Shown: in pieces, positions 1 to 64,000 of the stretch
How the letters are laid out: each line of letters opens with the position of its first letter
Numbering within the stretch: the stretch's first letter is position 1
Assembly (NCBI GenBank): GCA_033580375.1
Contig: GCA_033580375.1_4527.1
Strand: one strand, 5' to 3'
DNA length: 64,000 nt
Source of the DNA: a phage
Notes under the pieces: model-generated
The model's database searches: none
Told to the model about the DNA's origin: nothing
What the model saw: the letters and a program-made list of their open reading frames with translations, nothing else
Translations under genes and position numbers: made by a program

Positions 1-173
1 ACCTTTAATGCATTGATAGATGGCATTGCATTATATTCGTTAACGTGGCTCTTTATAATTTTAAAGACATTTTTTGCCGGTCCACGCTCAAAATACTCAG
101 AATCCATATAAGGCCAGACCTTAGAAAAATAAGCCTGGTCGTATACGAGATGAGACAAAATAATTTCTACCAC
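1..173 (-). CDS. 41: Replicative DNA helicase gp41, N-terminal fragment (runs off window start)
   Basis: Minus-strand translation from GTG (171-173) gives VVEIILSHLVYDQAYFSKVWPYMDSEYFERGPAKN..., matching my recollection of the T4 gp41 N-terminus; AAGGAG SD at 178-183 (minus sense); synteny downstream of uvsX-40. Confidence 0.7.
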   Translation of the reverse strand, partial: MVEIILSHLVYDQAYFSKVWPYMDSEYFERGPAKNVFKIIKSHVNEYNAMPSINALK

Positions 174-182
174 GATAACTCC

Positions 183-524
183 TTAAAAGAATTTAAATTT
201 TTTCTTGGTTCGTTCATTAAAAGCTTGTTGTACCTGCATTGTAACACATTTTTCAACATGCGGCGCAAGTTCTGCTTTTCTGTCCTGGTCAAGAACTGCA
301 AAGTCCATTACGATTTTACCATCAACCCAGTCTAGTTTTGTAATATAGACTATATGATGAGAACCGTCTTCAAGTGTAATCAGAATCTCTTGAATGACGT
401 TTTCCATTGCTGAACGGATAATTTTAAGAGATTCATTAAACACTCGTTCTTTGCGAATGTCTTCCCCTTCCGAAGAAGGGGATTCATCAACGATTTCTAG
501 ATTTAAATCATCGAGATTATTCAT
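183..524 (-). CDS. 40: gp40-like head vertex assembly chaperone (113 aa)
   Basis: ORF track 183..545 begins with TTG; first ATG at 522-524 overlaps uvsX stop in an ATGAATAA arrangement; position between uvsX and 41 as in T4. Confidence 0.55.
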   Translation of the reverse strand: MNNLDDLNLEIVDESPSSEGEDIRKERVFNESLKIIRSAMENVIQEILITLEDGSHHIVYITKLDWVDGKIVMDFAVLDQDRKAELAPHVEKCVTMQVQQAFNERTKKKFKFF

Positions 525-1689
525 CGAAATCTTCCATTTCGTCAAGGTCGTTTTCTATATCTGCTGCAGATGGAGCATCAGAAGTTTTAACCGGAACTTT
601 AGTTGTTGCTTTGCAATTAATAAGGTCGTTAACTGCGTCATCAACTTCTTTAATAGAAGAGATAGCGCCTAGTTTATATTTAGTTTCAATTGCATCTCGG
701 AAAGGTTTGTGTTTAAACAACGGTCCCCAGAATTCTACGCAATCAGTAGCTTTAGCACGCCATGATTTCTCTTCACGAATCATTTCACCTGTTTCTTCGT
801 CAAGGAATTCACGAGCATACCAACCGGCTTTAGGTTTAACCACAAAACCAATTTCAGTTGCCATTTCTAACAAGCCACTGAATGGGTCAATACCGCCATC
901 AAAATTAACCGTGATCGGGAAAGTAGATTTCTCTTTAACAGTACGAGATTTTTCTGCTTTCAACGTGAAGTCATAACCGGTCAATTCTGTACCTTCTTTA
1001 ACCTGACGTTTAGAGATAAAGAATACAGTGTTAGCAGAGTAAAGAATACCTGTACCACCACCCATAATCTCTTTAGGATATAGTCCACCGATTTCCATTG
1101 CTGTATGGTTAATTGCAACACATGGAATATCTTTAATAGTCAGATACGGGGTCACAATACGGAACAGAGATTTAAGTGCCTTAGCACGAGACATATCACC
1201 TACGACTTTCTCGTTCAATGCATCTTCGGTTTCTTTCTTAGATGCAGTATTACCGATTGAATCGATAAAGATAATAACTTTATCACCGCGTTCAATAGCG
1301 TCAAGCTGATTAGTCATATCAACTTTAAGTTGTTCGACGGACTGAATTGGTGTGTGAACTACACGGTCTAAATCAACACCCATTGAACGAAAATAAGATT
1401 CTGAAGCACCGAATTCTGAATCATAGAACAAACAAATTGCATCTTTATATTTCTTCATATACGCTGCAACCATGGTCAGCCCAAACAATGTTTTAAAATG
1501 TTTAGAAGGTGCAGCAAAAATAGTCAAGCCTGATTGCAATCCTGCATTCAGAGCACCACCTAGTGCAATATTCAACATCGGAATACGAGTAGGGACTTCA
1601 TCGCGATTATTAAACAGCTTAGACTTAGTCAAGTCTGCAGTCATTTTAGAAGTAGAAGCTTTAATCAGACGAGATTTTAAATCAGACAT
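517..1689 (-). CDS. uvsX: UvsX recombinase (RecA-like), 390 aa
   Basis: MSDLKSRLIKASTSK... with RecA-fold motifs and strong resemblance to the T4 UvsX sequence as I recall it; ATG verified at 1687-1689. Confidence 0.95.
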   Translation of the reverse strand: MSDLKSRLIKASTSKMTADLTKSKLFNNRDEVPTRIPMLNIALGGALNAGLQSGLTIFAAPSKHFKTLFGLTMVAAYMKKYKDAICLFYDSEFGASESYFRSMGVDLDRVVHTPIQSVEQLKVDMTNQLDAIERGDKVIIFIDSIGNTASKKETEDALNEKVVGDMSRAKALKSLFRIVTPYLTIKDIPCVAINHTAMEIGGLYPKEIMGGGTGILYSANTVFFISKRQVKEGTELTGYDFTLKAEKSRTVKEKSTFPITVNFDGGIDPFSGLLEMATEIGFVVKPKAGWYAREFLDEETGEMIREEKSWRAKATDCVEFWGPLFKHKPFRDAIETKYKLGAISSIKEVDDAVNDLINCKATTKVPVKTSDAPSAADIENDLDEMEDFDE

Positions 1690-1757
1690 TGTATTTTTCC
1701 ATAGGCATCATTATATTTTACTCATGTTTAAAAGATAAGATGATTATATACTAATGA

Positions 1758-1766
1758 TTATACAGC
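1758..1766 (-). promoter_or_regulatory. Candidate extended -10 promoter (TGcTGTATAAT, minus sense) upstream of uvsX
   Basis: Minus strand reads ...AAATGCTGTATAATCAT... about 75 nt upstream of the uvsX ATG; no clear -35 seen. Confidence 0.35.
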
Positions 1767-1788
1767 ATTTAAAACTTTAAACAGGCTC

Positions 1789-2337
1789 TTAACGAGCCCA
1801 TTTGATGATTTCTGTAATCAAATCATTACGTTCGCTTGCATTAAATCCTATAACTTTGTTAGCACCATCATGATTAAGTAATTGATACGTTTGGATTTTG
1901 TTATGAATTGCAAACTCTTCAAAATGTGAAATGACTGTATTAAAACTGAGTGAAGACAAAGTAATAAGATCGTCTTCAAAACTTTCAGTCATTTCGTTAC
2001 GTGTTAAAATAATTGTGAACACGTCATGGTTTTGGCAAAGACGAACATAATCCTGCTCATAAACATCAAGAACCGAGTCCGCATCTTGTCGAATACGTCC
2101 ATAAACCCAGTTACTAATATATCCACGGTCTAACAGATAAATCTTAGTAGGGTCTAAATAATTCAACATCGTTTCGAAACAACCAACTTCATTTCGAGAC
2201 TTAACATCGAAACGTCCATCAACTGTTCGTTTAGGGAAATCAATCTTTACATATCTTTCACTAATTTCCATTATGACATTAATGAAAGTTGTTTTGCCGG
2301 CATTATCTGGGCCATCTACTAAAATAATTTTAGCCAT
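1789..2337 (-). CDS. P-loop nucleotide kinase-like protein (thymidylate-kinase-like), 182 aa
   Basis: Walker A GPDNAGKTT near N-terminus and LLDRGYISNWVYG (DRY-type motif of dNMP kinases); ATG at 2335-2337 with GAGGAA SD; occupies the locus where T4 has beta-gt. Confidence 0.6.
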   Translation of the reverse strand: MAKIILVDGPDNAGKTTFINVIMEISERYVKIDFPKRTVDGRFDVKSRNEVGCFETMLNYLDPTKIYLLDRGYISNWVYGRIRQDADSVLDVYEQDYVRLCQNHDVFTIILTRNEMTESFEDDLITLSSLSFNTVISHFEEFAIHNKIQTYQLLNHDGANKVIGFNASERNDLITEIIKWAR

Positions 2338-2338
2338 T

Positions 2339-3235
2339 TTATTCCTCGATTACGACATCTTCGTATTTAGGTATATTATACGGCGAAGAAATTAAAGCAT
2401 TAAAGTAGATGAACTCACCAAGACCTGGATGGAATACTTCTTCAGGATTTTCGAAATATTGAATCTTCGGACGTCCTTTAAGAATTTGATAGTACTCAGT
2501 TTTAGTTGGTTTAAAAATTCGAATCAGCGCTTCTTCAGGATACTTATTTCTGTCGAAGCTATTATTTGGATCGGTTATATAAAGTGGTTGTCCTAATTGA
2601 ATTGCACATTCAACCACTTGTTCAAAATGATAACACGGATCACTAATTCGAAATGGATGAAAAATACCATCTACATGAATAGGAGCCAAATCACCTACAA
2701 GACGCTGCATGATGGAAGGACGTATAACTTTCTGCGTTACGATAATCTTATTATCTGCGCCAGCGTTAACCAGCACTTCTTTTTGACGTTCATTCAACAC
2801 AGTAGTTTGAAGTGAACGATTAACCGACAACATGTCGGTTTTTAAGAATTCGTCAATATAAAAACGTGGTTTATTAGGGTCTGCAGTGATATTGAAATTG
2901 AATTCTACATCAAAAGCGCCGTCATATCCAGTGATATCTGTGATTAGAAAATCACAATCATAATAAGCAATTAATGAATCAACAACAAATTCATTTTCAG
3001 ACCAGAAATATTTACGAGTGTTATACGCGTTATCTTTATACCATAATGGAACAAACTTAAATTCTGGGAAAAGACGTTCACATTCTTTAATATCAGATGC
3101 ATTACGTGGATATGTAATCACATCACCCGGATTAGCACGGTGCAAATGAAGTTGGAAGTTGCCATCCTTAAGGATAGCATACTGTCCAGTTTCATAAGAC
3201 CGCATACTCAAGATTGGTACGCGGAAAATAGCCAT
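2339..3235 (-). CDS. Hypothetical protein, 298 aa (beta-gt locus; candidate DNA sugar transferase, unproven)
   Basis: Long intact ORF, ATG 3233-3235 overlaps gene 42 stop (TAATG); no family recognised by eye. Confidence 0.6.
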   Translation of the reverse strand: MAIFRVPILSMRSYETGQYAILKDGNFQLHLHRANPGDVITYPRNASDIKECERLFPEFKFVPLWYKDNAYNTRKYFWSENEFVVDSLIAYYDCDFLITDITGYDGAFDVEFNFNITADPNKPRFYIDEFLKTDMLSVNRSLQTTVLNERQKEVLVNAGADNKIIVTQKVIRPSIMQRLVGDLAPIHVDGIFHPFRISDPCYHFEQVVECAIQLGQPLYITDPNNSFDRNKYPEEALIRIFKPTKTEYYQILKGRPKIQYFENPEEVFHPGLGEFIYFNALISSPYNIPKYEDVVIEE

Positions 3236-3951
3236 TAGTCAAGGAATCCTTTAACATAATCAAAATCACGTTCAAACACATGGGCACTTACCATGGTATG
3301 AGTATAATCACCAACTTCTACACCGCATTCGTTAGCGATATAATGAAGTAATTTTCCTTGGAGATAAAAATCCAACTGCATAACAACAGCACAGTTCTGA
3401 GAACGCATATGACAGTGGGTATAAAGCTTACCATCACGAATATAATAAGTCACTGAGTCAGTACATGGATATTCAAGTGTTTCATCTGAATCAAGCAAAG
3501 CCTGATCAGAACTTTCTAGAATTTGGAACACAACTCTTCGAGAGTTAGGTTTTTCTTTAAGTTCTTTTAGAAGAGCTGGTAATTGAGCCGCAATGCGAGG
3601 ACCATAGAAAGTGTTGAAGTTTGCAGGCAAAGCATCTGATTTTGGTTTAGAAATAAATTTAGCGACATTAGGATATGCCTTAAACGCTTCTTCTGCATCA
3701 GTACCACCGGAAATCATAAACTTCCAGAAGTCTTCGGCATATTCATAAGATATGCGATTAATACGTGGGTCGGTCATTTTGAATGATGATGGAGTGTCAA
3801 CAACTACTGTCATAGACCCAATTTCATTACAACGTCCAATACGAGAATCAGTTACGAATTCTGGGTTTTCTAAAATTTCACGATTGACTGCTTTAAATGC
3901 GGTTTGAAAATCTGCGGCTTTGATATATTTCATTGTGTTATGTTTTCCCAT
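3235..3951 (-). CDS. 42: dCMP hydroxymethylase (thymidylate synthase family), 238 aa
   Basis: Catalytic-Cys region CTDSVTYYIRDGKLYTHCHMRSQN aligns with the ThyA/dCMP-hydroxymethylase active-site block (T4 gp42-like); ATG 3949-3951 with GAGGT SD; synteny. Confidence 0.8.
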   Translation of the reverse strand: MGKHNTMKYIKAADFQTAFKAVNREILENPEFVTDSRIGRCNEIGSMTVVVDTPSSFKMTDPRINRISYEYAEDFWKFMISGGTDAEEAFKAYPNVAKFISKPKSDALPANFNTFYGPRIAAQLPALLKELKEKPNSRRVVFQILESSDQALLDSDETLEYPCTDSVTYYIRDGKLYTHCHMRSQNCAVVMQLDFYLQGKLLHYIANECGVEVGDYTHTMVSAHVFERDFDYVKGFLD

Positions 3952-4132
3952 GTTTACCTCAATACAATTTATTATATACTCAATTCGTAAAGCTTATTTG
4001 AATTTCTTGGCAATGTTGATATAACGTAAAGCTTCAGCATCGATACTTCCAAGAACACTATGAAGAAATGCATCAGCTTAGTATTCTAATTGAACAGGTT
4101 CTTTAATCACTTTAGCCGCTTTGGTTTCAAAC

Positions 4133-4152
4133 AGGCCCATAAGGGCCTTTTT
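4133..4152. terminator. GC hairpin AGGCCC-ataa-GGGCCT followed by TTTT on the plus side
   Basis: Perfect 6-bp stem read directly; T-run only on the plus strand, so function for the minus-strand operon is uncertain. Confidence 0.35.
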
Positions 4153-4229
4153 AAGAATTTGTTCGTTAGTGTTCAGTTTCATAGTCAAAATCTCTTCATT
4201 AAGTTTATAATTAAAAGCTTTTCTAGAAA

Positions 4230-5390
4230 TCATTCCGGGTACCTCAAAGCGTCATCAGAGTTAGTTATATCAATAATAGATATGGAGTTTTCTGCTAACC
4301 CGTTTTTAGATAATTGACGTTTGTAATATCTTTCACAATATGTACACGTTGACCCACAGATTTCATTAGCACAATCGAAATCCGGATGTCTGAACCACCT
4401 TTTTTCTAAAAAGCCATCTAACAAAGAGGTTTCAATATTTACTGTATGTGAAAACTCAGTCTCATTTTCAAGAGTGAAAATAGTCTCTAAAGGCTTCCAC
4501 AGTTCTAACAAATTACCTTCAAACTTTTCAGAAGCGTATGCTTCAAGAACTTTCAAAATGTAGTCTGTGCTACCTGTACGTCCTGAAACTTTGAATTGAG
4601 TGATACCAATATCATTATAAAGTTTCAAATCTTGAGGACGAACAAAACGAGTTCTCAGCCAGTTAAATGGGTCTGTATCACGAGCTTTAATGCAGTGTTG
4701 CATTGGATATCCATTTAAGGATTTAGCATCATCAGCGGTAACATCAGTACTATGGAAAATATAGCAAGAGTCACGATAACTACAATGTGTTGTATACCCT
4801 TTACCAGCATTAGAACAGAACTCATTTACAAGAACTTCAAATATTATATTGTTCTTATTGCAAAACTCTGCTGCACGCTTCAGGAAAGAAACTGAACGGT
4901 TCTTATGAATTCCACAGCAGACCTTTTTGATATTATATTGGTCATGCAAGTATTTGATTTGAGTTACGGCATCAACATGTAGAATTGTTGAAACTTCAAT
5001 CTCAATATCTTTATTGACTTCACGAACAATTTCCATAACAACAGGGTTAGCGATAGTAATACGCCATACACCTATTGACCAAAGATACTGAACATAATCC
5101 TGAATAGCTTTCTTCTTCCACTCAACTAGTTCTCTTTTTGAACCAGGATTTATCGTGTTGAGTGTATAGTTAAAGCAAATACCTAATTCGTTACAACGTT
5201 TAACATAGTCTTCTAACATTTTTTTGTCAACGTCAGGAAGCCTAAAATCAGGTCTGGCTGCTACAAAAGCCATTTCTCTTGTAGAGCCATATACTTCGTT
5301 TATCAAGCTATTAGGATAAGTTTTATTGAGCTCTACGATTTTATCAAGAAGAGCTAAATCAAAATTCGTTCCGATTTTAAAAGTATTCAT
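4230..5390 (-). CDS. Hypothetical protein, 386 aa; possible TIM-barrel / peptidase-U32-like, Cys-rich C-terminus
   Basis: Intact ORF, ATG 5388-5390; N-terminal pattern EVYGS...ARPDF...CNELGICFNYTLNTIN and Cys cluster NEFCSNAGKGYTTHCSYRDSC weakly resemble U32-family proteins; C-terminal CANEICGSTCTYC; first gene of the inserted block. Confidence 0.55.
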   Translation of the reverse strand: MNTFKIGTNFDLALLDKIVELNKTYPNSLINEVYGSTREMAFVAARPDFRLPDVDKKMLEDYVKRCNELGICFNYTLNTINPGSKRELVEWKKKAIQDYVQYLWSIGVWRITIANPVVMEIVREVNKDIEIEVSTILHVDAVTQIKYLHDQYNIKKVCCGIHKNRSVSFLKRAAEFCNKNNIIFEVLVNEFCSNAGKGYTTHCSYRDSCYIFHSTDVTADDAKSLNGYPMQHCIKARDTDPFNWLRTRFVRPQDLKLYNDIGITQFKVSGRTGSTDYILKVLEAYASEKFEGNLLELWKPLETIFTLENETEFSHTVNIETSLLDGFLEKRWFRHPDFDCANEICGSTCTYCERYYKRQLSKNGLAENSISIIDITNSDDALRYPE

Positions 5391-5448
5391 TTTTTTGCAT
5401 CTCGCGTTAATTGATGCGATGGGTTTTTTGCAGGTCTTACTTAAATTA

Positions 5449-5835
5449 TTATAGATTCGGTTTATACGATTTAAATGTTTCGAATTCGCCTTTATTCATA
5501 AGAGCTTTGAATTCGTCAGGACGCATAGCTTTGTCGTCGATAATCCAATCATATACTGGTTTATGTGTTAGCAAATTATGGTACTTCAAACCAATGTTTT
5601 CCAAGTTCTGAATCAGACTTGGGAGAATGTCAATTGCTATACGACCAGGACCTACTGACTTCATACCACGAGCAGTGTAAAGCGTTATGGTATGCCCTGC
5701 ATCATACAGGGCATTAATGGCGGTCACCATTTCGACGTCTGGTTTGAAGTTCGCGTAATCACGATTGTTATTCCATTCCGTGATGCAATCATCGACATCA
5801 AAACAAAGATTAAGCATGTTTTCTACACGGCGCAT
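5449..5835 (-). CDS. HAD-superfamily phosphatase, about 128 aa
   Basis: HAD motif I LCFDVDDCIT near N-terminus; ATG at 5833-5835 overlaps upstream stop (TAATG); ORF track start 5850 is an alternative. Confidence 0.7.
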   Translation of the reverse strand: MRRVENMLNLCFDVDDCITEWNNNRDYANFKPDVEMVTAINALYDAGHTITLYTARGMKSVGPGRIAIDILPSLIQNLENIGLKYHNLLTHKPVYDWIIDDKAMRPDEFKALMNKGEFETFKSYKPNL

Positions 5836-7520
5836 TAGATTCGTTCCCATTGATGAGTGATATCGCCACCGATTGGACGATAGGAAACACCAGTTTCTTT
5901 ATCAGTTAGTACCCATTTACCAGGATTTTTTGTAATCAGAGTAGCCGTTACAGGTTCTGCTACGTCATAACTAATAGAGCCGTCTTGAAGTACACGACCC
6001 ATGTTACGTAATTGCTTAGTCAGAAGTTCCATACCTTTATAATATGCGGCTACCGCTTTAAGTGGATTATTCTTGAAATAACCACCTAATGCAATCCAGA
6101 TAATCGCCACTGCCAAATGATGATACTCGTTAAACGAACTCATCTTTCCATATTTGTAAACTAATGGATTGATGTTAATAGTCACATTACAAGTTGTTTC
6201 GTCAATAGTAAACTGTCCCCAGGTCGGATTAGCATTGAATTCATCATAACCTGAAACAGCATAAAGCACTTTAGCTTCATCGTACAATTTTGGCCCGTAA
6301 ATCTTGGTTTCACCAAAATATCCACGAGGGTCGATAAACTTGACTTCGCCGTTATCAGTAATCATAGTATTACTGAAGTTCGGGTCACCGTGAATAACAG
6401 AGTACTGTCCCTGAGAACGGTTATGATAACGAATAAGGTGTTCTAAAGCTTGTTTCAACATTGGCTTCAGACGTCCAATCTTAGTGTAGTTCACATGTGT
6501 GATTTTACCAAATGAATCAATCAATGGTTGAATGCTTTCACAACGATCAATAACTTTCGTATAGAATTCTTTAGTGAAATCACGACGAACAGTTTCAGGA
6601 CTTACAAAATAAATGTCTGTGCTGAATTTCAGTGCATCTAAAATTGCATCAACAATTTGTGGACGAGCAAGACTTGATTTGGATTTAATATATTCAAATG
6701 CTGGCTTACCTTTAATGCGTTCCATTTCAAAGTTATTTTCATTAACAGAAACTAACTGAGGAACTGAATCTGATTTTACTTTCAAATACCATGAAATCTC
6801 ATCTTTTTGAAGAGCTCGTCCCTGTTCTGTTAATGCGAATTTAGTTACAGTTTCTTCACCAATTTCAACTGCATTAAAACTACGATTAAGTTCACGAACT
6901 TCATGAGCCTTTTCAAGTTTAGGCATATCACCTAAATCAATTAGATTCATAAGCTCTGATTTATTGAATGCACTGCCGTAAAGGAATTCTACAAAATCAC
7001 GTCCTTTACAGTATTCGTGAATTTCCTCGTCAGTAGAACCCATGTAGAATTCCCAGTCTTTGAACTGATAAATTCCTACAACATTACCGCCTGTTGAACC
7101 TACGTTAGTGATATTTTCACCATCGAAATTATATCGACATTCATCACCCTTAACATAGATTGCGTTAACATTCCAAGACCATGAACCAAAATCTGGAATA
7201 ATATCACACCAGTTAACAACTACGTTATGGCCGTCTAAATCTTTATGTAATTTAGCAAGAGCATAAGCAGAACCATACGCTTCATCAACTGTACGAATAG
7301 TCACATTGAACCCTTCTTGCTCACAATAAGCTCGAACAGTTTCAGCAAATTTTGAATGAACTACTACAATAATTTCATCTGCACCAAGGTCAGAATAAAT
7401 TGTATACAAATTGCTCAGAATAGTGTCTTGTTTATAGTTCACAAGAACTTTTGGAATATGGTGAGTAATTGGATATAAACGAGTTGCCAGTCCAGCACCA
7501 AGAATAACAGCTTTTTTCAT
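5835..7520 (-). CDS. Bifunctional sugar-1-phosphate nucleotidyltransferase (N-term) / APH-like sugar kinase (C-term), 561 aa
   Basis: N-terminus MKKAVILGAGLATRLYPIT...PKVLV is a classic NDP-sugar pyrophosphorylase signature; C-terminal HGDPNFSNTMITDNGEVKFIDPRGYFG is an HxDxxxxN catalytic loop plus D-x-G of APH/choline-kinase-like kinases; ATG 7518-7520 with GAGGA SD. Confidence 0.8.
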   Translation of the reverse strand: MKKAVILGAGLATRLYPITHHIPKVLVNYKQDTILSNLYTIYSDLGADEIIVVVHSKFAETVRAYCEQEGFNVTIRTVDEAYGSAYALAKLHKDLDGHNVVVNWCDIIPDFGSWSWNVNAIYVKGDECRYNFDGENITNVGSTGGNVVGIYQFKDWEFYMGSTDEEIHEYCKGRDFVEFLYGSAFNKSELMNLIDLGDMPKLEKAHEVRELNRSFNAVEIGEETVTKFALTEQGRALQKDEISWYLKVKSDSVPQLVSVNENNFEMERIKGKPAFEYIKSKSSLARPQIVDAILDALKFSTDIYFVSPETVRRDFTKEFYTKVIDRCESIQPLIDSFGKITHVNYTKIGRLKPMLKQALEHLIRYHNRSQGQYSVIHGDPNFSNTMITDNGEVKFIDPRGYFGETKIYGPKLYDEAKVLYAVSGYDEFNANPTWGQFTIDETTCNVTININPLVYKYGKMSSFNEYHHLAVAIIWIALGGYFKNNPLKAVAAYYKGMELLTKQLRNMGRVLQDGSISYDVAEPVTATLITKNPGKWVLTDKETGVSYRPIGGDITHQWERI

Positions 7521-7548
7521 GTTGAAGTCCTCATTGGTAAGTAGGAGT

Positions 7549-7573
7549 ATTGTACACTATTCTAGTTAAAGCA
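7549..7573 (-). promoter_or_regulatory. Candidate MotA-dependent middle promoter (TGCTTTA box, 12 bp, TACAAT) upstream of the NTase/kinase gene
   Basis: Minus strand reads aTGCTTTAactagaatagtgTACAATactcc...; MotA-box consensus and spacing from established T4 knowledge. Confidence 0.4.
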
Positions 7574-7705
7574 TTCATACTTTGCTTGTAGTCCAATCAT
7601 AATCCATCCAATTACAAGTGTTGGAATCATTACTGGAGCCGTTAAGCTCCAGTAGATAGTCATGACAAGCATCAATAGTAAAAGTCCTATTGTTATTGCT
7701 TTCAT
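7562..7705 (-). CDS. Small membrane protein, 47 aa (not in ORF track)
   Basis: Hand translation MKAITIGLLLLMLVMTIYWSLTAPVMIPTLVIGWIMIGLQAKYECFN; ATG overlaps upstream stop as ATGA (translational coupling); single predicted TM helix. Confidence 0.45.
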   Translation of the reverse strand: MKAITIGLLLLMLVMTIYWSLTAPVMIPTLVIGWIMIGLQAKYECFN

Positions 7706-8337
7706 TGCTCGCCTCGTAACATGGCACCTAGAGCACCGCCAGGGTGGAACTTAAGGAAATCATTAGAGGTAAATCCACGTTCAGACGAAAGGTTGATAGC
7801 AAACGTATCGATAAGCGCTAACAACAATGTAGTGGACATGGTCGGAGCTAAAGAGTTCTCGTCAACTTCTACCGCGATACCGGTACAGAACGTATAATCA
7901 AAAAGAGCTTCGTATTCTTGCGGAATGTCAGGGTTACAATGTAACAGAATCTGTTTAACCTGAGGACGAATCATACGAAGATGTTTAGCAACACCTATCA
8001 TTTCTTCAGTCTTACCAGAACGACTGATGTGAACTAATACATCATTAGGTGCAATAAATCCTGCGTCGCCATGAGAATAATGCCCAGTGTTCAAATACAT
8101 GCTAGGAATACCGAGTGAAGCAAATGTCTCAGAAGCTTTAGTTGCAATATTAGCATTCTTACCAACACCTGTAATAATTACACGACTTTCATAATTACTC
8201 AGTCCAGGGCGTCGAAGAGTTTCAAGAATAGCATTATAACGAGCAGGGTTTTGACTAATTACTTTGGCCATAGCGGCCAAAGAAGAAGCTTGTTTTATGA
8301 TTGCGTCAATAGCGATAGTAATAGGAGTAGTTTTCAT
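7702..8337 (-). CDS. SIS-domain sugar-phosphate isomerase, arabinose-5-phosphate isomerase (KdsD/KpsF)-like, 211 aa
   Basis: GVGKNANIATKASETFASLGIPSMYL...HGDAGFIAPNDVLVHISRSGKTEE and FLKFHPGGALG closely resemble the KdsD/GutQ SIS domain; no CBS pair; ATG 8335-8337. Confidence 0.8.
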   Translation of the reverse strand: MKTTPITIAIDAIIKQASSLAAMAKVISQNPARYNAILETLRRPGLSNYESRVIITGVGKNANIATKASETFASLGIPSMYLNTGHYSHGDAGFIAPNDVLVHISRSGKTEEMIGVAKHLRMIRPQVKQILLHCNPDIPQEYEALFDYTFCTGIAVEVDENSLAPTMSTTLLLALIDTFAINLSSERGFTSNDFLKFHPGGALGAMLRGEQ

Positions 8338-8377
8338 ATTTCTCTCATTTAATTAGTTTACCGTCCTTGGCATTATA

Positions 8378-11089
8378 TCAAAAATCGAACATATCGAATA
8401 GAGATGCTTTCTTCTCGTAATCGAGTTTCGCTGCTGATGTGAATCCTTCAAGTGGTTTAATAAATGTCTTCTCAAGGAGAACAGTGTAGTCCATCCAATG
8501 AAGTACATCATCTTTGATTAAATCAGTGATTTCAGTACCAGAAGGCCATGCGATACATTTATCACCGAACGGGTTTCCTTCACGTAAAGGCAGAACATAT
8601 ACTTTTTCACCTTCTACAACTTGTGGTGCATCGATATTACCTTTGATAGCCCGGTTATACGTCAGAATTCCACGAATATGGAACGGACATTTAGGACCAG
8701 GGAATCCACCTACATCATATTTAGCAATGTTATTCGCAGAAGATACCGACGCGATGCTAATATAATTCAATTGACGGAATTCTTTTTCAAACTCTTTAAA
8801 ATATTCTTGTAATGATTCTTCACCTTCTTGAAGCATACGACGAATACATTCTTTAAGAGCTTTCTGTACCGCTTTAGGAGTTGAAGATTTCTGTGTTTCG
8901 AGACCCATGATTTTGAGTTTAGGCTCAGCGTAACGAGTACCTTCCATATCCCACACGTTTAATGCATAACGTTTCTTACCAGTCCAGAATCCGCCAATAC
9001 CTTTAGAACCGAGCGGAGGACCAGCGATAGCTTCTCGGTCCATGAACATTAAGTGTTGTTTATTGTTCATGTATTCACACATTTCACGGAAACCTCTATC
9101 AATAGCCGGTTCCATACGTTCACGAGCGAACTTATCTAAGAAGTCTACCCAATGGTTGGTATCACGGAATTTAGATTCACCAACCTTATCAATAATTTTA
9201 TCTGCAGATACATAAATGGAGTCTGTATCACCATAAAGAACGAAAGCTTCACCTTCTGTACCACAAACTTCGTTCAGATATTCATTAACTTTACGTTCAA
9301 TCCACTGTAAAGCCATTTGCCCGAATGTTGTGATTGCAGTAGCATTACGCAAATCGTAATAACGGAACCAAACGTTTCCAAGTGCACCATAAAGCGAGTT
9401 GATGAGTAATTTACGGTTAATCTGTGCAGTCATACCTGCAACTTCAGTACGTTGAGCTCTAAACAACATTTCATTAAGAGATTTAGCAGACAACTTTTTA
9501 ATCTTTTCTTTAATCTCGTCAGTGAAGTCGAAACGATAATCAACATCTAATGGTTCATCAACAGAAAGATTAGGATTATGCAATGCCTCTTTAATTATTT
9601 CACCATTACGTTGAGCTGCAAGCATGTAACCTTTATGTTCTTTACGCTGATTAAAGACCTTAGTGATTTCGGTTGGAACTACACCATCACGGTCTTTATA
9701 ATACATCATGCCATTAGGAGAGCAACTGTACACATCTGAAGGACGTTCAGCAACAGCGTTAATATAATCATGCAATGGAGCTACTTTAAACGTTCCTGCT
9801 ATTGTTTCTGGGCTAATATTCACTTGGCGAATAATACTTGGATACAGAGATGTAAGGTCGAAACTCATTACATATTTGTATCGATTTGGAATAGGTTCCT
9901 TAACAAAAGCGCCAGGATAAGGTTGAACCGGGTGAGAACGACCTTGTGGAATCACCTTGTTCTGCTCTTTAAGGCTATTAAAAATAATAGCATCCCATGT
10001 TTTAATTGGGCTAAACACAGATTGAATCTGTATCTTAGCATAATAACCCATGTCCAAACTCAAGTTGATGAACTGACGCTTAGCATCAATTTGCAATACA
10101 CGATACACGTCGATAATGTTATAAGAAATATATCGTTGGTGATTGCTTTCACGAAGCTTAGAAATAGGGCCTTCATATTTCAGTTTACCAACGTTCAATT
10201 CAAATTCTGAAATGTAATCCAGAGAATACGACGGTTGATTGGTAAAAGAGAATTTTTTGTAAAGGTCAATGTAATCAAGAACAGAGATACCGAACAATGT
10301 AATGATTTCACGAGAACCATACATGTTTTCGATAACTTTAACACGAGTTTTACGATGTGGTGATAAACGTTTCGCAGTAGATTCGCCAAAAATATTCTTG
10401 ATTCGGTTATACACATATGGAATATCAAATGACTCAACGTTCCATCCAGTCAAAATGACAGGAGTTTTCTGTTGCCAGAAGTTGAGATATTCCATCAACA
10501 ATTCTTTTTCGTTATCGAACGGCATATAAATGATTTTATCAATAATTTCGGATGGAACTTCATCACCACCTTGTTCTTGAAGCTTAGCCGCAATTTCGAT
10601 AGACCATTCTTCCACATTACCATATGGAGAATTCAATAGATCAAATACGTAGAACCTGTCGTCAATTGAGTCATAATGGGTGATAGCATCAATCGGATGT
10701 TTTGCTTGTGACGGCTCAGGGAACCCATCCGGAGATGTTACTTCGATGTCGAAGTTAGCCACACGAATTTTTGTATGGTCGTATTTGATTTCATAGTTAT
10801 AAGTGTCAGACAAATACGCTAATTTGAAATCGTCCATGCCAAGTGCTTCAAGTCCGATATCTTCCATGCGTTTAATCCATTGGGAGGCATCACGCATATT
10901 AGCGAACAACTTACGAGTACATGGCTTACCGTAGATATCGAAATATTTCGTAGCCTGACTTTCTGGACAATGAGCAAACAGTGATGGTTTATATTCTACT
11001 TCACGAGTACGTTCACGGCCGTTAGAATCGATGTAACGTTCAAAAATTGAATCACCGATCTGTTCAACCGTTAAGTAAAATTCTTTCAT
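8378..11089 (-). CDS. 43: DNA polymerase (family B), 903 aa
   Basis: MKEFYLTVEQIGDSIFERYIDSNGRERTREVEYKPSLFAHCPESQ... matches my recollection of RB69 gp43; exonuclease (FDIE) and polymerase (YGDTDS) motifs present. Confidence 0.98.
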   Translation of the reverse strand: MKEFYLTVEQIGDSIFERYIDSNGRERTREVEYKPSLFAHCPESQATKYFDIYGKPCTRKLFANMRDASQWIKRMEDIGLEALGMDDFKLAYLSDTYNYEIKYDHTKIRVANFDIEVTSPDGFPEPSQAKHPIDAITHYDSIDDRFYVFDLLNSPYGNVEEWSIEIAAKLQEQGGDEVPSEIIDKIIYMPFDNEKELLMEYLNFWQQKTPVILTGWNVESFDIPYVYNRIKNIFGESTAKRLSPHRKTRVKVIENMYGSREIITLFGISVLDYIDLYKKFSFTNQPSYSLDYISEFELNVGKLKYEGPISKLRESNHQRYISYNIIDVYRVLQIDAKRQFINLSLDMGYYAKIQIQSVFSPIKTWDAIIFNSLKEQNKVIPQGRSHPVQPYPGAFVKEPIPNRYKYVMSFDLTSLYPSIIRQVNISPETIAGTFKVAPLHDYINAVAERPSDVYSCSPNGMMYYKDRDGVVPTEITKVFNQRKEHKGYMLAAQRNGEIIKEALHNPNLSVDEPLDVDYRFDFTDEIKEKIKKLSAKSLNEMLFRAQRTEVAGMTAQINRKLLINSLYGALGNVWFRYYDLRNATAITTFGQMALQWIERKVNEYLNEVCGTEGEAFVLYGDTDSIYVSADKIIDKVGESKFRDTNHWVDFLDKFARERMEPAIDRGFREMCEYMNNKQHLMFMDREAIAGPPLGSKGIGGFWTGKKRYALNVWDMEGTRYAEPKLKIMGLETQKSSTPKAVQKALKECIRRMLQEGEESLQEYFKEFEKEFRQLNYISIASVSSANNIAKYDVGGFPGPKCPFHIRGILTYNRAIKGNIDAPQVVEGEKVYVLPLREGNPFGDKCIAWPSGTEITDLIKDDVLHWMDYTVLLEKTFIKPLEGFTSAAKLDYEKKASLFDMFDF

Positions 11090-11148
11090 TTAATTTCCTT
11101 TAGACGAGTTATTGTCTTTTGTTTGTTGATGAACTTATTATACTCCAA

Positions 11149-11166
11149 ATGGGACCGAAGTCCCAT
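11149..11166 (-). promoter_or_regulatory. Stable hairpin (GGGAC-UUCG-GUCCC on mRNA) in regA-43 intergenic region; candidate gp43 translational operator element or regA terminator
   Basis: Perfect 7-bp stem with UUCG tetraloop read from sequence; T4 gp43 autoregulates via an operator hairpin (established), but this hairpin is about 60 nt upstream of the ATG so the assignment is tentative. Confidence 0.3.
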
Positions 11167-11170
11167 TGCT

Positions 11171-11539
11171 TTAATTACCAATTGTATATTTTGCTTTCAA
11201 AGTCCAGTCATCTTTCTGTTTAAAAGAGATAACACGGAAGTTATTAGTCAGGCTAAATAGATCTTCACGAGCAGAGTCTTCAATAACAATTAATCCCCAG
11301 TCTTCAAGCAACTGAGCAATCGAATCACGTCGCTGATAGTCTTCACCATCAATATCAACCTGACGTCCGTCCATACGCAGCATTTCTTTAAAGTGGACGA
11401 TGTAATATTTACCTTGCTTTTGGAGGATATGACAGGACTGATAAAGGATTTTATCCTTGTTATTAGCGATGCCCATACGGGTCAAAGTCTCTTTGACTTT
11501 CAGAAAATCTTCAGGGTTCTTCAATTTAATTTCAATCAT
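11171..11539 (-). CDS. regA: RegA translational repressor, 122 aa
   Basis: MIEIKLKNPEDFLKVKETLTRMGIANNKDKILYQSCHILQK... resembles T4 RegA; start taken at MIEI (ORF track start 11548 adds 3 codons); synteny 62-regA-43. Confidence 0.85.
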   Translation of the reverse strand: MIEIKLKNPEDFLKVKETLTRMGIANNKDKILYQSCHILQKQGKYYIVHFKEMLRMDGRQVDIDGEDYQRRDSIAQLLEDWGLIVIEDSAREDLFSLTNNFRVISFKQKDDWTLKAKYTIGN

Positions 11540-11541
11540 TT

Positions 11542-12105
11542 TTACCATTCCAATGCTAATTTTTTAAATTGTTTTTGTTCTTTTACGTTTTTAGTAACTT
11601 CTTTGAGAAATTCATCAGTGACCATGGCCTTCAGTTCTTTAAGGACTATTGGCAGCTTGTTATTTTTTTCAAGGAGCCGCTTATACTCGGTAGCATCATT
11701 CATGTTGATTGTGTAATGTTTCATCAACAGTTTGATAACTAGTAACTCTGAAGTGTCTTCGACTAGTTTAGCCCATTTAGAGAATCGACGACCACGCGGA
11801 ATTGCCGCCATCATATAGTTGAAGTGCGCTTCATCACTTAATTCAGAACCGACTAAGTTCATCATGTAAACGGCTGGCATACATTCTGGGAACTGGGATA
11901 ATGAGTTCTCAATCATAAATTTTGAGTAGTCGACCTGAGCAATTGACATAGATTTCTTTTCATTAATGGCATTAATGATTTTAAAGAATTCATTCTCAGG
12001 TTTTTCTTTAAACATATCAGCACATTTTTGAATCGCATCAGCGTCATTAGACTTCCATGCAATTTGGTGCTCGTTAAGCTGGACGTCATCATCGAATAAG
12101 TTCAT
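11542..12105 (-). CDS. 62: Clamp-loader subunit gp62, 187 aa
   Basis: Sequence and length match T4 gp62 as recalled (...[20 protein letters not shown]); synteny. Confidence 0.9.
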
Positions 12106-12106
12106 A

Positions 12107-13069
12107 TTATTTCCAAGTCAGTTCACAGGTCAGTTGAAGAAGCATATACATAACATGTAATTCAATATTACTTGCTAGTCCATGAAACTTATTATTTTCG
12201 CCTGCAATTTCGTAAAGCGAAATAATACTTTTACCAGGTGCAACTTGGTCATAACATTCTGAAACTAATTTATCGATGAACCACGAATAATCTGCAGCAT
12301 ATTTTGGAGCTAATGCACGAAGCTGTTTGATATCTTTGTTCTTCATTGCTTCGATAACATCAGAGACTGTTCCACGGTCATTAGTTACGATAGACAGAAT
12401 ACCTGCATCAAGAACACCTTTAGACGAGTACTGGTCTAATTGGCCGATTGTGCGACGAAAGTCTGGGAAGTTCTTTTTAACCAGAGCTGCAACAACTTTC
12501 ATATCAGCGATTTCGATATTTTCATTCTTACAGATTTCAACCATACGATGAATCATTTTCTTCATCATCGAGATTTTATCTTCTTCGGTCGGACGACCGA
12601 ATTCGATAACTCGACAACGGCTACGTAATGGTTCAATAATTCCATCGATGTTGTTAGCAGTAATAATAATAGAACAGTTACTAGAGAATTCTTCCATGAA
12701 TGTACGAAGGTGACGTTGTGATTCGGCGAGGCCACTACGGTCAAATTCATCAATAACAATAACTTTAGGCTTGCCTTCCATTGAGACTGAACGAGCGAAT
12801 GCAGTTAACGGACCACGCACAAAATCAATTTTACAATCAGAACCGTTGACGAACATCATTTCGGCATTGATATCATTACATAATGCTTTTGCTACGGTTG
12901 TTTTACCTGTACCAGGAGATGGAGAGTGTAAAATAATATGAGGAAGTTTTCCTTTAGATACTAAAGACTTGAATGTTTCATGGTCATACGCAGGCAGAAT
13001 ACATTCGTCAATGGAAGAAGGACGATATTTCTGTTCTAGAATGTGTTCTTTGGAATTGATAGTAATCAT
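12107..13069 (-). CDS. 44: Clamp-loader ATPase gp44, 320 aa
   Basis: Walker [11 protein letters not shown], Walker [12 protein letters not shown] motif (LRSRC); synteny. Confidence 0.92.
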
Positions 13070-13095
13070 GTAATTTTCCTCATTATCATTAAACT

Positions 13096-13111
13096 GGAGG
13101 ATTTCTCCTCC
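13096..13111 (-). promoter_or_regulatory. Hairpin GGAGGA-gaaa-UCCUCC in the 45-44 intercistronic region
   Basis: Perfect 6-bp stem about 25 nt upstream of gene 44 ATG; possible attenuator or translational control element. Confidence 0.3.
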
Positions 13112-13144
13112 ATAATCGTACTACATTAAACGTAAAGCTTTAAC

Positions 13145-13831
13145 TTAGAAGTCGTGGGTAGAATCGGCTTCCATCGCAATAACATAACTTACTTGAGAGC
13201 TTTCAAACTTAGCTGCAACTTTATCACCAGCTCCCCACAACATTACTTTATAGTTACCTGGCTGGATTTTCATATTAGCCATATTGATTACGAAGTTAAA
13301 GTTATTAGAACCATCATAATCGGTAAGAGTCAAAGAATACTTAGGACGAGTTAGTCCAGAATCTTCAACTTTATTATAACCGTTGATAACAATTTTACCA
13401 TCTTTATTTGTAATAGCAATTGTATCAATCTGAAGACCACGTGAAACTCGAAGCAATTGTTGAAGGTCTTCAGCTTTAATTTCAGTAATCACCGAAGCCA
13501 CTGGGAATTGAATTGGCTTATTAGGAAAAACAATGGTGCTCTTGTCGGCAGCAGGCCAATAAACTGTGGAACGTGTATCTGCAATTTTAATATTGCCATC
13601 GGTGTGCATTGAAATTTCAGCATCATCAGACACTAGACTCAAAATGCTTAAGAAGCTATTCAAATCATAAAGTGCTACGTCAAAATCAATTTCATCAGAG
13701 ATATTTGCTTCCGCATAAGTGGTGCCATTAACTGCACGGGTCATAATAAATTTACCTTGACTCAGCAGAATGCCGGAGTTAATAGAGGCAAAGTTTTTCA
13801 GAATAGCGATAGTATCTTTAGACAGTTTCAT
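13145..13831 (-). CDS. 45: Sliding clamp gp45, 228 aa
   Basis: MKLSKDTIAILKNFASINSGI... matches T4 gp45 as recalled; ORF track start 13846 adds 5 codons. Confidence 0.9.
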   Translation of the reverse strand: MKLSKDTIAILKNFASINSGILLSQGKFIMTRAVNGTTYAEANISDEIDFDVALYDLNSFLSILSLVSDDAEISMHTDGNIKIADTRSTVYWPAADKSTIVFPNKPIQFPVASVITEIKAEDLQQLLRVSRGLQIDTIAITNKDGKIVINGYNKVEDSGLTRPKYSLTLTDYDGSNNFNFVINMANMKIQPGNYKVMLWGAGDKVAAKFESSQVSYVIAMEADSTHDF

Positions 13832-13873
13832 TTTATTTCCTTTCAAGACAATTCAAAGTTTAAAAAAAATTTA

Positions 13874-14290
13874 TTATGCAGCAACCATCTGCTTTTTAAT
13901 AGCTTCAGGCAGTGATTCAATATATTCTGGAATTTTAGAAGCAACAATTTCGCCGGCTGCAATTAATTGTTCGTCGGCATCAACACAGTAGAAATCTTCC
14001 AGACGCTCAGAACCATCTTTATCAAGAACGATTTTTCCACCAGCTTCAATAGAATCTTTATAGTGCTTACGCATCAGATGAATCCACATATCAGATACAT
14101 CGTTGTCGATAAAACCATAAATCATAAAACGAGTTTCTTGTGGCAAAGATTGAAGCTTTTTAGCACTTGCGTCATCACAATGCAGGACCCATGCTTTACG
14201 AACACGATTATGGTTATGTGGGTTAGCGTCAGTACGGATAGAAGTAACTTTCAGATCAGCAGCAGTAAAACCTTTAGCAGTAGTAAACAT
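13874..14290 (-). CDS. rpbA: RpbA-like RNA polymerase-binding protein, 138 aa
   Basis: Position between 45 and 46 as T4 rpbA; size similar; no sequence recall. Confidence 0.5.
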   Translation of the reverse strand: MFTTAKGFTAADLKVTSIRTDANPHNHNRVRKAWVLHCDDASAKKLQSLPQETRFMIYGFIDNDVSDMWIHLMRKHYKDSIEAGGKIVLDKDGSERLEDFYCVDADEQLIAAGEIVASKIPEYIESLPEAIKKQMVAA

Positions 14291-14302
14291 ATTATTTCTC
14301 TC

Positions 14303-14503
14303 TTATTCGTAGAAGTCGGTAACTGTCCATGCGGAATTGCGATTAGACATTATTTTATTATACTCATCTTTAAAAGCAGATTTGAGCATTTGTTCAGTAA
14401 CAATATGTTCTTCACCTGAAAACGTATTGGTCAAAACATATTTTTTAATTTCAGGGACAACAAGAAGATGTTGTCCGGTTGAATACTCCATGTTGTTCTC
14501 CAT
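14303..14503 (-). CDS. Hypothetical protein, 66 aa (45.2 position)
   Basis: ORF in operon context. Confidence 0.5.
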   Translation of the reverse strand: MENNMEYSTGQHLLVVPEIKKYVLTNTFSGEEHIVTEQMLKSAFKDEYNKIMSNRNSAWTVTDFYE

Positions 14504-14545
14504 TTAATTTGATGTGGTCATTATAACCACATCGTGTTAAAGCGT

Positions 14546-16234
14546 TTATGAAACAGTCATTACCGTAAATCGTCCAACTTTGCTCATCTGAAGATGTTGT
14601 CCATAAGCTTGTGGGTCATGGTCTCTGTGACTAATTATAAACACGTTTGCATCGGTTAGAGAGTTAAGAATTGTTGAAATAGCTTTAATACCTTCAGAAT
14701 CAGTCGCGGAATCCATGACTTCGTCCATAATTAATGTATTGATTCTAACACCAGAAACCTTTTCAGCAATATCTCGCCATGTAAACAACAATGCGATATC
14801 GATACGTGCTTTTTCACCTTGACTAAATGAAGCATAACTAAAATCTTCACGGCCGCGTGATTTTATAGATTCATTGAATTCTTCGTCAATAGAAAACACA
14901 TAATCAGCTTCCATGATTTTAAGATAATGGTTAATCTGCTTGTTGAACAGAGGCACATATTTTTTAATGATAGCACCTTTAATACCAGAATCTTTTAACA
15001 TATCTGTGATAATACCACGATGGTATTTTTCAAGAACGATATCCGATTTTGTTTTAATGATTTTATCAAGTTCTTTTTGAAGCAAAGCTATCTCATCGGC
15101 ATGGTCGATAAATTCCGCCGAGGCTTGTTCTATTGCAGCTTTAACTTTCTTAGCTTTATCAATAGTGGCAATCATTGCTTGTTTCTTGGTACGAATATCG
15201 GATGCAAGGTCCTGTTTAGTCTTAACATTAGCTCGATATTCGTCCACTAGGACACTCAGATTATCTCTGTGACAGGTAAGTTGCTCGAATGAGTGATTAC
15301 ATTCATGAAGCTTATCGGTAATCTTAGAGACAATAGGATCACCCTGGTGCAACTGCGATGCACAAGTAGGACATGTGCCACCATCGTGATACATCTTAAT
15401 AACTTTGTTATATGAGTCAATTTTAGATTTAATCAAGAATGCTTCTTGTCCGATCTTGTTGAACGCCTCAGTAGGGTCTTCATCAAGAACGATATTAAGT
15501 AGACGCTCATTAGCTTCTTCGATTTCTGCTTTTAATGAACGAGCTTCTTTGGCTAGGTCGTCATACATATTCTGTAGACGTGCTACATTATCGCCAGATA
15601 ATTTCTTTTGACGTTCGATATTCTCGTTATAAATCTTAATTTGTTGGATAATACCATCTTTCTTGGCATCGAGAACTTGTCCCTGGGAATTAAGTTCGCG
15701 AACTTGAGACTTATTGATTTTATCCATTTCAGCGAGTGTGCCGACTTCTAAAAGGTCTTCGACAAGTTTTCTACGAGCAGGGGTGCTAAGAGCCATGAAA
15801 GGGGTATACCCTGCCGTCCCAAGCACAACGATTTGTTTAAAAGACGCGTATGACATTCCGATGCTACGTTCAAATTCTTCTTGGAAGTCACGACTGCTGG
15901 CAGATTCATCGAGACGAACACCGTCAACGGAGATTTCGAAAATATTGGGCTTTTGGCCACGTTTAATGAAGTATTTTTTACCATCGAATTCCATCCAAAG
16001 CTCAACTAAGAGCTCTTTCTTGTTCGTGCTATTAATGATTTGTCCTTTCTTAACATCACGAAATGGTTTACCGAAAAGTCCGAAAGTAATGGCTTCTAAC
16101 ATCGTAGATTTACCACCGCCATTTTTACCAGTGATTAATGTCTTTTGGACTTTATCTAATTGGATATCGATAGGATTCCCACCTACCGACATGATGTTTT
16201 GATAACGAACACGATTTAATTTAAATGATTTCAT
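14546..16234 (-). CDS. 46: Recombination endonuclease subunit gp46 (Rad50/SbcC-like ATPase), 562 aa
   Basis: N-terminal Walker A GKNGGGKST, long coiled-coil middle with CPTC zinc hook, C-terminal signature/Walker B (LIMDEV); synteny. Confidence 0.92.
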   Translation of the reverse strand: MKSFKLNRVRYQNIMSVGGNPIDIQLDKVQKTLITGKNGGGKSTMLEAITFGLFGKPFRDVKKGQIINSTNKKELLVELWMEFDGKKYFIKRGQKPNIFEISVDGVRLDESASSRDFQEEFERSIGMSYASFKQIVVLGTAGYTPFMALSTPARRKLVEDLLEVGTLAEMDKINKSQVRELNSQGQVLDAKKDGIIQQIKIYNENIERQKKLSGDNVARLQNMYDDLAKEARSLKAEIEEANERLLNIVLDEDPTEAFNKIGQEAFLIKSKIDSYNKVIKMYHDGGTCPTCASQLHQGDPIVSKITDKLHECNHSFEQLTCHRDNLSVLVDEYRANVKTKQDLASDIRTKKQAMIATIDKAKKVKAAIEQASAEFIDHADEIALLQKELDKIIKTKSDIVLEKYHRGIITDMLKDSGIKGAIIKKYVPLFNKQINHYLKIMEADYVFSIDEEFNESIKSRGREDFSYASFSQGEKARIDIALLFTWRDIAEKVSGVRINTLIMDEVMDSATDSEGIKAISTILNSLTDANVFIISHRDHDPQAYGQHLQMSKVGRFTVMTVS

Positions 16235-16479
16235 ATGTATTCTCTTCGAATGAAGTCCTCTACATATTTTAACATGTCATCCCTATCAGCAAAATATTCA
16301 TCTAGTTCTGCATACATAACAACACCCGGTGCATACTCACAGGTAACATACATTGTTCCAAAGAAACGAGGAGATGATTCCTCGTAATTCTCAGTCCATT
16401 CAACGATACCAATATAACCGTCGCCAATACTAAATTCATGACGATGGATTTCATAGTCAGTCTTCGTCATTATACGCAT
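16231..16479 (-). CDS. Hypothetical protein, 82 aa (46.1 position)
   Basis: ORF overlapping neighbours by 4 nt in operon. Confidence 0.55.
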   Translation of the reverse strand: MRIMTKTDYEIHRHEFSIGDGYIGIVEWTENYEESSPRFFGTMYVTCEYAPGVVMYAELDEYFADRDDMLKYVEDFIRREYI

Positions 16480-16714
16480 CCTCGATACATGCTTCAGCCA
16501 TTTTAAGAATAGAGCCAGGAGTATCGTTGTCCATTATATTAAAGCTAAATTCAATAGCCCAGTCGGTACAGACATGAACGGCTTTAACTTCATTGCCTTC
16601 AACGCGTAATGGCTCAATCCAATACTTGATGGTGTTCTCGAATCCATCATCATCTTTAACGTCTATTTCAGCTTCAAGTCCGAGCCCAGCATTGTTAAAT
16701 TCATCTAAAGTCAT
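16457..16714 (-). CDS. Hypothetical acidic protein, 85 aa (46.2 position)
   Basis: ORF in operon. Confidence 0.55.
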   Translation of the reverse strand: MTLDEFNNAGLGLEAEIDVKDDDGFENTIKYWIEPLRVEGNEVKAVHVCTDWAIEFSFNIMDNDTPGSILKMAEACIEDAYNDED

Positions 16715-17730
16715 TGTGTTGCCTCAATATAAAGTTCGTTGGAATATTTGACCAGCGCTTCTCTGTCTTCGTCTGAGATATCTGGAATCGCGTCAATATA
16801 TTCTTTAATGATATCTTGAAGTGATTTAATCTCGATTTCCTGGTCGTCATCAGATTCAACACTGTTATCAACTTTAGAAACCATACGAAGAGAGTGAACT
16901 ACTTTTTCAAGTTCAGATTCAAACTTAGTCAACTCTGAATCAATTTCTGATACTATAACACGTACGGCTAGATTAGTATAATCAGAATAATTGATTTTGC
17001 CTTTAAACGGATAAGTGATTCGTCGATGCCATGTTGTTTCATTAGGAATAAATTCCATACGTTCAACATCAGTGTCAAATACCCAGAATCCGCGCGGGTC
17101 GTTCTCGTCACCTGCAGTAAGGGTCCATGGTGTCCCAATATATTTGACGTTAGCAGCTTCAGAGATTGTGTGGAAGTGGCCAGACCAGACTTGTTTATAG
17201 GTCTTTAAGAAATCAGGTTCAAGCCCATGAGACTTCATTCCTTTATAGAAATAAAAGCCATTCAGTTCCCAGTGCCCAACACAATATGCCGCAGAAGAAG
17301 TCTTGATGTGCTCTAAGATTTCACCTGTATTTTCTTCACACATCCACGGAACGATATCAATCAGACATCCGTCAAAATCTACAGTAGTTGGATGTTCGTA
17401 AATAGTAAAGTTTTCAAATTGAGTTAACAATTCAGAAACAGTGTTAGGTGTTATTGTATTCTTAAACGCCATGTCATGGTTTCCTATCGTGACATGAACG
17501 TGAATGCCTGCTTTAGAAATCATATCAACGATTTCACGATTGAATTCCATTGTACGATGTGTAATTGCTTTACGGACGTCAAACCAATCACCGTACTGAA
17601 TCCAAGTTTTAATCCCGTGTTTCTTAGAGTATTCAATTGCTTGACGAATACCATCACGTTGAATATCTTGAACCCATGGGTCATCTTGTTTGACTCCGAT
17701 ATGGAAGTCGCCTAAGTGCAAAATTTTCAT
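16711..17730 (-). CDS. 47: Recombination nuclease subunit gp47 (Mre11/SbcD-like phosphoesterase), 339 aa
   Basis: Calcineurin-like motifs (LHLGDFH, GDWFD, GNHD, GHWE, GHFH); synteny. Confidence 0.92.
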   Translation of the reverse strand: MKILHLGDFHIGVKQDDPWVQDIQRDGIRQAIEYSKKHGIKTWIQYGDWFDVRKAITHRTMEFNREIVDMISKAGIHVHVTIGNHDMAFKNTITPNTVSELLTQFENFTIYEHPTTVDFDGCLIDIVPWMCEENTGEILEHIKTSSAAYCVGHWELNGFYFYKGMKSHGLEPDFLKTYKQVWSGHFHTISEAANVKYIGTPWTLTAGDENDPRGFWVFDTDVERMEFIPNETTWHRRITYPFKGKINYSDYTNLAVRVIVSEIDSELTKFESELEKVVHSLRMVSKVDNSVESDDDQEIEIKSLQDIIKEYIDAIPDISDEDREALVKYSNELYIEATQ

Positions 17731-17753
17731 ATTATTTCCTCATTAGTTAATTC

Positions 17754-17777
17754 ATTCTATCATCCGTTTATAAAGCA
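17754..17777 (-). promoter_or_regulatory. Candidate MotA-dependent middle promoter for gene 47 (TGCTTTA, 11 bp, TAGAAT)
   Basis: Minus strand ...TGCTTTAtaaacggatgaTAGAATgaattaactaatgaggaaataatATG. Confidence 0.45.
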
Positions 17778-17802
17778 AAAAAAAAAGAACTCCGAAGAGT
17801 TC
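17778..17802 (-). terminator. Rho-independent terminator (GAACUC-uucg-GAGUUC followed by U9)
   Basis: Perfect 6-bp stem with UUCG loop and long T-run on minus strand. Confidence 0.75.
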
Positions 17803-17976
17803 CTATCCACATAGTACACCGTACAGAGGCTCATTTGAACTTTTAAATCGAATGGGCTTGTGCGTAATAGTTCCTTCGGCTTTAGCTTTATCATAAGACT
17901 CTTTAAAACGTCTCATTCTTTCTGCTTTGCCTTTACGGATTTTATCGAAATTTTCAGAGGTCAGGTCGTTCGTCAT
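17803..17976 (-). CDS. Hypothetical small basic protein, 57 aa (not in ORF track)
   Basis: Hand translation MTNDLTSENFDKIRKGKAERMRRFKESYDKAKAEG...; GAGGTG SD; sits where T4 has alpha-gt. Confidence 0.35.
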   Translation of the reverse strand: MTNDLTSENFDKIRKGKAERMRRFKESYDKAKAEGTITHKPIRFKSSNEPLYGVLCG

Positions 17977-18015
17977 GCATAAGCACCTCTCAGAAAATGC
18001 CTAAATCGATTTCTC

Positions 18016-18222
18016 TCATCGTTTCCACCATTTCTTAACTTGAAATGAATCGACCCACACGAGTTGTTTTGGGTCTGCCTTTACAATAGGCGGACAAATT
18101 TCTGTAATAGAACCGTCGTGATATTCCTTTTCAGAAATTTTAACACAAAGAGGACCACCCAATTTAATGGTGAACCCTGCGTTCAGCTTCAGACGTTTAA
18201 ATTTTGTTTGAACTAGCGCCAT
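18016..18222 (-). CDS. Hypothetical protein, about 68 aa
   Basis: ORF track 18016..18237 starts with TTG; first ATG at 18220-18222. Confidence 0.45.
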   Translation of the reverse strand: MALVQTKFKRLKLNAGFTIKLGGPLCVKISEKEYHDGSITEICPPIVKADPKQLVWVDSFQVKKWWKR

Positions 18223-18520
18223 TAATGATGTCCTCAATAGCCTGACGAGTAGTAATCCACTGGATTTTAATTAACTTGTCATTATATGGTTGTCGTAGAA
18301 TATCCCGAGATTTCTTAATAGCATATTCGTAAGCTTCGAAGTTGTTTTGAATTGCTGCTTCTTGAGCATGTGCATAAAGACGGTTTAGTTCAAAACGATT
18401 CTTTTTAAGAATCTTTTCAGATTTTTTACGTGCTTCAGCTTCATTTTTCTTTTGGATTTCTTGTAGCATTTTAGCCACTGCATCTTCTGCTTCTTTATTT
18501 TCAATAATCTCGGTAGTCAT
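18197..18520 (-). CDS. Hypothetical coiled-coil protein, 107 aa
   Basis: ATG verified 18518-18520. Confidence 0.55.
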   Translation of the reverse strand: MTTEIIENKEAEDAVAKMLQEIQKKNEAEARKKSEKILKKNRFELNRLYAHAQEAAIQNNFEAYEYAIKKSRDILRQPYNDKLIKIQWITTRQAIEDIINGASSNKI

Positions 18521-18521
18521 A

Positions 18522-18737
18522 TTATCTCATTAAATTAAAATAAAAACGTCCGTCCTCTTCAATACAGAACTCGTACTCAACTGGAGTCCCATTTATCGAA
18601 AATGACACGTCATGTGGGTTCAAAGGGTCGATGTCAAAATTAATTTTAAATTCTCGACCCAACAGTTTTACCAAATAAGGGATTGCTTCGTCAAAAGGTT
18701 CTTCTAAGTAGTTAGAGATATCAATTGTCATCCTCAT
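18522..18737 (-). CDS. Hypothetical protein, about 72 aa (start uncertain)
   Basis: ORF track start 18815 would overlap gp55 by 95 nt; internal ATGs at 18737 and 18731. Confidence 0.4.
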
Positions 18738-19278
18738 ATAAAAAATCCAAACTAGGTGAATCGCTAACAACTTCCTTCTTTTCAGCCCCAGGAGCTTTAT
18801 AAGCGGATTCTTCATAATGCGTCATTTTATCGTAGATGTCTTGAATAAACGTTTCATCTACCAACGCTACCATATCATCGTCATGACTGTCGTAGACGTT
18901 ATGAACGAAGTAACTATATTTCTTTGCAACTTCCTTACGTTCTTTTTTGATACGTTGGACAAAAGCATTAAAACAAGCTCGAGTTATGTATGCATGTGGG
19001 TTATTGTACTTAGTTTCGTCGAAATTATGAAGTCCCTTAATAGAGGCTTCAATCCCATCTGCAATCATCTCCTGCTTCCAAGACTGGGTATATCCTGAAA
19101 AGTTGAAACGTTTGGACAGGCCTTCGGCGATAAGCATAATTGCTAAACCGATGGTATCATTCTGACGAATAATTTTGTTTGGGTCTTTATTATTTAAGAG
19201 CTCCTTTTTCCACTCGATTATAGCGGCGAGAAGCTCTTTATTATTCACATAGTTATTTTTAGGTTTTTGTTCAGTCAT
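18721..19278 (-). CDS. 55: Late sigma factor gp55, 185 aa
   Basis: [25 protein letters not shown]...[39 protein letters not shown] matches T4 gp55 as recalled; ATG 19276-19278 with AGAGGT SD (ORF track start 19296 is TTG). Confidence 0.9.
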
Positions 19279-19433
19279 AAGTACCTCTTGGCTCAATTCA
19301 TAGGTCTATTATATCATAATATTTAGAGACCTATCTTAAAGCACGAGATACTATCAAAGATACGTAACTTTCATAAAGTTGACGACTTAAAATTCACCAA
19401 ACTTTTCTTCGGTTATAGCAATTCGAGATAGTT

Positions 19434-19661
19434 TCATTCTAATTCCTTCGCTGCAAATAAGGCAGCATCCAACGAATCAAATTGGTCAACGAAATCAATA
19501 TTCAACGCATCGTCAACCGTAGCATATAACCACCATTGTTTGAATTCGTATTCTAGAATAAATCCAGGACCTTCAATCTGAGGAAGACCTAGGCTATTTG
19601 TACCAACTTCGTAACCAGCTAGACGCAGGTCATTAATCAAAGTTTCTGTTAATACGCTCAT
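19434..19661 (-). CDS. Hypothetical protein, 75 aa
   Basis: ORF in operon. Confidence 0.5.
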   Translation of the reverse strand: MSVLTETLINDLRLAGYEVGTNSLGLPQIEGPGFILEYEFKQWWLYATVDDALNIDFVDQFDSLDAALFAAKELE

Positions 19662-19990
19662 TTTACCGCCTTAACAATTTTCAGGTCAACGAATTTTTTC
19701 TTACGTTGATTTTTCATACGACGGATAGTCTTTTCAGAGATTTCATGTTTCTGATAAGCTTTAGATTCAACACCAAATGCAGCAACGTCAAATTCAGAAA
19801 GAATATATTGTACTAGAATTTCGCGAATAGAATTACGTCCAATTTTCTGGTCGTGTTTTTGCATGATTTCATAAAGACGGAATTCCCACGCATCAAGAAC
19901 TTGAGGAGTAACAATATTGCCGGATTCCAGAAGAGCAACAACTTTATCGAAAGCGAAAGAATTAACTACGTTTTTGATTTTAGTAGACAT
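19658..19990 (-). CDS. Hypothetical protein, about 110 aa
   Basis: ATG 19988-19990 with GAGGAAAA SD; ORF track start 20038 lies inside the upstream promoter hairpin. Confidence 0.5.
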   Translation of the reverse strand: MSTKIKNVVNSFAFDKVVALLESGNIVTPQVLDAWEFRLYEIMQKHDQKIGRNSIREILVQYILSEFDVAAFGVESKAYQKHEISEKTIRRMKNQRKKKFVDLKIVKAVK

Positions 19991-20027
19991 ATTATTTTCC
20001 TCGGTTATTTTATTATCCAATGAGAGA

Positions 20028-20056
20028 ATTATACTCATCTCTCAAGAGTTTCTATA
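20028..20056 (-). promoter_or_regulatory. Early promoter in stem-loop (PeSL-like): -10 TATAAT inside GAGAGA...TCTCTC inverted repeat
   Basis: Near-copy of the element at 49798-49826. Confidence 0.45.
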
Positions 20057-20295
20057 CTATTTTTAAGCATGAAAAGTAAGTAATTTGTATCACGTGGAGT
20101 AATATCAACACCCATATCAAAGATGCCTTTATAGATTGGGTATTTGTTTTCGGTTGTATCGAAGCTGAAACTATTTCCATCACATCTAACAGTAATAGCA
20201 TCTGTTAAAATGTCATACTCAATCCTAACAATTGAATCCCCAATTTTAACGTCGAGGTGTTTTTTGAATTTGATAAAATCTAATTCTTCGGCCAC
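20035..20295 (-). CDS. Hypothetical protein, 86 aa
   Basis: ORF. Confidence 0.5.
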   Translation of the reverse strand: MAEELDFIKFKKHLDVKIGDSIVRIEYDILTDAITVRCDGNSFSFDTTENKYPIYKGIFDMGVDITPRDTNYLLFMLKNSIETLER

Positions 20296-20358
20296 GATAT
20301 TTTCCTCATTTTAAGACGATAGGAAGATAATAACATGTCTTCCTATCGTTGTACATTA

Positions 20359-20559
20359 TTAACCGAACTTTTTAGCGCCTTTCCAGCCTTCGTACATAAC
20401 TGCACAAGTCAGTAGTACAGCGTGCTGGCATTCTTTGTATTTGTAAATCCAGAACCAGCGTAAGAAGTCTTCGTCCTCAACACCATTGAGTTTCATATTG
20501 GCAAAGAATTCTGCACGTTCTTCACGAAGTTGCCATGACACAATATTTTCAGGATTCAT
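20359..20559 (-). CDS. Hypothetical protein, 66 aa
   Basis: ORF. Confidence 0.45.
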   Translation of the reverse strand: MNPENIVSWQLREERAEFFANMKLNGVEDEDFLRWFWIYKYKECQHAVLLTCAVMYEGWKGAKKFG

Positions 20560-20691
20560 TTAAATTTTCCAGTTACCGTTTTCATCAATAAATTTAATCC
20601 AGTCATTTACTGACCACTTAGTTGTATCGCCTTTTGGAGCAGAATTTAAAGTGTAGAACCCTTGCTTAAAAAGCCAGCGTTTGATATTCAT
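20560..20691 (-). CDS. Hypothetical protein, about 43 aa
   Basis: ATG 20689-20691 with GAGGAAA SD; ORF track N-terminal extension overlaps upstream gene. Confidence 0.4.
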   Translation of the reverse strand: MNIKRWLFKQGFYTLNSAPKGDTTKWSVNDWIKFIDENGNWKI

Positions 20692-20698
20692 AATTTCC

Positions 20699-20992
20699 TC
20701 AACTGTAACGATAACATTCGTTAGCTTTACGTTTGGCTTCAGTATGAGAAGTATTATAATCATACTCTTCTTTACTGTAAACATCTTTTTTCAACTTACG
20801 AACTTCTTTGCGGAGTTGTCGATTCATTTCATTCTTGACTTCAGAATCAACGCCTTTCATACGTTTCCATTTATCTGAGCGGAAGATGTTTTCAACCATG
20901 TCTTTGTGGCTAACACCGTCAGGAGCTTTACGCTTACCAAAATAGTCGTAATCGCGAACTTTCAAATCTTTACGACGATATGTTTTACCCAT
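20699..20992 (-). CDS. Hypothetical basic protein, about 97 aa
   Basis: ATG 20990-20992 with GAGGT SD. Confidence 0.5.
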   Translation of the reverse strand: MGKTYRRKDLKVRDYDYFGKRKAPDGVSHKDMVENIFRSDKWKRMKGVDSEVKNEMNRQLRKEVRKLKKDVYSKEEYDYNTSHTEAKRKANECYRYS

Positions 20993-20999
20993 AAGTACC

Positions 21000-21248
21000 T
21001 CAGAGGTTGATTGATACAATGCGTTTGATAAAATTCACTTCACTTACTGAAAGGTCTTTAAGACCGATTGATTCTAAACGCTGAGTAAGCGTCAACATTG
21101 GGATATAGTCCCAATGAGTTTTATTTGCTTGATAAGTACGAACGTCATTAGCAATTTCAACATGCAAATCGGAAATGGTAATGAATACCTGATGCTCGTC
21201 ATTAACTTTAAGGGTTAGAACAACCTTCTTTGAATCTAAACTAATCAT
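21000..21248 (-). CDS. Hypothetical protein, 82 aa
   Basis: ATG verified, ATGA overlap with upstream stop. Confidence 0.55.
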   Translation of the reverse strand: MISLDSKKVVLTLKVNDEHQVFITISDLHVEIANDVRTYQANKTHWDYIPMLTLTQRLESIGLKDLSVSEVNFIKRIVSINL

Positions 21249-21427
21249 GGCTTAATTTCCTTCGCAATTGAACAGAAGATACTACGGTCACAAAGCATTT
21301 CACCAATTTCTGGATATTTGATTGAACGGTACCAAACATCCAGGCTTGAAACTCTGGTTATCTGTACTGCGTTACCGTTGACAGAATAGTACTGCTCAAC
21401 CTTAATTTCTTTATCTTCAATTGTCAT
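21245..21427 (-). CDS. Hypothetical protein, about 60 aa
   Basis: ATG 21425-21427 with GAGGAAAA SD; ORF track N-terminal extension looks non-coding. Confidence 0.4.
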   Translation of the reverse strand: MTIEDKEIKVEQYYSVNGNAVQITRVSSLDVWYRSIKYPEIGEMLCDRSIFCSIAKEIKP

Positions 21428-21593
21428 TTTGTTTTCCTCTATAGCAGTTGGTTTAATCTTAACACATCTATCGAGGATGTAAACTGTTTTATGAAAAATA
21501 TTTTTGATTTGAGAGGGGCACAAGGAGATAGTGAAGTGAAGATTCCAATGGATTATATTAGAAATAGGATAAAGAAGACCAGGCGGCACCTGG

Positions 21594-21914
21594 TCAATCT
21601 TCTATGATATCAGAGTCGTATCCTAATGAAATCAAGGACTTTTTAAACTCTGCAATATTCTTTTGTTTCTTATCATTTAAAAATATGACAGGATAACGAA
21701 TATTAAGTGAAGTGAATCCTGCACGTTTAGCAAGAGATACGATTAAAGGACGGTCGTATTCAATCTTACCATTATTAGTGAGGACTTTATAAAATGTATA
21801 AGGAACATTGAGCTCCTTTAAAAGTTTTGTAACAGTATAACATCCTGGACAACGTCCAACTTCTTCAGGGATGCCATAAATTTCAATCTTGTTCTTTAAG
21901 TTCGAGTTTTGTTC
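21594..21914 (-). CDS. nrdH: Glutaredoxin-like protein (NrdH-like), about 106 aa
   Basis: CPGCY redox motif; candidate GTG start with AAGGA SD (no in-frame ATG near the conserved N-terminus); upstream of nrdG-nrdD. Confidence 0.6.
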   Translation of the reverse strand, partial: EQNSNLKNKIEIYGIPEEVGRCPGCYTVTKLLKELNVPYTFYKVLTNNGKIEYDRPLIVSLAKRAGFTSLNIRYPVIFLNDKKQKNIAEFKKSLISLGYDSDIIED

Positions 21915-22200
21915 CACGAGAAATAATTCCTTGGTAAGCCCAATAAGGAGGATTAACAGAATCCTCACCCGAGTTTTCTTCAGGAAAATAAACCTGGATA
22001 ACGAAGCCGGATTCATCAAATGTAAAATAAACTGTAGGCAGTTCACCTAACAATTCGGCGCGAGCATTAATTTCTTCGAGATCTCGTTCACGTCCAGCCC
22101 AAAAACTAGGATTTAGATTACATTCGTAAAAATAATAGTCATTACCGAACATATCAAACCCATTCCAACTCTCTACCACGTACCGCTCAAAACTAATCAT
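21883..22200 (-). CDS. Hypothetical protein, 105 aa
   Basis: ORF. Confidence 0.5.
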   Translation of the reverse strand: MISFERYVVESWNGFDMFGNDYYFYECNLNPSFWAGRERDLEEINARAELLGELPTVYFTFDESGFVIQVYFPEENSGEDSVNPPYWAYQGIISRGTKLELKEQD

Positions 22201-22202
22201 AA

Positions 22203-22418
22203 TTAAGCCTTTTTATCAAGAACAGAATTCAGTTTGTTAGTAATTTTATCCAGACGCTCATTGAACTCATTAGAAGATAAGCCCTTTTCTGGAGAAATTA
22301 AACTAATCACGAAAAATACACCAGTAAAAGGAATAAGAAAAATAGCTCCAACTGCCATAAACAAAAAGAACGTTACAGTTGTAAGAAAATCAGCTAAACC
22401 TTTACGAAATTTATACAT
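22203..22418 (-). CDS. Hypothetical membrane protein, 71 aa
   Basis: Hydrophobic segment LTTVTFFLFMAVGAIFLIPFTGVFFVISLI. Confidence 0.5.
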   Translation of the reverse strand: MYKFRKGLADFLTTVTFFLFMAVGAIFLIPFTGVFFVISLISPEKGLSSNEFNERLDKITNKLNSVLDKKA

Positions 22419-22532
22419 ATTTACCCTTAATTAATTAACCAAGCATTGATAAGCACTAAACTATATTGCGAATAAAATTCTGGACCAAAATGAAAAATCA
22501 TATCATTTATAGTATCCATAATGTAGTTCAAT

Positions 22533-23003
22533 TTAATCATGTTTCCACACCCCATCGGTATTTGACCAAAGTCGCTGATTATCTGATCCTCGCCATAGCT
22601 TTTTGGTCGGAAGATTTTTCTCATACTTCCCATCAATAATAACATCAACATATTTAAGCATTTCTAGCTGTTTAATATCTTCAAACTTATATCCTGTCCA
22701 CAACCAAATGCTTTTATTGGGATAAAGATTTTTAATAGTTTGAACCACAGAATGAATAACATCTCGGTTGTCAGGATAGAGAGGGTCTCCTCCAGATATA
22801 GTTAATCCTTCTATATAATCATTATTCAAACATTCAATTAATTGTTCTAGTGTCTCTCCGGTGAATGGAGCACCATTTCTAGCGTTCCATGTTGATTTAT
22901 TATAACACCCTTCACATTTATGCAAACACCCTGTAACGAAAAGAACGACCCTACAACCAGGGCCATTAACAAAATCGCAAGGATAAAATCTATCATAATT
23001 CAT
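22533..23003 (-). CDS. nrdG: Anaerobic ribonucleotide reductase activating enzyme NrdG (radical SAM), 156 aa
   Basis: CxxxCxxC cluster (GCLHKCEGC); ATGA overlap with nrdD stop. Confidence 0.9.
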   Translation of the reverse strand: MNYDRFYPCDFVNGPGCRVVLFVTGCLHKCEGCYNKSTWNARNGAPFTGETLEQLIECLNNDYIEGLTISGGDPLYPDNRDVIHSVVQTIKNLYPNKSIWLWTGYKFEDIKQLEMLKYVDVIIDGKYEKNLPTKKLWRGSDNQRLWSNTDGVWKHD

Positions 23004-24817
23004 TGGTGTTTAACCCTATGCATGATTTCTTTATTTTTACCGAGATTAAATCCGCGTTCGTTCGGATTTCCAAGATAACCGCATGTTCTTCTTATGGTGT
23101 TCATCTTTTTAGGATCAGTTTCTCCGCAAACTGAACAAACAAATCCATTTTCAGTAGGAGTCATTTCATGAGTACTTCCACATGTAAAACATTTATCTAC
23201 TGGCATATTAACACCAAAATAATCTAAATGTTGTGCAGCATAATCCCAGACAGCCTCAAGTCCCTTTAAATTGTTTTTCATATCAGGAAGTTCAACATAA
23301 GAAATGTGACCACCTGTCGCAATGAAATGATATGGCGCTTCACGAGAAATCTTTTCAAACGGAGTAATATTTTCTTCTACTGAAACGTGGAAACTATTAG
23401 TGTACCAGCCTTTATCGGTAACATCTTTTACACTTCCGTATTTTTCTGTATCAAGTTTACAGAAGCGATAACAAAGGTTTTCAGCAGGAGTCGAATATAA
23501 ACTAAAAGCAAATCCAGTTCTTTCAGTCCACTGTTTAAGATGAGCATTCATTTTAGTTAAAATTTCTTGCCCAATATCACGACCGACAAGAATATTCAAT
23601 TCGTGAATACCAATGTATCCCAAAGACACTGAACTTCTACCGTTTTTAAATAACTCAATTATGTCGTCATCTGGTTTAAGACGAACCCCGAATGCACCTT
23701 CTTGGTAAAGAATAGGAGCAACAGTCGCTTTAACTCCTTTTAAGGAACTAATTCTACACATCAAAGCTTCAAAACATAAATCCATTCGTTCATTGAATAA
23801 TTCAACAAATTTCTGTTCATTGAACTGTGTTCCAATATAAGAATCTAATGCGATACGAGGAAGATTCAGCGTTACAACACCGAGATTATTACGCCCATCA
23901 AGAATTTCATTACTGGTTGAATCTTTCCATACGCTCAAGAAACTACGGCAACCCATTGGAGAAACTGGAACTGAAGAACCGGTAATAACTTTGTTATTCT
24001 TAACCGAAATGATGTCAGGATACATTCTTTTGCTTGCACATTCTAACGCAAGCTGCTTAATATCATAGTTCGGGTCGTCTTTATAAAGATTAACACCTTC
24101 TTCAATGAACATAACAAGTTTAGGGAAAATAGGAGTTATTCCATCACGACCAAGACCTTTAATCCGATTTTTCAGAATTGCTTTCTGAATCATTCGTTCA
24201 GTCCAATCGGTTCCCGTACCAAATGTAATTGTTACAAAAGGCGTTTGTCCATTTGAACTAAAGAGAGTATTTACTTCATATTCATAAGCTTGGAATGCAT
24301 CGTATACGTCTTTTTCTGTTTTAGATTGAGCATAATTCAACGCATCAGCGATTTGCCATTTTTCTGCATCCTCAATATGTTTTGCATAGGTGCGTTTAAC
24401 ATAAGGAGAAAGTACTTTATCTACATTAGCAAAAGTCGTTCCGCCGTATTGATGTGAAGCAACTTGTGCAGTAATTTGTGCCATAATTGCAGTAGCAACA
24501 CCAATCGATTTAGGCGTTTCAATTTGAGCATTGCCTAATTTAAAACCATTCTCAAGCATCCCCTTTAAATCGACTAAACAGCAATTGGTAAACGGAAGAG
24601 CAGGAGAATAATCAATATCATGCATATGAATGATTCCGCTTTCATGCGCATTCATAATAAAAGACGGGACCATATTTTTGGCAATGTGCTTAGACACAAT
24701 ACCAGCCATAAGGTCCCGTTGAGTTGGAAAAACACGAGAATCTTTATTAGCATTCTCGTTCAAAAGATCTTTATTAGTTTTATAAATTAATCCTTCAATT
24801 TCTTTTTCAATTTTCAT
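23000..24817 (-). CDS. nrdD: Anaerobic ribonucleoside-triphosphate reductase NrdD, 605 aa
   Basis: C-terminal glycyl-radical motif RRTCGYLG and Zn-ribbon CxxC...CxxC; uninterrupted ORF (no intron). Confidence 0.95.
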   Translation of the reverse strand: MKIEKEIEGLIYKTNKDLLNENANKDSRVFPTQRDLMAGIVSKHIAKNMVPSFIMNAHESGIIHMHDIDYSPALPFTNCCLVDLKGMLENGFKLGNAQIETPKSIGVATAIMAQITAQVASHQYGGTTFANVDKVLSPYVKRTYAKHIEDAEKWQIADALNYAQSKTEKDVYDAFQAYEYEVNTLFSSNGQTPFVTITFGTGTDWTERMIQKAILKNRIKGLGRDGITPIFPKLVMFIEEGVNLYKDDPNYDIKQLALECASKRMYPDIISVKNNKVITGSSVPVSPMGCRSFLSVWKDSTSNEILDGRNNLGVVTLNLPRIALDSYIGTQFNEQKFVELFNERMDLCFEALMCRISSLKGVKATVAPILYQEGAFGVRLKPDDDIIELFKNGRSSVSLGYIGIHELNILVGRDIGQEILTKMNAHLKQWTERTGFAFSLYSTPAENLCYRFCKLDTEKYGSVKDVTDKGWYTNSFHVSVEENITPFEKISREAPYHFIATGGHISYVELPDMKNNLKGLEAVWDYAAQHLDYFGVNMPVDKCFTCGSTHEMTPTENGFVCSVCGETDPKKMNTIRRTCGYLGNPNERGFNLGKNKEIMHRVKHQ

Positions 24818-25287
24818 TTTAAACTCTTTCTAAGCTGCTTTTTGAATGAAGCTATTAATTGTGTTTTAGTATCAGATTCATTATATTCAAATCCTCTTTG
24901 AAGCATCTCAGCCATCATTTCCTCTTTACCTAGTCTTGAGAACTCTTTAGTTTTGTCTGGAACAAAATTAGGATGTATATTATTATCAGAATAATCTTGT
25001 TTCAAATAAGCAAGAAGAGCTTCAAGCCATTCGAGGTAGTCGACATCACGACCTTTAAGACCAGAACGGTTGAACTTATGCTTCATTTGGCCTTCTGCTG
25101 CGTTGCACAGAGAACAGAGTAACCCACGAACTCTACCGGCTTTTGGCCCGTTTAATTCATGGTCGTGGTCAAGATGGTTACCTTGAACATCAGAGTCTAA
25201 TTCACGGTGGCAAATAGGACACTTACCGTTCTGTGCATCATAAAATTTTTGTTTTTCTTCTTTATATTTTGCGCCTGATAATAACAT
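24814..25287 (-). CDS. 49: Endonuclease VII (Holliday junction resolvase) gp49, 157 aa
   Basis: MLLSGAKYKEEKQKFYDAQNGKCPICHRELD...HLDHDHELNGPKAGRVRGLLCSLCNAAEG matches T4 endo VII as recalled. Confidence 0.92.
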   Translation of the reverse strand: MLLSGAKYKEEKQKFYDAQNGKCPICHRELDSDVQGNHLDHDHELNGPKAGRVRGLLCSLCNAAEGQMKHKFNRSGLKGRDVDYLEWLEALLAYLKQDYSDNNIHPNFVPDKTKEFSRLGKEEMMAEMLQRGFEYNESDTKTQLIASFKKQLRKSLK

Positions 25288-25316
25288 GATAAACCCTTAC
25301 CTTAAATAGATAAGGG

Positions 25317-25324
25317 TATTTATA
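25317..25324 (-). promoter_or_regulatory. Late promoter TATAAATA upstream of gene 49
   Basis: Exact TATAAATA on minus strand about 30 nt upstream of the 49 ATG; T4 gene 49 is known to have a late promoter. Confidence 0.55.
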
Positions 25325-25326
25325 AT

Positions 25327-25524
25327 TTAGTAAACTTTATAAAAGTTACGATGAGAACGTTTAGCTTTGCGAAGCTGACGTTTAGTAGGACGAACTGTAA
25401 ATGGTTGTCCAGAGAAAAAATTCGGATCGGTTTTAATAAGCAAATACCAATCATGCTTGCCATTTTTTAATAAACGGTACAATAATTTAACTTGCATAAT
25501 AATCTCTTCCCATTTCCATATCAA
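25327..25524 (-). CDS. Hypothetical basic protein, 65 aa
   Basis: ORF. Confidence 0.45.
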   Translation of the reverse strand: MIWKWEEIIMQVKLLYRLLKNGKHDWYLLIKTDPNFFSGQPFTVRPTKRQLRKAKRSHRNFYKVY

Positions 25525-25625
25525 TTAATTCATTTATTGAAGGTTCATCATAACACGGTTCTTCGTCGTTGTAAACAGTTTCGACGTCTGGCTCGACAGT
25601 CTCCCATCGAGCAGAATACCACGGT

Positions 25626-25982
25626 TTAACCCCGGAGTTTATTGAGCTCTTCATAATCAATCCAGGATTCTAGTCCGGATGGCAGGTCACATTCAATGTT
25701 CCACAGAAGCTCTTCAATGGCTTGCAGGCGATTATATTCTTCAACGGTAATGGTAACCATTGGTGCAACCGGTTCTGCCTTTTTAACCATCATATCGTTC
25801 ATCAGGACGTAAAGGTCATCACGAACGACAGTGTCGTTCCAACCCCATGATTTGGCTTCGTAAGCTAATGATGAAGGGAGCACATTTAAAACTTCAATAA
25901 TAGTTGGAGCATCAGGACCAAGTTCATTGGCACAAACTTCGTATACATCTTGGAAATCTTTAAGATTTAATGAATATGTCAT
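25626..25982 (-). CDS. Hypothetical protein, 118 aa
   Basis: ORF, ATGA overlap with nrdC stop. Confidence 0.55.
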   Translation of the reverse strand: MTYSLNLKDFQDVYEVCANELGPDAPTIIEVLNVLPSSLAYEAKSWGWNDTVVRDDLYVLMNDMMVKKAEPVAPMVTITVEEYNRLQAIEELLWNIECDLPSGLESWIDYEELNKLRG

Positions 25983-26242
25983 TTAAAATATTCTCGTAGT
26001 TGGTCAAAGCCACCGATCGAAGTTCCATCAGGAGCAAACACCTGAGGCATAGTCAATCCAACTTGTGATTCACGTCCAAGCTTAACCAGAAGCTCAGCAA
26101 TTTTCTCATCATCGAACACACCTTTTTCTGGCATCACGTTAATGAATTCGAACGGCTGTTTCTTAACAGTCAGCAATCGTTTCGCATTATCACAATAAAT
26201 GCATTTATGAATAGTAGAGTCATACCCGTACACTTTAAACAT
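25979..26242 (-). CDS. nrdC: Thioredoxin/glutaredoxin NrdC, 87 aa
   Basis: MFKVYGYDSTIHKCIYCDNAKRLL... matches T4 NrdC as recalled (CxxC); ORF track start 26260 adds 6 codons. Confidence 0.85.
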   Translation of the reverse strand: MFKVYGYDSTIHKCIYCDNAKRLLTVKKQPFEFINVMPEKGVFDDEKIAELLVKLGRESQVGLTMPQVFAPDGTSIGGFDQLREYFK

Positions 26243-26648
26243 TATTTTTCCTTTCGTCAATTAAGCAATTAACACCCAATACAATACATGTAATAAAACC
26301 TGTGATACCGATAGAAAACATCAACACTGTACCAAAGAACCAAATGATGTTATCTCGAGTATTTTGCTGAATATCCATCTCACGAATTTCTATAGCTATA
26401 GTATCACCTTTATTCAGAAGCGTATAAAACGATGGTGATACATGCCTGTCAAAAACTCGTCCTTGCTCATCTTTATAGACTGCAATAAATTCTAATTTAG
26501 AATATTTTCCTGTAGATTGGCCTGAGATTAATTCCACTACCTCCACAGGAATTACTTTAGTTTCCATATAAGTATTCTGGCTGTTCCAAATGAATGGAAT
26601 AACAGCAAAAACTAAAGCTGCGATAAAACAACGAAGGCTATATCTCAT
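26235..26648 (-). CDS. Hypothetical membrane protein, 137 aa
   Basis: Two hydrophobic segments; TAATG overlap with upstream stop. Confidence 0.55.
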   Translation of the reverse strand: MRYSLRCFIAALVFAVIPFIWNSQNTYMETKVIPVEVVELISGQSTGKYSKLEFIAVYKDEQGRVFDRHVSPSFYTLLNKGDTIAIEIREMDIQQNTRDNIIWFFGTVLMFSIGITGFITCIVLGVNCLIDERKNNV

Positions 26649-26953
26649 TATAATGTTCTCTCAAATTTGTGGAAGCATTTACGGCATTTCAATTTCAAGT
26701 TATCAGTGGTCCAGTTAACCAATTGGACTTGGATAGTTCCACATTCCGGACATGGATGTTTTGCTGCCGATTTGGCAGCATTTTCACGTCGTTCAACCAT
26801 TTTCATTATTTCGTTCCATGCCGGAGGAACGAACTCTTCTTCACCATGGATTTTATCTCGCTGAACAAATTCAATCTTTGAACTATCATCAATAAACTTA
26901 ACTAAGCCATGATTAGTGTTCATATCAATATCCTCTAGAAGACGTAGGTTCAT
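26648..26953 (-). CDS. Hypothetical Zn-ribbon protein, 101 aa
   Basis: CPECG...CRKC C-terminal pair. Confidence 0.55.
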   Translation of the reverse strand: MNLRLLEDIDMNTNHGLVKFIDDSSKIEFVQRDKIHGEEEFVPPAWNEIMKMVERRENAAKSAAKHPCPECGTIQVQLVNWTTDNLKLKCRKCFHKFERTL

Positions 26954-27894
26954 TATAACACCTCAATGGCATTTCGTAAACCGTCCGCTTTCGCATTCAG
27001 AGCTTTTAACGATTTAGTCTGTTCTTTAATCTGAGCTTCGACTTCTTTCAGACGAGATTTGAGATATTCACGTTCTTCGCTCAGGTTATCAACCTTTTCA
27101 ACTTTAGGTTCTTTAGGCTTATACTCGTTAGGATTCTTCAGTTTAATTCGAATTCGAGAACTGAATAACATTGAACCGTTATCTTCGGTTTCGTCGAACA
27201 TTTCAACAACATCCATAGTCTGTAACATCACGCAGAGTTTATAAGACAACGAACGAATAGTTTTGTTGTGCTTATTAATTTCTTCGGCTTTCATGGTACC
27301 GAGATTACGTGAGTAGTAATAAGGAACCTGGATATCAATTGATAATGATGCGTTACCATTACCAGTTGGTTTGAATACTGCAGTAACCCAATCTTTAACA
27401 TGAACTTTATTTGTACGACCATCACCGCCTGTGAATAATTTACGAGAATGTTTAAAAAGCATATTCACTTGTTTATTGAATTCACAAGCAAATTTATCAG
27501 CAAATTTAGTTTCAGGAATGGTAGATAACCAATCAGCCAAATGAGTCTTTTTAACATCATTAACAATAGTGAATTCAACCAAATCGGTTTTAGATGTCAC
27601 AGATTTAATAAAGCTCGGTTTCATAAAGTTTTTAATGTTATCACGAGCTACAGTAGAAGATAATAAACGAGAACGTTTGAACCATTGAAGCAGCGTCCCT
27701 AATGAATGAGAATACGCATTCTGAGTATCTTTACAGATATGATTTTCTTGGCCTGTGTATGTACCAAAATCTCGAAGAATACCACTTACTACATCTCGGT
27801 GTGGAACATCAAATCCTAGTGCACCAGAAGCGCGCTGAGCATGAACGTTAGCGATAAGACCGGCAAAGTATTCAATGTAATGTGAACGCGTCAT
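26953..27894 (-). CDS. Hypothetical protein with C-terminal coiled coil, 313 aa
   Basis: Intact ORF; heptad-rich tail LKSRLKEVEAQIKEQTKSLKALNAKADGLRNAIEVL. Confidence 0.65.
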   Translation of the reverse strand: MTRSHYIEYFAGLIANVHAQRASGALGFDVPHRDVVSGILRDFGTYTGQENHICKDTQNAYSHSLGTLLQWFKRSRLLSSTVARDNIKNFMKPSFIKSVTSKTDLVEFTIVNDVKKTHLADWLSTIPETKFADKFACEFNKQVNMLFKHSRKLFTGGDGRTNKVHVKDWVTAVFKPTGNGNASLSIDIQVPYYYSRNLGTMKAEEINKHNKTIRSLSYKLCVMLQTMDVVEMFDETEDNGSMLFSSRIRIKLKNPNEYKPKEPKVEKVDNLSEEREYLKSRLKEVEAQIKEQTKSLKALNAKADGLRNAIEVL

Positions 27895-27922
27895 AATATT
27901 TTCCTCTCGTTAAGATAGAAAG

Positions 27923-27952
27923 ATTATACTCCAACCATCCTTGGTTGTAAAC
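27923..27952 (-). promoter_or_regulatory. Early promoter (TTTACA-17-TATAAT) containing CAACCA/TGGTTG hairpin
   Basis: Minus strand tcaGTTTACAaccaaggatggttggagTATAATctt; 27-bp core identical to 28944-28970. Confidence 0.6.
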
Positions 27953-27956
27953 TGAT

Positions 27957-28916
27957 TTATGATTTTAATGCATTCATTGCGTTAAAAAGTTTAGAGTACT
28001 GCAACTGGAGATTGGTCACCACCTGTTGAGCATCACGAAGCTTAGCTTGTGCTTTATCAAGTTCAACGGATAGTTGGTCTACAGTGGCCTTGATTTGATT
28101 ATAATGGTAGTCTTCGGCAGGAAGAAGGTCATTAGAAACATTTAGTTTTACTGCAGACAGTTTGCACACATTTGGCAAACCTTTAAACATACCAGATTGT
28201 GCTGGAGAATATGCACCTAGAACCTCTGCATTACCGACTGGTGTTGCTGTAATATTGCCTTCAAACAATGCATTTTCCTTTTTAAGATTTTGATAGTATT
28301 CAGAGTCTTTGTGCCACCATGGTGCAGGAACCTTTTTACCAATAGATACACGAGCTTGGATAGCGATATGGCCCTTATTCTTGATAAGGTCGACAATATT
28401 AAGCTCACGAGAATAAATTGCTTTAATCTGGTGGATATTATCACCTAAAACTTCCAACGCTTGGTGGAATACACGAGCAACGTTATCATTCTTAGGTTTA
28501 TACGTAAGAGTGAACTCATTCTCACTGATAACCATGATTTCCAACTTATCGTAAGTATATTTCAAATGTTTCATGTTAATTGCTTGAGGACGAATACGAG
28601 AAGCAATGGCCATCAGATTGTTAAGGTTATTCCGGAACTGCTTAGCGAAATATTGTCCTTCACCGTCAATACAAAAATTACGAAGTTTCTGTTTGGCTAA
28701 TAAACGGCTGAACTCACCATTTTTAATGAACTCTTTAACGGGTGTGTTAGTAACGCATTCAAATTGAGTAAACTTACGAGAAGTAATCCCATAATACGAA
28801 CAGACTTCCTCAATCTCTTCAGGAGTCTTTACAGGCATACGGATAGGATTAGGTCCTGGAGTATATGCGTTCGAGGTAAATTCTTTGATAAGTTCTCTAC
28901 GTGTAATAAAAGACAT
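27957..28916 (-). CDS. Hypothetical protein with C-terminal coiled coil, 319 aa
   Basis: Intact ORF with own promoter. Confidence 0.65.
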   Translation of the reverse strand: MSFITRRELIKEFTSNAYTPGPNPIRMPVKTPEEIEEVCSYYGITSRKFTQFECVTNTPVKEFIKNGEFSRLLAKQKLRNFCIDGEGQYFAKQFRNNLNNLMAIASRIRPQAINMKHLKYTYDKLEIMVISENEFTLTYKPKNDNVARVFHQALEVLGDNIHQIKAIYSRELNIVDLIKNKGHIAIQARVSIGKKVPAPWWHKDSEYYQNLKKENALFEGNITATPVGNAEVLGAYSPAQSGMFKGLPNVCKLSAVKLNVSNDLLPAEDYHYNQIKATVDQLSVELDKAQAKLRDAQQVVTNLQLQYSKLFNAMNALKS

Positions 28917-28942
28917 TTTATATTCCTCATGTTGAAAAAATT

Positions 28943-28971
28943 ATTATACTCCAACCATCCTTGGTTGTACA
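28943..28971 (-). promoter_or_regulatory. Early promoter (TGTACA-17-TATAAT) with the same 27-bp hairpin core
   Basis: ttatactccaaccatccttggttgta repeated exactly. Confidence 0.55.
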
Positions 28972-29967
28972 TCATTCCTTAAGAAGTTTTACTACTTGAA
29001 TAAGATTAGCTCGTTCTGTTTTATTTTTACCGTTTAAGCCTGCTAATCGTGAGATTTCATCGTCAGTCTGTTGAATAGTTACATTAAGTTCGTTAATCAA
29101 AGCTTCAAAGTATTTGATTTGCTCAGCATGTTTTGATTCAAATTTCTGAACCGGAATAACGTCTTGGTTCAGTTCATCAATAAGGTCTTTAAGAGCATCT
29201 TCTTGGTTGATATCGTATTCAACTTCTTTTATTTCTTCAACGAGCTCGTCTTTATATCTAACGTCTTTTAGTCCTGGTGCTGGTCCTGAAATCTCTTCTT
29301 TAAGAGTACAAACATACCCAATACGGTATCCAATGCCGTCTCGCTTGATATCAACTTCGTCGATAAATCCACAATGTTTAAGTCCAGAGCCGATTATGTC
29401 AAAATATCCTTGACGTCGTCCTTCAAACGTTACACGAACTACTAAGACAGTTTTGCCACCAACCTTTTGAAGCTCACATTTATAAAAGTCTGTTGAACCT
29501 GAATAACGTGGATGAGTTTTAAAGTTCATCTGACGATCTAGGCCCATTTGTAAACGTGCTGTTACAGCCATAAAACGTGTTTGGTTCTCGTTAAGATGAG
29601 CAACGATCCATTTCAAAGGCATTTTACACTGTTCACGACCGAACAAGTCGGTATGTCCTAGATTACGCAGGATGTTGTTAGAGTTAATCATCGACAGAAC
29701 GTTAAGTTTATTCAGCGCGCTGAAGATTCCATCAGCCATTGATTTTCCATAACCTTTACACGCTTTAATAAGTGCTCGCGGCAGATTAGTATAGATTTCG
29801 GACGGCATATGAAAATCAAATTTACTAGTCAGTAATTGATGAACCTGGATAGCAATTTGCTCATAATTAAGTGCTCTGCGATCGTTATGGTCTTTAAACC
29901 ACACTTTAATCTGTGAAGCACATAAACCGTTAATTTCATGTTTTACCGCATCAGATGTAATGCTCAT
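28972..29967 (-). CDS. Hypothetical protein with C-terminal coiled coil, 331 aa
   Basis: Intact ORF. Confidence 0.65.
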   Translation of the reverse strand: MSITSDAVKHEINGLCASQIKVWFKDHNDRRALNYEQIAIQVHQLLTSKFDFHMPSEIYTNLPRALIKACKGYGKSMADGIFSALNKLNVLSMINSNNILRNLGHTDLFGREQCKMPLKWIVAHLNENQTRFMAVTARLQMGLDRQMNFKTHPRYSGSTDFYKCELQKVGGKTVLVVRVTFEGRRQGYFDIIGSGLKHCGFIDEVDIKRDGIGYRIGYVCTLKEEISGPAPGLKDVRYKDELVEEIKEVEYDINQEDALKDLIDELNQDVIPVQKFESKHAEQIKYFEALINELNVTIQQTDDEISRLAGLNGKNKTERANLIQVVKLLKE

Positions 29968-30029
29968 AACTATTTCCTCAGATTGAATTGGAACTCAAAA
30001 CCATTATAACCCGTCCTTGGGTAAAGCGT

Positions 30030-30557
30030 TTATGCGTGAACCGTCTTTAAACGTTCTTCAAATTTCCGAAGAGTACTAATACGTTCTGCTTTCTGTTTTG
30101 TGTAGTTTGCAATACGTTCTGAAGTGAGAGCGTATCGTTCGTTTACTGTTTCTTTCATGAAGTCAGGGATTTCACGAGAAGCTTTAATTTCATCAAACTT
30201 ATCGAGTACTGCCTGGTCTTCAGCAATTAAATTTTCGTACATCTCGATATCTTTCTTAATGAACTCGATATCTTCCTGGGTTACTTTGGATAAACGAAAT
30301 GCTTTATCCTTTTTGTACTGCTCGTTGGTTTCACGAGACCAGAATAATGTACGTTTTTTATTAGTGTTTTTGTAGACTTCCACAATTCCAACTAAATCGA
30401 TGATAACAATCCAATTCCAGCGAGATTTGAAAATCTGACCTCCGTCCACGGTAATCTCGTTACCATAAGCAACGTCATTAAAGAACTTGCTTTGTGCTTC
30501 AGATTTAAATTTACCGTCGTTATAATTTACCAGGTTGAAAATATCTTTAGCGTTCAT
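30030..30557 (-). CDS. Hypothetical protein, 175 aa
   Basis: Intact ORF. Confidence 0.6.
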   Translation of the reverse strand: MNAKDIFNLVNYNDGKFKSEAQSKFFNDVAYGNEITVDGGQIFKSRWNWIVIIDLVGIVEVYKNTNKKRTLFWSRETNEQYKKDKAFRLSKVTQEDIEFIKKDIEMYENLIAEDQAVLDKFDEIKASREIPDFMKETVNERYALTSERIANYTKQKAERISTLRKFEERLKTVHA

Positions 30558-30583
30558 GTTTTACCTCCAGTAGTTGATAGGTC

Positions 30584-30613
30584 TATAATAACATAACCAT
30601 AGACCTTGTAAAC
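30584..30613 (-). promoter_or_regulatory. Early promoter (GTTTACA-17-TATTAT) with AGGTCTAT/ATAGACCT inverted repeat
   Basis: Read directly. Confidence 0.5.
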
Positions 30614-30615
30614 AA

Positions 30616-30891
30616 CTAAAAGAAACTTTTTTCGGTATTTTTTCCACTGAACCAAACAGACTTCGGGATTTTTTGTAATTTTTCAGATTTAAGTTTCTCT
30701 TCCTGTTCTTTCTTATACGCATCCTTGTCGTACTGGAGCATCTCTATGGCATTCTTTTGCAAACGATCTAAGGTAATTAAGGCTTTAGTTTTTCCTTTCA
30801 AGGAAGAGTCCTGGCGAACCTCCTCGCTATATTGTTCTGTTGCACTAATCATACGATGGGCATATAATTCACGACTGGCTTGGATATTCAT
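30616..30891 (-). CDS. Hypothetical protein, 91 aa
   Basis: ORF. Confidence 0.5.
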   Translation of the reverse strand: MNIQASRELYAHRMISATEQYSEEVRQDSSLKGKTKALITLDRLQKNAIEMLQYDKDAYKKEQEEKLKSEKLQKIPKSVWFSGKNTEKSFF

Positions 30892-30898
30892 AATTTCC

Positions 30899-31891
30899 TC
30901 ATTTCAGTAAAGTTACTTCGGAGATTTCCTCCCAACCATCTTTATCAGTTGAAATAAAATCTGCTACATAAAGAGCCGTACGTAATGATACATTGCGAAG
31001 ACGAGATATGTTAGCCTTCATCCAGGACAATGCTTTGTACGTTTCTGCATCCGTCAGGCCACGTTTCTGCATCATGTCAGTAGATAATATTACATCTTCA
31101 ACTCGGACCATAATCTCTTCATTAGAGTGTACTCCAAGGTCCAAATACACTGAACGAGATACTAAAGCTTGAAGGTGTGGAGCAAGTTTCGAACCGCGTT
31201 CTAACTCTTTATCGATATCAACGTTTGTAATGAAAACGATAGTACCTTCAAACTCAAATTCTTTATCTATACCCTTATCATCAAGATAAGATGATGCAGT
31301 GCTCCAGCAAACTTTGCGTTTATCGCCAGTATCTAATGCTGCTTTAAGAAGGTTCAAGATGTCCATATCAGAGAATACGTCAACGTCATCGATTAAGAGA
31401 ACGCTGTCTGCATCACGGTTGAGCCAAAGTTGTTCGTAAAGGCCAATACCAGAGATTTTGCCATTAATGCTTTTGTATTTGATGAAACCATTATCATTAG
31501 CATTATTAAGCGCTTTATCCAGAGAATATGTCTTACCAATACCGGCTGCACCTGAAATAATGAGTGAACGAATTTTGCCATCGATAATGCCATTCGTCAT
31601 CATGTTCATTACTTTAAAGCGTTTGTTGATACGAGTTTTCATATCTTCAGCGTTTTCAACAACTGCAACTGGTGATGTCTCAACTCCTTCCATTACGATG
31701 TCTGATTTGAAGACCCATACTCCACGTTCAGAACCATCAATCATAACGAAAATTTTACCGTCACCTAAGTGGGAACATTCAGGATTAAGCTTTGCCGGGA
31801 ACCATGTCTTTGTGGCAACATAAGAACCAGAGATTTCGTTATTACGATAGATACCTTTTTTGATTTGAACGTTGAACATTTTATTCTCCAA
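30899..31891 (-). CDS. P-loop ATPase (AAA-like), 330 aa
   Basis: Walker A GAAGIGKT and Walker B LLIDDVD. Confidence 0.7.
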   Translation of the reverse strand: MENKMFNVQIKKGIYRNNEISGSYVATKTWFPAKLNPECSHLGDGKIFVMIDGSERGVWVFKSDIVMEGVETSPVAVVENAEDMKTRINKRFKVMNMMTNGIIDGKIRSLIISGAAGIGKTYSLDKALNNANDNGFIKYKSINGKISGIGLYEQLWLNRDADSVLLIDDVDVFSDMDILNLLKAALDTGDKRKVCWSTASSYLDDKGIDKEFEFEGTIVFITNVDIDKELERGSKLAPHLQALVSRSVYLDLGVHSNEEIMVRVEDVILSTDMMQKRGLTDAETYKALSWMKANISRLRNVSLRTALYVADFISTDKDGWEEISEVTLLK

Positions 31892-31918
31892 ATTTACTCA
31901 TTTCGTTTCGATAGGTCT

Positions 31919-31947
31919 ATAATAACATGTTTAAAGCAAAAGTAAAC
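31919..31947 (-). promoter_or_regulatory. Early promoter (GTTTAC-17-TATTAT)
   Basis: gataggtctataataacat...gtaaac pattern. Confidence 0.5.
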
Positions 31948-31949
31948 AA

Positions 31950-32168
31950 TTATTTGCGACGAGATTTTTTGGTAAGAGGTTGAAAGAACACTGCTTTACC
32001 AGCAGGAGTCAAAGTGACTCGTAATGCATTACCGATTCCTAAGGATGCTTTAACTAGACCTTTAGCTTTCAGTTCACCGAATGCTTGACGTTGGTCTGCA
32101 TCACGAGTGTTAACCATAAGACCTTTATCACCAGCTTCACGAATCATTTCTAACATTTTGGTTTTCAT
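31950..32168 (-). CDS. Hypothetical small protein, 72 aa (possible winged-helix)
   Basis: ORF. Confidence 0.5.
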   Translation of the reverse strand: MKTKMLEMIREAGDKGLMVNTRDADQRQAFGELKAKGLVKASLGIGNALRVTLTPAGKAVFFQPLTKKSRRK

Positions 32169-32198
32169 TTTGTTTTCTCCTCTTGTTTTGATAGGTCT

Positions 32199-32226
32199 AT
32201 AATAACATATCCTAAAAGCATGTACA
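32199..32226 (-). promoter_or_regulatory. Early promoter (TGTACA-16-TATTAT)
   Basis: gataggtctataataacat...tgtaca. Confidence 0.45.
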
Positions 32227-32256
32227 CTACTTTTTAAAAATATTTTGACCCCCTAA

Positions 32257-32272
32257 AGGGCCCGAAGGCCCT
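32257..32272 (-). terminator. GC hairpin AGGGCC-uucg-GGCCCU immediately after the NTase-like gene stop (weak U-run)
   Basis: Perfect 6-bp stem with UUCG loop; may be a stability or processing element rather than a terminator. Confidence 0.3.
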
Positions 32273-32274
32273 TA

Positions 32275-33264
32275 TCATTTATAGTATGAATTGTGGTTTT
32301 CTAAGTAGACTTGCTCAAGGAAGTCATCCCAGAAACTCATATCTACTTTTTGCTGCATACCGTTCTTAGCAGCTTGTTCTGCCGCATGTTCAACTTGGTC
32401 AACGATATCTTCTAGGAATTCTTGTACGGTTTTAAACGTATGTTTACCAAGCTTAACATCGAGAATAAATGGAGCATCCTGAAGCGGGTAAACCAGGTCG
32501 CCGGTTTTGTAAATTTCTAAGAGCTGAAGTCCACCACGGCATGCGTGACTCAATGCTTTCCAATCAATACCTTCATTGGCTTCTGCCTTACGAGCACGTT
32601 CACCGTAGTTCTCTTCAAGTTTAACCAGGATGGCATTGAACTCTTTGTTAGTTAACGTATCTTGGAATTTACGGTCTAACAGATTATAGAATGTTTGCTT
32701 ACCTGTTTTCTCGTTTTCGGTTTCAACCCATGAAGCAAATTCACCTACAGGCAGAACATTCTTCATATGTGATAAACGAATTACTGCACCATTATCAAAG
32801 TATTGTCCCCATTCATTAGAACGTTTAAGGGCTTGACGAAGAACAGCCAGTCGAGAACCCTTGACACCGTATTTAGAAGCTTGCTTACGGACATACCCTA
32901 AATAAGATTTCATGTTAGTAGTATAGAAACGAGACCTGTTATCTTGAATATACTTCCATACATCAGGCAAATCAGATTTAACTACTAGACTTGGTGGAGT
33001 GTGAAGCATATCTAATGCGACAGTTTCACCATCTGCAGCTAGTTTAAAGAAATATTTGAGACTATATAACTCATGGTCCACGTCGTCTTTTGTGTTCTTA
33101 GAAGATGTGTTATTCGTGTTCTTGCTCATATGTTCTTTAACGTTACCGGTCAAAATATCACGAGCATGAGGGACATAAATTTCTTTAAAATCGACGTCAG
33201 ATTCAGGAGTAGACGTTCCATAAAGGTGGCTACCAAAGTAGCCTTTCATAATTGTTTTCATCAT
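32275..33264 (-). CDS. Pol-beta superfamily nucleotidyltransferase-like protein, 329 aa
   Basis: N-terminal FGSHLYGTSTPESDVDF fits the GSx(9-13)Dx[DE] minimal nucleotidyltransferase motif. Confidence 0.6.
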   Translation of the reverse strand: MMKTIMKGYFGSHLYGTSTPESDVDFKEIYVPHARDILTGNVKEHMSKNTNNTSSKNTKDDVDHELYSLKYFFKLAADGETVALDMLHTPPSLVVKSDLPDVWKYIQDNRSRFYTTNMKSYLGYVRKQASKYGVKGSRLAVLRQALKRSNEWGQYFDNGAVIRLSHMKNVLPVGEFASWVETENEKTGKQTFYNLLDRKFQDTLTNKEFNAILVKLEENYGERARKAEANEGIDWKALSHACRGGLQLLEIYKTGDLVYPLQDAPFILDVKLGKHTFKTVQEFLEDIVDQVEHAAEQAAKNGMQQKVDMSFWDDFLEQVYLENHNSYYK

Positions 33265-33734
33265 TTAGCCTTATATTCAAGAGTAGGACAGACTTTTTCT
33301 TTACGAGCTTTAAGGTATTCACCTATTAATGATTTCTTACGTTCAATAGGCTCAAGTCCATTTTTAATTCGTTCTTGGTTTTGTGCAATGAGCTCAACTT
33401 CTTTATAATACTTCCGCTCTCTGTATAAGTCGATTAGCCATGGTATGCCTAATACTAAAACTATAGAAATACCAACACATAATGCAATGAATAAAACACC
33501 TACACCAATTGAGGCCGGAACTAATGTCCATAAACTACTAAAGACAAAGAATTTAGTTAAAATTTCCTGGCCAATGATTGTGGCTGCTGCTAAAATCGCA
33601 AATCCAATAATCGAAACAAACAATACAGGGAGAAACGTTTTCCAAAAATAAGCACACAGCGTTTTCGGACGATTCCATGTACTATTGAACGCGGCATAAA
33701 TTTTAAAGTGCCAAGAGTTTTCATTGATAATCAT
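33261..33734 (-). CDS. Hypothetical polytopic membrane protein, 157 aa
   Basis: Three or four hydrophobic helices. Confidence 0.6.
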   Translation of the reverse strand: MIINENSWHFKIYAAFNSTWNRPKTLCAYFWKTFLPVLFVSIIGFAILAAATIIGQEILTKFFVFSSLWTLVPASIGVGVLFIALCVGISIVLVLGIPWLIDLYRERKYYKEVELIAQNQERIKNGLEPIERKKSLIGEYLKARKEKVCPTLEYKAK

Positions 33735-33743
33735 AATAATTCC

Positions 33744-34274
33744 TTATTTCAAAGTCGGGATAACAGAATCAAGATAAGCTTTAAGAGCAACAGCTTCGTC
33801 TTTGGTAAACGTAGTAATATGTGAACGTAAATCATCAATTTGGCGAATAACTACGACATCACCGTCTTCATAAGAAGGATTAACGCCCAAGACAGTTGTA
33901 GAGTCAGGGTTGGCCAGATTTGTAATAAAAGCATTACGGCATTTAGCCCATTGAAGTTTGGCCTTTTTGGCTGTTTCAGATTCAATGAATTCTTTCACCT
34001 TAGTGACGAATGTTTTCCAATTATTAATAGAAAAACATTCGTCTTCAGTTTCGATATTAACCCCACTATAAAGTCCGTGATAAAAACGAACTTGAAGGTC
34101 TTCATCAATGTTAATTACAGATGCATGGCCTGGTGGATTTAGTTTCAAAATCTTGTCCAGTTCCATAGGAAGAATAGTAACAGCATCATCTTCTTGTGTC
34201 AGAACGTAAGCGTAACCACGTTTTTCGATACATAAATCACCAAACAACTCAGTTGTTTCAATTACAGTTTTCAT
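33744..34274 (-). CDS. Hypothetical protein, about 176 aa
   Basis: ATG 34272-34274 (ORF track start 34286 is TTG). Confidence 0.6.
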   Translation of the reverse strand: MKTVIETTELFGDLCIEKRGYAYVLTQEDDAVTILPMELDKILKLNPPGHASVINIDEDLQVRFYHGLYSGVNIETEDECFSINNWKTFVTKVKEFIESETAKKAKLQWAKCRNAFITNLANPDSTTVLGVNPSYEDGDVVVIRQIDDLRSHITTFTKDEAVALKAYLDSVIPTLK

Positions 34275-34275
34275 A

Positions 34276-34455
34276 TTATTCACCAATTAAAGTTTCAACA
34301 AAATTCACCAAATCATTCAGACAAGCATCAACCTGATTTTCATAAAACTCTTCGTTATCATTTACCGCATGATAAGCTACATCATTCAAATCTGAATCGG
34401 CTTCACGTAAGTTACGGATAAGTTCCATCAATTTATTAGCTTGTTCACGGGTCAT
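34276..34455 (-). CDS. Hypothetical acidic protein, 59 aa (not in ORF track)
   Basis: Hand translation MTREQANKLMELIRNLREADSDLNDVAYHAVNDNEEFYENQVDACLNDLVNFVETLIGE. Confidence 0.4.
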   Translation of the reverse strand: MTREQANKLMELIRNLREADSDLNDVAYHAVNDNEEFYENQVDACLNDLVNFVETLIGE

Positions 34456-34562
34456 TTTACCATACTCGTTTCAATAAGATTCACTATGCCGTTTACCATG
34501 TTATAAGTAAACATCGGATAATTGTATTGTACTACAACATAAGCGATAAGCAAAAGTTTCAT
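34452..34562 (-). CDS. Hypothetical hydrophobic peptide, 36 aa (not in ORF track)
   Basis: MKLLLIAYVVVQYNYPMFTYNMVNGIVNLIETSMVK; GGAGAA SD, ATGA coupling to next ORF, directly downstream of promoter 34591-34620. Confidence 0.3.
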   Translation of the reverse strand: MKLLLIAYVVVQYNYPMFTYNMVNGIVNLIETSMVK

Positions 34563-34590
34563 TTTGTTCTCCATTCGTTTTAGTAGGACT

Positions 34591-34620
34591 ACTATAACAT
34601 AGTCCTACCAAGATGTAAAC
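34591..34620 (-). promoter_or_regulatory. Early promoter in stem-loop (GTTTAC-18-TATAGT inside TAGGACTA/TAGTCCTA inverted repeat)
   Basis: Member of repeated family (also 45692, 46984, 53910, 54239). Confidence 0.55.
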
Positions 34621-34856
34621 TACCGATTGTGTTTTAAATGTTGATAAAGTTCTTCAACTTGTTTAGGGTCCAAAACAATTAAGTCATTTTCTTGACGAAG
34701 ATAAATCCATCCCTTATCCCCAGGACCATTTTTACAAAACATCACCGTCGTCATATCATCATCTTCAGCGCTTTCAGGTAAAAGTTCAAGTACGCCGTCT
34801 TCAGATTTTCCAGTATAATCGTAAAGCATAATGTCCTCACATAATCTCGTTAACAT
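34620..34856 (-). CDS. Hypothetical protein, 78 aa
   Basis: ORF. Confidence 0.5.
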   Translation of the reverse strand: MLTRLCEDIMLYDYTGKSEDGVLELLPESAEDDDMTTVMFCKNGPGDKGWIYLRQENDLIVLDPKQVEELYQHLKHNR

Positions 34857-35016
34857 ACATTTGCAATTCAGTGTGCGTATCAGCCATCTTTTTCATTGCC
34901 TTATTGATATCGATATCACCGTCTTCACACCCATGGGCATTTTCCCAATCAGATACAGCATTAGCATACTCTTCAATCAAAAACATTAACTTAGAAATTT
35001 TTTCTTTACGTGACAT
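34837..35016 (-). CDS. Hypothetical protein, about 59 aa
   Basis: ATG 35014-35016 with GAGGAG SD. Confidence 0.45.
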   Translation of the reverse strand: MSRKEKISKLMFLIEEYANAVSDWENAHGCEDGDIDINKAMKKMADTHTELQMYVNEIM

Positions 35017-35043
35017 AACGTTCTCCTCTAGTAAGTAAGGTCT

Positions 35044-35072
35044 ACTATAACACAACCTGAGGAGAAGTAAAC
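35044..35072 (-). promoter_or_regulatory. Early promoter (GTTTAC-17-TATAGT)
   Basis: Read directly. Confidence 0.5.
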
Positions 35073-35081
35073 TGATAGATA

Positions 35082-35111
35082 CAAAAAAGCCCCAACCTTT
35101 CGGAAGGGGCT
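35082..35111 (-). terminator. Rho-independent terminator (AGCCCC...GGGGCU hairpin + U7); 24-bp hairpin identical to 51581-51604
   Basis: Hairpin plus T-run on minus strand. Confidence 0.7.
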
Positions 35112-35117
35112 AGTAAA

Positions 35118-35420
35118 TTAGATAGATGTAGGCTCTAATTTTATTTTCATGAACTCGGCAAATTGTCTGGCAGTTTTTATGCCTTGTTCCTGGCATTCAA
35201 ATGCATCATCACAGGGGCTATTTTTGTAATGCTTTGCCATATACTTATAAAATTTTTCAGAATTCTCAACATTTTGAATTTCGAACAAAGTATATACGTT
35301 TTTAATCCCTGATTCCATAAAGTTATCAAAGTACGGGTCAACATATGCAGTACCAACAATAGGAGTCGTTGCTGCAAAAAACCCCAGCATCGCCACAATG
35401 GCTATCGCTCTTAAGGCCAT
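35118..35420 (-). CDS. Hypothetical secreted/periplasmic protein, 100 aa
   Basis: N-terminal signal-peptide-like MALRAIAIVAMLGFFAATTPIVGTA. Confidence 0.55.
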   Translation of the reverse strand: MALRAIAIVAMLGFFAATTPIVGTAYVDPYFDNFMESGIKNVYTLFEIQNVENSEKFYKYMAKHYKNSPCDDAFECQEQGIKTARQFAEFMKIKLEPTSI

Positions 35421-35432
35421 ATAGGCCTCCTG

Positions 35433-35645
35433 TTAATTTTGGCCAGTATTTATTTTTCGCCTTTGAACGGCCTTAACATCTGCGAGGTATTTTTCCAGCT
35501 TGCGCTTGCGTGTATAATCAGCTTTAGAACCAGTTTGACGGATATCCTCGTTTAAATGAGAAATAGAATGTCCTAATTCTCTTCGGATTTCATCCAATTG
35601 GGTTACAGTAAGATTACGAAGTTGTCTTTCGTTTAATTGCTGCAT
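35433..35645 (-). CDS. Hypothetical protein, 70 aa
   Basis: ORF. Confidence 0.5.
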
Positions 35646-35672
35646 ATATACCTCTTGGTTAGATATTAGTAT

Positions 35673-36254
35673 TTATAACAACCCTGTCAAATCATTCCAA
35701 TGCTTCCGGCATAATGACACATATCTATCGGTATCACCAATTTCAATTTGTCCACCGTCTGTAATTGGAAGTCCATCTTCCGTGACTCTAGCTACCATAG
35801 TGGCCTTTTTACCACAATGACAGACACCTTTAAGTTCAACAAGCTTGTCGGCAATAGCCATTAATGCTTGAGAACCTTCAAATAGATTACCTTTAAAATC
35901 TGTTCGTAGTCCATATGCCATTACTGGCACATTGTATACGTCAACAATACGACTAAGTTGATACACCTTTTCAGTAGTTAAGAACTGAGCTTCGTCAACA
36001 AATACACAGTGAATATCCTTTTGTGCTGCAGCCCATTTATAGAATTCAAAGATATCCATGTCTTTTGTAATTATATTGGCATCCTGACGAATACCAATAC
36101 GAGAGACTATTTCACCTTTTGAATCACGAGTATCAATATCCGGTTTAAGAACTAATACACCCATGCCACGTTCTTTATAGTTATGTGCGGCAGTAAGTAA
36201 TGAAGCAGACTTACCAGCGTTCATTGCTGCATAAGTAAAAATTAAACTCGCCAT
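35673..36254 (-). CDS. tk: Thymidine kinase, 193 aa
   Basis: P-loop MNAGKSASLL, C-terminal Zn-binding CHCG...LCRKHW. Confidence 0.92.
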   Translation of the reverse strand: MASLIFTYAAMNAGKSASLLTAAHNYKERGMGVLVLKPDIDTRDSKGEIVSRIGIRQDANIITKDMDIFEFYKWAAAQKDIHCVFVDEAQFLTTEKVYQLSRIVDVYNVPVMAYGLRTDFKGNLFEGSQALMAIADKLVELKGVCHCGKKATMVARVTEDGLPITDGGQIEIGDTDRYVSLCRKHWNDLTGLL

Positions 36255-36263
36255 AAGAGTCCC

Positions 36264-36446
36264 TTATAATGAATTCACATAGTCAATGAGTTCTTGTTCT
36301 TTCCTGTCAAATGATTCCAACAACGCTTGATATTCTTCATCTGTTAAAGGAGCATATTCATCGTACGCATTGGTGGCTGCTTGCTCATCCAATAGGTCAT
36401 GGATAAGTTCGAACAGTTTAGCTTTCTCTTCTTTAGTCAATTTCAT
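36264..36446 (-). CDS. Hypothetical acidic protein, 60 aa
   Basis: ORF. Confidence 0.45.
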   Translation of the reverse strand: MKLTKEEKAKLFELIHDLLDEQAATNAYDEYAPLTDEEYQALLESFDRKEQELIDYVNSL

Positions 36447-36670
36447 TTAGGTTCACCTTCTTTAACGAAATCTGGGTAAGGGTAAAATCCTGAGTAAAAC
36501 CCTTCACCTTTGTGATTGCTACAACCTTTGTTCGAACAGTAGCACCAATAATCAAAATCACAAGCCATTTCATCATTGCATAAAGCAAAAACTACAGGCC
36601 ATTCACATCTTTCGCATTTAGCACCTGTAAGAATTTTTGTTTGACTCATAACCATTTGACCTGCATGCAA
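36443..36670 (-). CDS. Hypothetical Cys-rich protein, 75 aa
   Basis: Multiple Cys (CERCEW...CNDEMAC...CYCSNKGC). Confidence 0.5.
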   Translation of the reverse strand: MHAGQMVMSQTKILTGAKCERCEWPVVFALCNDEMACDFDYWCYCSNKGCSNHKGEGFYSGFYPYPDFVKEGEPK

Positions 36671-36858
36671 TATTCTTCGACATGCTTTTTACGACCTTTC
36701 TTATCAATAAAGGTGTATTCCATAAAGCGTCCATGATAACGACGTTCAACATCGTGAGGGGTGTTAATAGGACACTTAGTCTGACGAATTTCTTCCCATT
36801 CACGAATAATAACTGCTTTATTCTTTGGGTCATACGGGTGAGGATAATGCACATTCAT
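36646..36858 (-). CDS. Hypothetical protein, about 70 aa
   Basis: ATG 36856-36858 in ATGA overlap with macro gene stop. Confidence 0.45.
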   Translation of the reverse strand: MNVHYPHPYDPKNKAVIIREWEEIRQTKCPINTPHDVERRYHGRFMEYTFIDKKGRKKHVEEYCMQVKWL

Positions 36859-37352
36859 AATAATGGTTCCCAATCAACAATCACAATTTCTAGTTTAGTG
36901 GAATATGTATCAAGAATTTCTTCGATAACGTCCCAGTTTCCACCACCGATACCTGCACCAATTCTTGGCATATAAATTACAGGCTTTGTTATCTTATTCT
37001 TTCCGAATTCATTTAATTCTATTATACAATTCATTAAAGCAGAGTACTCAAAATTAGGTCCCGGCTCAAACTGTGTATAAAGATTAAAGCAATAAGCTTT
37101 ATGGGTCTTAAAATATTTTTCATAAACTGAATAAGACCCGAGTTTAGACTCGTCTCCGAATTCGGTTTGAAGTTTATCAGCTTCCAGAATTTTTGGATAA
37201 GCCTTTGCTAATTGTCCTGCCACACCAGCGCCCATTGTATGAAAACAATTACACCCATGAGCAATATTGTTACCTTTAGAAAACAGGGCGACAATATCGC
37301 CCTTGATATAGTTTTTAATCACTTGCTGCAAGTCCTCTAGTATAAGAGTCAA
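36855..37352 (-). CDS. Macro-domain protein (ADP-ribose binding/processing), 165 aa
   Basis: NIAHGCNCFHTMGAGVAGQL and MPRIGAGIGGGNW match macro-domain signature blocks. Confidence 0.75.
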   Translation of the reverse strand: MTLILEDLQQVIKNYIKGDIVALFSKGNNIAHGCNCFHTMGAGVAGQLAKAYPKILEADKLQTEFGDESKLGSYSVYEKYFKTHKAYCFNLYTQFEPGPNFEYSALMNCIIELNEFGKNKITKPVIYMPRIGAGIGGGNWDVIEEILDTYSTKLEIVIVDWEPLL

Positions 37353-37662
37353 CTAGACGGTCCACCATAGAATTGCATGCTGCCTTATCTTTAGGTTCCG
37401 CCACCGAGCATTCTAATATTTGCCATTTTTTATGATATCGTTTAATTAAGGTAGACGCCTTGAACCTACTAGACGCCCCATCTTTTTCTCCGTCTTTATA
37501 TGCGTATAACAATTTTTGTGAAAAATCTACTTTACACTCTTGACTTTTACCACAATAATCAGACGCCGTTCTGTTTGTATACTCCGTTACATCAGTATAT
37601 GTAGTATTAGCAAGAGCGTTAAATGAAACCAAGCCAACTATTAAAGCCAACATTTTGGTCAT
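37315..37662 (-). CDS. Hypothetical secreted protein, 115 aa
   Basis: Signal-peptide-like N-terminus MTKMLALIVGLVSFNALA. Confidence 0.55.
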   Translation of the reverse strand: MTKMLALIVGLVSFNALANTTYTDVTEYTNRTASDYCGKSQECKVDFSQKLLYAYKDGEKDGASSRFKASTLIKRYHKKWQILECSVAEPKDKAACNSMVDRLVDSYTRGLAASD

Positions 37663-38201
37663 TCTTTTACTTCCAGTAGTTTATTTGATTTAAGGTAATT
37701 AGCCTTTTCTAGGACTTCAGAAGCATATTTACTTCCAGCACTTGTCTTCCATCCCGCATTATATGAGGATATAGCTTTTCTTATATCCCCGTTATGTATA
37801 TTTAACCAATAAGAAAATTCGATATAAGCCCATCTGGCTGAATTAGACCGCTTAGATAGCATTTTCTTAATTTGGGCATCAGTCATATTATAACCAAGCT
37901 GGTTAATTCTTGCCCTCATTGTTGGTAGATAGTTTTGGAACATTCCATACGCATGGTGACCTTTCTTATCTTTAAGATTAACACCGGCAGATGATTCCTG
38001 CCATAGTATTGCGGCCATTATGTATCCAAGTCCTTTCTTATGCATATTTTCATGCGTTTTAAATTTTCCGTCCTTAGAAAACTGTTCCCCAAACTGATAA
38101 GCATAATTCAAGTTATCGAGTTGGACATTACTAAAAGTATGCTCGGAGCTATGTGCTGATAACGAAAGAGCAAATAGACCAGCGAGTAGTGCTTTTCTCA
38201 T
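37659..38201 (-). CDS. Periplasmic lytic-transglycosylase-like protein (SLT domain), 180 aa
   Basis: Signal peptide plus AILWQESSAG resembling the SLT catalytic E-S motif. Confidence 0.55.
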   Translation of the reverse strand: MRKALLAGLFALSLSAHSSEHTFSNVQLDNLNYAYQFGEQFSKDGKFKTHENMHKKGLGYIMAAILWQESSAGVNLKDKKGHHAYGMFQNYLPTMRARINQLGYNMTDAQIKKMLSKRSNSARWAYIEFSYWLNIHNGDIRKAISSYNAGWKTSAGSKYASEVLEKANYLKSNKLLEVKE

Positions 38202-38209
38202 GTTTACCT

Positions 38210-38668
38210 CTAGATTTTAATAACTGCTTTAGAAGCTTTTCCTGGTAGTCGTTTACTGTTAATAATAGCCATTCTACATTGAAGAGTCTTCATTTTGAAT
38301 GCCGGATTTTCGCGACAAACTGTAAGGCCTAGCCAAAGATTTCCATCAGTTATTTCTAAACGGCCTGGGCGGTATTCGACACCTTCGACAAAATCTTCAT
38401 CAACATCTGGACGTGCCGGCATTGATAAAAATTCTGCAACTTCTTTAACGTGATTTTTTACTTTACGAAATAATTCAAAAACGTAATTCTCATCTATTTC
38501 TCTCTGGATGGCACGATCTAAGAGATGTTGAGAATACTTGATATGAAAGCCTGGTAGTCCAAGAGACTTTGCAGCATCTTTTATACCGGCATTTATTTTG
38601 CGGAACTCCGTTTCAAAGATTCGACGGAGTTTATTACGGCGGATAAAAACTTCCGAATTGATAGTCAT
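38210..38668 (-). CDS. regB: RegB site-specific endoribonuclease, 152 aa
   Basis: MTINSEVFIRRNKLRR... resembles T4 RegB as recalled; preceded by early promoter. Confidence 0.7.
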   Translation of the reverse strand: MTINSEVFIRRNKLRRIFETEFRKINAGIKDAAKSLGLPGFHIKYSQHLLDRAIQREIDENYVFELFRKVKNHVKEVAEFLSMPARPDVDEDFVEGVEYRPGRLEITDGNLWLGLTVCRENPAFKMKTLQCRMAIINSKRLPGKASKAVIKI

Positions 38669-38694
38669 TTTGATTTCTCCTCTAGTTGACAGGT

Positions 38695-38725
38695 CTATAG
38701 TAACACAACTAGAGGAGAAGTAAAC
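38695..38725 (-). promoter_or_regulatory. Early promoter (GTTTAC-17/18-TAnnnT)
   Basis: gacaggtctatagtaacac...gtaaac. Confidence 0.45.
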
Positions 38726-38729
38726 TACT

Positions 38730-38945
38730 TTATTGATAAAATGGAGTTAAAGCCCAAGATTCTTTAGATACCATATCGGCGAAATGCCTCATCTCTTCGA
38801 TTTGGCGACGACGCTGGTCAGCATAGTCTTCTTCGCCTTCTTCTTTACAATCTTCAAGGTCTTCTTCAAGATACTTTAAGTATTCACTACAAATTTTGTT
38901 GATCTTTTCCTGGAAGTCCAATAACCCAGTAATAGTAGAAGCCAT
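38730..38945 (-). CDS. Hypothetical acidic protein, 71 aa
   Basis: ORF. Confidence 0.5.
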   Translation of the reverse strand: MASTITGLLDFQEKINKICSEYLKYLEEDLEDCKEEGEEDYADQRRRQIEEMRHFADMVSKESWALTPFYQ

Positions 38946-39210
38946 TAGTATTTTTCCTCAGGTCGAAATACTGCGCGGCATGCCCACATGCTGGCTTCTT
39001 TTAGATGTTGCTTAGCATACTTAAGAGCCTGCACTGCATCCATATCTTCTTTGGTTTGTTGCTCTGTTTCATTTTCTTTCAAGATATATGCTTCTTCAAT
39101 CAGAGCATCAAACAACAATCCAAGACGGACTTCAGCATCTTTAATAGCGTTCACTTTACCAATTTTATCATCGGTATGCGGCTTGTAGCCTTTGATGTCT
39201 TCAATCGACA
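38945..39210 (-). CDS. Hypothetical protein, about 88 aa
   Basis: ATG 39208-39210 with GAGGAAA SD (ORF track start 39379 is an extension). Confidence 0.5.
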
Positions 39211-39425
39211 TAAGGAATTTCCTCATCGGTGGCAAGGTCATATTCGACCAATTGGATAGGCTCATTAATACCATATCCACGTACAGTGATATCAGTTGTC
39301 GGATAGTTTCCAGTAATATCACCCATTCTAAATGCTTCAATGAATGATTGCTCGCCTGAGCAACTAAACCAGGCGGCAAAACATTTTAAAACATCTTCAG
39401 ACCCTTCTATAATCAATTTAGCCAT
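39201..39425 (-). CDS. Hypothetical protein, 74 aa
   Basis: ORF. Confidence 0.5.
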   Translation of the reverse strand: MAKLIIEGSEDVLKCFAAWFSCSGEQSFIEAFRMGDITGNYPTTDITVRGYGINEPIQLVEYDLATDEEIPYVD

Positions 39426-39787
39426 TATAGACTCTCAGTAAAGGTACGAGCGATAACGTCGCGCTGCTGTTCTGGAGTCAGAGAGTTAAAGCGAACTGCA
39501 TAACCGGATACACGAATGGTCAGCTGAGGATATTTTTCCGGATGCTTAACTGCATCTTCCAGAGTTTCACGACGCAGAACGTTAACGTTCAGATGTTGAC
39601 CACCTTCAATTTTAACTTTAGGTTGATGTTCAATTTCAATTTCACGGGCATTCAAACCGTAGAAAATTTCAGGGTCTACAATAGCGTCTTCTTTAAAAGT
39701 CTTAGAGACAATAATCCGGGCTTGAGTACCGTCTTCAAAATAAATAGTGCCTTTATGTGCACCTTCAAGAATTTGATATGCTTTCAT
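39425..39787 (-). CDS. Autonomous glycyl radical cofactor (GrcA/YfiD-like), 120 aa
   Basis: C-terminus [61 protein letters not shown] is the PFL glycyl-radical module (RVSGYAV). Confidence 0.88.
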
Positions 39788-39793
39788 ATAACC

Positions 39794-40102
39794 TCAATTA
39801 GAAAATAAATTTATCCAAGTTTTTTCTTTAATCAAAAATGGGTCGGAATTAAACGCCATTAAACTTTGAGTGATTAATCCCTTAAATGGCCCATCAATAA
39901 ATTCCATTTTGAAATGCGGAATACTAGTCATCAACCGTGCATTAGGAGCAGTACAAAGAACCTGCTGACCTGCGAATGGACCTTTAGTCAAACGATATCG
40001 TTTAGGTTTAAAATGGTAGATCTCGTAATTTTCTACAAGAGCCCTTTTATTGCATACTGGGCTATTATAACAATATTCAAAAACTTCAATAGTGGTCATC
40101 AT
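39794..40102 (-). CDS. Hypothetical protein, about 102 aa
   Basis: Internal ATG chosen to avoid 67-nt overlap; start uncertain. Confidence 0.4.
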   Translation of the reverse strand: MMTTIEVFEYCYNSPVCNKRALVENYEIYHFKPKRYRLTKGPFAGQQVLCTAPNARLMTSIPHFKMEFIDGPFKGLITQSLMAFNSDPFLIKEKTWINLFSN

Positions 40103-40638
40103 TGCATTCCAATCACAAAAAATTGAGGACGAGCAATACCGCCGATGCAATATTTGCTTTTGCAACAGTGTTGGACTGTTTTAATATGTATGTTATAAAT
40201 CTTATCCATATCAGGAGCTTTAATAGGCTCGTCAATTATATACAGAATACGAGAAAGCGTTAATCCACGGAATTTAGAACCTTCGTTGCCAATAAAACTA
40301 CGGACAGAATCAGTAAATAAACGGAATCGAATATCGTCGCTAGAATAACGAGAAAATTCTTTTTTAATGTTGCCAGCAGAAATTTTAGAATAAGCTGAAG
40401 TATTAGAAAGAATAATAACTGTTCCACCATCATACAGCCAATTAACAGCAAAATTAGTTACTGCGGTCGATTTACCTGATTGTCTGCCGCCGTCTAAACG
40501 AAGTGTACAGTACTGCTTGAGTACGTCTTCAAATGGTGGGGCATAACCGTTCTTACAAATTTCTTCTACTCTAGCATCAGAATGGTGTGTAAAAGCATTC
40601 ATCAGGGATAGATAAGGTCCAGTTAAAAATGTTCTCAT
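40099..40638 (-). CDS. P-loop NTPase, about 179 aa (start uncertain; ORF track extends to 40752)
   Basis: Walker A GGRQSGKST; ATG at 40636-40638 preceded by AAGAGAAA; the N-terminal extension from 40752 is basic and lacks an SD. Confidence 0.55.
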   Translation of the reverse strand: MRTFLTGPYLSLMNAFTHHSDARVEEICKNGYAPPFEDVLKQYCTLRLDGGRQSGKSTAVTNFAVNWLYDGGTVIILSNTSAYSKISAGNIKKEFSRYSSDDIRFRLFTDSVRSFIGNEGSKFRGLTLSRILYIIDEPIKAPDMDKIYNIHIKTVQHCCKSKYCIGGIARPQFFVIGMQ

Positions 40639-40818
40639 ATTATTTCTCTTAAGGTTGGGGGCCATTCCATGGCGCATGAATTGTCCATTTCTGTATTTAC
40701 CCATTACCGCACTTGGGCTCGACCTTATTACAGGTTGGCGGGAATCCCTCATAGAATCATGAGGTCCAGGTTGTTCCCATTTTATTTGAATGTAAATATT
40801 TTTGCCACGTGTTTACGA

Positions 40819-40846
40819 ATTATACCAAAAAAAAAACACGTGGCAA
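40819..40846 (-). promoter_or_regulatory. Sigma70-like promoter TTGCCA-16-TGgTATAAT embedded in a 12-bp palindrome (TTGCCACGTGTT / AACACGTGGCAA)
   Basis: Minus strand ttgccacgtgttttttttttggtataattcgtaaacacgtggcaa; read directly. Confidence 0.4.
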
Positions 40847-40915
40847 TTCACAGTATTCGGCGATTAAATGTTGATCAGCAAATTTAGATACTAAAGTCAA
40901 ATTAATATAAGTCAT
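40820..40915 (-). pseudogene. denV 5-prime remnant: 31-codon [31 protein letters not shown]... truncated after codon 28
   Basis: 22 of 28 residues identical to the N-terminus of the intact DenV at 42225-42638; upstream leader also resembles the denV leader; follows ipII as denV does in T4. Confidence 0.5.
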
Positions 40916-40940
40916 TTACCCATCCAAGTAATTATGAATA

Positions 40941-40969
40941 TACTATCACAATTCTAGGAGAAAGTAAAC
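40941..40969 (-). promoter_or_regulatory. Early promoter remnant (GTTTAC + weak -10) upstream of the denV fragment
   Basis: GTTTACtttctcctagaattgtgatagtat, parallel to the promoter at 42666-42695. Confidence 0.35.
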
Positions 40970-40971
40970 TG

Positions 40972-41274
40972 TTATTTACCTTTAATTACTTTAGCTGCTT
41001 CGATAGCCGCTTGCTGAAGGTCATCCATAGACATACCGAATTTAGAAGCAAAGTTATCAATTTTCTTTTCGACAGCATTCAAAGGCTTGGCCTGTTTACC
41101 TTCATTAGCGCCAGGAAGAGCGAGAATACGCTCTTTGTCAATATAAAGGCTTACAAGTTTCTTACGGTCTTTATCGGACAAATCATGAAATGAATGGGCC
41201 TTTTTATTTATAGCGGCTTCTAATTTACCTGCACTCACTCGAGCTTCAGTAATAAATTCTTGATATGTTTTCAT
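40972..41274 (-). CDS. ipII: Internal protein with capsid-targeting sequence (IPII-like), 100 aa
   Basis: N-terminal MKTYQEFITEA (T4 internal-protein CTS, cleaved by the prohead protease); overall resembles T4 IPII as recalled. Confidence 0.7.
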   Translation of the reverse strand: MKTYQEFITEARVSAGKLEAAINKKAHSFHDLSDKDRKKLVSLYIDKERILALPGANEGKQAKPLNAVEKKIDNFASKFGMSMDDLQQAAIEAAKVIKGK

Positions 41275-41315
41275 ATGTTTCCTTTAAATGTAAATAGGCC
41301 TATACTTAGACCTTA

Positions 41316-41894
41316 TTAATTACCACGGGCTGCATTAGCAACGGCGTAAGCGTACTGAACATTAGCGTCTTTAAACGTACCTTTAGATGTATCTATTTCT
41401 GCCTTAAAGCCACCTTTAGCCATAACATCGGCAAATTCTTTACGGAAAGCCATTGCATCAAGACCTTTCCATGATGATTTATGCTTGGCAAATTCAAGAC
41501 CAGCGTAGTTGACAGCTTTAGCTAATTTATTATCAATAACCCATTTACCGGCTTTAGGCACAAACTTCGGGCCTTTTTGTTTAGAGAACAGTTTTAAATT
41601 CCAGCGACGAAGGTCACTGTCGGCTTTAACAAAAGCTGCGTCTAAGTTACTAGCAACAACATCTTCAATATGAGCAAATTTAAGTCCGTCAACTTCAATA
41701 TTTAGATCGTTACGCCAGCGTAGTCCTTCCCAAGCGAAGGCTTTAAAATCAGAAGCCTTTGTAGCTAAGTACCGTTCAATAGGAGCTGTTTTAGGGTCAA
41801 AGCCGTTTCCGCCACGATAAGTCCACTCGTCCTTATTAATGCCTTGAGCTTTTCCTGCAAAGGCCTCGGCGATAAATTCTTTATACGTTTTCAT
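41316..41894 (-). CDS. ipIII: Internal protein with CTS (IPIII-like), 192 aa
   Basis: N-terminal MKTYKEFIAEA; size and position like T4 IPIII. Confidence 0.65.
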   Translation of the reverse strand: MKTYKEFIAEAFAGKAQGINKDEWTYRGGNGFDPKTAPIERYLATKASDFKAFAWEGLRWRNDLNIEVDGLKFAHIEDVVASNLDAAFVKADSDLRRWNLKLFSKQKGPKFVPKAGKWVIDNKLAKAVNYAGLEFAKHKSSWKGLDAMAFRKEFADVMAKGGFKAEIDTSKGTFKDANVQYAYAVANAARGN

Positions 41895-41957
41895 TTTTGT
41901 TTCCTTGTTTGTTTTGATAGAGTAATTATACCATATTAATACTTAAGCGTAAACAAT

Positions 41958-42218
41958 TTAAGCTTTACCGCCAGAAATAATTCCGAAGTTGTTAAAATCG
42001 TATCCAATATCGTCAGCATCTACTTTAGGACTTGCTACAACATAAGCAATTTCACTACGTTTTGCATAGGTGTTGATTTCTTTACCATCGCCACCTAAGA
42101 AAGAATACCCATTACGTTTTAATGAGCCAAAGTCTTCCGCATCACCAATGAAAGCTTTAACTTTAAATTTGGGGTCTTTGGCATCCGCTTCAGTGATAAA
42201 TTCTTGATACATTTTCAT
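41958..42218 (-). CDS. CTS-bearing internal protein, 86 aa
   Basis: N-terminal MKMYQEFITEA. Confidence 0.6.
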   Translation of the reverse strand: MKMYQEFITEADAKDPKFKVKAFIGDAEDFGSLKRNGYSFLGGDGKEINTYAKRSEIAYVVASPKVDADDIGYDFNNFGIISGGKA

Positions 42219-42224
42219 TTTTCC

Positions 42225-42638
42225 TTAGTAAATTGATTTACCATAGTATTTGTACCAAGTGGGACGTTGAGCAATTTTTTCATCTAAGCGTGCTTGACTT
42301 ATCGCAATGGACGCTTCGGACGGGACATAATTATTACGAAATTCTACAGGAATGTCGGAAATATCCTGGACTGTCGTGTCCTTGATTTTGAAACCACGTT
42401 TCAAACATTCAGCTATTAGCTCGATTTGACGTAAACGTAAAAATTCGAGTTTGTCGTAAAAGAATGTTACGTGGCCCGTGCCTAAAATAAATGTTGGAGA
42501 GATTTTAAAATCTTTTACACGTTTACCATTTTGAACATGTTTACGGACTGCACCGAATACACGAGGTAATTCACGATACTCAGCCATAAGATGTTGGTCG
42601 GTCAGTTCAGAAACAAGTGTTAAATTGATACGGGTCAT
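42225..42638 (-). CDS. denV: Endonuclease V (pyrimidine-dimer DNA glycosylase) DenV, 137 aa
   Basis: [35 protein letters not shown]... matches T4 endo V as recalled; ORF track start 42650 adds 4 codons. Confidence 0.92.
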
Positions 42639-42665
42639 AATTTCCTCCAAGTAGTTGATAGATGT

Positions 42666-42695
42666 ATAGTATCAAAACCCTTGGAGGAAGTAAAC
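42666..42695 (-). promoter_or_regulatory. Early promoter (GTTTAC-18-TACTAT) for denV
   Basis: Read directly. Confidence 0.45.
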
Positions 42696-42696
42696 A

Positions 42697-42978
42697 CTAT
42701 TTTTCTGAAGCGCCTGAAATATATTTTTCAAGACGTTGTTTCATCAGCGAGCCGTTCTTAGCGATTTCTTCGGGTTTATCGCACATACGCAACAGTGCTT
42801 CAAGCTTAACGATATCACTGGTGCGCTCAAATTTGCGAGTATCTATCTTACTGGCAAGTTCAGAAATACGTGCTAATAGACTTTCAGCTTCGACCAAAGC
42901 TGCACCTAGCTTAGTTGCAAATGTGTCAGTAGCTTCATTAAGAATAGATTCTGATAAAAATTCATTATATGTTTTCAT
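42697..42978 (-). CDS. CTS-bearing internal protein, about 93 aa
   Basis: [11 protein letters not shown] at second ATG (42976-42978); ATGA-type overlap with lysozyme stop. Confidence 0.6.
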
Positions 42979-43463
42979 ATATACGCTTTCCAAGTTCCTG
43001 TTTTAAATGTTGAGATTACGCGTTTCGCGCGATTAGGTGTCTGACGATACCATTTAGATTGGGCGAGATTTACTGCCGCTTCATCCCAACGTTTCTGTTG
43101 AAGCATACGAAGAGAATTAGTAAAACCAGCAACGCCTGCTACACCCATTTGGAAGACCATATTGACCAATGCACATCGACGAACTGCATCTAAAGAATCA
43201 TATACCGGTTTAAGTTTAGCATTACCCAAGATTCCGCGAACGGCTTTATCAACATCTTCATTAAATAGCTTTTCAGCCTCATCAAGGGTAATTGTACCGT
43301 TGCATTTACGACCGATCATTCTATCAAGTTCAGCTTTAGCTACGGCTAAAGACGGGTTCTTTGTTACCAAATGGCCTATGCCAATAGTCCAAAAGCCTTC
43401 GGTGTCTTTGTATAAAGACAGTCTAAGACCTTCGTCATTACGAAGCATTTCAAATATATTCAT
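42975..43463 (-). CDS. e: Lysozyme (endolysin, gene e), 162 aa
   Basis: [32 protein letters not shown]... matches T4 lysozyme as recalled; ORF track start 43475 adds 4 codons. Confidence 0.95.
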
Positions 43464-43497
43464 AATACCTCCCACGTTTATAGGAGGTATTTATTAC

Positions 43498-43956
43498 TTA
43501 TAGGAGTGTAGTGAGCACCTTATATAATGATTTGCCCATCACATATTCCCATTGAGAAGGTTTAATTAAAGCGAATGCATCAAATTCAGGAATCTGTCGT
43601 CCGTCTGGGAATGTATGATAGGAATTACAAACACTGTTTCTGAATTGCTCGTGCTCTACAGGGATGGTATATAGGAACAGATGAATATTCTTATTGTCTG
43701 AGTAATGATGTTCGCCTAGGTCTTTCAGGAAGGCAGGGTCATATTGTGTAAACCCAGTTTCTTCTTCGCATTCACGAATAGCGGCTTCGATAGGAGATTC
43801 GCCGGGTTCGACACGGCCTTTAGGAATATCCCACCGATGAGCTAAAGAACCTTTAGGACGAGAACCAGTTACACGGCCCATGAATAACTCTTTATCTTCG
43901 GTAAGGAAAATAATACCGGCTGATAGCTCTTTCACTTTATTTTTCTTACTCATCAT
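43498..43956 (-). CDS. nudE: Nudix hydrolase NudE, 152 aa
   Basis: Nudix box GRVEPGESPIEAAIRECEEETGF. Confidence 0.85.
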   Translation of the reverse strand: MMSKKNKVKELSAGIIFLTEDKELFMGRVTGSRPKGSLAHRWDIPKGRVEPGESPIEAAIRECEEETGFTQYDPAFLKDLGEHHYSDNKNIHLFLYTIPVEHEQFRNSVCNSYHTFPDGRQIPEFDAFALIKPSQWEYVMGKSLYKVLTTLL

Positions 43957-44197
43957 CTCGGTCCCATGATTTAGCCATTAATTCGGACATAAATTCTTCA
44001 ATGCGCGTTTCTTTAGATGGACTTTCACTATTAGAGACCGCAAGTTTGTAATCTGCAATAGGACGGAACAAATCAAGGTCCATATTAAGATCGTCTTTGA
44101 TTTTTTCTTCTGACACATCTTTATCATATGTGTACAGATAACTATCACATGATTCTGATTTAATGTAAATTGCTATACTCATCTCAAATTCCTGCAT
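43946..44197 (-). CDS. Hypothetical acidic protein, 83 aa
   Basis: ORF. Confidence 0.5.
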   Translation of the reverse strand: MQEFEMSIAIYIKSESCDSYLYTYDKDVSEEKIKDDLNMDLDLFRPIADYKLAVSNSESPSKETRIEEFMSELMAKSWDRDDE

Positions 44198-44670
44198 TCG
44201 GTAATAAAACGTTCAACTTCATTATTCTTGGCTTTTATCTTGTCTTTACGTTCCTGTAAACTACTTTTAACAAGATTAATAATGATGCCTATAGTACCTC
44301 CACCAATAATACCACCAATAATACTTACGATAGTAGATGCTAATAATATAGCGATAATATCTGGTATGGCAAAGGCACTTACTTTAGTACTAAAAAACCA
44401 TACCGACGGTGCAAATATAATCCATCCTGTTATCCATTGGCACTTATTGAAAAACTTTTCAAGCTCAGCTTGAGTTGTTCGTATTACTTCATCGATAGGT
44501 TGATATCCATTAATGTATCTGTTCACGATAATACCTGCTGGCTGGTCGATTTTAAATTCTTGGCAAATACGTTTCACTAAGTAGGATGGACATCCTGTCC
44601 AATCTACTGAGTAGTACGAAATACCTTCATTACCGTCGTCTATATTAGACCAATATGTTTTGTTAATCAT
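44179..44670 (-). CDS. Hypothetical membrane protein, 163 aa
   Basis: Two hydrophobic segments, Gly-rich TM (IIGGIIGGGTIGIIINL). Confidence 0.55.
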   Translation of the reverse strand: MINKTYWSNIDDGNEGISYYSVDWTGCPSYLVKRICQEFKIDQPAGIIVNRYINGYQPIDEVIRTTQAELEKFFNKCQWITGWIIFAPSVWFFSTKVSAFAIPDIIAILLASTIVSIIGGIIGGGTIGIIINLVKSSLQERKDKIKAKNNEVERFITECRNLR

Positions 44671-45356
44671 TACCAGCCTTCCATAGGGAATTCCAGATAA
44701 ACTTGGGCATTGACACGAATTTCATTGGTAATCTTTTTAACTCGGTCTGTATTACGAGATACACGTCCGAACCAACGCCATCCATTACTAATTGCACGAG
44801 AACCAGTGTGCCATGTTTGCCAATCAAACTGAAGAAGAGTACGGTCTGGAGCTTCCCATTTCTCTAGTTCACCTTTTTCAATTTTTTCGAGGACTTCTTT
44901 GTGCCATTGTCGATAGATAAGTTCGCCATCAGGAATCTGACTGAACTCTGCAGTTCCTGTTGCAAAATGAGTAGGACACACGTCAGCGTTAACAAGGCCA
45001 AGAATATGTTCAGACAAATAGCGAGGATTGTCATAATCAGGTTGTCCTGCAGTAATAAAATGTTGACCAACTGGAATATCCGGGCGTGGTACATCGTCAT
45101 GGTGATAACCTGGGATAGCAGGGTACCAACCAGGCATCAGCATGTGGACTCGTGAATCAAATACCACATCCGAGCCTTTCCAATCGTCAGGGAGATTTTG
45201 GATAAAGCTACGAGTAATTGGGCCGCCATTATCAAAAGCAAAATTCAAATCGCAGTTAAAGAACATAGGCTCGTTTTTAATCTGGTCATTTTTAATCGCA
45301 TGAGCAAAACCACCTACTGCACGAGCTTGACTATTAAACACTTTAGAACTATTCAT
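44670..45356 (-). CDS. Hypothetical protein, 228 aa
   Basis: Intact ORF. Confidence 0.6.
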   Translation of the reverse strand: MNSSKVFNSQARAVGGFAHAIKNDQIKNEPMFFNCDLNFAFDNGGPITRSFIQNLPDDWKGSDVVFDSRVHMLMPGWYPAIPGYHHDDVPRPDIPVGQHFITAGQPDYDNPRYLSEHILGLVNADVCPTHFATGTAEFSQIPDGELIYRQWHKEVLEKIEKGELEKWEAPDRTLLQFDWQTWHTGSRAISNGWRWFGRVSRNTDRVKKITNEIRVNAQVYLEFPMEGW

Positions 45357-45357
45357 A

Positions 45358-45663
45358 TTATTTTCCTCGACATTCTTTAATGAAATTTTCTAGATTGGTA
45401 GATTCAATAGCTTTTTTACGAGCTTCTGCATGTTCTTCTTCAGACAATTTACATTTATAATTAACCCAGACGTTATGGTCAAAACTAGTCGTGGCGTATA
45501 ATAACAAAGCCCCGACAAATAATAAAAATGGTGATAAGAATACAAAACCAGGAACACCATCCATATCGTAAGCCTTTTGTAATACTGCAACAGAAAGAGC
45601 TGCATAAAAAGGTGATGCAAATATTGTTAAAAGACCAATTCGGTTGGTTTCTGTTAATTTCAT
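45358..45663 (-). CDS. Hypothetical membrane protein, 101 aa
   Basis: Two TM segments. Confidence 0.55.
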   Translation of the reverse strand: MKLTETNRIGLLTIFASPFYAALSVAVLQKAYDMDGVPGFVFLSPFLLFVGALLLYATTSFDHNVWVNYKCKLSEEEHAEARKKAIESTNLENFIKECRGK

Positions 45664-45691
45664 AATATTCTCCTCATGTTTTAATAGGACT

Positions 45692-45721
45692 ACTATAACA
45701 TAGTCCTATAATTGTGTAAAC
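45692..45721 (-). promoter_or_regulatory. Early promoter in stem-loop (TAGGACTA/TAGTCCTA family)
   Basis: Repeat family member. Confidence 0.55.
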
Positions 45722-45733
45722 AGTTTTGCGAAA

Positions 45734-46690
45734 TTATTTGAAAGGTTTTACCATATGGAAATTTTGTTTGAAACGTTTGACGTAATCATCATGTCCTAAG
45801 CTTTGGTACATACTTACTACTTTGCTGTAGTTTTCCCAAGCGTATTCACGGAACCAACCGGAGGTGATGCTTGTGCAGACTTTTTCTAATGCCATCATAA
45901 AACTGGCTTCAGGGTTAATTTTAAAGTCATTAGGAATCTGAGAACGTTCTAATGCTAGTACACATGATTCTTCGTATACACCGGCCAATTTGACCATTTC
46001 TGGTAATGATTCGAACTTCTCGCGTGAGGTCATGACTTCAGAACCATCTTTCATGTAAAACGTATAAGCAGGGCGGTCTGTTAGTGCAATGGCTTCGTGA
46101 ATAGTATCATGGACATACGTATAGATGTCATCTTTAAAGAATGCGCTTTTAGAAGTGTCAAGAACTGGGTGAGCATAGTTCAAGGTTTCTTTCTGGCGTT
46201 TCAGCATAATTTCAGTAAGTTCATCGTTCAGTGTAACACCTTTACCACGAAGATACTGAATATGGTTCATAGTCTTTAAAAAGAATGGATTATTTTTCTT
46301 GAAACGATGAGACATCTTAATTGCAAGACACATCTCAGGAGTTGCCCAGTAAAACCCGTTCAAACGGTCTTTAGTCAAATTTTTCTTGGCGTATTTTAAA
46401 AGGTCATAAGAAGACGTGAAATCTTCAGGAGTGAGTTCACCGACTAATTCACGGACATTAGTGATTGCCGGAACAATATATGCTTCAAAATGAGTTTCGC
46501 GTCCATTATGGAAGCATTTGAAAACTTGGACATCAGGATTATCTTGGTGAACATATACACCCATCATTTGATTTTTGAATGCATTCCAAGAACCTTGGTC
46601 CGCAATAAAGTCCCAGTCACTATTTTTAATAGCGCTAGAATCAATAAGGCCGTGATAGTGAAGTGCACGAGAACCAATAACTAACATCAT
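45734..46690 (-). CDS. Hypothetical protein, 318 aa
   Basis: Intact ORF. Confidence 0.6.
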   Translation of the reverse strand: MMLVIGSRALHYHGLIDSSAIKNSDWDFIADQGSWNAFKNQMMGVYVHQDNPDVQVFKCFHNGRETHFEAYIVPAITNVRELVGELTPEDFTSSYDLLKYAKKNLTKDRLNGFYWATPEMCLAIKMSHRFKKNNPFFLKTMNHIQYLRGKGVTLNDELTEIMLKRQKETLNYAHPVLDTSKSAFFKDDIYTYVHDTIHEAIALTDRPAYTFYMKDGSEVMTSREKFESLPEMVKLAGVYEESCVLALERSQIPNDFKINPEASFMMALEKVCTSITSGWFREYAWENYSKVVSMYQSLGHDDYVKRFKQNFHMVKPFK

Positions 46691-46715
46691 AATAATTTCC
46701 TCGAATTTAGATTAC

Positions 46716-46967
46716 TTAAATTTCGCGACATGCGATATTATATTCATCCCAGAGGTCATCGTGTGAAGCCTCTACCAATGGAACGATTGTACCGTTTATG
46801 TCTTCATTATAAGGACAAATTGTACAGTGCGCATCTTCGAATCGTATGCCTTTGTGTTCAGATTTTTTATAACGCATATCGAATATCTTTGCAAACTTTT
46901 CACGAGTAATGGTTTTACCAACCACTTTGGTTCCGATACTTTCGTAATAAATCATTGTGGACTCCAT
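46716..46967 (-). CDS. Hypothetical protein, 83 aa
   Basis: ORF. Confidence 0.5.
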   Translation of the reverse strand: MESTMIYYESIGTKVVGKTITREKFAKIFDMRYKKSEHKGIRFEDAHCTICPYNEDINGTIVPLVEASHDDLWDEYNIACREI

Positions 46968-46983
46968 TTAATTTGATAGGACT

Positions 46984-47013
46984 ACTATAACATAGCCCTA
47001 TCTTGTTGTAAAC
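46984..47013 (-). promoter_or_regulatory. Early promoter in stem-loop (same family)
   Basis: Repeat family member. Confidence 0.5.
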
Positions 47014-47017
47014 TGTT

Positions 47018-47215
47018 TTAGCAAGAATAACTAGACGATACCCAGCCTTGAACAGTAATACTATTATTGGATAATGAGATTGCGTTCTGGAGATTCAGAC
47101 CTGCGTTATCTTCAATCCACAATGTAACTTCTTCGCGTTCTTCTGTTGCAATTTGGAACAGGTTTTCCAGAGCAGCTACTGCCGTACGTACAGCACAATC
47201 TAATTCACGAGACAT
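47018..47215 (-). CDS. Small protein, 65 aa, C-terminus ...QGWVSSSYSC (paralog 3 of 3)
   Basis: Shared C-terminal motif with the two upstream ORFs. Confidence 0.55.
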   Translation of the reverse strand: MSRELDCAVRTAVAALENLFQIATEEREEVTLWIEDNAGLNLQNAISLSNNSITVQGWVSSSYSC

Positions 47216-47224
47216 ATGGTTTCC

Positions 47225-47497
47225 TTAGCAAGTGTGAGAAGATGCAACCCAACCGCCGTCTTCAAGGCTCAGGTTGTAGTCGTATTGGTAAACGTCAGCC
47301 CATTCAGCATAACCGTTTTTTGTACAACGTTCAAGATCGGCTTTAAGATGTCCAGGTGAATGATAGGTTCCACCCATACCATAAGCTGGATACAAGTCGA
47401 ATGTTGTGTTTTGTTTATTAGCAATTTCTTTGGCTGCCTCAATAGCTGCATAGATTTTTGCTACGGCTTCAGCCAGTTCGGTTTGTTCTTTAGACAT
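47225..47497 (-). CDS. Small protein, 90 aa, C-terminus ...GGWVASSHTC (paralog 2 of 3)
   Basis: Shared C-terminal motif. Confidence 0.55.
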   Translation of the reverse strand: MSKEQTELAEAVAKIYAAIEAAKEIANKQNTTFDLYPAYGMGGTYHSPGHLKADLERCTKNGYAEWADVYQYDYNLSLEDGGWVASSHTC

Positions 47498-47506
47498 AAT
47501 GATTCC

Positions 47507-47812
47507 TTAGCACAATGCAGAAGAGGAAACCCAAGCACCTTCAGTAATAACGTAACCATTACCTTCACGCTTAACATCGCCACCATTATTTTCAATTTCA
47601 TCTTTCATCCACTGGGATACAATTTCACCCTTAGGATAATAAGTACGACCGCTACCATAATCACCTACAGAAAACGATACGGCGTATTGGTCTGCGATCT
47701 TTGTTGCTTCTTCTTCGATACGTTCAGCTTGATTCAGAAGTTTATAAATTGCATCTGAAGCGGATTTGGCATCATTAAACTCTGGTACTTTAATTTCGAT
47801 AATCTTACTCAT
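47507..47812 (-). CDS. Small protein, 101 aa, C-terminus ...GAWVSSSALC (paralog 1 of 3)
   Basis: Shared C-terminal motif. Confidence 0.55.
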   Translation of the reverse strand: MSKIIEIKVPEFNDAKSASDAIYKLLNQAERIEEEATKIADQYAVSFSVGDYGSGRTYYPKGEIVSQWMKDEIENNGGDVKREGNGYVITEGAWVSSSALC

Positions 47813-48168
47813 TTTCTACATTCCTTAATAAAGTTTTCGATTGTTTCATTTTCACGTTTAGCTAGGAGTTCATTATAACTAATCATTTGAGAAGCGTAAA
47901 CCTTTTTATTTTTCTTGTTATGGTTTATAAAATCGTAGTAAAAATAGACTACAGTACAAAATGATGCGATGGATGCAAAGGCTTGGGTATACCGTAAGTC
48001 CTGCCATTGGTCTGTGAATCCACCAGTGTTCCCTATAAATCCTAACACAACGCCGTCAATAATAAATCCAACTAATCCAAAGGCAAATCCCATGCCAATA
48101 CTCATAATAAAAATTAGAATGTTCTCGCCAAGAGAAGGCCATACGGTTAAGAGTTGAGGCTTTTGCAT
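47809..48168 (-). CDS. Hypothetical membrane protein, 119 aa
   Basis: Hydrophobic segments. Confidence 0.55.
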   Translation of the reverse strand: MQKPQLLTVWPSLGENILIFIMSIGMGFAFGLVGFIIDGVVLGFIGNTGGFTDQWQDLRYTQAFASIASFCTVVYFYYDFINHNKKNKKVYASQMISYNELLAKRENETIENFIKECRK

Positions 48169-48542
48169 CTTATTTCCTTAACGAATTCCATAGCTTCTTC
48201 ATATTCATACTTTTTAACAGCTTCATCATACTGAGCTTGGGCTTTTGCGCACTGAACTTTCCATTCTCTTAATCGGGCTCTGTGATGACGGCCTTGGTGC
48301 CAATATCCGGCCCAATTAATAGGCATTAATAAAAACGGTACAATAAGTGGTGCGACGAACATTAATGAAAACGCTGCATCAGACGATATAACTTTATTGG
48401 AATCTAAAATAGCTCCTATAATCATAAAGATTAAAAATGCTAAAGCTAAAATAGGACCAAACAACACTTCATTTGGGATTAATTTACGCTTGTATTCATA
48501 CGCCCAGGGCTTACTTGGCATGTATAGGGTTGGCTTTGACAT
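48147..48542 (-). CDS. Hypothetical membrane protein, about 131 aa (start uncertain)
   Basis: ORF track start 48572 is TTG; ATG at 48540-48542. Confidence 0.45.
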   Translation of the reverse strand: MSKPTLYMPSKPWAYEYKRKLIPNEVLFGPILALAFLIFMIIGAILDSNKVISSDAAFSLMFVAPLIVPFLLMPINWAGYWHQGRHHRARLREWKVQCAKAQAQYDEAVKKYEYEEAMEFVKEIRCKSLNS

Positions 48543-49113
48543 ATTCTCTACATTCCATAATAAATTGCTCAAGGATTAAATTGTTAGTGAAATTAGGACT
48601 AACAACCATAGTTTCATAAAGCGCATCAATAGCACTTAAAGCATCAACTCTTTTAAGCAAAGGCTTGCCTTCATACATAGTTTCAGAATCTACGATTAAC
48701 GTAAAGTAATATTTTTTATTATCGACTAGAACTTCAGTATCGATATAAAACATGTTAGACCTTAAAAGCTTATCTCTAAAACCATAATAATCTTCAGAGC
48801 GTTCGCTGATATATTCCCATTCGGTGTTTAAACAACAAACAGACCACGTAGGAGCAACGAAATCAGTGAATCTAATATCATGGTCTGCAACTAGTTTAGC
48901 AATAGCTCCGATATCATTAATCATAATACCTGGGGCTAATAAAGATTTTCTGCTATGGCTAGCCGTTTTCTCAGTAGTCTCATAAGAAGACGACCAGTAC
49001 CATTTACGTCCAGTTGCAACATATCGTAATGAATCAACTAAAGACGTAGGTGGATTTACCTTATCTCGGAACTCTTCGAACATTGAGTCAATATCATTAT
49101 TTTGGTTTCGCAT
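48511..49113 (-). CDS. Hypothetical protein, about 200 aa
   Basis: ATG 49111-49113 with AAGGAG SD (ORF track start 49134 is TTG). Confidence 0.6.
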   Translation of the reverse strand: MRNQNNDIDSMFEEFRDKVNPPTSLVDSLRYVATGRKWYWSSSYETTEKTASHSRKSLLAPGIMINDIGAIAKLVADHDIRFTDFVAPTWSVCCLNTEWEYISERSEDYYGFRDKLLRSNMFYIDTEVLVDNKKYYFTLIVDSETMYEGKPLLKRVDALSAIDALYETMVVSPNFTNNLILEQFIMECREYVKANPIHAK

Positions 49114-49162
49114 GTTAACTCCTTTATTATCCAAAAGGAGGACCGGAGTCCTCCGTATTATT

Positions 49163-49771
49163 TTATTTCAAAGAGTTAATATATTCTTGTACATCAGCAG
49201 AAGTGGTTTCGACACCAGCTGGAGCGCCATTGAACGTTTCAACACGAGTCAGAGTGTCTTCGATATCAACCTTAGTCAGTGCAGCGATTTCAATTACATC
49301 ATCAGCCGTAGAGATACCAAGGGCATTGGCTGCTCGAGTTTCACGAATGTATTCGAGTTTGATTGCCAGGTTCTGACGAGCATCGTCAAGTTCAACCACC
49401 TTACGAGCAATTTCAATTCGCATAGCGGCATACCCGTCAGCTTTTGTATTAAGTTGTTCGGCAGTTCGACGATACAGAAGACCAAGCTTAGCATGCATGG
49501 TAACATCTTGTCCTTCAGCCAGGAGCTTACGAATTTCACGTTCTTTAGAAGCGGCTTGCTTGTTCTTTTCATTAACAAGTTCTCGAATACGTTTTTCTTC
49601 GTTAATAGATTTAACAGAAGCAGTTTTTAGTTCTTTGATTTGGGTAATCAACTTATCTGCGGCTGCGTTATACTGTTCTTCGACAGTCAGATTTTTAGCC
49701 ATAGCAGTACCCAGTTTAGTGCGGATGAATTCAACAAGTTTCTTCAGTGTGTTCATATTATTACCTTTCAA
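49163..49771 (-). CDS. Hypothetical coiled-coil protein, 202 aa (composition reminiscent of PspA/IM30, unverified)
   Basis: Long heptad-rich helical sequence. Confidence 0.55.
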
Positions 49772-49797
49772 TTGGTGGTTTATTATCCAACGAGAGC

Positions 49798-49826
49798 ATT
49801 ATACTCTGCTCTCAAGAGTTTGTACA
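49798..49826 (-). promoter_or_regulatory. Early promoter in stem-loop (TGTACA-17-TATAAT inside GAGAGC/GCTCTC inverted repeat)
   Basis: Near-copy at 20028-20056. Confidence 0.5.
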
Positions 49827-50054
49827 TTATTTTTTAATCAAATTGACATAAAACTCTGCGTCTTCCGGGTGCATGCCTTCGCAGTATTCTTCAACCATGA
49901 ACTTCTTAACAGCTTCATAAGGACCACTCAGATTAAGCTCAGTTGTCCAAAACTTGGAATCTTGGGCTGAATCGATACGAACTTCAGGGTGACGGTTGCG
50001 AATAACTTCTTCGGTGTATTCATAATCAACGACATCAATACTAACTTTAGCCAT
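49827..50054 (-). CDS. Hypothetical protein, 75 aa
   Basis: ORF. Confidence 0.5.
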   Translation of the reverse strand: MAKVSIDVVDYEYTEEVIRNRHPEVRIDSAQDSKFWTTELNLSGPYEAVKKFMVEEYCEGMHPEDAEFYVNLIKK

Positions 50055-50083
50055 TTTGTTTCTCCTCTGTAGTTGATAAGTTT

Positions 50084-50111
50084 ATAGTATCACCATCATT
50101 GGTGCTTGTAC
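50084..50111 (-). promoter_or_regulatory. Early promoter (TGTACA + TAnnnT)
   Basis: Read directly. Confidence 0.4.
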
Positions 50112-50121
50112 ATCATTATTT

Positions 50122-50427
50122 TTAATTTTTCCAACTTAACAACTTGTAGTGTCCTTCATTCGTACGAGGTTTATCCCAAGAAATACTAATATATGATTCG
50201 CTGTCAATAGAAGTCGCCGGGTTTTTCTCTACAGTAAGACCTTCGCTTTCCAGCCATTCAATAGTGTTTGCGCATAAATCAGAAGAACACCTCATTGGAA
50301 ACTGACAAGATTTTTCACCTTTAGCTGCAGTGTTATACATCTTTTCTAAAATACGCTTTTGCACGTTTTTAAAAATAGTTTCAGCAGATTCTTCAGATTT
50401 TTTATTCAGTTCAGTATAAAGACTCAT
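50122..50427 (-). CDS. Hypothetical protein, about 101 aa
   Basis: ATG 50425-50427; ORF track start 50454 lies inside the promoter hairpin. Confidence 0.45.
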   Translation of the reverse strand: MSLYTELNKKSEESAETIFKNVQKRILEKMYNTAAKGEKSCQFPMRCSSDLCANTIEWLESEGLTVEKNPATSIDSESYISISWDKPRTNEGHYKLLSWKN

Positions 50428-50452
50428 AACATTCTTCTCGTTAATAGGGCTC

Positions 50453-50482
50453 ATAATATCTTAATCATGAGCCCATGTAAAC
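50453..50482 (-). promoter_or_regulatory. Early promoter in stem-loop (GTTTAC-18-TATTAT inside GGGCTCAT/ATGAGCCC inverted repeat)
   Basis: Read directly. Confidence 0.45.
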
Positions 50483-50484
50483 AA

Positions 50485-50760
50485 TTATTTCATATTATTG
50501 AAATAATCTTCCGCATCAAAATCGTTATCATGATAAACTTTGGTAGACGATTTGGCGTAGCCTTCAGCTGAGAACATATTAATCACAACTTTAATTGTAT
50601 ACCACTGCCCGTCTTCATTACCCATTACTGCGTAGGTTTCATACACTGGGTGTTCAGGTCCAATAACTTTAATATCATTCACCGTACGTCCGAAATCTTC
50701 TGGAACGCATTTCATAAAGAAGTTGAACAGTTCACCGTAATTATCCATTTCATTCTCCAA
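50485..50760 (-). CDS. Hypothetical protein, 91 aa
   Basis: ORF. Confidence 0.5.
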   Translation of the reverse strand: MENEMDNYGELFNFFMKCVPEDFGRTVNDIKVIGPEHPVYETYAVMGNEDGQWYTIKVVINMFSAEGYAKSSTKVYHDNDFDAEDYFNNMK

Positions 50761-50790
50761 GGTTTTTCTGTATCGGTAGTTGATAGTTGT

Positions 50791-50820
50791 ATAGTACCAC
50801 GGAAGAACAGGGATGTAAAC
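50791..50820 (-). promoter_or_regulatory. Early promoter (GTTTACA-18-TACTAT)
   Basis: Read directly. Confidence 0.45.
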
Positions 50821-50888
50821 AGTTTTGTGAAAAAAATTTTTAAAAAGTTTTGGGGAATTCTAGGACAGGGAGAGGAAAGGCCTAGATA

Positions 50889-50917
50889 CCAAAAAGCCCT
50901 ATCTAAATGATAGGGCT
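50889..50917 (-). terminator. Rho-independent terminator (AGCCCUAUC-auuua-GAUAGGGCU + U5)
   Basis: 9-bp stem plus T-run immediately after the stop of 50923-51486. Confidence 0.7.
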
Positions 50918-50922
50918 TAAAA

Positions 50923-51486
50923 TTATTTACCTAGTTTAGTTATTATAGCTTCGGCAGCAGCTTTTAGCTTAGATGCAGTGTTAATACGATTTTTAATTTC
51001 AGTATACGCATCGCCAAGAACATCAAGGCTATCAGAATAAACACTTACACTATTGCGTTCGCTATTTGAAATAGAACCTTTAGTTTTACGATCAAAATCA
51101 GTGTACACGTCTTGAAGATCACGGGCTGCCTTCTTTGCATCATCCAATGCATCAAGAGCTTTATTCAAAGCATTGACATATTTTTTAGTGTCAAACATAT
51201 TCTTAGAAATTTTAACAGGTGCACGTTCAGGAGTAGCTAAGGCGGATTTAGGAACCTGCGTGCCAGATGCCAGTTTCTTAGAAATTTTGAAAAACGCTTT
51301 ATTGAAACTATTTTCTTGACTCATCGTAAAAGAACTAGTATCGATGTTATACATTTCAATAGCTTTAGCTTTCCACTTAAGAAAATCGCCACGGTCTTTT
51401 GGATCCAAGTTGAAGAATACTTTAGTAAGATCTGCTTCAGATGGTAATTTTGCTGCTTCGGTTAAAAATTCGGCGTAGGTTTTCAT
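50923..51486 (-). CDS. CTS-bearing internal protein, 187 aa
   Basis: N-terminal MKTYAEFLTEA. Confidence 0.6.
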   Translation of the reverse strand: MKTYAEFLTEAAKLPSEADLTKVFFNLDPKDRGDFLKWKAKAIEMYNIDTSSFTMSQENSFNKAFFKISKKLASGTQVPKSALATPERAPVKISKNMFDTKKYVNALNKALDALDDAKKAARDLQDVYTDFDRKTKGSISNSERNSVSVYSDSLDVLGDAYTEIKNRINTASKLKAAAEAIITKLGK

Positions 51487-51573
51487 TTAAAATCCTTGAA
51501 ATAATTTATCGGTTGGTTATTAATTATTTATTACTTTGGTATTATCAGTAACAGCATTCTCTGAGAGATTCAA

Positions 51574-51604
51574 ACTAAAAAGCCCCAACCTTTCGGAAGG
51601 GGCT
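51574..51604 (-). terminator. Rho-independent terminator; 24-bp hairpin identical to 35088-35111
   Basis: AGCCCC...GGGGCU hairpin plus U-run on minus strand, downstream of the tRNA/stable-RNA region. Confidence 0.65.
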
Positions 51605-51900
51605 AAGCCTTGCGGCGACCTTGTCGGGGTTCCACCTGCTAAGGCAAGTGTTTGTACGAAACGCCGGGATTCGAACCCGGTTATTAAGCAGTTGACGCTA
51701 CTCAATATTTTTAAAAGGCCATATCTCGACCATATCCGAACGTTCCGTCAAAAACGCTACTCGGCTTACGGCAAAGATATTTCCTCGAATCGATAATTCT
51801 GTGCGCCGTTTCTGCTGTGATGTAAGGGGATATTAACGAATCATAAAGATTTATTAAGACCAGTCCTTACTCAGGGAACATCAGTCCGACGACTTGCCGG
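51605..51900 (-). other. ORF-free region with a perfect tRNA-type T-arm (CCGGG-UUCGAAU-CCCGG); possible small stable RNA(s) or degenerate tRNA
   Basis: T-arm consensus read on minus strand at about 51665-51681; I could not complete a canonical cloverleaf by hand. Confidence 0.3.
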
Positions 51901-51917
51901 TAGCGACCCGGCTTCTC

Positions 51918-52262
51918 TTATTTTGGCATATCATCAATTTGCTCTCTACGCCGACGCCATAGATTAATCGCTTCATAGGCACATTCTGCGTTTGGTATAT
52001 GACGGCAATAATATAATGATTCACGTTTCTGAAACCGATGTTGCAATGGGATTTCGTTTAAAAGGTCTTTACGATCAAAGTATTCAAAACTAGTTAACCC
52101 TGAACGGTTTTTAATGAACTTCCAATGACCGAATTCATTTTGAACATAGATGTAATCAGCGTGTTGATAAAGTGAATTAATCAATCGGTCTGAAATAACT
52201 GTATCATGTTCGTTAAAATAAAACGTTAAATCATGAACTACTAAATAGACATTACCTTTCAT
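51918..52262 (-). CDS. Hypothetical protein, about 114 aa, embedded in the tRNA region
   Basis: ATG 52260-52262 with GAGGAAA SD; ORF track start 52310 would overlap tRNA-Arg. Confidence 0.5.
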   Translation of the reverse strand: MKGNVYLVVHDLTFYFNEHDTVISDRLINSLYQHADYIYVQNEFGHWKFIKNRSGLTSFEYFDRKDLLNEIPLQHRFQKRESLYYCRHIPNAECAYEAINLWRRRREQIDDMPK

Positions 52263-52280
52263 ATTTTCCTCACTTATAAT

Positions 52281-52357
<77 letters not shown>

Positions 52358-52363
52358 AATATA

Positions 52364-52437
52364 TGACCCAGACCAGATTCGAACTGGTAACCTTTCCCTT
52401 ATGAGGGGACTGCTACTAACCGTTGAGCTACAGGGCC
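52364..52437 (-). tRNA. tRNA with CAU anticodon (Met, or Ile if lysidine-modified), 74 nt, no encoded CCA
   Basis: Hand-folded: acceptor GGCCCUG/CUGGGUC (one U-U mismatch), anticodon loop CUCAUAA, T-arm ACCAG-UUCGAAU-CUGGU. Confidence 0.7.
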
Positions 52438-52516
52438 TAAATAACTTTCTATTATGAAAGGCACTTTAGAGCACCTTTGGTAATAGAGGGTATGAGTTAA
52501 TAATAACACATAATTC

Positions 52517-53032
52517 TTAAAGCAAATCAATCATTTTAACAGTCGGCAAAACGATTTCTTCTTCAATATAAGCAAATTCAACACATTCAACTACACGCAA
52601 GAAATCATAATCATAATATTCAGAAGCATAGCCAAGAATATCAATGAGACCTTCTGATACTAAATATCCATTCTCACGGAACAGGTCAAATACACGTGAT
52701 TCATCTTCTTCAGATTTATTACCGAGGTCGACTTCAATATCAAAGACCTTTTTAATGAATTCTGGATAAAGCTGGTCTGAGAACAATCCTTCAACCAAGT
52801 ATTCATAGATTAAAAGCGAGCAATCACTGAATGGTGTATTACCACAGTAACGTTCAGCTTTAGTGCTAGAATGACGACTCTTAAATTTCTTCAAAAGATA
52901 TTTAAACTGTTGGAGCTCATGCTCTTCCACTTCAAACAATGTTTTGGTTTTATAGTTGTCACCATCATTTTCATAGGTAGTGACATCAATTACATAACCC
53001 TTAGGAATTGTACTGCCTAAACAAATATTCAT
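52517..53032 (-). CDS. Hypothetical protein, 171 aa
   Basis: Intact ORF. Confidence 0.6.
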   Translation of the reverse strand: MNICLGSTIPKGYVIDVTTYENDGDNYKTKTLFEVEEHELQQFKYLLKKFKSRHSSTKAERYCGNTPFSDCSLLIYEYLVEGLFSDQLYPEFIKKVFDIEVDLGNKSEEDESRVFDLFRENGYLVSEGLIDILGYASEYYDYDFLRVVECVEFAYIEEEIVLPTVKMIDLL

Positions 53033-53036
53033 TTAC

Positions 53037-53327
53037 TCACCGTACCATATTAATGTAATTATATTCAATGCAACGTAATTTCAAAGGATTCTTGAAAATA
53101 TCATATTCAAGAGGACCTTTTTCTGTTTCAATAAAGAAATCAAAGTTAACTGTATTAAATTTATCATCTTCACAGAGTAATTTAACTTGCGAAGATGAAC
53201 GGTCGATATAAACCTTTTCAACCTCAAAGTTAGTCAGAATACCGTAGTCATCAACTAGTGCTTTAGCTGCACGTTGGTCGCTTTCGTATCCGTTCTCAAT
53301 AGATGACACTTTAGCATAAAGAATCAT
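53037..53327 (-). CDS. Hypothetical protein, 96 aa
   Basis: ORF, ATGA overlap with upstream gene. Confidence 0.5.
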   Translation of the reverse strand: MILYAKVSSIENGYESDQRAAKALVDDYGILTNFEVEKVYIDRSSSQVKLLCEDDKFNTVNFDFFIETEKGPLEYDIFKNPLKLRCIEYNYINMVR

Positions 53328-53686
53328 GAATGTTCCACCACTTCAAAGCTATGAGCATCAACAATATGATACCAGTCAAAATTTTCTTCTGCGTTTTTAT
53401 AAATTTCGCGAAGAGCTTCAACAGTTTTTCCTGTAGCAACAAGATCATCAATACCACCAAGAGGATAACAGTCATAACCAGCAAACAGAAGGAAATTAAT
53501 AGTTTCTGTAGGTTCTGGATGCAGAACACCGTTATCATCTACCACTTCAAAGAAAGTGTAAGAAGGAGTACAAGTTTTAATCCAAGCCCATGCTTGAGAT
53601 GCCGAATCAAATGGTCTACGTATCAAACGACAATCAGGGTCTTTAGAAGGATTTGCTTCAAAATCTGCATATACATGATATTTCAT
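53324..53686 (-). CDS. Hypothetical protein, 120 aa
   Basis: ORF. Confidence 0.55.
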   Translation of the reverse strand: MKYHVYADFEANPSKDPDCRLIRRPFDSASQAWAWIKTCTPSYTFFEVVDDNGVLHPEPTETINFLLFAGYDCYPLGGIDDLVATGKTVEALREIYKNAEENFDWYHIVDAHSFEVVEHS

Positions 53687-53893
53687 TTACTCACCTTTTG
53701 CAATTTTATCCATAACAATAGCGATTAAACCGATTAGAAATGCTACTACCAATGAGATAGAATTTTCGGTTGTTGTCAGTAGTCCGCAAATGAATCCTAC
53801 AAACATCGAAAAACTAAAAGCCATTGAAGCAATTACTACAGCAACATTACGAATCAGTTCAGCGCGTTTCATTTTATTTCTCCATTTACTCAT
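53687..53893 (-). CDS. Hypothetical membrane protein, 68 aa
   Basis: Two hydrophobic helices. Confidence 0.5.
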   Translation of the reverse strand: MSKWRNKMKRAELIRNVAVVIASMAFSFSMFVGFICGLLTTTENSISLVVAFLIGLIAIVMDKIAKGE

Positions 53894-53909
53894 TTTGTTT
53901 TGATAGGAC

Positions 53910-53938
53910 TACTATAACATATCCATATAGGCTTGTAT
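53910..53938 (-). promoter_or_regulatory. Early promoter in stem-loop (TAGGACTA family)
   Basis: Repeat family member. Confidence 0.5.
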
Positions 53939-53942
53939 ACCT

Positions 53943-54206
53943 TTATTTCAAATATATTGCGTATTTTTTATAGCCACCAGGCTCATGTCGAAGACCTTTA
54001 TCATTCGCAAAACGTTGAATGTTATTGAACTGATTTTCGTCAAGTTCGGATGTGTCAAATATGAAAAAGTTTCGTTTGTTACCAAGCGTGATATGCGGAG
54101 TTAAGTCAATGTTATACAAATTAAGAATATCAGCAATAACCTGATTGACCGCTTTGTTAATTTTCACACCAGACGATTCTGAGATGAATTCGTTGAAAGT
54201 TTTCAT
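53943..54206 (-). CDS. CTS-bearing internal protein, about 87 aa
   Basis: MKTFNEFISES at second ATG. Confidence 0.55.
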   Translation of the reverse strand: MKTFNEFISESSGVKINKAVNQVIADILNLYNIDLTPHITLGNKRNFFIFDTSELDENQFNNIQRFANDKGLRHEPGGYKKYAIYLK

Positions 54207-54238
54207 TTTAGGTTCCATTTGGTTGTTTTGTTAGGACT

Positions 54239-54268
54239 ACTATAACATAGTCCTACAAAGATGTAAAC
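54239..54268 (-). promoter_or_regulatory. Early promoter in stem-loop (TAGGACTA/TAGTCCTA family)
   Basis: Repeat family member. Confidence 0.55.
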
Positions 54269-54579
54269 TATTTTATGCCTTTAGATGAAATAGTGTTCTG
54301 GCGTTTAACCCCAGTTTGTGAAAAATCATGGTTATCAATTTGGTCAACTCGCATAACACCAAACGCAGATTTAATTTTGGCCTTTGAACCTTTTTTGATA
54401 CTAATTACCATATAAGTGTCATTTTTCTTATATTCGTAATTTGATACTTCAACGCCTTGATTAGAAATTGACTTAATAATAGCATTAGCGTATTCATCAT
54501 CTAACGGGCCGTTAGTGTTAATAACAAAATTTTTATCCGCTTTAGTAGCTTCCGCGATGAATTCTTGATAGGTTTTCAT
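54268..54579 (-). CDS. CTS-bearing internal protein (IPI position), 103 aa
   Basis: N-terminal MKTYQEFIAEA; adjacent to 57B as ipI is in T4. Confidence 0.6.
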   Translation of the reverse strand: MKTYQEFIAEATKADKNFVINTNGPLDDEYANAIIKSISNQGVEVSNYEYKKNDTYMVISIKKGSKAKIKSAFGVMRVDQIDNHDFSQTGVKRQNTISSKGIK

Positions 54580-54613
54580 TTTATTTCCTTGAGGTTGTTT
54601 ATTTGATAGGATG

Positions 54614-54653
54614 ATAGTAACACACCGTCATCCTTATGTAAACTGTTTTGTGA
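54614..54653 (-). promoter_or_regulatory. Early promoter with GGATGA/TCATCC inverted repeat
   Basis: gtaaac at 54648-54653 plus TAnnnT. Confidence 0.45.
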
Positions 54654-54656
54654 AAA

Positions 54657-55342
<686 letters not shown>

Positions 55343-55346
55343 TTTA

Positions 55347-56081
55347 TTACCTTAAGATTTTTTCAATTTTAGAATAAAGCTCTTCTAACGAGCCGTCGTT
55401 TGTAATAACTAAGTCGCCTTCTTCAATAGGCAACCCAGCTTCTGTAATATGTTTATCAGTGGATTCCGTACCAGAGCGAACCACATGAATAACTGTAGCA
55501 CCCATCGCTCTAGCGGTTTCCATTTCATGGACTTGGCGTGTATCGGTCACAACGTAGTAATCGAAATCACTTCCAATATAATCCATATAGTTTAATGCAA
55601 AAAGCTTAACCCAATACATACGGTCAAATAAATTAACGACAACATCCGTACCGAGGGCTTGCATAAGACGGCGGATCGACCATGTGTCGTTGATATTATT
55701 TATAGCTTCACGCAGGGCTTCGTACGGTTTAATATCTAGATATGAATATCCACCTTCTAGTGATGATAATACGTTAACACCATTAATTGGCAGGTATTGT
55801 CGTTGTAAATAAATTAGTGTTTCTTCCATTAATTCAATAACATCCAATTTATTGAGATTTAATGGTGTTTCACGGTCGTATCCAATGCCTTCAAAGTATT
55901 CATATTTCAACTCGGTGAATACATCAGGGTTTTCGGCATGTTTACGCTCCCAAGCTATTGCTAGAGCGTCTTTAATTGGATATGCTAATTGATATTTTAT
56001 GGATTTAAAGTTTGAATTGATGTAATCAGCAGTAGTGTCTTTACCACTACGTTTGATGCCGCTTAAAAAGATTAGCTCCAT
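55347..56081 (-). CDS. 1: Deoxynucleoside monophosphate kinase gp1, 244 aa
   Basis: MELIFLSGIKRSGKDTTADYI...ARAMGATVIHVVRSGTESTDKHITEAGLPI matches T4 gp1 as recalled. Confidence 0.9.
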   Translation of the reverse strand: MELIFLSGIKRSGKDTTADYINSNFKSIKYQLAYPIKDALAIAWERKHAENPDVFTELKYEYFEGIGYDRETPLNLNKLDVIELMEETLIYLQRQYLPINGVNVLSSLEGGYSYLDIKPYEALREAINNINDTWSIRRLMQALGTDVVVNLFDRMYWVKLFALNYMDYIGSDFDYYVVTDTRQVHEMETARAMGATVIHVVRSGTESTDKHITEAGLPIEEGDLVITNDGSLEELYSKIEKILR

Positions 56082-56134
56082 AGGTTTTCCTCATATAATT
56101 TATGAACGATTATAACATATGGAGCTAGAAGCGA

Positions 56135-56719
56135 TTAACGCAAGGAAGGGTGTCTAGAAATGGATTTAGATTCGGCTGCTTGACGAGGCTGTTGAGATAC
56201 AATGACTTCACCGTCTTTTTCTATCGTCATATACGCGTAGTGAATAGTTGCTACGCACGTAACGGCAGGATCAGAATCTTCAGTGTAACTAAATTCAATT
56301 TCGCTCAAATCAGAAATCCATGGTTTATAGAAATTTGCCGTCAAAACTACTTCCGTCTTATTGTTGTTTAAAATGTGCAAAGTAACAAACTCAGGACCAT
56401 CGGCATGGGCTGTATTATGACCGGTTATATAGTTATTAGTGCTGAGCATCCATTTATACATGTTCATCCAGGACGTCATGTCTTCATCAACTATAAATCG
56501 TACAATAAAAGGGTCATATTCAAATGTAGTGCCTGCACGCATTGCACGCCCTAGCCCCATTGTGCCTGTCACAGTTTCAACAACAGGAATTCTCACACCT
56601 GGCAATGGTGCTGTTTGGGCGTTGAGCACAAAACCTGAAGTTCGTGTACTATCCGGGATATCCACAACAAAGTTTGTTATATTTGTTTGGTTAAAAATCT
56701 GTCTCGCTGGACGAGTCAT
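56135..56719 (-). CDS. 3: Tail completion / sheath stabiliser gp3, about 194 aa
   Basis: Synteny 1-3-2-4; ATG 56717-56719 (ORF track start 56725 is GTG). Confidence 0.65.
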   Translation of the reverse strand: MTRPARQIFNQTNITNFVVDIPDSTRTSGFVLNAQTAPLPGVRIPVVETVTGTMGLGRAMRAGTTFEYDPFIVRFIVDEDMTSWMNMYKWMLSTNNYITGHNTAHADGPEFVTLHILNNNKTEVVLTANFYKPWISDLSEIEFSYTEDSDPAVTCVATIHYAYMTIEKDGEVIVSQQPRQAAESKSISRHPSLR

Positions 56720-56821
56720 AAGCACCTCAAAAACGCTTTAATAAAAATGCAGTATAATGGTTTTAGGTCTCTTCCATTAATCCGGTTCAACAGAATATCA
56801 GAAGAACGGAAGAGAATAGAA

Positions 56822-57643
56822 TTAAGATTTCCAAACAGTATTCGCAGAGAAACGTTTTCCTTTTGACATAAACTGCTGAGTAGGTAACATGATTATGTTA
56901 GCCCAGTCTTTAGGAGCGATTTCTGTTATTGTTCCTCTAATGTGTCCTGGCAGGTATGCTTTAATCATTTTGTCAGCACCTTGAAATCCTTTCACTTTGC
57001 TCCAGTCTATCTTCAACTTTGTGTTATTAGTAATAGTAGTTGTGCTAGCATATTGCTTCAGCAATTCTTCAAGAAACTGTTGACGTGCTTTAGGTGGGAT
57101 ATAGTGCAAGTTTAGCCCATACATCAAATTATGTTTACCTAATCCTAAATAAATAATCAAAGGATATCTGTCCCAGTATGGCAGAGTATCTTTATGTTTA
57201 GCATCATACACATAAGTATAAATTTTACCTGGCGTAGGCTTGACTACTTTATGACCTTTTACACTTTTCTTAATTGTTTCAACAAACCACTTGGATGATT
57301 TGTTGTTTACTGCTGCGCCTTCATTTCTAATCTTTTCTCGTATTGAACTGCGAAACGAGTTTATCATCAGAAGTTGACGTTCTTGCTTATTGAGTTTATT
57401 TTTAGGTTTAGATTCAAGCGTTTCAATTTTCTGTGCAGTCTTAATAGATGATGCATATCTAGACATTGCAGATGTAAACGACGAGTATTTTATTCCTTTT
57501 GATTCAGCAAATGCTTTTGCGGTGATTCCTTTCTCTTTAGCTTTCTTGTATTCTAATCCTATCTCAATCCATTTTCTTTCATTCATAGACTGAGCAATCT
57601 TAGGGGCTTGTACGCCTTCAGATATAATTTGGAATATGCTCAT
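56822..57643 (-). CDS. 2: DNA end-protector protein gp2, 273 aa
   Basis: Synteny and size as T4 gp2. Confidence 0.7.
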
Positions 57644-57645
57644 AA

Positions 57646-58095
57646 TTACCCCTTGTATCCGAGTTTCCTAAGTCCGTCTTCAGTTAGAACTCGAAATTTT
57701 ATATTTCTCTTTTCTGCGACAGCAGAAGCAGCTTTCCATTTGTCACAATTCACAGACCAGGTGTATATTTCATTCATATAACGTTTCTTTGCTGCGGTCG
57801 TAAGATTTGCAGGCTTAATAGGTGGCTGAGTTTCTTTCTTTGGTTTTATTTCTACAAAGAACTCTTGACCTGATGCATCTTTCATCCATATATCCATAAA
57901 GTATCGACGTTTTTTACCTTCTGCGTTACAGAAATATGGAATTACTGCTGTTTCGCTGCCCCATGCAATAATTTCTGGATTTTTATCCAACCATTCGAAA
58001 AAGAATTTTTCCCAGTTTGAACGATACGTTATTTTGGTATGGTCTCCACGGTATTTTTTTAAATTTTTTGGGACCCATTTACCAGAGTAGGCCAT
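57646..58095 (-). CDS. 4: Head completion protein gp4, 149 aa
   Basis: Synteny and size as T4 gp4; late promoter immediately upstream. Confidence 0.7.
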
Positions 58096-58106
58096 GTTGT
58101 CCTCCT

Positions 58107-58114
58107 TATAAATA
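58107..58114 (+). promoter_or_regulatory. Late promoter TATAAATA for gene 53
   Basis: Exact TATAAATA about 43 nt upstream of the gene 53 start. Confidence 0.6.
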
Positions 58115-58122
58115 GTATTATT

Positions 58123-58130
58123 ATTTATAC
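58123..58130 (-). promoter_or_regulatory. Late promoter TATAAATA (minus strand) for gene 4
   Basis: Exact TATAAATA about 28 nt upstream of the gene 4 ATG; divergent with the gene 53 promoter. Confidence 0.6.
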
Positions 58131-58156
58131 CAATTTAATATTGGAAGGAGACTATC

Positions 58157-58732
58157 TTGTTATTTACATTCTTCGACCCAATAGGATATAGTGCTAAAAC
58201 CATTAATAAGAACGCACCTACTATTCCTATGACAGACATATTTCGTAATTATAAAGAGTACTTTAAACGTGTTGCGACCAACTATAGATTACAAACTTAT
58301 TATATTAAAGGTTCTCCGCGCCCAGAAGAACTAGCAAATATCATTTATGGTAATCCACAATTATACTGGGTGCTTTTGATGTGTAATGATAACTATGATC
58401 CGTATTATGGATGGATTACATCTCAGGAAGCTGCGTATCAGGCATCTATTCAGAAGTATGCAAATGCAGGTGGAGACCAAATTCTTTATCATATTAACGA
58501 AAAACGCGAGAAATTTTATAACTTAGTTTCATATCCAGATGAGCCATTAGTATGGTATGATAAAGGCGATAAAGCTCGTAAGTATCCACAATATAAAGGA
58601 CCTTTAGCTGCAGTAGATACTTATGAAGCTGCTGTACTAGATAATGAAAAACTTCGTAAAATAAAAATTGTTGCAAAAGAAGATATAAACTCGTTTATTA
58701 CTGATTTGATTCGTGAGATGGAGATTGCATAA
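58157..58732 (+). CDS. 53: Baseplate wedge protein gp53, 191 aa (TTG start)
   Basis: LFTFFDPIGYSAKT... as T4 gp53; AAGGAG SD 5 nt upstream of TTG. Confidence 0.8.
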   Translation: MLFTFFDPIGYSAKTINKNAPTIPMTDIFRNYKEYFKRVATNYRLQTYYIKGSPRPEELANIIYGNPQLYWVLLMCNDNYDPYYGWITSQEAAYQASIQKYANAGGDQILYHINEKREKFYNLVSYPDEPLVWYDKGDKARKYPQYKGPLAAVDTYEAAVLDNEKLRKIKIVAKEDINSFITDLIREMEIA

Positions 58733-60465
58733 TGGAAATGATTAGCAGTAGCCTTAATTGGTTCGTGGGTGTTGTCGAGGACAGAATGGACCCATTGAAA
58801 CAAGGGCGTGTTCGAGTACGAGTCGTAGGACTTCATCCTGCGCAGAGAGCACAAGGTGACGTACAAGGTATTCCTACCGAAAAACTTCCATGGATGACTG
58901 TTATTCAACCTATTACATCTGCATCAATGTCGGGTATTGGTGGTTCTGTTACAGGCCCTGTTGAAGGAACTCGAGTATATGGTCATTTCTTAGACAAATG
59001 GAAAACAAACGGTATTGTACTCGGTACATATGGTGGAATTGTACGCGAAAAGCCTAATAGACTCGAAGGTTTTTCCGACCCGACAGGCCAATATCCACGA
59101 CGTTTAGGTAATGATACGAACGTATTAAACCAAGGTGGTGAAGCTGGTTATTATTCGAACTCTAACGTAATTCAAGATAACAACTTAGATTATGGTATAA
59201 ACCCAGATGATACAGATTTAGCAAATATTCCAGAAGATGATGACCCTAATTTTACAATAACAGAAATGTTACGTCGTGATGAAGGTCTTCGTGATAAAGT
59301 GTATTGGGACCATCTAGGGTATCCTACAGTAGGTATTGGACACCTTATCGTAATGGAAAAGACCCGAGACATGACTCGAATTAATAAATTGTTATCCGAT
59401 CAAGTAGGGCGTGAAGTAACAGGAAATCCAGGAACTATTACATTAGAAGAAGCAACAGCTCTATTTGAGAAGGACCTTGCTAAGATGCAGAAAGACATTC
59501 GTTCTAATTCTAAAGTAGGTCCTGTTTATGCTAAAATGAACAGGTCTCGCCAAATGGCATTAGAAAACATGTGTTTCCAAATGGGCGTTGGCGGTGTAGC
59601 AAAATTCAATACTATGCTTAAAGCAATGGCCACAGGCGATTGGAAAACTGCATACAAATCTGGGCGTGATTCATTATGGTTCCAACAGACTAAAGGGCGT
59701 GCTTCACGTGTAACAACAATTATTTTAACTGGTAACATGGAATCATACGGTGTTCCTGTTAAAACATCACCTTCACCAGGAGTCGGTGCCGATTTAGTTA
59801 CTAGAAATACCGATCCAGAAGACCCGGCTGGTCCTCCTGTTCCATTAGATTCGCGTATCCTTTTTAAAGAACCTGAATCAAGTTATCGTGGTGAATACCC
59901 GTATGTTCATGCTATGGAAACAGAAAGCGGTCATATCCAAGAATTTGATGACACTCCAGGTAACGAACGTTATCGCTTAGTTCATCCAACAGGGTCATAT
60001 GAGGAAGTTTCTCCATCCGGGCGTCGTACTCGTAAAACTGTAGAAGACCTTTTTGACATCACTAATGGTGATGGGAATTTCCTGGTTTCTGGTGATAAAC
60101 TTGTTAACGTTGGTGCTAACGAAATATATTATAACATGGCGGACCGCCTCCATCAAATAGACGGCAACGACACAATCTTTATTCGCGGTAACCAAACTAA
60201 AACTGTTGAAGGTGATGGAACTCTTTACGTTAAGGGTAATATCAAAATAGTTGTTGACGGAAATGCAGATATTCTTGTTAAAGGTGATGCTAAAACTCAG
60301 GTCGAAGGGAATCATGACTATACTGTCAATGGTAATGTTAAATGGACTGTCAATGGTAATGTTGATATGACTGTTGCCGGGGATTGGGCAGAAACAATGT
60401 CTACAATGAGCTCAATAGCTTCAGGACAATATACTGTTGACGGGTCTCGTATTGATATTGGGTAA
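58732..60465 (+). CDS. 5: Baseplate hub / tail-associated lysozyme gp5, 577 aa
   Basis: MEMISSSLNWFVGVVED..., internal lysozyme domain (TEMLRRDEGLRDKVYWDHLGYPTVGIGHL) and C-terminal VxGxxxxx beta-helix repeats. Confidence 0.93.
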   Translation: MEMISSSLNWFVGVVEDRMDPLKQGRVRVRVVGLHPAQRAQGDVQGIPTEKLPWMTVIQPITSASMSGIGGSVTGPVEGTRVYGHFLDKWKTNGIVLGTYGGIVREKPNRLEGFSDPTGQYPRRLGNDTNVLNQGGEAGYYSNSNVIQDNNLDYGINPDDTDLANIPEDDDPNFTITEMLRRDEGLRDKVYWDHLGYPTVGIGHLIVMEKTRDMTRINKLLSDQVGREVTGNPGTITLEEATALFEKDLAKMQKDIRSNSKVGPVYAKMNRSRQMALENMCFQMGVGGVAKFNTMLKAMATGDWKTAYKSGRDSLWFQQTKGRASRVTTIILTGNMESYGVPVKTSPSPGVGADLVTRNTDPEDPAGPPVPLDSRILFKEPESSYRGEYPYVHAMETESGHIQEFDDTPGNERYRLVHPTGSYEEVSPSGRRTRKTVEDLFDITNGDGNFLVSGDKLVNVGANEIYYNMADRLHQIDGNDTIFIRGNQTKTVEGDGTLYVKGNIKIVVDGNADILVKGDAKTQVEGNHDYTVNGNVKWTVNGNVDMTVAGDWAETMSTMSSIASGQYTVDGSRIDIG

Positions 60466-60468
60466 TAT

Positions 60469-60984
60469 ATGGCACAAATACTTCCTTTAAATACCGACTT
60501 AGGAGAAGACATGGAAGGGGCGTCTATTGACGTCCTTTTTACTCCGCAGTTAGAAACTACCGAAACTTTGGTGTCAATAAATATAATAGATTATGAACCA
60601 ACACAAGGCATTACAGTTGACGGTAATCACTTATATGGAACATACGAAAGCGTATTTAGCTTTTCTTCAGATGCATTGAAATATCGATTAAACGATGATT
60701 TTAAAACTGCATCTTCATGGGAAGATTTACCAAAAGACCAAAGCACTCAACTATATTTGTGGAGAGCTCCTCAGAACCTCCGTAAAGTATTTAGTTATAC
60801 GGTTGAAATGATTTATAACTACCAAGAAGAAGGTTCATCAGGCGGCTCAAGAAGTGACTCTAGTATAGAACCTCCGCCAGCTCCGGTGCAAAAAACTCTT
60901 ACTAAGGTTTATACAAAAACTATAGTAGGGAATTGGAGCAAATGGGCTCAACAATTACGAAATTATGTTTATGCGAGGCCATAA
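60469..60984 (+). CDS. gp5.1-like protein, 171 aa
   Basis: Position between 5 and 5.4. Confidence 0.55.
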
Positions 60985-60986
60985 AA

Positions 60987-61280
60987 ATGTCTGGATTAAG
61001 TTACGACCAGTGCGTTACAACAGGTCATGAAGCATGGCCTCCTACAGTAATTAATGCTTCTCAATCTAAAGTATTCACCGGCGGTATTCCTGTTCTTGTA
61101 GCAGGAGACCAAATAACACCTCATACAGAAATTAAAAAACCGTACGAGACTCATGGTGGTGTTACTGAACCTCGTACATCTAAAGTATATGTCACCGGTA
61201 AAAAGGCCGTTCAAATGGCTGACCCAATTTCATGCGGGGACACTGTTTCTCAGGCCTCGTCAAAAGTCTTTATAAAATAG
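60987..61280 (+). CDS. 5.4: PAAR-like spike tip protein gp5.4, 97 aa
   Basis: Size and position as T4 gp5.4; start taken at MSGLSYDQ. Confidence 0.7.
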
Positions 61281-61288
61281 GAATTAAA

Positions 61289-63259
61289 ATGGCAAACACT
61301 CCTGTAAATTATCAGTTAGTCAGAACGGCGAATGCTATTCCCGAAATTTTTATCGGGGGCACATTTGCCGAAATTAAAACAAATATAATCGAATGGCTCA
61401 ATGGACAGAACGAATTTCTTGATTATGATTTTGAAGGTTCGCGTTTAAACGTATTGTGTGACCTTTTAGCATATAATACTCTTTATATCCAACAGTTCAG
61501 TAATAGCGCAGTGTATGAAAGCTTTATGCGTACTGCTAACTTGCGCAGTTCCGTTGTACAAGCGGCTCAGGATAATGGATATCTGCCTGCATCTAAATCG
61601 GCAGCACAAACAGAAATTATGCTCACATGTACGGATGCATTAAATAGAAACTATATCACTATTCCACGTGGTACTCGTTTCCTGGCGTATGCTAAAGGTA
61701 CTTCTGTAAATCCATATAACTTTGTTTCCACTGAAGACGTCATTGTAGTTAAAGATAAAAATAATCAATATTTCCCACGTCTTAGGTTAGCTCAGGGACG
61801 TATTGTTCGTACTGAATTAACATTTGATAAATTAAAACCTATCATTATTCGTGATAAGAACATTGACCGTAATTTGGTTAAATTGTATGTTGACGGAGCA
61901 GAATGGATTAACTGGACTCGCAAATCGATGGTTCATGCTGGTTCTACTTCAACCATTTATTATATGCGAGAAACTGTTGACGGGAACACTGAATTTTATT
62001 TTGGTGAAGGTGAAATCTCTATTAACACGTCAGAAGGTGCTTTAACATCTAACTACATTGGCGGCCTTAAACCTGTCCAGGGTTCTAAAATCGTAATTGA
62101 ATATATTTCTACTAACGGTGCTGAAGCAAATGGTGCAGTAGGATTCTCTTATGCTGATACATTAGCTAATATCACAGTTATTGGAATTAATGAAAACCCG
62201 AGTAATAACCCTGATTTCGTTGGTGCGGATGGCGGTGGCGACCCTGAAGATATTGAACGTATCCGTGAATTAGGTACAATTAAACGTGAAACTCAACAAC
62301 GATGTGTGACTGCGACCGATTACGACACATTCGTCTCCGAACGATTTGGTTCTATTATTCAAGCGGTTCAGACATTTACGGATTCATCTAAGCCTGGGTA
62401 CGCATTTATTGCTGCTAAACCTAAGTCTGGGTTATATTTGACTTCCGTCCAACGAGATGATATTAAAAATTATCTTAATGAGTATAACTTAGGGACGATA
62501 ACTCCTGTTGTTATTTCTCCTGATTATTTGTTTATTAAAATGAATATTCGCGTTACGTATGCATTGAACAAATTACAGGAATCTGAACAATGGTTAGAAG
62601 GCCAAATTATTAATAAAATCGACCGGTATTATATTGAAGACGTGGAAATTTTTAACTCGTCATTCGCAAAATCTAAAATGCTAACGTATGTCGATGACGC
62701 AGATATTTCTATCATTGGTTCGTCTGCGACTATTCAAATGGTTCGCGAGGTACAGAACTTCTACAAAACACCTGAAACAGGTATTAAATACAATAACCAG
62801 ATTAAAGATAGAACATTAGAATCTAACGTGTTTTCATTTGATAGTTTACGCGTTGACCCTGAAACGGAAGCTACCATTAAATACGATGTTCGCATTGTAG
62901 GTTCAGATAGAAATGACCGTGGCATTGGACAAGTTATCATTGGCCCGTTTGCAGATGGCGACGTTATGGAAAATGCTTATATTCAACCATATACTGGTGA
63001 CGATTTTAATAAACTTCATGTTACGGACGGAAGAAACAAATATTACTCTATAGGTGAAGTAAATTATCCGGCTGATTCAATTTATTGGAATATAGCTAAA
63101 ATTGATTTAACATCTGATAGGTTTGAAGTTCAAACTATTGAACTCTATTCAGACCCAGCTGATGATGTTATCTTTACTAAAGACGGGTCATTAATTGTAT
63201 TTGAAAATGACTTACGTCCACAATATTTAACCATAGATTTGGAGCCTATTTCACAATGA
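61289..63259 (+). CDS. 6: Baseplate wedge protein gp6, 656 aa
   Basis: MANTPVNYQLVRTANAIPEIFIGGTFAEIK... as T4 gp6; ORF track start 61232 is an extension. Confidence 0.9.
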   Translation: MANTPVNYQLVRTANAIPEIFIGGTFAEIKTNIIEWLNGQNEFLDYDFEGSRLNVLCDLLAYNTLYIQQFSNSAVYESFMRTANLRSSVVQAAQDNGYLPASKSAAQTEIMLTCTDALNRNYITIPRGTRFLAYAKGTSVNPYNFVSTEDVIVVKDKNNQYFPRLRLAQGRIVRTELTFDKLKPIIIRDKNIDRNLVKLYVDGAEWINWTRKSMVHAGSTSTIYYMRETVDGNTEFYFGEGEISINTSEGALTSNYIGGLKPVQGSKIVIEYISTNGAEANGAVGFSYADTLANITVIGINENPSNNPDFVGADGGGDPEDIERIRELGTIKRETQQRCVTATDYDTFVSERFGSIIQAVQTFTDSSKPGYAFIAAKPKSGLYLTSVQRDDIKNYLNEYNLGTITPVVISPDYLFIKMNIRVTYALNKLQESEQWLEGQIINKIDRYYIEDVEIFNSSFAKSKMLTYVDDADISIIGSSATIQMVREVQNFYKTPETGIKYNNQIKDRTLESNVFSFDSLRVDPETEATIKYDVRIVGSDRNDRGIGQVIIGPFADGDVMENAYIQPYTGDDFNKLHVTDGRNKYYSIGEVNYPADSIYWNIAKIDLTSDRFEVQTIELYSDPADDVIFTKDGSLIVFENDLRPQYLTIDLEPISQ

Positions 63260-64000
63260 CAGTAAAAGCGCCAGCAGTCACGAGTCTCAGATTATCTAAA
63301 TTGTCCGCAAACCAAGTTCAAATTCGCTGGGACGAGGTTGGCGCTAATTTCTACTATTTTGTAGAAATAGCTGAGACCAAAACAGCTAATGGGGAAGCAA
63401 TTCCCCGTAATAGCTATAGATGGACTAATTTAGGATATACCGCTGATAACAATTTCTTTGAGTCTGGTTTAAATTCATTAACAACATATATGATGCGTGT
63501 GGCTACAGCAGCGGAGGGATTTGAGCAGTCTGATTGGAGATACACCGAAGAGTTTGAAACATTTGAAATAAACGCTTACACATTCCAACATATGATTGAA
63601 ATGCAATTAGCTAACGAGTTTATTTCTGAAAAATTTACAAAAAATAATACAAACTACGTTGATTTTAATAATGACACGATCATGGCAGCACTGATGAGCG
63701 AGTCGTTCCAATTTAGTCCTGCATACACCGATGTGTCATCGATTAGAAATTTTATAATTGGTGAAAATCAGTATCATGAAATCCAGGGGCATATCCAGGA
63801 TGTATGTAAAGATATAAATCGAGTATATCTAATGGAATCTGAAGGAATTCTTTACCTTTTTGAAAGATTCCAACCTATTGTAAAAGTGTCTAATGATAAA
63901 GGCCAAACATGGAAAGCGGTTAAATTGCTTAATGACCGTGTAGGATATCCACTTTCACGAACCGTATATTACCAATCAGAATATACGACGTATTTGCTCG
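63256..64000 (+). CDS. 7: Baseplate wedge protein gp7, N-terminal part (runs off window end)
   Basis: MTVKAPAVTSLRLSKLSANQVQIRWDEVGANFYYFVEIA...; ATGA overlap with gp6 stop. Confidence 0.8.
   Translation, partial: MTVKAPAVTSLRLSKLSANQVQIRWDEVGANFYYFVEIAETKTANGEAIPRNSYRWTNLGYTADNNFFESGLNSLTTYMMRVATAAEGFEQSDWRYTEEFETFEINAYTFQHMIEMQLANEFISEKFTKNNTNYVDFNNDTIMAALMSESFQFSPAYTDVSSIRNFIIGENQYHEIQGHIQDVCKDINRVYLMESEGILYLFERFQPIVKVSNDKGQTWKAVKLLNDRVGYPLSRTVYYQSEYTTYLL

Follow-up and report, generated by a model that had tools for sequence, protein, structure and literature searches.

Introduction

The DNA of RB69 carries mono- and di-arabinosylated 5-hydroxycytosine, not arabinosyl-hydroxymethylcytosine (hmC) (Lee et al., NAR 2026, PMC13326640). 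The same study demonstrated experimentally that RB69 gp48 generates 5-hydroxy-dCMP (5hodCMP) using O2 and flavin, proposed D169N/N177D as the signature by which 5hodCMP synthases can be recognised, and found that an RB69 gp1-type dNMP kinase already phosphorylates 5hodCMP (PMC13326640). It applied the label ‘arabinosyltransferase 1’ to RB69 gp46:47, DLP3 gp79 and Thanatos TH1_063; no single DLP3 glycosyltransferase (GT) arabinosylated 5hoC-DNA with either UDP-Araf or UDP-Arap (data not shown in that study), and the authors could not decide between the mononucleotide and DNA as the acceptor of the first sugar. RB69p045 and RB69p047 had earlier been listed as presumed members of the pathway (PMC8056088), and a 2026 study of Mosigvirus NP described the same two-transferase layout (PMC13390438). 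As these three publications describe members of the pathway, the locus considered here was already known, as a prediction. Separately, TH1_063 was reported to form UDP-xylose from UTP and xylose-1-phosphate in vitro (Brandt et al., PMC12838424).

Arabinosyl-5-hydroxycytosine shields phages from restriction enzymes, several CRISPR-Cas types and the defences specific to glucosyl-hmC, and the enzymes that synthesise it therefore matter for phage therapy and engineering. In the publications cited above, the least documented aspects are what the sequence-orphan transferase does and on which acceptor, and which substrate its partner kinase uses. Here, both genes are analysed in a stretch of phage DNA of 64,000 nucleotides, hereafter the window. 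They are the companion kinase and glycosyltransferase already described for the RB69-type arabinosyl-5-hydroxycytosine pathway, with functions that are predicted.

Results

The first 8 kb of the window matched approximately 150 Mosigvirus (RB69-like, T4-type) genomes over its full length at 97-98% nucleotide identity, including Shigella phage ESh27, phiC120, JK45 and APCEc01, and RB69 itself was 97.4% identical across positions 1700-4000. Every gene discussed is on the minus strand in the open reading frame (ORF) listing (see the table). A preliminary description of this DNA had placed a kinase and a 298-aa gene between uvsX and a gene ‘42’, with the 298-aa gene coupled to the latter, and the ORF coordinates agree with this arrangement. 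The TAA stop codon of ‘42’ and the ATG of the 298-aa gene share one base (TAATG, 3237-3233), and the TAA of the 298-aa gene is separated by one base from the ATG of the kinase gene (TAAAATG), with GAGGA upstream. These junctions make translational coupling plausible, as had been suggested for the pair involving ‘42’, and both the 182-aa and 298-aa ORFs are real genes. Promoter and terminator scans across 1500-4400 returned only background-level signals.

Elsewhere in the cluster, the genes for the HAD-type phosphatase and the 561-aa protein overlap by 16 bases (5835-5850), a further sign of tight co-expression. The ORF049c homologue is truncated by the change of a Tyr codon (TAT/TAC) to TAA. 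The 561-aa protein is bifunctional and AfhE-like, and its role, the making of UDP-arabinofuranose, is assigned from PMC13326640.

Features of the window discussed in the text
Feature	Position	Strand	Basis or remark
uvsX	517-1689	-	ORF listing
182-aa thymidylate-kinase-fold P-loop NMP kinase, RB69 gp45 orthologue	1789-2337	-	P-loop 2313-2287, DRGY 2130-2119
298-aa compact GT-B glycosyltransferase, predicted first (base-proximal) arabinosyltransferase	2339-3235	-	Orthologue of RB69 ORF047c+046c, DLP3 gp79, Thanatos TH1_063
238-aa ThyA-family 5-hydroxy-dCMP synthase, RB69 gp48 orthologue (‘gene 42’ of the preliminary description)	3235-3951	-	235/238 identity to PDB 9iqc/9ir2
RB69 ORF049c homologue, 51 aa	4078-4233	-	Truncated; 79 aa in RB69 and ESh27
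386-aa U32 ‘peptidase’-family protein, RB69 gp50	4230-5390	-	PF01136, 7e-11
133-aa HAD-type phosphatase, RB69 gp51, AfhF-like	5449-5850	-	phrog_1238; TIGR01689 1.5e-13; role from PMC13326640
561-aa sugar-1-phosphate nucleotidyltransferase and APH-type kinase, RB69 gp52:53, AfhE-like	5835-7520	-	PF00483 and APH-like matches
211-aa arabinose-5-phosphate isomerase, KpsF/GutQ type, RB69 gp55	7702-8337	-	phrog_5670 2.6e-116; TIGR00393 9e-32
Gene 47	16711-17730
Terminator-like hairpin, then T9 run	17804-17785		Minus strand; directly downstream of a-gt.2 homologue
Four small ORFs, T4 a-gt.2 to a-gt.5 homologues	17803-18815	-	Sequence comparison
Gene 55	18721-19296

The identity of the gene upstream determines the base on which any transferase would act. 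It had been taken for T4 gene 42, with hmC-DNA as the proposed test substrate, which its sequence contradicts: the product is identical at 235 of 238 positions to PDB 9iqc/9ir2/9iqu and only 25% identical to T4 gp42, no structure of which was among its top 60 PDB sequence matches. It reads RSQN...LD where ThyA has RSxD...FN and T4 gp42 has RSND...ND, such that Asn replaces D169 of E. coli ThyA and Asp replaces N177. This is the signature of the 5hodCMP synthases, and the protein has neither the Asp at D169 nor the close similarity to gp42 expected of a dCMP hydroxymethylase. The signature and the low identity to gp42 therefore identify 5-hydroxycytosine as the acceptor base, and a test of the transferase on hmC-DNA would mislead.

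The 298-aa protein belongs to phrog_3891 (7e-154), a family of unknown function. No Pfam family matched it at E<=1, nor did any NCBIfam model; its 33 relatives gave zero matches to Pfam GT families, including Glycos_transf_1 (PF00534) and Glyco_trans_4, so that profile matching does not place it in CAZy GT4; and among PDB sequences phmmer retrieved none, while the family profile retrieved no GT. Sequence thus provides no link between this family and any GT family, and the fold comparison alone is informative. An AlphaFold2 model, built with the 33 relatives (pLDDT 93.9, pTM 0.88), has two Rossmann-like beta/alpha/beta domains with a cleft between them, as in GT-B enzymes, and the protein is predicted from this model to be a compact, GT4-like GT-B glycosyltransferase. 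The remote-homology search that the preliminary description had proposed ended in a GT-B fold from the model, with no GT match from Pfam, NCBIfam or the PDB.

The family is small and restricted to phages: clustering at 90% identity gave 58 groups, a set of 1.84 billion proteins contained 96 representatives at the 50% level, and homologues are present in 351 of 50,697 phage records. Across 33 diverse relatives 22 residues are invariant, and the conserved motifs are SMRSYETG (aa 10-17), FHPFRISD (aa 192-199), TDPN (aa 221-224) and FHPGLGE (aa 268-274). The alignment has R196, K245 and H269 in every relative and E262 in nearly every one, with a conserved FHPGLxE motif in the C-terminal half. Were the protein instead a GT-B-fold enzyme other than a transferase, such as one resembling UDP-sugar 2-epimerase or otherwise processing nucleotide sugars, or a non-catalytic partner of another GT, its closest structural matches might be expected to include such proteins; they are transferases throughout. 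The 22 invariant residues are polar or charged and lie in motif clusters typical of an active enzyme, and phages in which this is the only GT-B protein are still glycosylated, making that interpretation highly improbable.

Comparison with characterised enzymes separates the 298-aa protein from each of them. It shares with T4 beta-GT (GT63) its genomic slot, between uvsX and a ThyA homologue, and the general GT-B fold. Position might therefore suggest a highly diverged beta-glucosyltransferase orthologue acting on hmC, yet there is no sequence similarity to T4 beta-GT, and this candidate was rejected as extremely improbable once specific structural similarity was also found to be lacking. Nor is there sequence similarity to T4 alpha-GT (GT72). 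The logic is presumed to be that of the T4 enzymes, with a UDP-sugar donating to the C5 hydroxyl of a cytosine that has been modified. Bacterial retaining GT4 enzymes (sucrose-phosphate synthase 6kih, BshA, MshA and PimA) are 7-12% identical, and the phage protein is shorter by approximately 70-100 residues. The second arabinosyltransferase, RB69 gp3 or the HY126 glycosyltransferase (PDB 9iqz, 9ir0), is unrelated in sequence (hhalign probability 0.4%). At 366 aa, it can be recognised as a GT4 enzyme; its gene in RB69 lies between rIIA and gene 39, and tblastn found no homologue in the 64-kb window. The entry 9iqz, ‘phage HY126 glycosyltransferase’, was considered as a structure of the 298-aa protein and rejected, being the gp3 orthologue.

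The family is uniformly acidic, with a pI of about 5, compared to 9.05 for T4 beta-GT and 6.1 for T4 alpha-GT. As a proxy for DNA binding this is suggestive rather than decisive, as T4 alpha-GT is likewise acidic.

The protein is orthologous to the product of RB69 ORF047c and ORF046c, placing it in the arabinosyltransferase-1 family (phrog_3891). In the nucleotide alignment with RB69, 23 of 901 columns differ, and the sole frame-breaking difference is an additional T in RB69, indicating that this one base has split a single gene into ORF047c and ORF046c (RB69 6639-7539). The copy in the window is intact, and has one Gly codon fewer (ADNK rather than ADGNK), giving 298 aa compared to the 299 aa usual in most Mosigviruses. 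It adjoins, and is co-transcribed with, the D169N-type 5hodCMP synthase gene inside a UDP-arabinose gene cluster. The suggestion that this protein is a candidate DNA sugar transferase is thus partly supported, by its GT-B fold and its orthology to arabinosyltransferase 1, without the hmC frame in which it was made, since the neighbouring enzyme is a 5-hydroxy-dCMP synthase. The window adds no new component to the pathway; what it offers is the unbroken form of a gene whose RB69 reference version is frameshifted, together with independent evidence from the fold in agreement with the published prediction.

The orthology extends to Thanatos, in which TH1_062, TH1_063 and TH1_064 are 72, 48 and 43% identical to the window proteins. 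Of these, TH1_063 (Thanatos-1 35460-36362), at 48% identity, is the orthologue of the GT-B protein and the one reported as a UDP-xylose pyrophosphorylase. The family might accordingly be UDP-pentose pyrophosphorylases, that is sugar-1-phosphate uridylyltransferases making the donor rather than transferring it, as purified TH1_063 formed UDP-xylose in vitro by LC-MS (PMC12838424). This is very unlikely to be the function of the window protein: the fold is GT-B, not that of a nucleotidyltransferase; a canonical NTP-transferase domain is already present in the 561-aa protein, whose HY126 homologue AfhE was reported to make UDP-arabinose; the acceptors offered in the transfer assays with the Thanatos protein were the wrong ones, namely unmodified C, dCMP and dCTP; and mono-arabinosylated Thanatos would be left without any transferase. 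In view of the modelled GT-B fold, the pyrophosphorylase assignment of TH1_063 itself appears doubtful.

The kinase gene encodes the thymidylate-kinase-like P-loop protein previously noted, whose GPDNAGKTT (aa 9-17) and DRGY (aa 70-73) motifs do not vary across 19 relatives. It therefore has the P-loop (GxxxxGK[ST]) and DR[YHF] of thymidylate kinases (TMKs) on a TMK fold; its known counterpart is the ‘nucleotide kinase’ RB69 gp45 or DLP3 gp78. Unlike thymidylate kinases such as those of vaccinia (2v54) and T. thermophilus (5x7j), it scores well short of the dTMP-kinase thresholds of Pfam and TIGRFAM: the PF02223 match covered the P-loop alone and reached 12.5 bits, where the cutoff is 27, and TIGR00041 scored 18 bits against the 83 of the curated model.

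Homologues of the kinase occur in 344 phage records, with a taxon profile essentially that of the transferase. In a Marfavirus the kinase gene has been relocated, yet remains within the cluster; a 356-kb jumbo-phage contig has the order ThyA homologue, 200-aa ORF, GT, kinase; and the non-T4-like contig L003 has a block of MazG-like dNTP pyrophosphatase, kinase, GT, U32-like protein and second GT. RL38J1, a hexose user, retains the kinase-GT-ThyA trio. Comparative synteny, as the preliminary description had recommended, thus recovered the ThyA-GT-kinase grouping in Thanatos, the jumbo-phage contig and RL38J1. Since the kinase is kept in the hexose-using RL38J1 and in distant phage clusters, it tracks the 5-hydroxycytosine module and not the sugar, and this distribution makes dTMP unlikely as its real substrate. 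The acceptance of 5hodCMP by the gp1-type kinase, in turn, leaves the need for a TMK-like kinase unexplained.

The second glucosyltransferase position of T4 lies between genes 47 and 55, where the T4 order is 47, 47.1, a-gt, mobB, a-gt.2 to a-gt.5, 55. In the window this interval contains only ORFs of 57, 73, 107 and 97 aa and a terminator-like hairpin. Small ORFs and a terminator had been recognised here, correctly, but had been described as replacing alpha-gt; they are instead homologues of T4 a-gt.2 (74% identity), a-gt.3 (71%), a-gt.4 (58%) and a-gt.5 (47%). When the whole 64-kb window was searched by tblastn for homologues of T4 alpha-GT, beta-GT, mobB, 47.1 and segA, none was found. To judge by these comparisons, alpha-gt, mobB and 47.1 are merely absent, with no replacement in their stead. 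The retention of a-gt.2 to a-gt.5 homologues without them means that these genes are not functionally tied to alpha-glucosylation.

Discussion

The locus may be read as the core of an RB69-type arabinosyl-5-hydroxycytosine pathway, in which the 298-aa GT adds the first arabinose after replication and the kinase acts on 5hodCMP, a proposal that we consider to have an even chance of being correct in full. Firstly, the ThyA-like enzyme would convert dCMP to 5-hydroxy-dCMP, as shown for its RB69 and HY126 orthologues. Secondly, the 182-aa kinase would serve as the module’s own NMP kinase, most likely phosphorylating 5-hydroxy-dCMP to its diphosphate on the way into DNA. Thirdly, UDP-Araf would be provided by the isomerase, the kinase/uridylyltransferase and the phosphatase encoded nearby. 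Fourthly, the 298-aa GT would transfer the first, base-proximal alpha-D-arabinofuranose from UDP-Araf to the 5-OH of 5-hydroxycytosine, most likely on replicated DNA by analogy with T4 alpha- and beta-GT. Finally, the second arabinose would come from the RB69 gp3 orthologue, a GT4 enzyme that is unrelated to the 298-aa GT and has its gene outside the window. Several observations count against this scheme: the inactivity of single DLP3 GTs on 5hoC-DNA, the formation of UDP-xylose by TH1_063, the redundancy with the gp1-type kinase, the acidity of the GT family, and its lack of a sequence link to GTs.

Some of these observations would be explained by a pre-replicative order of events, in which the 298-aa GT arabinosylates 5-hydroxy-dCMP, the TMK-like kinase is dedicated to arabinosyl-5-hydroxy-dCMP, and the polymerase incorporates the glycosylated dNTP, with later sugars added on DNA. 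Conservation of the ThyA-GT-kinase block is both tight and broad, frequently with translational coupling; the MazG-like dNTP pyrophosphatase, kinase and GT are consecutive in L003; and the kinase would no longer appear redundant, as it does when 5hodCMP is its substrate. The DLP3 orthologue did not act on 5hoC-DNA, the authors of that work leaving the question of the acceptor explicitly open, and the GT is small and acidic, although T4 alpha-GT is acidic too. Such a route would be the first case of phage DNA being glycosylated at the nucleotide level, and would account for both the single-GT inactivity and the second NMP kinase that always travels with the GT. [quoted passage not shown] Furthermore, 5hodC enters DNA in vivo without any GT, and a 5hodCMP kinase intrinsic to the module explains the synteny more simply, particularly in RL38J1, for which the published Table 1 lists no gp1-type kinase. 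We therefore regard modification of the nucleotide before replication as rather unlikely, and return to transfer onto replicated DNA as the preferred reading.

The U32-family protein is also encoded inside the 5-hydroxycytosine cluster, and has a Cys-rich C-terminus (CANEICGSTCTYC). Its place beside the GT and kinase genes is conserved even among phages that are only remotely related (L003 9049-10125, Thanatos TH1_065 and Marfavirus). Characterised U32 members are O2-independent Fe-S hydroxylases: RlhA (ho5C2501 in 23S rRNA), TrhP (ho5U34 in tRNA) and UbiU/UbiV. Hence the protein in the window could be an anaerobic route to 5-hydroxycytosine, complementing the O2/FMN-dependent ThyA homologue; its only NCBIfam match, to UbiU, is weak (E 9e-4). 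The RB69 gp50-type protein was labelled a ‘sugar or heterocycle reductase’ by Lee et al. (PMC13326640), who mention neither U32 nor RlhA and TrhP.

Contig L003 is metagenomic, encodes a PolIII-alpha-type polymerase, and carries the most distant homologue of the GT. Positions 7073-11220 contain in a row the MazG-like protein, TMK-like kinase, GT1 homologue (26% identity), U32-like protein and a GT47-like GT. No ThyA homologue was found near this GT in the 17 kb searched, the contig’s first 9 kb lying outside that search, and there is a hint that base hydroxylation in this phage may be carried out by something other than a ThyA homologue.

Follow-up and report, generated by a model that had tools for sequence, protein, structure and literature searches.

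We found that positions 1789–8337 of the analyzed DNA, a 64,000-nucleotide window from an RB69-like Mosigvirus, very likely carry the full set of genes, known from earlier work, for arabinosyl-5-hydroxycytosine DNA, judging from homology to characterized proteins. Inside this cluster, the minus-strand gene at 4230–5390 encodes a Peptidase_U32-family, probably Fe-S, protein; slightly on balance, we infer that it hydroxylates pyrimidine C5 in a prephenate-dependent and O2-independent manner, by analogy with characterized U32 factors. The two parts taken together, core pathway plus U32 role, give the best explanation of the locus and a likely one.

Five ORFs occupy 4230–8337 between a TS homolog and the gene for DNA polymerase gp43 (8378–11089, minus strand; Pfam DNA_pol_B and exonuclease domains); a preliminary description of this DNA had placed five co-oriented ORFs there, and all are present on the minus strand. 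The nearest systems are the RB69 gp45–gp55, HY126 Afh, Bas46–47, and DLP3 gp76–83 clusters. The order of the API, AfhE-type fusion, HAD phosphatase, U32, TS-type synthase, glycosyltransferase (GT), and kinase genes is the same as in RB69, and protein identity across gp45–55 is 96–100%. The dS of approximately 0.1–0.4 relative to RB69 marks the window as a different Mosigvirus isolate. Unlike in the RB69 reference record, where sequencing errors split the fusion and GT genes, both are unbroken in the window, whereas its ORF049c homolog carries a nonsense codon. In phage T4, the interval between genes 42 and 43 contains imm and imm.1, not imm only as previously stated, and the block is missing from this glucosyl-hmC phage. 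The reported lack of alpha-gt and beta-gt homologs was borne out across the whole 64-kb window, in which tblastn found no homolog of T4 alpha-gt, beta-gt (E ≤ 0.01 for the glucosyltransferases), or imm; gp55, a-gt.2, and uvsX were found in the same window. The T4 system resembles the present one in its slot between gene 43 and uvsX and in its logic, namely a TS-fold enzyme that makes a modified dCMP, followed by incorporation and glycosylation on DNA. However, T4 has no donor-pathway genes, because host UDP-glucose is used, and neither a U32 gene nor a related GT.

The gene at 7702–8337 (minus strand; 211 aa, 98% amino acid identity to RB69 gp55) is predicted to encode a D-arabinose-5-phosphate isomerase (API), which interconverts ribulose-5-phosphate and arabinose-5-phosphate (Ara5P). 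An earlier SIS, KdsD/GutQ-like call held in Pfam (SIS, 9.6e-10), NCBIfam (KpsF/GutQ, 8.9e-32; KdsD, 3.9e-30), and PDB profile searches (3etn, 9.6e-25; 5uqi; 2xhz). Although the catalytic SIS domain is strongly similar to KdsD/GutQ, the match is confined to it (residues 48–207 against KdsD model positions 47–202 of 328) and the two CBS domains are missing; the protein is therefore of the short SIS-only isomerase form, as are 3etn and 5uqi. API genes are optional in the ara family, being missing from the JS98, PhiKpNIH-6, and Thanatos loci. The AfhE-type bifunctional fusion (5835–7520, minus strand; 561 aa, 99% identical to RB69 gp52:53) had been described as a nucleotidyltransferase joined to a kinase. 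Profiles support the N-terminal half (Pfam NTP_transferase, 8e-10, with sugar-1-phosphate nucleotidyltransferase profile matches also in NCBIfam and PDB), and the kinase half is supported by invariant HGDxxxxN and DPRG motifs together with weak Pfam matches (Fructosamin_kin, 0.0035; EcKL, 0.009). The AfhF-type small HAD phosphatase (5449–5835, minus strand; RB69 gp51) was also recognized correctly, as TIGR01689 (1.5e-13), PDB 1xpj (9.6e-11) and 9iqw (~97% identity), and a DVDD motif agree. Its ORF extends over 5449–5850 (133 aa), and the start at 5835 corresponds to Met6, in agreement with RB69 gp51 and PDB 9iqw. The remaining small ORF (7562–7705, minus strand; 47 aa, RB69 ORF054c, phrog_3610) does encode a peptide with hydrophobic residues throughout, consistent with the membrane peptide proposed earlier. 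Its membership in the module is doubtful: tblastn detected it in JS98 and in the T4 42–imm spacer, so that it is not pathway-specific, and the ara loci from Acinetobacter, Klebsiella, and Thanatos gave no match. It is probably a conserved T4-like small ORF outside the pathway.

The TS-fold protein (3235–3951, minus strand) had been taken for dCMP hydroxymethylase (42) but is instead a 5-hydroxy-dCMP (5hodCMP) synthase of the TS family, with 100% amino acid identity to RB69 gp48 and 25% to T4 gp42. In E. coli ThyA numbering, the alignment showed the L143E, D169N, N177D signature and loss of the folate-site residues (E58F and W80A); E58, W80, and D169 of T4-type hydroxymethylases are thus F, A, and N here, whereas T4 gp42 keeps its folate-site residues. 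The protein shares 235 of 238 residues with PDB 9iqc/9ir2, and the window TS and HAD proteins are ~97–99% identical to 9iqc and 9iqw, respectively. RB69 gp48 was experimentally shown to make 5hodCMP with O2 and flavin, and 18O2 labeling indicated that the oxygen atom comes from O2 (PMC13326640). While this enzyme type needs the oxygen of O2, the phage carries NrdG and NrdD for anaerobic growth (22533–24817, minus strand; Pfam NRDD, 3.7e-171, Gly_radical, Fer4_12/Radical_SAM), an anaerobic ribonucleotide reductase that should equip it for anaerobic infection. Downstream lie a predicted DNA arabinosyltransferase 1, assigned from the literature (2339–3235, minus strand; 298 aa, RB69 gp46:47, 98% identical to the gp47 part), and a thymidylate-kinase-like nucleotide kinase (1789–2337, minus strand; 98% identical to RB69 gp45, phrog_761). 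All ara-type loci compared have the arabinosyltransferase gene and also the kinase gene, whose conservation goes along with that of the GT and hydroxylase genes.

In the resulting core pathway, the SIS isomerase would divert host ribulose-5-phosphate to Ara5P, the C-terminal kinase of the fusion would put a 1-phosphate on Ara5P, the HAD phosphatase would strip the 5-phosphate from arabinose-1,5-bisphosphate (Ara-1,5-P2) to leave Ara1P, and the N-terminal nucleotidyltransferase would convert Ara1P and UTP to UDP-arabinofuranose (UDP-Araf), with the fusion and phosphatase activities taken from the literature. The TS-fold enzyme would make 5-hydroxy-dCMP with flavin and O2, the kinase would pass this nucleotide into replication, and the GT would arabinosylate the 5-OH in DNA. 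These core steps were published for RB69, HY126, and DLP3 and are transferred here on 96–100% protein identity. For HY126, the in vitro order of He et al. 2026, as relayed in PMC13326640, is Ara5P to Ara-1,5-P2 to Ara1P to UDP-Araf, with the AfhE kinase acting first, the AfhF phosphatase second, and the AfhE N-terminal domain last. Mono- or di-arabinosyl-5-hydroxycytosine in virion DNA was published for RB69, Bas46/47, HY126, and NP.

The preliminary description had the block supply NDP-arabinose for arabinosyl-hmC through free arabinose, beside a true dCMP hydroxymethylase, and presented this assignment as its own inference. Its outline stood in that the genes would provide activated arabinose for a non-glucose modification, starting from ribulose-5-phosphate through API, and in that T4 lacks the block. 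As a whole, the earlier scheme is very improbable, even though it invokes the same enzymes with the same domains, Thomas et al. 2018 reported ara-hmC, and Table 1 of Lee 2026 keeps the older step labels. The relayed HY126 work on AfhE and AfhF runs through the bisphosphate rather than free arabinose (PMC13326640), the hmC assignment has been called erroneous (PMC13390438), and the TS homolog, with D169N and without E58 and W80, is identical to a 5hodCMP maker (PMC13326640), which makes 5-hydroxycytosine the modified base. Arabinosyl-hmC via free arabinose is thus contradicted by published NMR, MS, and enzymology. The donor pathway at this locus is not new either: it was proposed in section 3.4 of Thomas et al. 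2018 (PMC6024577), was already assigned to the locus in the 2021 Bas47 GenBank annotation, and was worked out in 2025–26, further publications being Mahler 2025, He 2026, and Lee 2026.

The 386-aa protein at 4230–5390 (RB69 gp50) had been described as Cys-rich and of no assigned family. The first part is correct, with ten Cys invariant or nearly so across 121 homologs, whereas Pfam places the protein in Peptidase_U32 (PF01136; 7.3e-11, 42.2 bits against a cut-off of 22.4). The top PDB fold match of its AF2 model (pLDDT 93.2) was the U32 protein 5d88 (TMt 0.70). Residues E185, C203, and C209 align to E162, C170, and C177 of TrhP and to E161, C169, and C176 of RlhA, in which the Glu and two Cys of the U32 motif are published as essential; among the homologs, C203 and C209 never vary, and E185 is at least 90% conserved. 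With a dN/dS of 0.027 and the lowest dN of the cluster, U32 is the cluster's most conserved protein. Characterized relatives target ho5C2501 in 23S rRNA (RlhA), ho5U34 in tRNA (TrhP), and anaerobic ubiquinone (UbiU/UbiV). Genetic work has shown that hydroxylations that depend on prephenate but not on O2, among them that of cytidine C5 in rRNA, require RlhA, TrhP, or UbiU/V (PMC5727448, PMC6599085, PMC10990095). The phage protein shares with them the U32 domain, the TIM-barrel fold, the essential Glu and two Cys, many conserved Cys suited to Fe-S, and genomic linkage to prephenate synthesis, and pyrimidine C5 is a plausible target. Conversely, sequence similarity is weak (18.5 bits against the UbiU model, cut-off 440), and the presumed substrate is a deoxynucleotide instead of RNA or a quinone. 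The phage motif is C-x5-C rather than C-x6-C, without the CX3C pair of the C-x6-C-x15-C-x3/4-C arrangement or the UbiU/UbiV variants, and an invariant C-terminal C-x4-C-x3-C-x2-C motif is added. Without this CX3C pair, which provides ligands in the canonical motif, it is uncertain which residues would serve as ligands three and four of a cluster; C192, C233, C158, C177, and the C-terminal C340/C345/C349/C352 cluster are candidates.

We also examined the genomic linkage of U32. In T4-like phages, U32 has neighboring chorismate mutase (CM) genes that score above the Pfam threshold (54 GenBank records and 13 of 15 IMG/VR T4-like loci); in two other phage lineages, its neighbor is a DAHP-synthase–CM fusion or a monofunctional CM. 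Chorismate mutase makes prephenate. In the window, the slot held by CM in related phages is filled by the truncated RB69 ORF049c homolog (4078–4233, minus strand, located by DNA alignment), which has 51 instead of 79 aa (phrog_8601 positions 1–51 of 79) owing to a TAC-to-TAA nonsense change at 4078–4080 and was not recognizable as a CM (hhalign against phage CMs, probability 0.15%). Among 32 divergent viral U32 loci, an AraT1-like GT occurred in 23, a kinase in 20, an AfhE-like gene in 16, and an API-like gene in 9. A TS homolog occurred in only one of the 32, a canonical ThyA, within a coverage of ±10 kb or 59% of one contig, so that a 5hoC-type TS could lie elsewhere. A total of 222 phage records contained U32, and the matches listed were all from Enterobacterales or Shewanella phages. 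It was not found in phages of Acinetobacter, a strict aerobe, of which two clusters were examined and 57 records carry AfhE. The Acinetobacter phages DLP3, AM101, and Acj9 have the donor pathway without U32, as does JS98. The correlation of U32 with host oxygen rests on few independent lineages. Acinetobacter T4-like phages have lost the anaerobic RNR activase in the same pattern (PMC4177764).

Based on these results, we propose that, in the absence of O2, U32 would yield the same 5-hydroxypyrimidine nucleotide as the TS-type enzyme, its product being the 5-hydroxy base decorated by DNA glycosyltransferases. In enterobacterial T4-like phages, this route would coexist with the O2/flavin-dependent TS-type synthase, so that an aerobic and an anaerobic route would exist side by side, as with TrhO/TrhP and UbiIHF/UbiUV in E. 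coli. In many metagenomic phages with kinase–GT–U32 or GT–API–AfhE–(DAHPS–CM)–U32 modules, U32 may be the sole hydroxylase. The chances are about even that the phage protein and its ~360-aa relatives in many uncultured phages constitute a hitherto unassigned U32 subfamily hydroxylating C5 of a pyrimidine deoxynucleotide with prephenate. Several observations argue against the hydroxylase role: U32 members are known to act on RNA polymers and on a quinone precursor, not on mononucleotides or DNA; the CX3C pair is missing; E. coli Dhakaviruses such as JS98 keep the ara cluster without U32; and Mosigviruses, including this window, have no recognizable CM, with the slot ORF here interrupted. In the searchable literature, with key subscription papers lying outside it, we found no publication linking phage U32 to this role. 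Metagenomic kinase–GT–[hydroxylase] modules, close to which a UDP-galactopyranose mutase is encoded, resemble the glycosyl-5-hydroxycytosine genes of Rhizobium phage RL38J1 (kinase 214, GT 215, 5hodCMP synthase 216, UDP-Galp mutase 084), except that U32 stands where RL38J1 has a TS-fold enzyme.

A part for U32 in sugar metabolism, such as tailoring the pentose, is suggested by its position inside the donor-pathway block, by adjoining AfhE-like and API-like genes in many metagenomic loci, and by the labels "sugar or heterocycle reductase" (Lee 2026, Table 1) and "enzyme involved in UDP-arabinose biosynthesis" (Bas47 annotation). We consider it unlikely: U32 is probably outside the donor pathway, because DLP3 makes the same ara-5hoC modification without it, AM101, Acj9, and JS98 likewise combine the donor pathway with no U32, and at least six kinase–GT–U32 modules carry no sugar-nucleotide genes. 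In addition, we know of no U32 member acting on sugars, and the CM linkage would be left unexplained. A TrhP/RlhA-like hydroxylation of RNA (tRNA ho5U34 or rRNA ho5C), with U32 as an auxiliary translation gene, would fit the fact that characterized nucleic-acid U32 members act on RNA and that T4-like phages encode tRNAs. Such a role appears quite improbable, since the phage protein is far shorter than RlhA (653 aa), lacking its DUF3656 region and also the C-terminal extension of TrhP, and since its genes always lie in DNA-nucleotide or GT modules, beside dCMP deaminase, dUTPase, thymidylate-kinase-like genes, and DNA GTs, and in cultured phages were seen only where an ara-type cluster was also present. 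The Pfam and PHROG names would make U32 a true peptidase or collagenase, which is hardly credible: the family name is historical, characterized members are Fe-S hydroxylation factors, and both the genomic setting and the groups of invariant Cys would suit a protein that carries out redox chemistry on nucleotides.

The donor pathway adds nothing new here, and its practical use is better annotation, as the genes are widely mislabeled in public records. The labels found there include "phosphoheptose isomerase", "GlmU", "dCMP hydroxymethylase", "peptidase", and "RNA polymerase binding protein". The remaining value of the locus is the U32 gene. If the proposed hydroxylase role is true, U32 enzymology would gain a small soluble substrate, which could open a long-standing question to direct tests because in vitro reconstitution has been achieved for no U32 hydroxylase (PMC10990095). 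It would also explain how gut phages maintain full hypermodification of their DNA without O2, the oxygen source of the known 5hodCMP synthase, and would widen the range of hydroxypyrimidine-glycosyl DNA modification to include many uncultured phages that are not T4-like.

We investigated the five open reading frames (ORFs) that the preliminary description had placed between 4230 and 8337, and all of them were found there on the minus strand, flanked by the DNA polymerase gene (8378–11089) and a thymidylate synthase (TS)-family gene (3235–3951). The isomerase (7702–8337, 211 aa) matched the SIS family in Pfam (9.6e-10), the KpsF/GutQ (8.9e-32) and KdsD (3.9e-30) models of NCBIfam, and PDB entries 3etn, 5uqi, and 2xhz. 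In the nucleotidyltransferase–kinase fusion (5835–7520, 561 aa), the N-terminal part gave a Pfam hit of 8e-10 and profile matches to many sugar-1-phosphate nucleotidyltransferases. The ORF of the HAD-type phosphatase (5449–5850, 133 aa) contains a DVDD motif and matched TIGR01689 (1.5e-13) and PDB 1xpj; a start at 5835 (Met6) agrees with RB69 gp51 and PDB 9iqw. The SIS, HAD, and NTP-transferase calls were thus borne out, and the kinase in the C-terminal half of the fusion was the weakest domain call by sequence: Pfam hits were weak (Fructosamin_kin, 0.0035; EcKL, 0.009) and the PDB profile search matched the N-terminal nucleotidyltransferase only, but HGDxxxxN and DPRG motifs, which serve catalysis and metal binding in enzymes of the APH/choline-kinase type, were invariant in an alignment of eight homologues. 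With these assignments supported, the reading of the block as a sugar-nucleotide pathway survives. The fifth protein (4230–5390, 386 aa), described as a Cys-rich unknown, turned out to be a Peptidase_U32 protein (42.2 bits against a Pfam cut-off of 22.4).

The 47-aa membrane peptide (7562–7705, minus strand) is hydrophobic over its full length. Because tblastn matched it in JS98 and in the 42–imm spacer of T4 (57% identical, near position 5731 of the T4 locus L015), it probably does not belong to the sugar pathway; it seems instead to encode a small membrane protein conserved among T-even-like phages. The T4 counterpart carries no annotation in T4. Between genes 43 and 42, T4 has imm, as had been stated, but also imm.1, followed by beta-gt. 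T4 was the one glucosyl-hmC phage examined and lacks the block, again leaving the reading intact. Homologues of alpha-gt and beta-gt, which had not been recognized at their usual loci, were found nowhere in the 64-kb window, nor was imm; gp55, a-gt.2, and uvsX were present. A promoter and terminator scan of 1700–8500 found sites no more commonly than in shuffled sequence.

The donor pathway was assigned to this locus as an inference, but it has been in the literature from 2018 on. Thomas et al. (2018) detected arabinose in the DNA of RB69 and suggested that ORF055c and ORF53_52c, in the same polymerase–uvsX module, supply its UDP-arabinose (PMC6024577), and the Bas47 GenBank record (2021) labels the isomerase, the fusion, and the U32 gene "involved in UDP-arabinose biosynthesis". 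Lee et al. (2026) identified mono- and poly-arabinosylated 5-hydroxycytosine in RB69 and DLP3 DNA by MS and NMR, with the sugar joined to C5 directly via an ether oxygen, and reported that RB69 gp48 forms 5-hydroxy-dCMP, binds flavin, and takes up 18O from 18O2 (PMC13326640). The modified base is therefore not hmC, as had been assumed: the TS homologue of the window is identical to gp48, and the earlier hmC assignment has explicitly been called erroneous (PMC13390438). The proposed order through free arabinose also fails, since the route in phage HY126, as He et al. (2026) are cited in PMC13326640, runs from Ru5P to Ara5P (isomerase), Ara-1,5-bisphosphate (kinase domain of AfhE, the fusion), Ara1P (AfhF, the phosphatase), and UDP-arabinofuranose (nucleotidyltransferase domain of AfhE). 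In short, the finding is real in outline but already known, and three points need correcting: which base is modified, the order of the intermediates, and what the fifth protein is.

The region shares approximately 97.5% DNA identity with more than 150 Mosigvirus genomes, and its cluster proteins are 96–100% identical to RB69 gp45–gp55; because dS is about 0.1–0.4, the window is distinct from RB69 itself. The TS homologue has 100% protein identity to RB69 gp48 and 25% to T4 gp42. Relative to E. coli ThyA it carries L143E, D169N, and N177D, and E58 and W80 are lost (replaced by F and A, respectively), a pattern common to 7 of 7 ara-type phages examined, whereas T4 gp42 retains E58, W80, and D169. 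It matches PDB 9iqc/9ir2 at 235 of 238 residues, and the phosphatase is approximately 97% identical to PDB 9iqw; these are probably the HY126 structures. Such near-identity is what carries the donor pathway and the O2- and flavin-dependent route to 5-hydroxy-dCMP, both shown in the literature, over to this phage, where they would operate likewise. The fusion gene and the 298-aa glycosyltransferase (GT) gene are unbroken in the window and split in the RB69 reference record, which Thomas et al. (PMC6024577) and Lee et al. (PMC13326640) put down to sequencing errors. Misleading labels are widespread in public records. The phosphatase goes under three of them ("phosphoheptose isomerase", "polynucleotide kinase", and "capsule biosynthesis protein") and the U32 protein under two ("peptidase" and "collagenase"), while "GlmU" stands for the fusion, "dCMP hydroxymethylase" for the 5-hydroxy-dCMP synthase, and "RNA polymerase binding protein" for the GT. 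The isomerase is kept in Acinetobacter phages and absent from the ara clusters of JS98 (L013), PhiKpNIH-6 (L014), and Thanatos-2 (L016), which therefore presumably depend on host KdsD/GutQ; JS98 retains imm between polymerase and cluster.

The U32 protein is strongly conserved, with a dN/dS of 0.027 against RB69 and, against Serratia phage LC53, the lowest dN of the cluster (0.125; TS 0.182, AfhE 0.220, GT 0.348). Its AlphaFold model (pLDDT 93.2, pTM 0.91) best matched PDB 5d88 (TMt 0.70), to our knowledge the only solved U32 protein, and the remaining matches in the PDB fold search were generic TIM barrels. Among 121 homologues (48–100% identity), ten Cys residues were invariant or nearly so (C158, C177, C192, C203, C209, C233, C340, C345, C349, and C352). 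When aligned with E. coli UbiU, UbiV, TrhP, and RlhA, E185/C203/C209 correspond to E162/C170/C177 of TrhP and E161/C169/C176 of RlhA, which were shown to be essential, and the last C-terminal CxxC aligns with C611/C614 of RlhA, of which C611 is essential. No canonical CX3C pair was found in this alignment, and the remaining cluster ligands are therefore uncertain. Residues 340–352 form an invariant C-x4-C-x3-C-x2-C motif (CANEICGSTCTYC), which holds a CX3CX-aromatic-C pattern resembling the radical-SAM cluster motif.

RlhA, TrhP, and UbiU/V need prephenate and function without O2; in the case of UbiU/V, prephenate donates the oxygen (PMC10990095, PMC5727448, PMC6599085). Directly downstream of U32, we found chorismate mutase (CM) genes above the Pfam threshold in three T4-like phages that are not Mosigviruses, Serratia phage LC53 (44.6 bits; L001, 7158–7502), Klebsiella phage PhiKpNIH-6 (39.5 bits; L014, 15832–16077), and Shewanella phage Thanatos-2 (32.8 bits; L016, 8134–8391), in the slot corresponding to 3952–4233 of the window. 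This CM occurred in 54 phage records in GenBank (tblastn) and, among the matches listed, lay beside a U32 or TS gene in genera that also had U32 matches; it was present in 13 of 15 T4-like U32 loci of IMG/VR. In a second, non-T4-like lineage of uncultured phages, a DAHP-synthase–CM fusion with both domains above threshold lies upstream of U32 (L048, 8399–9430; L051, 7290–8354; L052, 8323–9384). L018, also from an uncultured phage, has a stand-alone DAHP_synth_1-family protein next to U32 (7145–7891). A phage gene that covers both shikimate-pathway entry and the making of prephenate would seem to be an auxiliary metabolic gene of an unusual kind. A third lineage, on 190–294 kb contigs, has a monofunctional CM after U32 (L054, L057, and relatives). 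Mosigviruses are the exception, with an unrelated 79-aa ORF (RB69 ORF049c) in the CM slot. In the window, its homologue (4078–4233) is cut to 51 aa by an in-frame TAC-to-TAA change at 4078–4080; the identical 61-mer around this codon was in no phage record (best match 98.4%, wherever in the 61-mer the mismatch lies). We rejected ORF049c and the 51-aa ORF as a diverged CM (no Pfam match; BLASTP E = 0.16; hhalign probability 0.15%). Host PheA or TyrA would have to be the source of any prephenate in this phage.

By tblastn, the U32 gene was detected in 222 records of cultured phages, in each case with at least 80% identity; their hosts, among the matches listed, were all Enterobacterales or Shewanella. 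The AfhE-type gene was in 374 records, 57 of them from Acinetobacter phages. The Acinetobacter clusters examined (AM101 and Acj9) contained isomerase, AfhE, HAD, TS, GT, and kinase genes, and neither U32 nor CM was found in them; nrdG, for the anaerobic ribonucleotide reductase activase, is also missing from T4-related Acinetobacter phages (PMC4177764), and phage ribonucleotide reductase class generally tracks the oxygen requirement of the host (PMC3653736). The window encodes NrdG and NrdD (22533–24817, approximately 14 kb from the cluster), which shows that this phage is equipped for anaerobic infection although the known 5-hydroxy-dCMP synthase needs O2. An exception to the host pattern is the E. 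coli Dhakavirus JS98, with an ara cluster and no U32.

The nearest relatives of U32 beyond the T4-like phages (48–58% identity) reside in phage replication and nucleotide modules with dCMP deaminase, dUTPase, thymidylate-kinase-like, UDG, and Pol III alpha genes. In L019, L020, and L021, the start of U32 is overlapped by an ORF homologous to the arabinosyltransferase of the window (BLASTP, 1e-8 to 1e-13). In L018, genes for a GT homologue (7e-17), for SIS and AfhE-like proteins (the latter 29% identical over 522 aa), and for U32 precede the DAHP_synth_1-family gene. Family HMMs applied to 32 divergent IMG/VR loci (±10 kb) detected an AraT1-like GT in 23, a kinase in 20, AfhE-like in 16, CM in 10, API-like (isomerase) in 9, and HAD and TS in 1 each, the sole TS being a canonical ThyA with D169 and N177. 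Six viral contigs of approximately 41–49 kb (L040, L044, L045, L050, L053, and L066) carry a minimal kinase–GT–U32 triad of overlapping genes without sugar-nucleotide genes. These resemble the kinase–GT–5-hydroxy-dCMP synthase arrangement of Rhizobium phage RL38J1 (Lee et al.), with U32 in the position of the hydroxylase. On one 44-kb triad contig, no TS homologue was found even at E ≤ 1 in 59% of the contig, and a weak CM candidate lacked Pfam support. This contig encodes a TAGT-like GT (weak match) and a UDP-galactopyranose mutase; the pair is present in at least two of the related loci, L019 and L070 (8442–9554 and 12747–13661 in the latter), which suggests a galactofuranosyl-hydroxypyrimidine DNA modification in such phages with no TS-type hydroxylase nearby. 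Separately, L004/L005 (ENA and Logan contigs) look bacterial, with dockerin GH43 and Glu-Cys ligase, and contain an island (around 5135–15428) encoding GP88, a methyltransferase, U32, an NT5C deoxyribonucleotidase, a PnuC-like transporter, a dNK deoxynucleoside kinase, a radical-SAM/SPASM protein, a second U32-like protein, and a nucleoside-deoxyribosyltransferase-like protein.

From sequence comparison, we predict, at slightly better than even odds, that the U32 protein is an Fe-S enzyme that hydroxylates a pyrimidine deoxynucleotide at C5, dependent on prephenate and independent of O2. Its substrate would likely be a mononucleotide, because nucleotide kinase, dCMP deaminase, and dUTPase genes are constantly associated with it. 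Against this role count the non-canonical Cys motif, JS98 without the gene, and metagenomic genomes seen in part; moreover, no U32 enzyme has so far been reconstituted in vitro (PMC10990095). In Lee et al., RB69 gp50, the U32 protein, has a table entry reading "sugar or heterocycle reductase" and no mention in the text, and their discussion cites both U32-dependent RNA pyrimidine hydroxylation pathways (PMC13326640). A part in sugar tailoring is unlikely, since DLP3-type phages carry the same modification without U32 and the minimal triads have U32 without sugar genes. We consider it improbable that the protein hydroxylates RNA with no relation to DNA, and highly improbable that it is a true peptidase. 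No paper in the literature searched, a set without Mahler et al. (2025) and He et al. (2026), linked U32 to phage hydroxycytosine.

If the U32 protein is the predicted hydroxylase, the TS-type enzyme would supply 5-hydroxy-dCMP in air and the U32 protein would supply it when O2 is unavailable, dual routes of the same kind as E. coli TrhO/TrhP and UbiIHF/UbiUV. The donor pathway is already published, and the remaining interest of this locus lies in its U32 gene.

Follow-up and report, generated by a model that had tools for sequence, protein, structure and literature searches.

The U32-family protein encoded next to the 5-hydroxy-dCMP synthase gene in the window (the whole stretch of 64,000 nucleotides of phage DNA that was analysed) is, with a likelihood that we place slightly above even, an O2-independent, prephenate-dependent dCMP C5 hydroxylase and the anaerobic counterpart of gp48. 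This reading is based on sequence and gene context, and the grounds that suggest it are the protein family, the O2 need of gp48, the linkage to prephenate synthesis, the distribution of the gene, its conservation and the putative metal sites. The family, the fold, the conservation of the ligand sets, the linkage and the distribution were observed in the analysis, whereas prephenate use, a mononucleotide instead of a polymer as substrate and a role under anaerobic conditions are the parts of the reading that we infer.

A conserved U32 gene in the DNA modification cluster

The features of the cluster are listed in Table 1. The U32 protein is identical to RB69 gp50 at 383 of 386 positions and is encoded in 222 phage records (at least 80% identity over at least 80% of the length), and therefore the reading frame is a real gene and not a chance ORF. 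Across genera its identity is 82-89%, compared to 73-83% for ThyA and 51-72% for the glycosyltransferase, and no other cluster gene is as well conserved. The sequence motifs quoted in the initial annotation were all located in the translation, with EVYGS at residue 32, ARPDF at 45, CNELGICFNYTLNTIN at 66 and NEFCSNAGKGYTTHCSYRDSC at 189. The protein contains 13 Cys residues (3.4%). GenBank records mostly name it 'peptidase' or 'collagenase-like protease', RB69 gp50 carries the label 'sugar or heterocycle reductase' in PMC13326640, and full-text literature searches for U32 with phage and Afh names found no function assigned to the gene.

Table 1 Features of the modification cluster and putative ligand sets of the U32 protein (positions in the window)
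Feature	Position	Strand	Remarks
Thymidylate-kinase-like nucleotide kinase (gp45)	1789..2337	minus	phrog_761; PMC13326640 Table 1
Glycosyltransferase (gp46:47), predicted base-proximal arabinosyltransferase	2339..3235	minus	phrog_3891; fold in PMC13326640 Table 1
ThyA-like 5-hydroxy-dCMP synthase (gp48)	3235..3951	minus	100% identical to RB69 gp48
gp49 remnant	3994..4233	minus	51-aa ORF 4078-4233; phrog_8601 match, positions 1-51 of 79
U32-family protein, RB69 gp50 (RB69p050) ortholog	4230..5390	minus	ATG start, 386 aa
Putative metal (Fe-S) ligand set 1, C192-x10-C203-x5-C209-x23-C233	4692..4817	minus	codons 192-233
Putative ligand set 2, C340-x4-C345-x3-C349-x2-C352	4335..4373	minus	codons 340-352, C-terminal extension past barrel
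HAD-type phosphatase (gp51, AfhF-like)	5449..5850	minus	phrog_1238; PMC13326640
Bifunctional sugar-1-phosphate nucleotidyltransferase and kinase (gp52:53, AfhE-like)	5835..7520	minus	Pfam NTP_transferase, kinase-like matches; PMC13326640
SIS-domain arabinose-5-phosphate isomerase (gp55)	7702..8337	minus	Pfam SIS, phrog_5670

RB69 DNA contains arabinosylated 5-hydroxycytosine, and RB69 gp48, DLP3 gp80 and the homologous enzyme of HY126 are flavin- and O2-dependent 5-hydroxy-dCMP synthases with a ThyA fold; the activity of gp48 was shown experimentally, and the oxygen of its product derived from 18O2 (PMC13326640). The U32 gene had been placed at the distal end of a sugar module, but its actual place is where the sugar-activation genes meet the base-side genes, 279 bases from the gp48 gene. 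Its stop overlaps the 51-aa gp49 ORF by 4 bases. This remnant has a TAA in place of Tyr52 of RB69 gp49, and the frame stays open for 27 further codons.

Co-transcription of U32 with the sugar genes is plausible from the layout, because the genes lie on one strand and are tightly packed, some of them overlapping, with no terminator-like site on the minus strand. Counts of promoter-like and terminator-like matches between U32 and its neighbours did not exceed those of shuffled controls, and the stem-loop upstream of the U32 start codon was not significant (z −0.53). Also present in the window are genes for NrdD, an anaerobic ribonucleotide reductase, and for NrdG, which activates it; this co-occurrence lends indirect support to hydroxylation without O2.

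Family membership and fold

The U32 protein matches Pfam PF01136 (Peptidase_U32) with an E value of 7.3e-11 and 42.2 bits (gathering cut-off 22.4), its residues 94-286 being aligned to positions 2-192 of the 233-position profile. An AF2 model (pLDDT 91.9, pTM 0.90) gave a TIM barrel, for which the top PDB match by Foldseek was the U32 protein Mk0906 (5d88; E 2.3e-7, TM 0.71 normalised to the target). The U32-like TIM barrel that had been guessed from the sequence is therefore borne out by both approaches. A sequence search of PDB chains with the U32 protein gave no useful match.

The U32 signature E-x-F-x2-G-[SA]-[LIVM]-C-x4-G-x-C-x-[LIVM]-S, modelled on PROSITE PS01276, was checked on UbiU, RlhA and TrhP of E. 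coli; all three match it, and the phage protein contains neither this signature nor the CX6CX15CX3-4C motif. No NCBIfam equivalog for RlhA, TrhP, UbiU or UbiV was reached, the sole match being UbiU, which scored 18.5 bits where 440 are required. By hhalign, the phage family profile aligned best of the four E. coli U32 paralogs to RlhA (E 2e-5 over 203 columns), followed by TrhP (0.003) and UbiU (0.01), and UbiV was not significant. Of 1.84 billion representatives, 1,693 matched the family profile at an E value of 1e-3 or better. Judged by these comparisons, the phage protein is a divergent, phage-specific U32 subfamily, separate from the characterised ones.

Pfam and NCBIfam showed no domain for binding NAD(P), flavin or sugar in the U32 protein. 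The suggestion that the gene could be the missing transferase finds no support, since a glycosyltransferase fold is absent from the protein and the glycosyltransferases are gp46:47 and gp3 (PMC13326640).

Two conserved putative cysteine ligand sets

Both putative four-ligand sets can be traced to homologs of 24% identity, one of them with a Cys/His exchange. For set 1, 124 remote homologs were compared: 122 keep C192, all keep C203 and C233, and at position 209 there is a Cys in 74 and a His in 49 of them. The set takes the place of the canonical U32 motif CX6CX15CX3C, with E190-F191-C192 followed by a 5-residue insertion, C203-x5-C209 and C233, and phage C203 and C209 align with C169 and C176 of RlhA. 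As far as the alignments go, set 1 is a variant of the motif and not a loss of ligands. The Cys cluster that had been flagged by eye comprises three of its four conserved putative ligands (C192, C203 and C209).

Set 2 is invariant among 45 close homologs, and 116-118 of the 124 remote homologs keep C340, C345, C349 and C352. Conservation of the Cys residues across homologues, proposed at the outset as a check, was thus found for these ligand sets. We infer Fe–S clusters at the putative sites, where set 2 may be a second cluster or a Zn site. C345-x3-C349-x2-C352 was also considered as a radical SAM motif and rejected: no Radical_SAM Pfam match was obtained at E values up to 1, the motif is located past the barrel in the C-terminal extension and not in the first barrel loop, and a fourth Cys, C340, is conserved with it.

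Chorismate mutase and DAHP synthase genes accompany U32

Most related genera have a chorismate mutase gene, either alone or with a gp49-like ORF, in the interval from U32 to the ThyA-like gene. In LC53 and Entb_45 this gene scores above the Pfam cut-off for CM_2 and is joined to its neighbours by 4-base overlaps. Chorismate mutase, the enzyme that forms prephenate, stands beside U32 at 13 of 15 Straboviridae (T-even-type) loci and is found in 54 phage records; in Thanatos-2 it adjoins U32 and not ThyA. Viral loci with 45-55% identity also have chorismate mutase domains next to U32 (L035-L037, L040, L042-L044, L046-L048), and three of these distant neighbours, which number at least ten, are DAHP synthase-chorismate mutase fusions. 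DAHP synthase alone adjoins U32 at two loci (L004, L025). When the 149 neighbouring ORFs of 21 dereplicated loci were surveyed with Pfam, DAHP_synth_1 and CM_2 were found five times each and shared the top rank with DNA polymerase III domains.

The DAHP_synth_1 neighbours were also considered as Kdo8P synthases, which would tie them to arabinose-5-phosphate. This identity was rejected, as the proteins reached 216-237 bits with the NCBIfam DAHP synthase models versus 63 with that for Kdo8P synthase and three of them are fused to chorismate mutase. A decayed chorismate mutase was likewise dismissed for ORF49, since neither the 51-aa ORF nor intact RB69 gp49 gave a Pfam match, CM_2 (PF01817) included, even at E 10. 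Gp49-like and true chorismate mutase genes occur together at four loci (L013, L019, L022, L026). For both reasons we conclude that the window holds no phage chorismate mutase. The Mosigviruses as a whole, the window included, are without one, which counts against the hydroxylase reading; their prephenate would come from host PheA/TyrA.

Proposed reaction and role

According to the proposal, the U32 protein would hydroxylate C5 of deoxycytidylate in the absence of O2 (dCMP to 5-hydroxy-dCMP), with prephenate as the donor of the oxygen atom, a source that has also been proposed for RlhA, TrhP and UbiU/V. Either gp48 or U32 would supply the hydroxyl handle, and arabinosyltransferases would then decorate the DNA. 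Phage chorismate mutases and DAHP synthase-chorismate mutase fusions would enlarge the prephenate supply. T-even-type phages replace cytosine at the nucleotide level by means of a dCTPase and a dNMP kinase, and a dCTPase is listed for RB69 (PMC13326640); the related clusters of KIT01 and PspYZU05 have one annotated as well. Given this enzyme, replication should presumably stall if anoxia blocks the synthesis of 5-hydroxy-dCMP. Phages of facultative anaerobes would keep two routes to 5-hydroxycytosine, one that uses O2 and one that does not. In phages of strict gut anaerobes, for which no ThyA-like gene was found nearby, U32 would be the only hydroxylase, and its route alone would lead to DNA with glycosylated 5-hydroxypyrimidine. 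That all elements hold jointly, i.e. a U32 Fe–S hydroxylase of free deoxynucleotides, chorismate mutase and DAHP synthase as sources of prephenate, and strict-anaerobe phages with U32 only, we regard as a tentative picture, a little short of an even chance.

The distribution of the gene bears on this role. Within 10 kb of U32 no gp48 homolog was found at any distant viral locus; it counts against the hydroxylase reading that these phages may encode a hydroxylase or hydroxymethylase beyond this distance. A search of 185,579 species genomes gave six matches, all in bins of strict anaerobes, four of them with chorismate mutase nearby. U32 is missing from the syntenic clusters of the Acinetobacter phages DLP3 and Maestro, the Pseudomonas phage PspYZU05 and the E. 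coli phage KIT01. The DNA of DLP3 and Maestro carries arabinosylated 5-hydroxycytosine (PMC13326640). The initial suggestion of additional chemistry on base or sugar does not hold in its obligatory form, because these two phages share the modification without having U32. The pattern fits a conditional, redundant role, with U32 as a second, O2-independent route to the 5-hydroxy intermediate of gp48. The Dhakavirus KIT01 counts against the hydroxylase reading: its host E. coli is a facultative anaerobe, yet the phage is without U32, and the rule of host lifestyle is therefore not strict. Among 2,902 records consulted on the presence of NrdD in Acinetobacter T4-like phages, Acinetobacter was outside the ten commonest names (cut-off 41).

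Alternative functions

The same U32 chemistry could act on another substrate, namely cytosine that is already part of DNA, or the RNA of host or phage (tRNA U34 or rRNA C2501, the sites of TrhP and RlhA), instead of dCMP. We hold this to be unlikely, although every characterised nucleobase-directed U32 enzyme acts on polymers, RlhA is the best-aligning paralog, and no nucleotide-binding site was identified in the U32 protein. With 386 aa the phage protein is without the extended C-terminal parts that RlhA (653 aa) and TrhP (453 aa) possess, and its gene is located inside a DNA modification cluster. Many distant U32 loci hold homologs of the glycosyltransferase, the NTP-transferase/kinase or the SIS isomerase, or else of the mononucleotide enzymes dCMP deaminase, Tmk, dNK and NT5C, and the dCMP deaminase gene overlaps U32 by 4 bases; the mononucleotide neighbours argue against a polymer. 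Furthermore, T-even-type DNA would offer little unmodified cytosine for hydroxylation, because its replacement takes place earlier, in the nucleotides (PMC13326640).

U32 could also serve the sugar branch, as a redox enzyme or otherwise, by altering the pentose or the nucleotide-sugar donor. This would be in line with the position of U32 directly after the sugar-activation genes and with the co-occurrence of SIS, NTP-transferase/kinase, epimerase and glycosyltransferase homologs in distant phages, where glycosyltransferase homologs (24-27%) lie directly upstream of U32. It is nevertheless quite improbable in our view. The protein has no detected NAD(P)-, flavin- or sugar-binding domain, and no U32 member is known to have a sugar substrate. 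The repeated linkage to chorismate mutase and DAHP synthase has no rationale in the sugar branch, and several loci (among them L001 and L002) have nucleotide genes with no sugar genes nearby. Thanatos, a U32 carrier for which a deoxypentose instead of arabinose was reported (PMC12838424), speaks for a sugar function, but DLP3 without U32 and RB69 with U32 share arabinosyl-5-hydroxycytosine (PMC13326640).

A true peptidase of the collagenase-like PrtC type, as given in most GenBank records, is hardly credible. It is favoured by the family name and the database annotations. Against it, U32 proteins bear the 'peptidase' label for historical reasons; those that have been characterised work in hydroxylation, the conserved residues form Cys/His ligand sets and no recognisable protease catalytic set, and the surroundings throughout are nucleotide and DNA modification genes.

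Comparison with known hydroxylation systems

The preferred function, a dCMP hydroxylase, would place the U32 protein beside gp48 and DLP3 gp80, with which it shares the proposed reaction from dCMP to 5-hydroxy-dCMP and, in the case of gp48, the cluster. Fold, cofactor and oxygen source are unrelated to those of gp48, whose activity is experimental, whereas that of U32 is predicted. RlhA, TrhP and UbiU/V need prephenate and Fe–S clusters and act without O2 (PMC5727448, PMC6599085, PMC10990095); it counts against the proposal that even the cellular U32 proteins have not been reconstituted as direct hydroxylases, nor their oxidant identified (PMC10990095). The initial remark that some members of the family hydroxylate nucleobases independently of O2 appears to have been the right lead, given the family assignment and these characterised proteins.

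RlhA (YdcP), which makes 5-hydroxycytidine at C2501 of E. coli 23S rRNA and requires prephenate and Fe–S biogenesis (PMC5727448), shares the U32 TIM-barrel domain, and its product is a 5-hydroxylated cytosine, the base modification also present in RB69 DNA. It differs in its length of 653 aa, its ribosomal-precursor substrate and its canonical CX6CX15CX3C motif with the PROSITE-like signature. The phage protein of 386 aa has C192/C203/C209(H)/C233, an additional C-terminal CX4CX3CX2C and a proposed deoxynucleotide substrate. For tRNA 5-hydroxyuridine two unrelated enzymes exist, the prephenate-dependent, O2-independent U32 protein TrhP and the O2-dependent TrhO; facultative anaerobes carry both and strict anaerobes have the U32 route only (PMC6599085). 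The same two-route logic is proposed here for gp50 and gp48. TrhP and TrhO nevertheless modify a tRNA uridine, TrhO belongs to the rhodanese family and is not a ThyA homolog, their genes are unlinked, unlike the neighbouring genes of the phage, and the sequence relation of TrhP to the phage protein is weak (hhalign E 0.003, N-terminal half only).

UbiU-UbiV, together with UbiT, hydroxylates in ubiquinone synthesis without O2 and is a U32 Fe–S system that replaces the flavin monooxygenases UbiI/H/F under anoxia, much like the replacement proposed for gp48, and 18O labelling showed that prephenate is its oxygen donor (PMC10990095). The UbiU-UbiV unit holds two [4Fe-4S] clusters, to which the two putative ligand sets within the single phage chain may be parallel. 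It is a heterodimer acting on the aromatic ring of a lipid, and its similarity to the phage family is weak. Mk0906 of Methanopyrus kandleri, the best structural match, is 11% identical and consists of a 247-residue core without the C-terminal Cys domain of the phage protein; the match of RB69 gp50 to 5d88 is also given in PMC13326640.

Should the proposal hold, the replication of phages with 5-hydroxycytosine DNA in the anoxic gut would be explained despite the O2 requirement of the known hydroxylase. It would likewise answer the open question of the Thanatos authors of how cytosine gains its hydroxyl group, and give a reason for chorismate mutase and DAHP synthase genes on phages. Prephenate-dependent hydroxylation would extend beyond RNA and quinones to DNA precursors, and gp50 would have no precedent among U32 enzymes, either as a viral one or as one that serves DNA modification. 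A single chain of 386 aa and dCMP would be far more tractable than work with ribosome precursors, tRNA or the quinones of membranes, and because the substrate would be small and soluble, a first in vitro reconstitution of U32/prephenate chemistry would become possible. For phage therapy and engineering, phages from aerobic laboratory culture and from the gut could have different modification, and hence respond differently to restriction and CRISPR.

Locus and family assignment

The window derives from a T-even-type phage, with UvsX, DNA polymerase gp43 and RegA on either side of the region, and 6.7 kb around the U32 gene are 97–98% identical to many Mosigvirus (RB69-like) genomes. The U32 ORF is genuine: it is encoded in 222 phage records at ≥80% identity, and its product matches RB69 gp50 in 383 of 386 residues. 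All motifs quoted by the initial annotation were found in the protein. The gene, thought to be at the distal end of the module, actually lies between two groups of genes that share its minus strand: those for sugar activation (SIS isomerase, NTP-transferase/kinase, HAD phosphatase) and those on the base side (gp49 remnant, ThyA-like enzyme, glycosyltransferase, kinase).

The earlier guess of a U32-like TIM barrel was correct. The protein belongs to Pfam Peptidase_U32 (E 7e-11, 42.2 bits, cut-off 22.4), and in a confident AlphaFold2 model built from 45 homologs (pLDDT 91.9, pTM 0.90) strands and helices alternate as in a TIM barrel, with a C-terminal extension after the barrel. Among solved structures the model is best matched by the U32 protein Mk0906 of Methanopyrus kandleri (5d88), the remaining matches being generic TIM barrels. 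When the phage family profile was compared with the four E. coli paralogs, RlhA aligned best (E 2e-5, 203 columns). Among 1.84 billion representatives the subfamily comprises 474 clusters at an E-value of 1e-30 or below, and relaxing the threshold to 1e-3 brings the number to only 1,693; thus, it is well separated from mainstream cellular U32 families.

Judged from the sequence, the U32 protein is a putative Fe–S protein with two sets of four candidate ligands, whose conservation was followed in 124 remote members (24–47% identical). In the first set C192, C203 and C233 are kept in 122–124 of the 124, and position 209 holds Cys in 74 members and His in 49. The second set (C340, C345, C349, C352) is kept in 116–118. 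C158 and C177 are invariant in 45 close homologs, with no wider conservation. UbiU, RlhA and TrhP were confirmed to contain the canonical U32 signature as well as the motif CX6CX15CX3C, and the phage protein has neither; it shows a variant Cys motif, with C203 and C209 aligned to C169 and C176 of RlhA.

Linkage to prephenate synthesis

The link to prephenate is the strongest evidence that the U32 protein is a hydroxylase. DAHP synthase catalyses the first committed step and chorismate mutase (CM) the last step toward prephenate. In Serratia phage LC53 and Enterobacter phage Entb_45 a CM gene (Pfam CM_2, E 2e-11 and 2e-10, above the cut-off) is located between the U32 and ThyA-like genes and overlaps each by 4 bases; in Shewanella phage Thanatos-2 CM adjoins U32, with the ThyA-like gene ~1.5 kb off. 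A CM gene was detected by tblastn in 54 phage records from about a dozen host genera, inside the same cluster wherever its position was checked, and 13 of the 15 Straboviridae loci in the viral contig collection carry one. Furthermore, viral contigs whose U32 is only 45–55% identical have CM domains beside U32 (L035-L037, L040, L042-L044, L046-L048), three of these neighbours being DAHP synthase–CM fusions, and in L004 and L025 DAHP synthase without CM adjoins U32.

The 149 ORFs lying within ~3 kb of U32 in 21 distant loci, after dereplication, were put through an unbiased Pfam census. DAHP_synth_1 and CM_2 (5 each) came joint first with DNA polymerase III domains, and the 25 families shown include none for thymidylate synthase. 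Kdo8P synthase was rejected as identity of the DAHP-type neighbours (63 bits vs. 216–237 bits for NCBIfam DAHP synthase). We see no rationale for DAHP synthase or CM in a sugar pathway. The papers searched seem not to treat shikimate-pathway auxiliary genes such as the DAHP synthase–CM fusions in phages.

Distribution and gene neighbourhood

The ThyA-like hydroxylase is found in 374 phage records, 57 of them from Acinetobacter phages; the 222 U32 records are phages of Enterobacterales and Shewanella. U32 is absent from the otherwise syntenic clusters of Acinetobacter phage Maestro and Pseudomonas phage PspYZU05. It is also absent from the modification cluster of the E. coli Dhakavirus KIT01, and therefore is accessory and dispensable in some facultative-anaerobe hosts. 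Of all cluster genes, U32 varies least between genera (82–89% identity; ThyA-like 73–83%, glycosyltransferase 51–72%).

No gp48 homolog lies within 10 kb in any distant viral locus. Many of these loci encode homologs of the NTP-transferase/kinase, the SIS isomerase and the base-proximal glycosyltransferase, the last of these being the gene immediately upstream of U32 in five loci, and others encode mononucleotide enzymes, e.g. dCMP deaminase, Tmk, dNK and NT5C. In the jumbo-phage-sized contig L001 the dCMP deaminase gene and the start of U32 share 4 bases, a hint that dUMP, not dCMP, may be the nucleotide hydroxylated in some relatives.

Only six loci with the subfamily were present among 185,579 species-representative genomes, all in bins of strict anaerobes (Erysipelotrichales, Bacillota, Gastranaerophilaceae, Romboutsia twice, Lachnospiraceae), and CM is nearby in four of them. 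Genes for the anaerobic class III ribonucleotide reductase NrdD and for NrdG, its radical-SAM activase, are also present in the window, so that the phage is equipped for O2-free DNA precursor synthesis.

Proposed function

RB69 DNA was first taken to carry arabinosyl-hydroxymethylcytosine (PMC6024577); according to a 2026 paper the sugar sits on 5-hydroxycytosine, and the flavin-binding ThyA homolog gp48 makes 5-hydroxy-dCMP with oxygen from 18O2 (PMC13326640). The gp48 of the window is 100% identical to that of RB69. In the same paper gp50 is only a table entry ('sugar or heterocycle reductase', from the same 5d88 fold match); its discussion brings up the hydroxylation pathways of RlhA and TrhP/TrhO, which it calls unrelated to gp48, with no remark on gp50 belonging to the RlhA/TrhP family. 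The authors on Thanatos say that they have no hypothesis for attachment of the hydroxyl (PMC12838424).

RlhA forms 5-hydroxycytidine in 23S rRNA (PMC5727448), TrhP forms 5-hydroxyuridine in tRNA alongside the O2-dependent TrhO (PMC6599085), and UbiU/V act on precursors of ubiquinone, where prephenate was shown to donate the oxygen of the hydroxyl (PMC10990095). All characterised U32 proteins are tied to O2-independent hydroxylation with a need for prephenate and Fe–S clusters (PMC5727448, PMC6599085, PMC10990095). The hint at such chemistry in the initial annotation appears to hold.

On balance we lean towards the U32 enzyme being a prephenate-using, O2-independent dCMP hydroxylase, the counterpart of gp48. 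The enzyme would oxidise dCMP at C5, with prephenate decarboxylated to phenylpyruvate and donating the hydroxyl, as proposed for UbiU/V, and two metal centres passing electrons to an acceptor. From 5-hydroxy-dCMP the dNMP kinase and the kinases that follow it would produce the triphosphate, which the polymerase would put into DNA before transferases attach arabinose; with O2 available, gp48 would perform the same job. The analysis itself shows only the family, the fold, the conserved ligand positions, the gene linkage and the distribution; the remainder of the mechanism is our inference. In this reading, a phage-specific U32 subfamily would work on a DNA precursor.

That the enzyme instead performs this chemistry on a polymer is unlikely, given the short protein and its mononucleotide-enzyme neighbours. 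A role in the sugar branch seems still less probable: DLP3, whose cluster has no U32 (gene table of PMC13326640), makes the same base–sugar adduct, and the linkage is to prephenate-pathway genes. The adduct of DLP3 likewise argues against an extra step, one of two roles suggested at first; the other, the missing transferase, does not hold either. That the protein is a true peptidase, for which the family name is the sole support, is very improbable.

Gene calls and further neighbours

The upstream ATG at which the RB69 record starts U32, 3 codons earlier, is out of frame in the window; hence the conserved MNTFK is probably the true start and the RB69 annotation 3 codons too long. The split genes of that record were put down to sequencing errors (PMC13326640). 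With 90–98% DNA identity among Mosigviruses, the ORF49 stretch is less conserved than the U32 gene beside it.

Coordinates of features in the window and in other loci
Sequence	Feature	Position	Strand	Remark
Window	gp46:47 glycosyltransferase	2339-3235	-	single intact ORF; two pieces in RB69 reference record
Window	ThyA-like gp48	3235-3951	-	
Window	ORF49 (RB69 gp49, 79 aa)	3994-4233	-	broken by TAA at codon 52 (RB69: Tyr); 27 further codons open in the same frame
Window	U32 gene	4230-5390	-	386 aa
Window	A7 run between two ATGs	5391-5402	-	just upstream of U32 start; A6 in RB69
Window	gp52:53 NTP-transferase/kinase	5835-7520	-	single intact ORF; two pieces in RB69 reference record
Window	NrdD and NrdG	22533-23003 and 23000-24817	-	
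Window	endonuclease VII	24814-25287		immediately upstream of NrdD/NrdG genes
L001 (466-kb JGI contig)	dCMP deaminase/U32	7447-9086		Tmk, UDG-fold and glycosyltransferase-like genes nearby
L002 (also L003, L056)	second, very divergent U32-like ORF	12160-14360		Pfam 21.7 bits, just under cut-off; directly after radical SAM/SPASM gene, 4 kb from main U32 gene; NT5C, dNK and nucleoside deoxyribosyltransferase genes around
L053 (Escherichia phage KIT01)	syntenic cluster	5878-10589		no U32, CM or detectable SIS isomerase homolog; isomerase position taken by 167-aa ORF of unknown function
L035 (uncultivated phage)	DAHP synthase–CM fusion beside U32	8411-9433		
L037 (uncultivated phage)	DAHP synthase–CM fusion beside U32	7302-8357		
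L046 (uncultivated phage)	DAHP synthase–CM fusion beside U32	11079-12197		
L057 (uncultivated phage)	DAHP synthase–CM fusion beside U32	4931-5959
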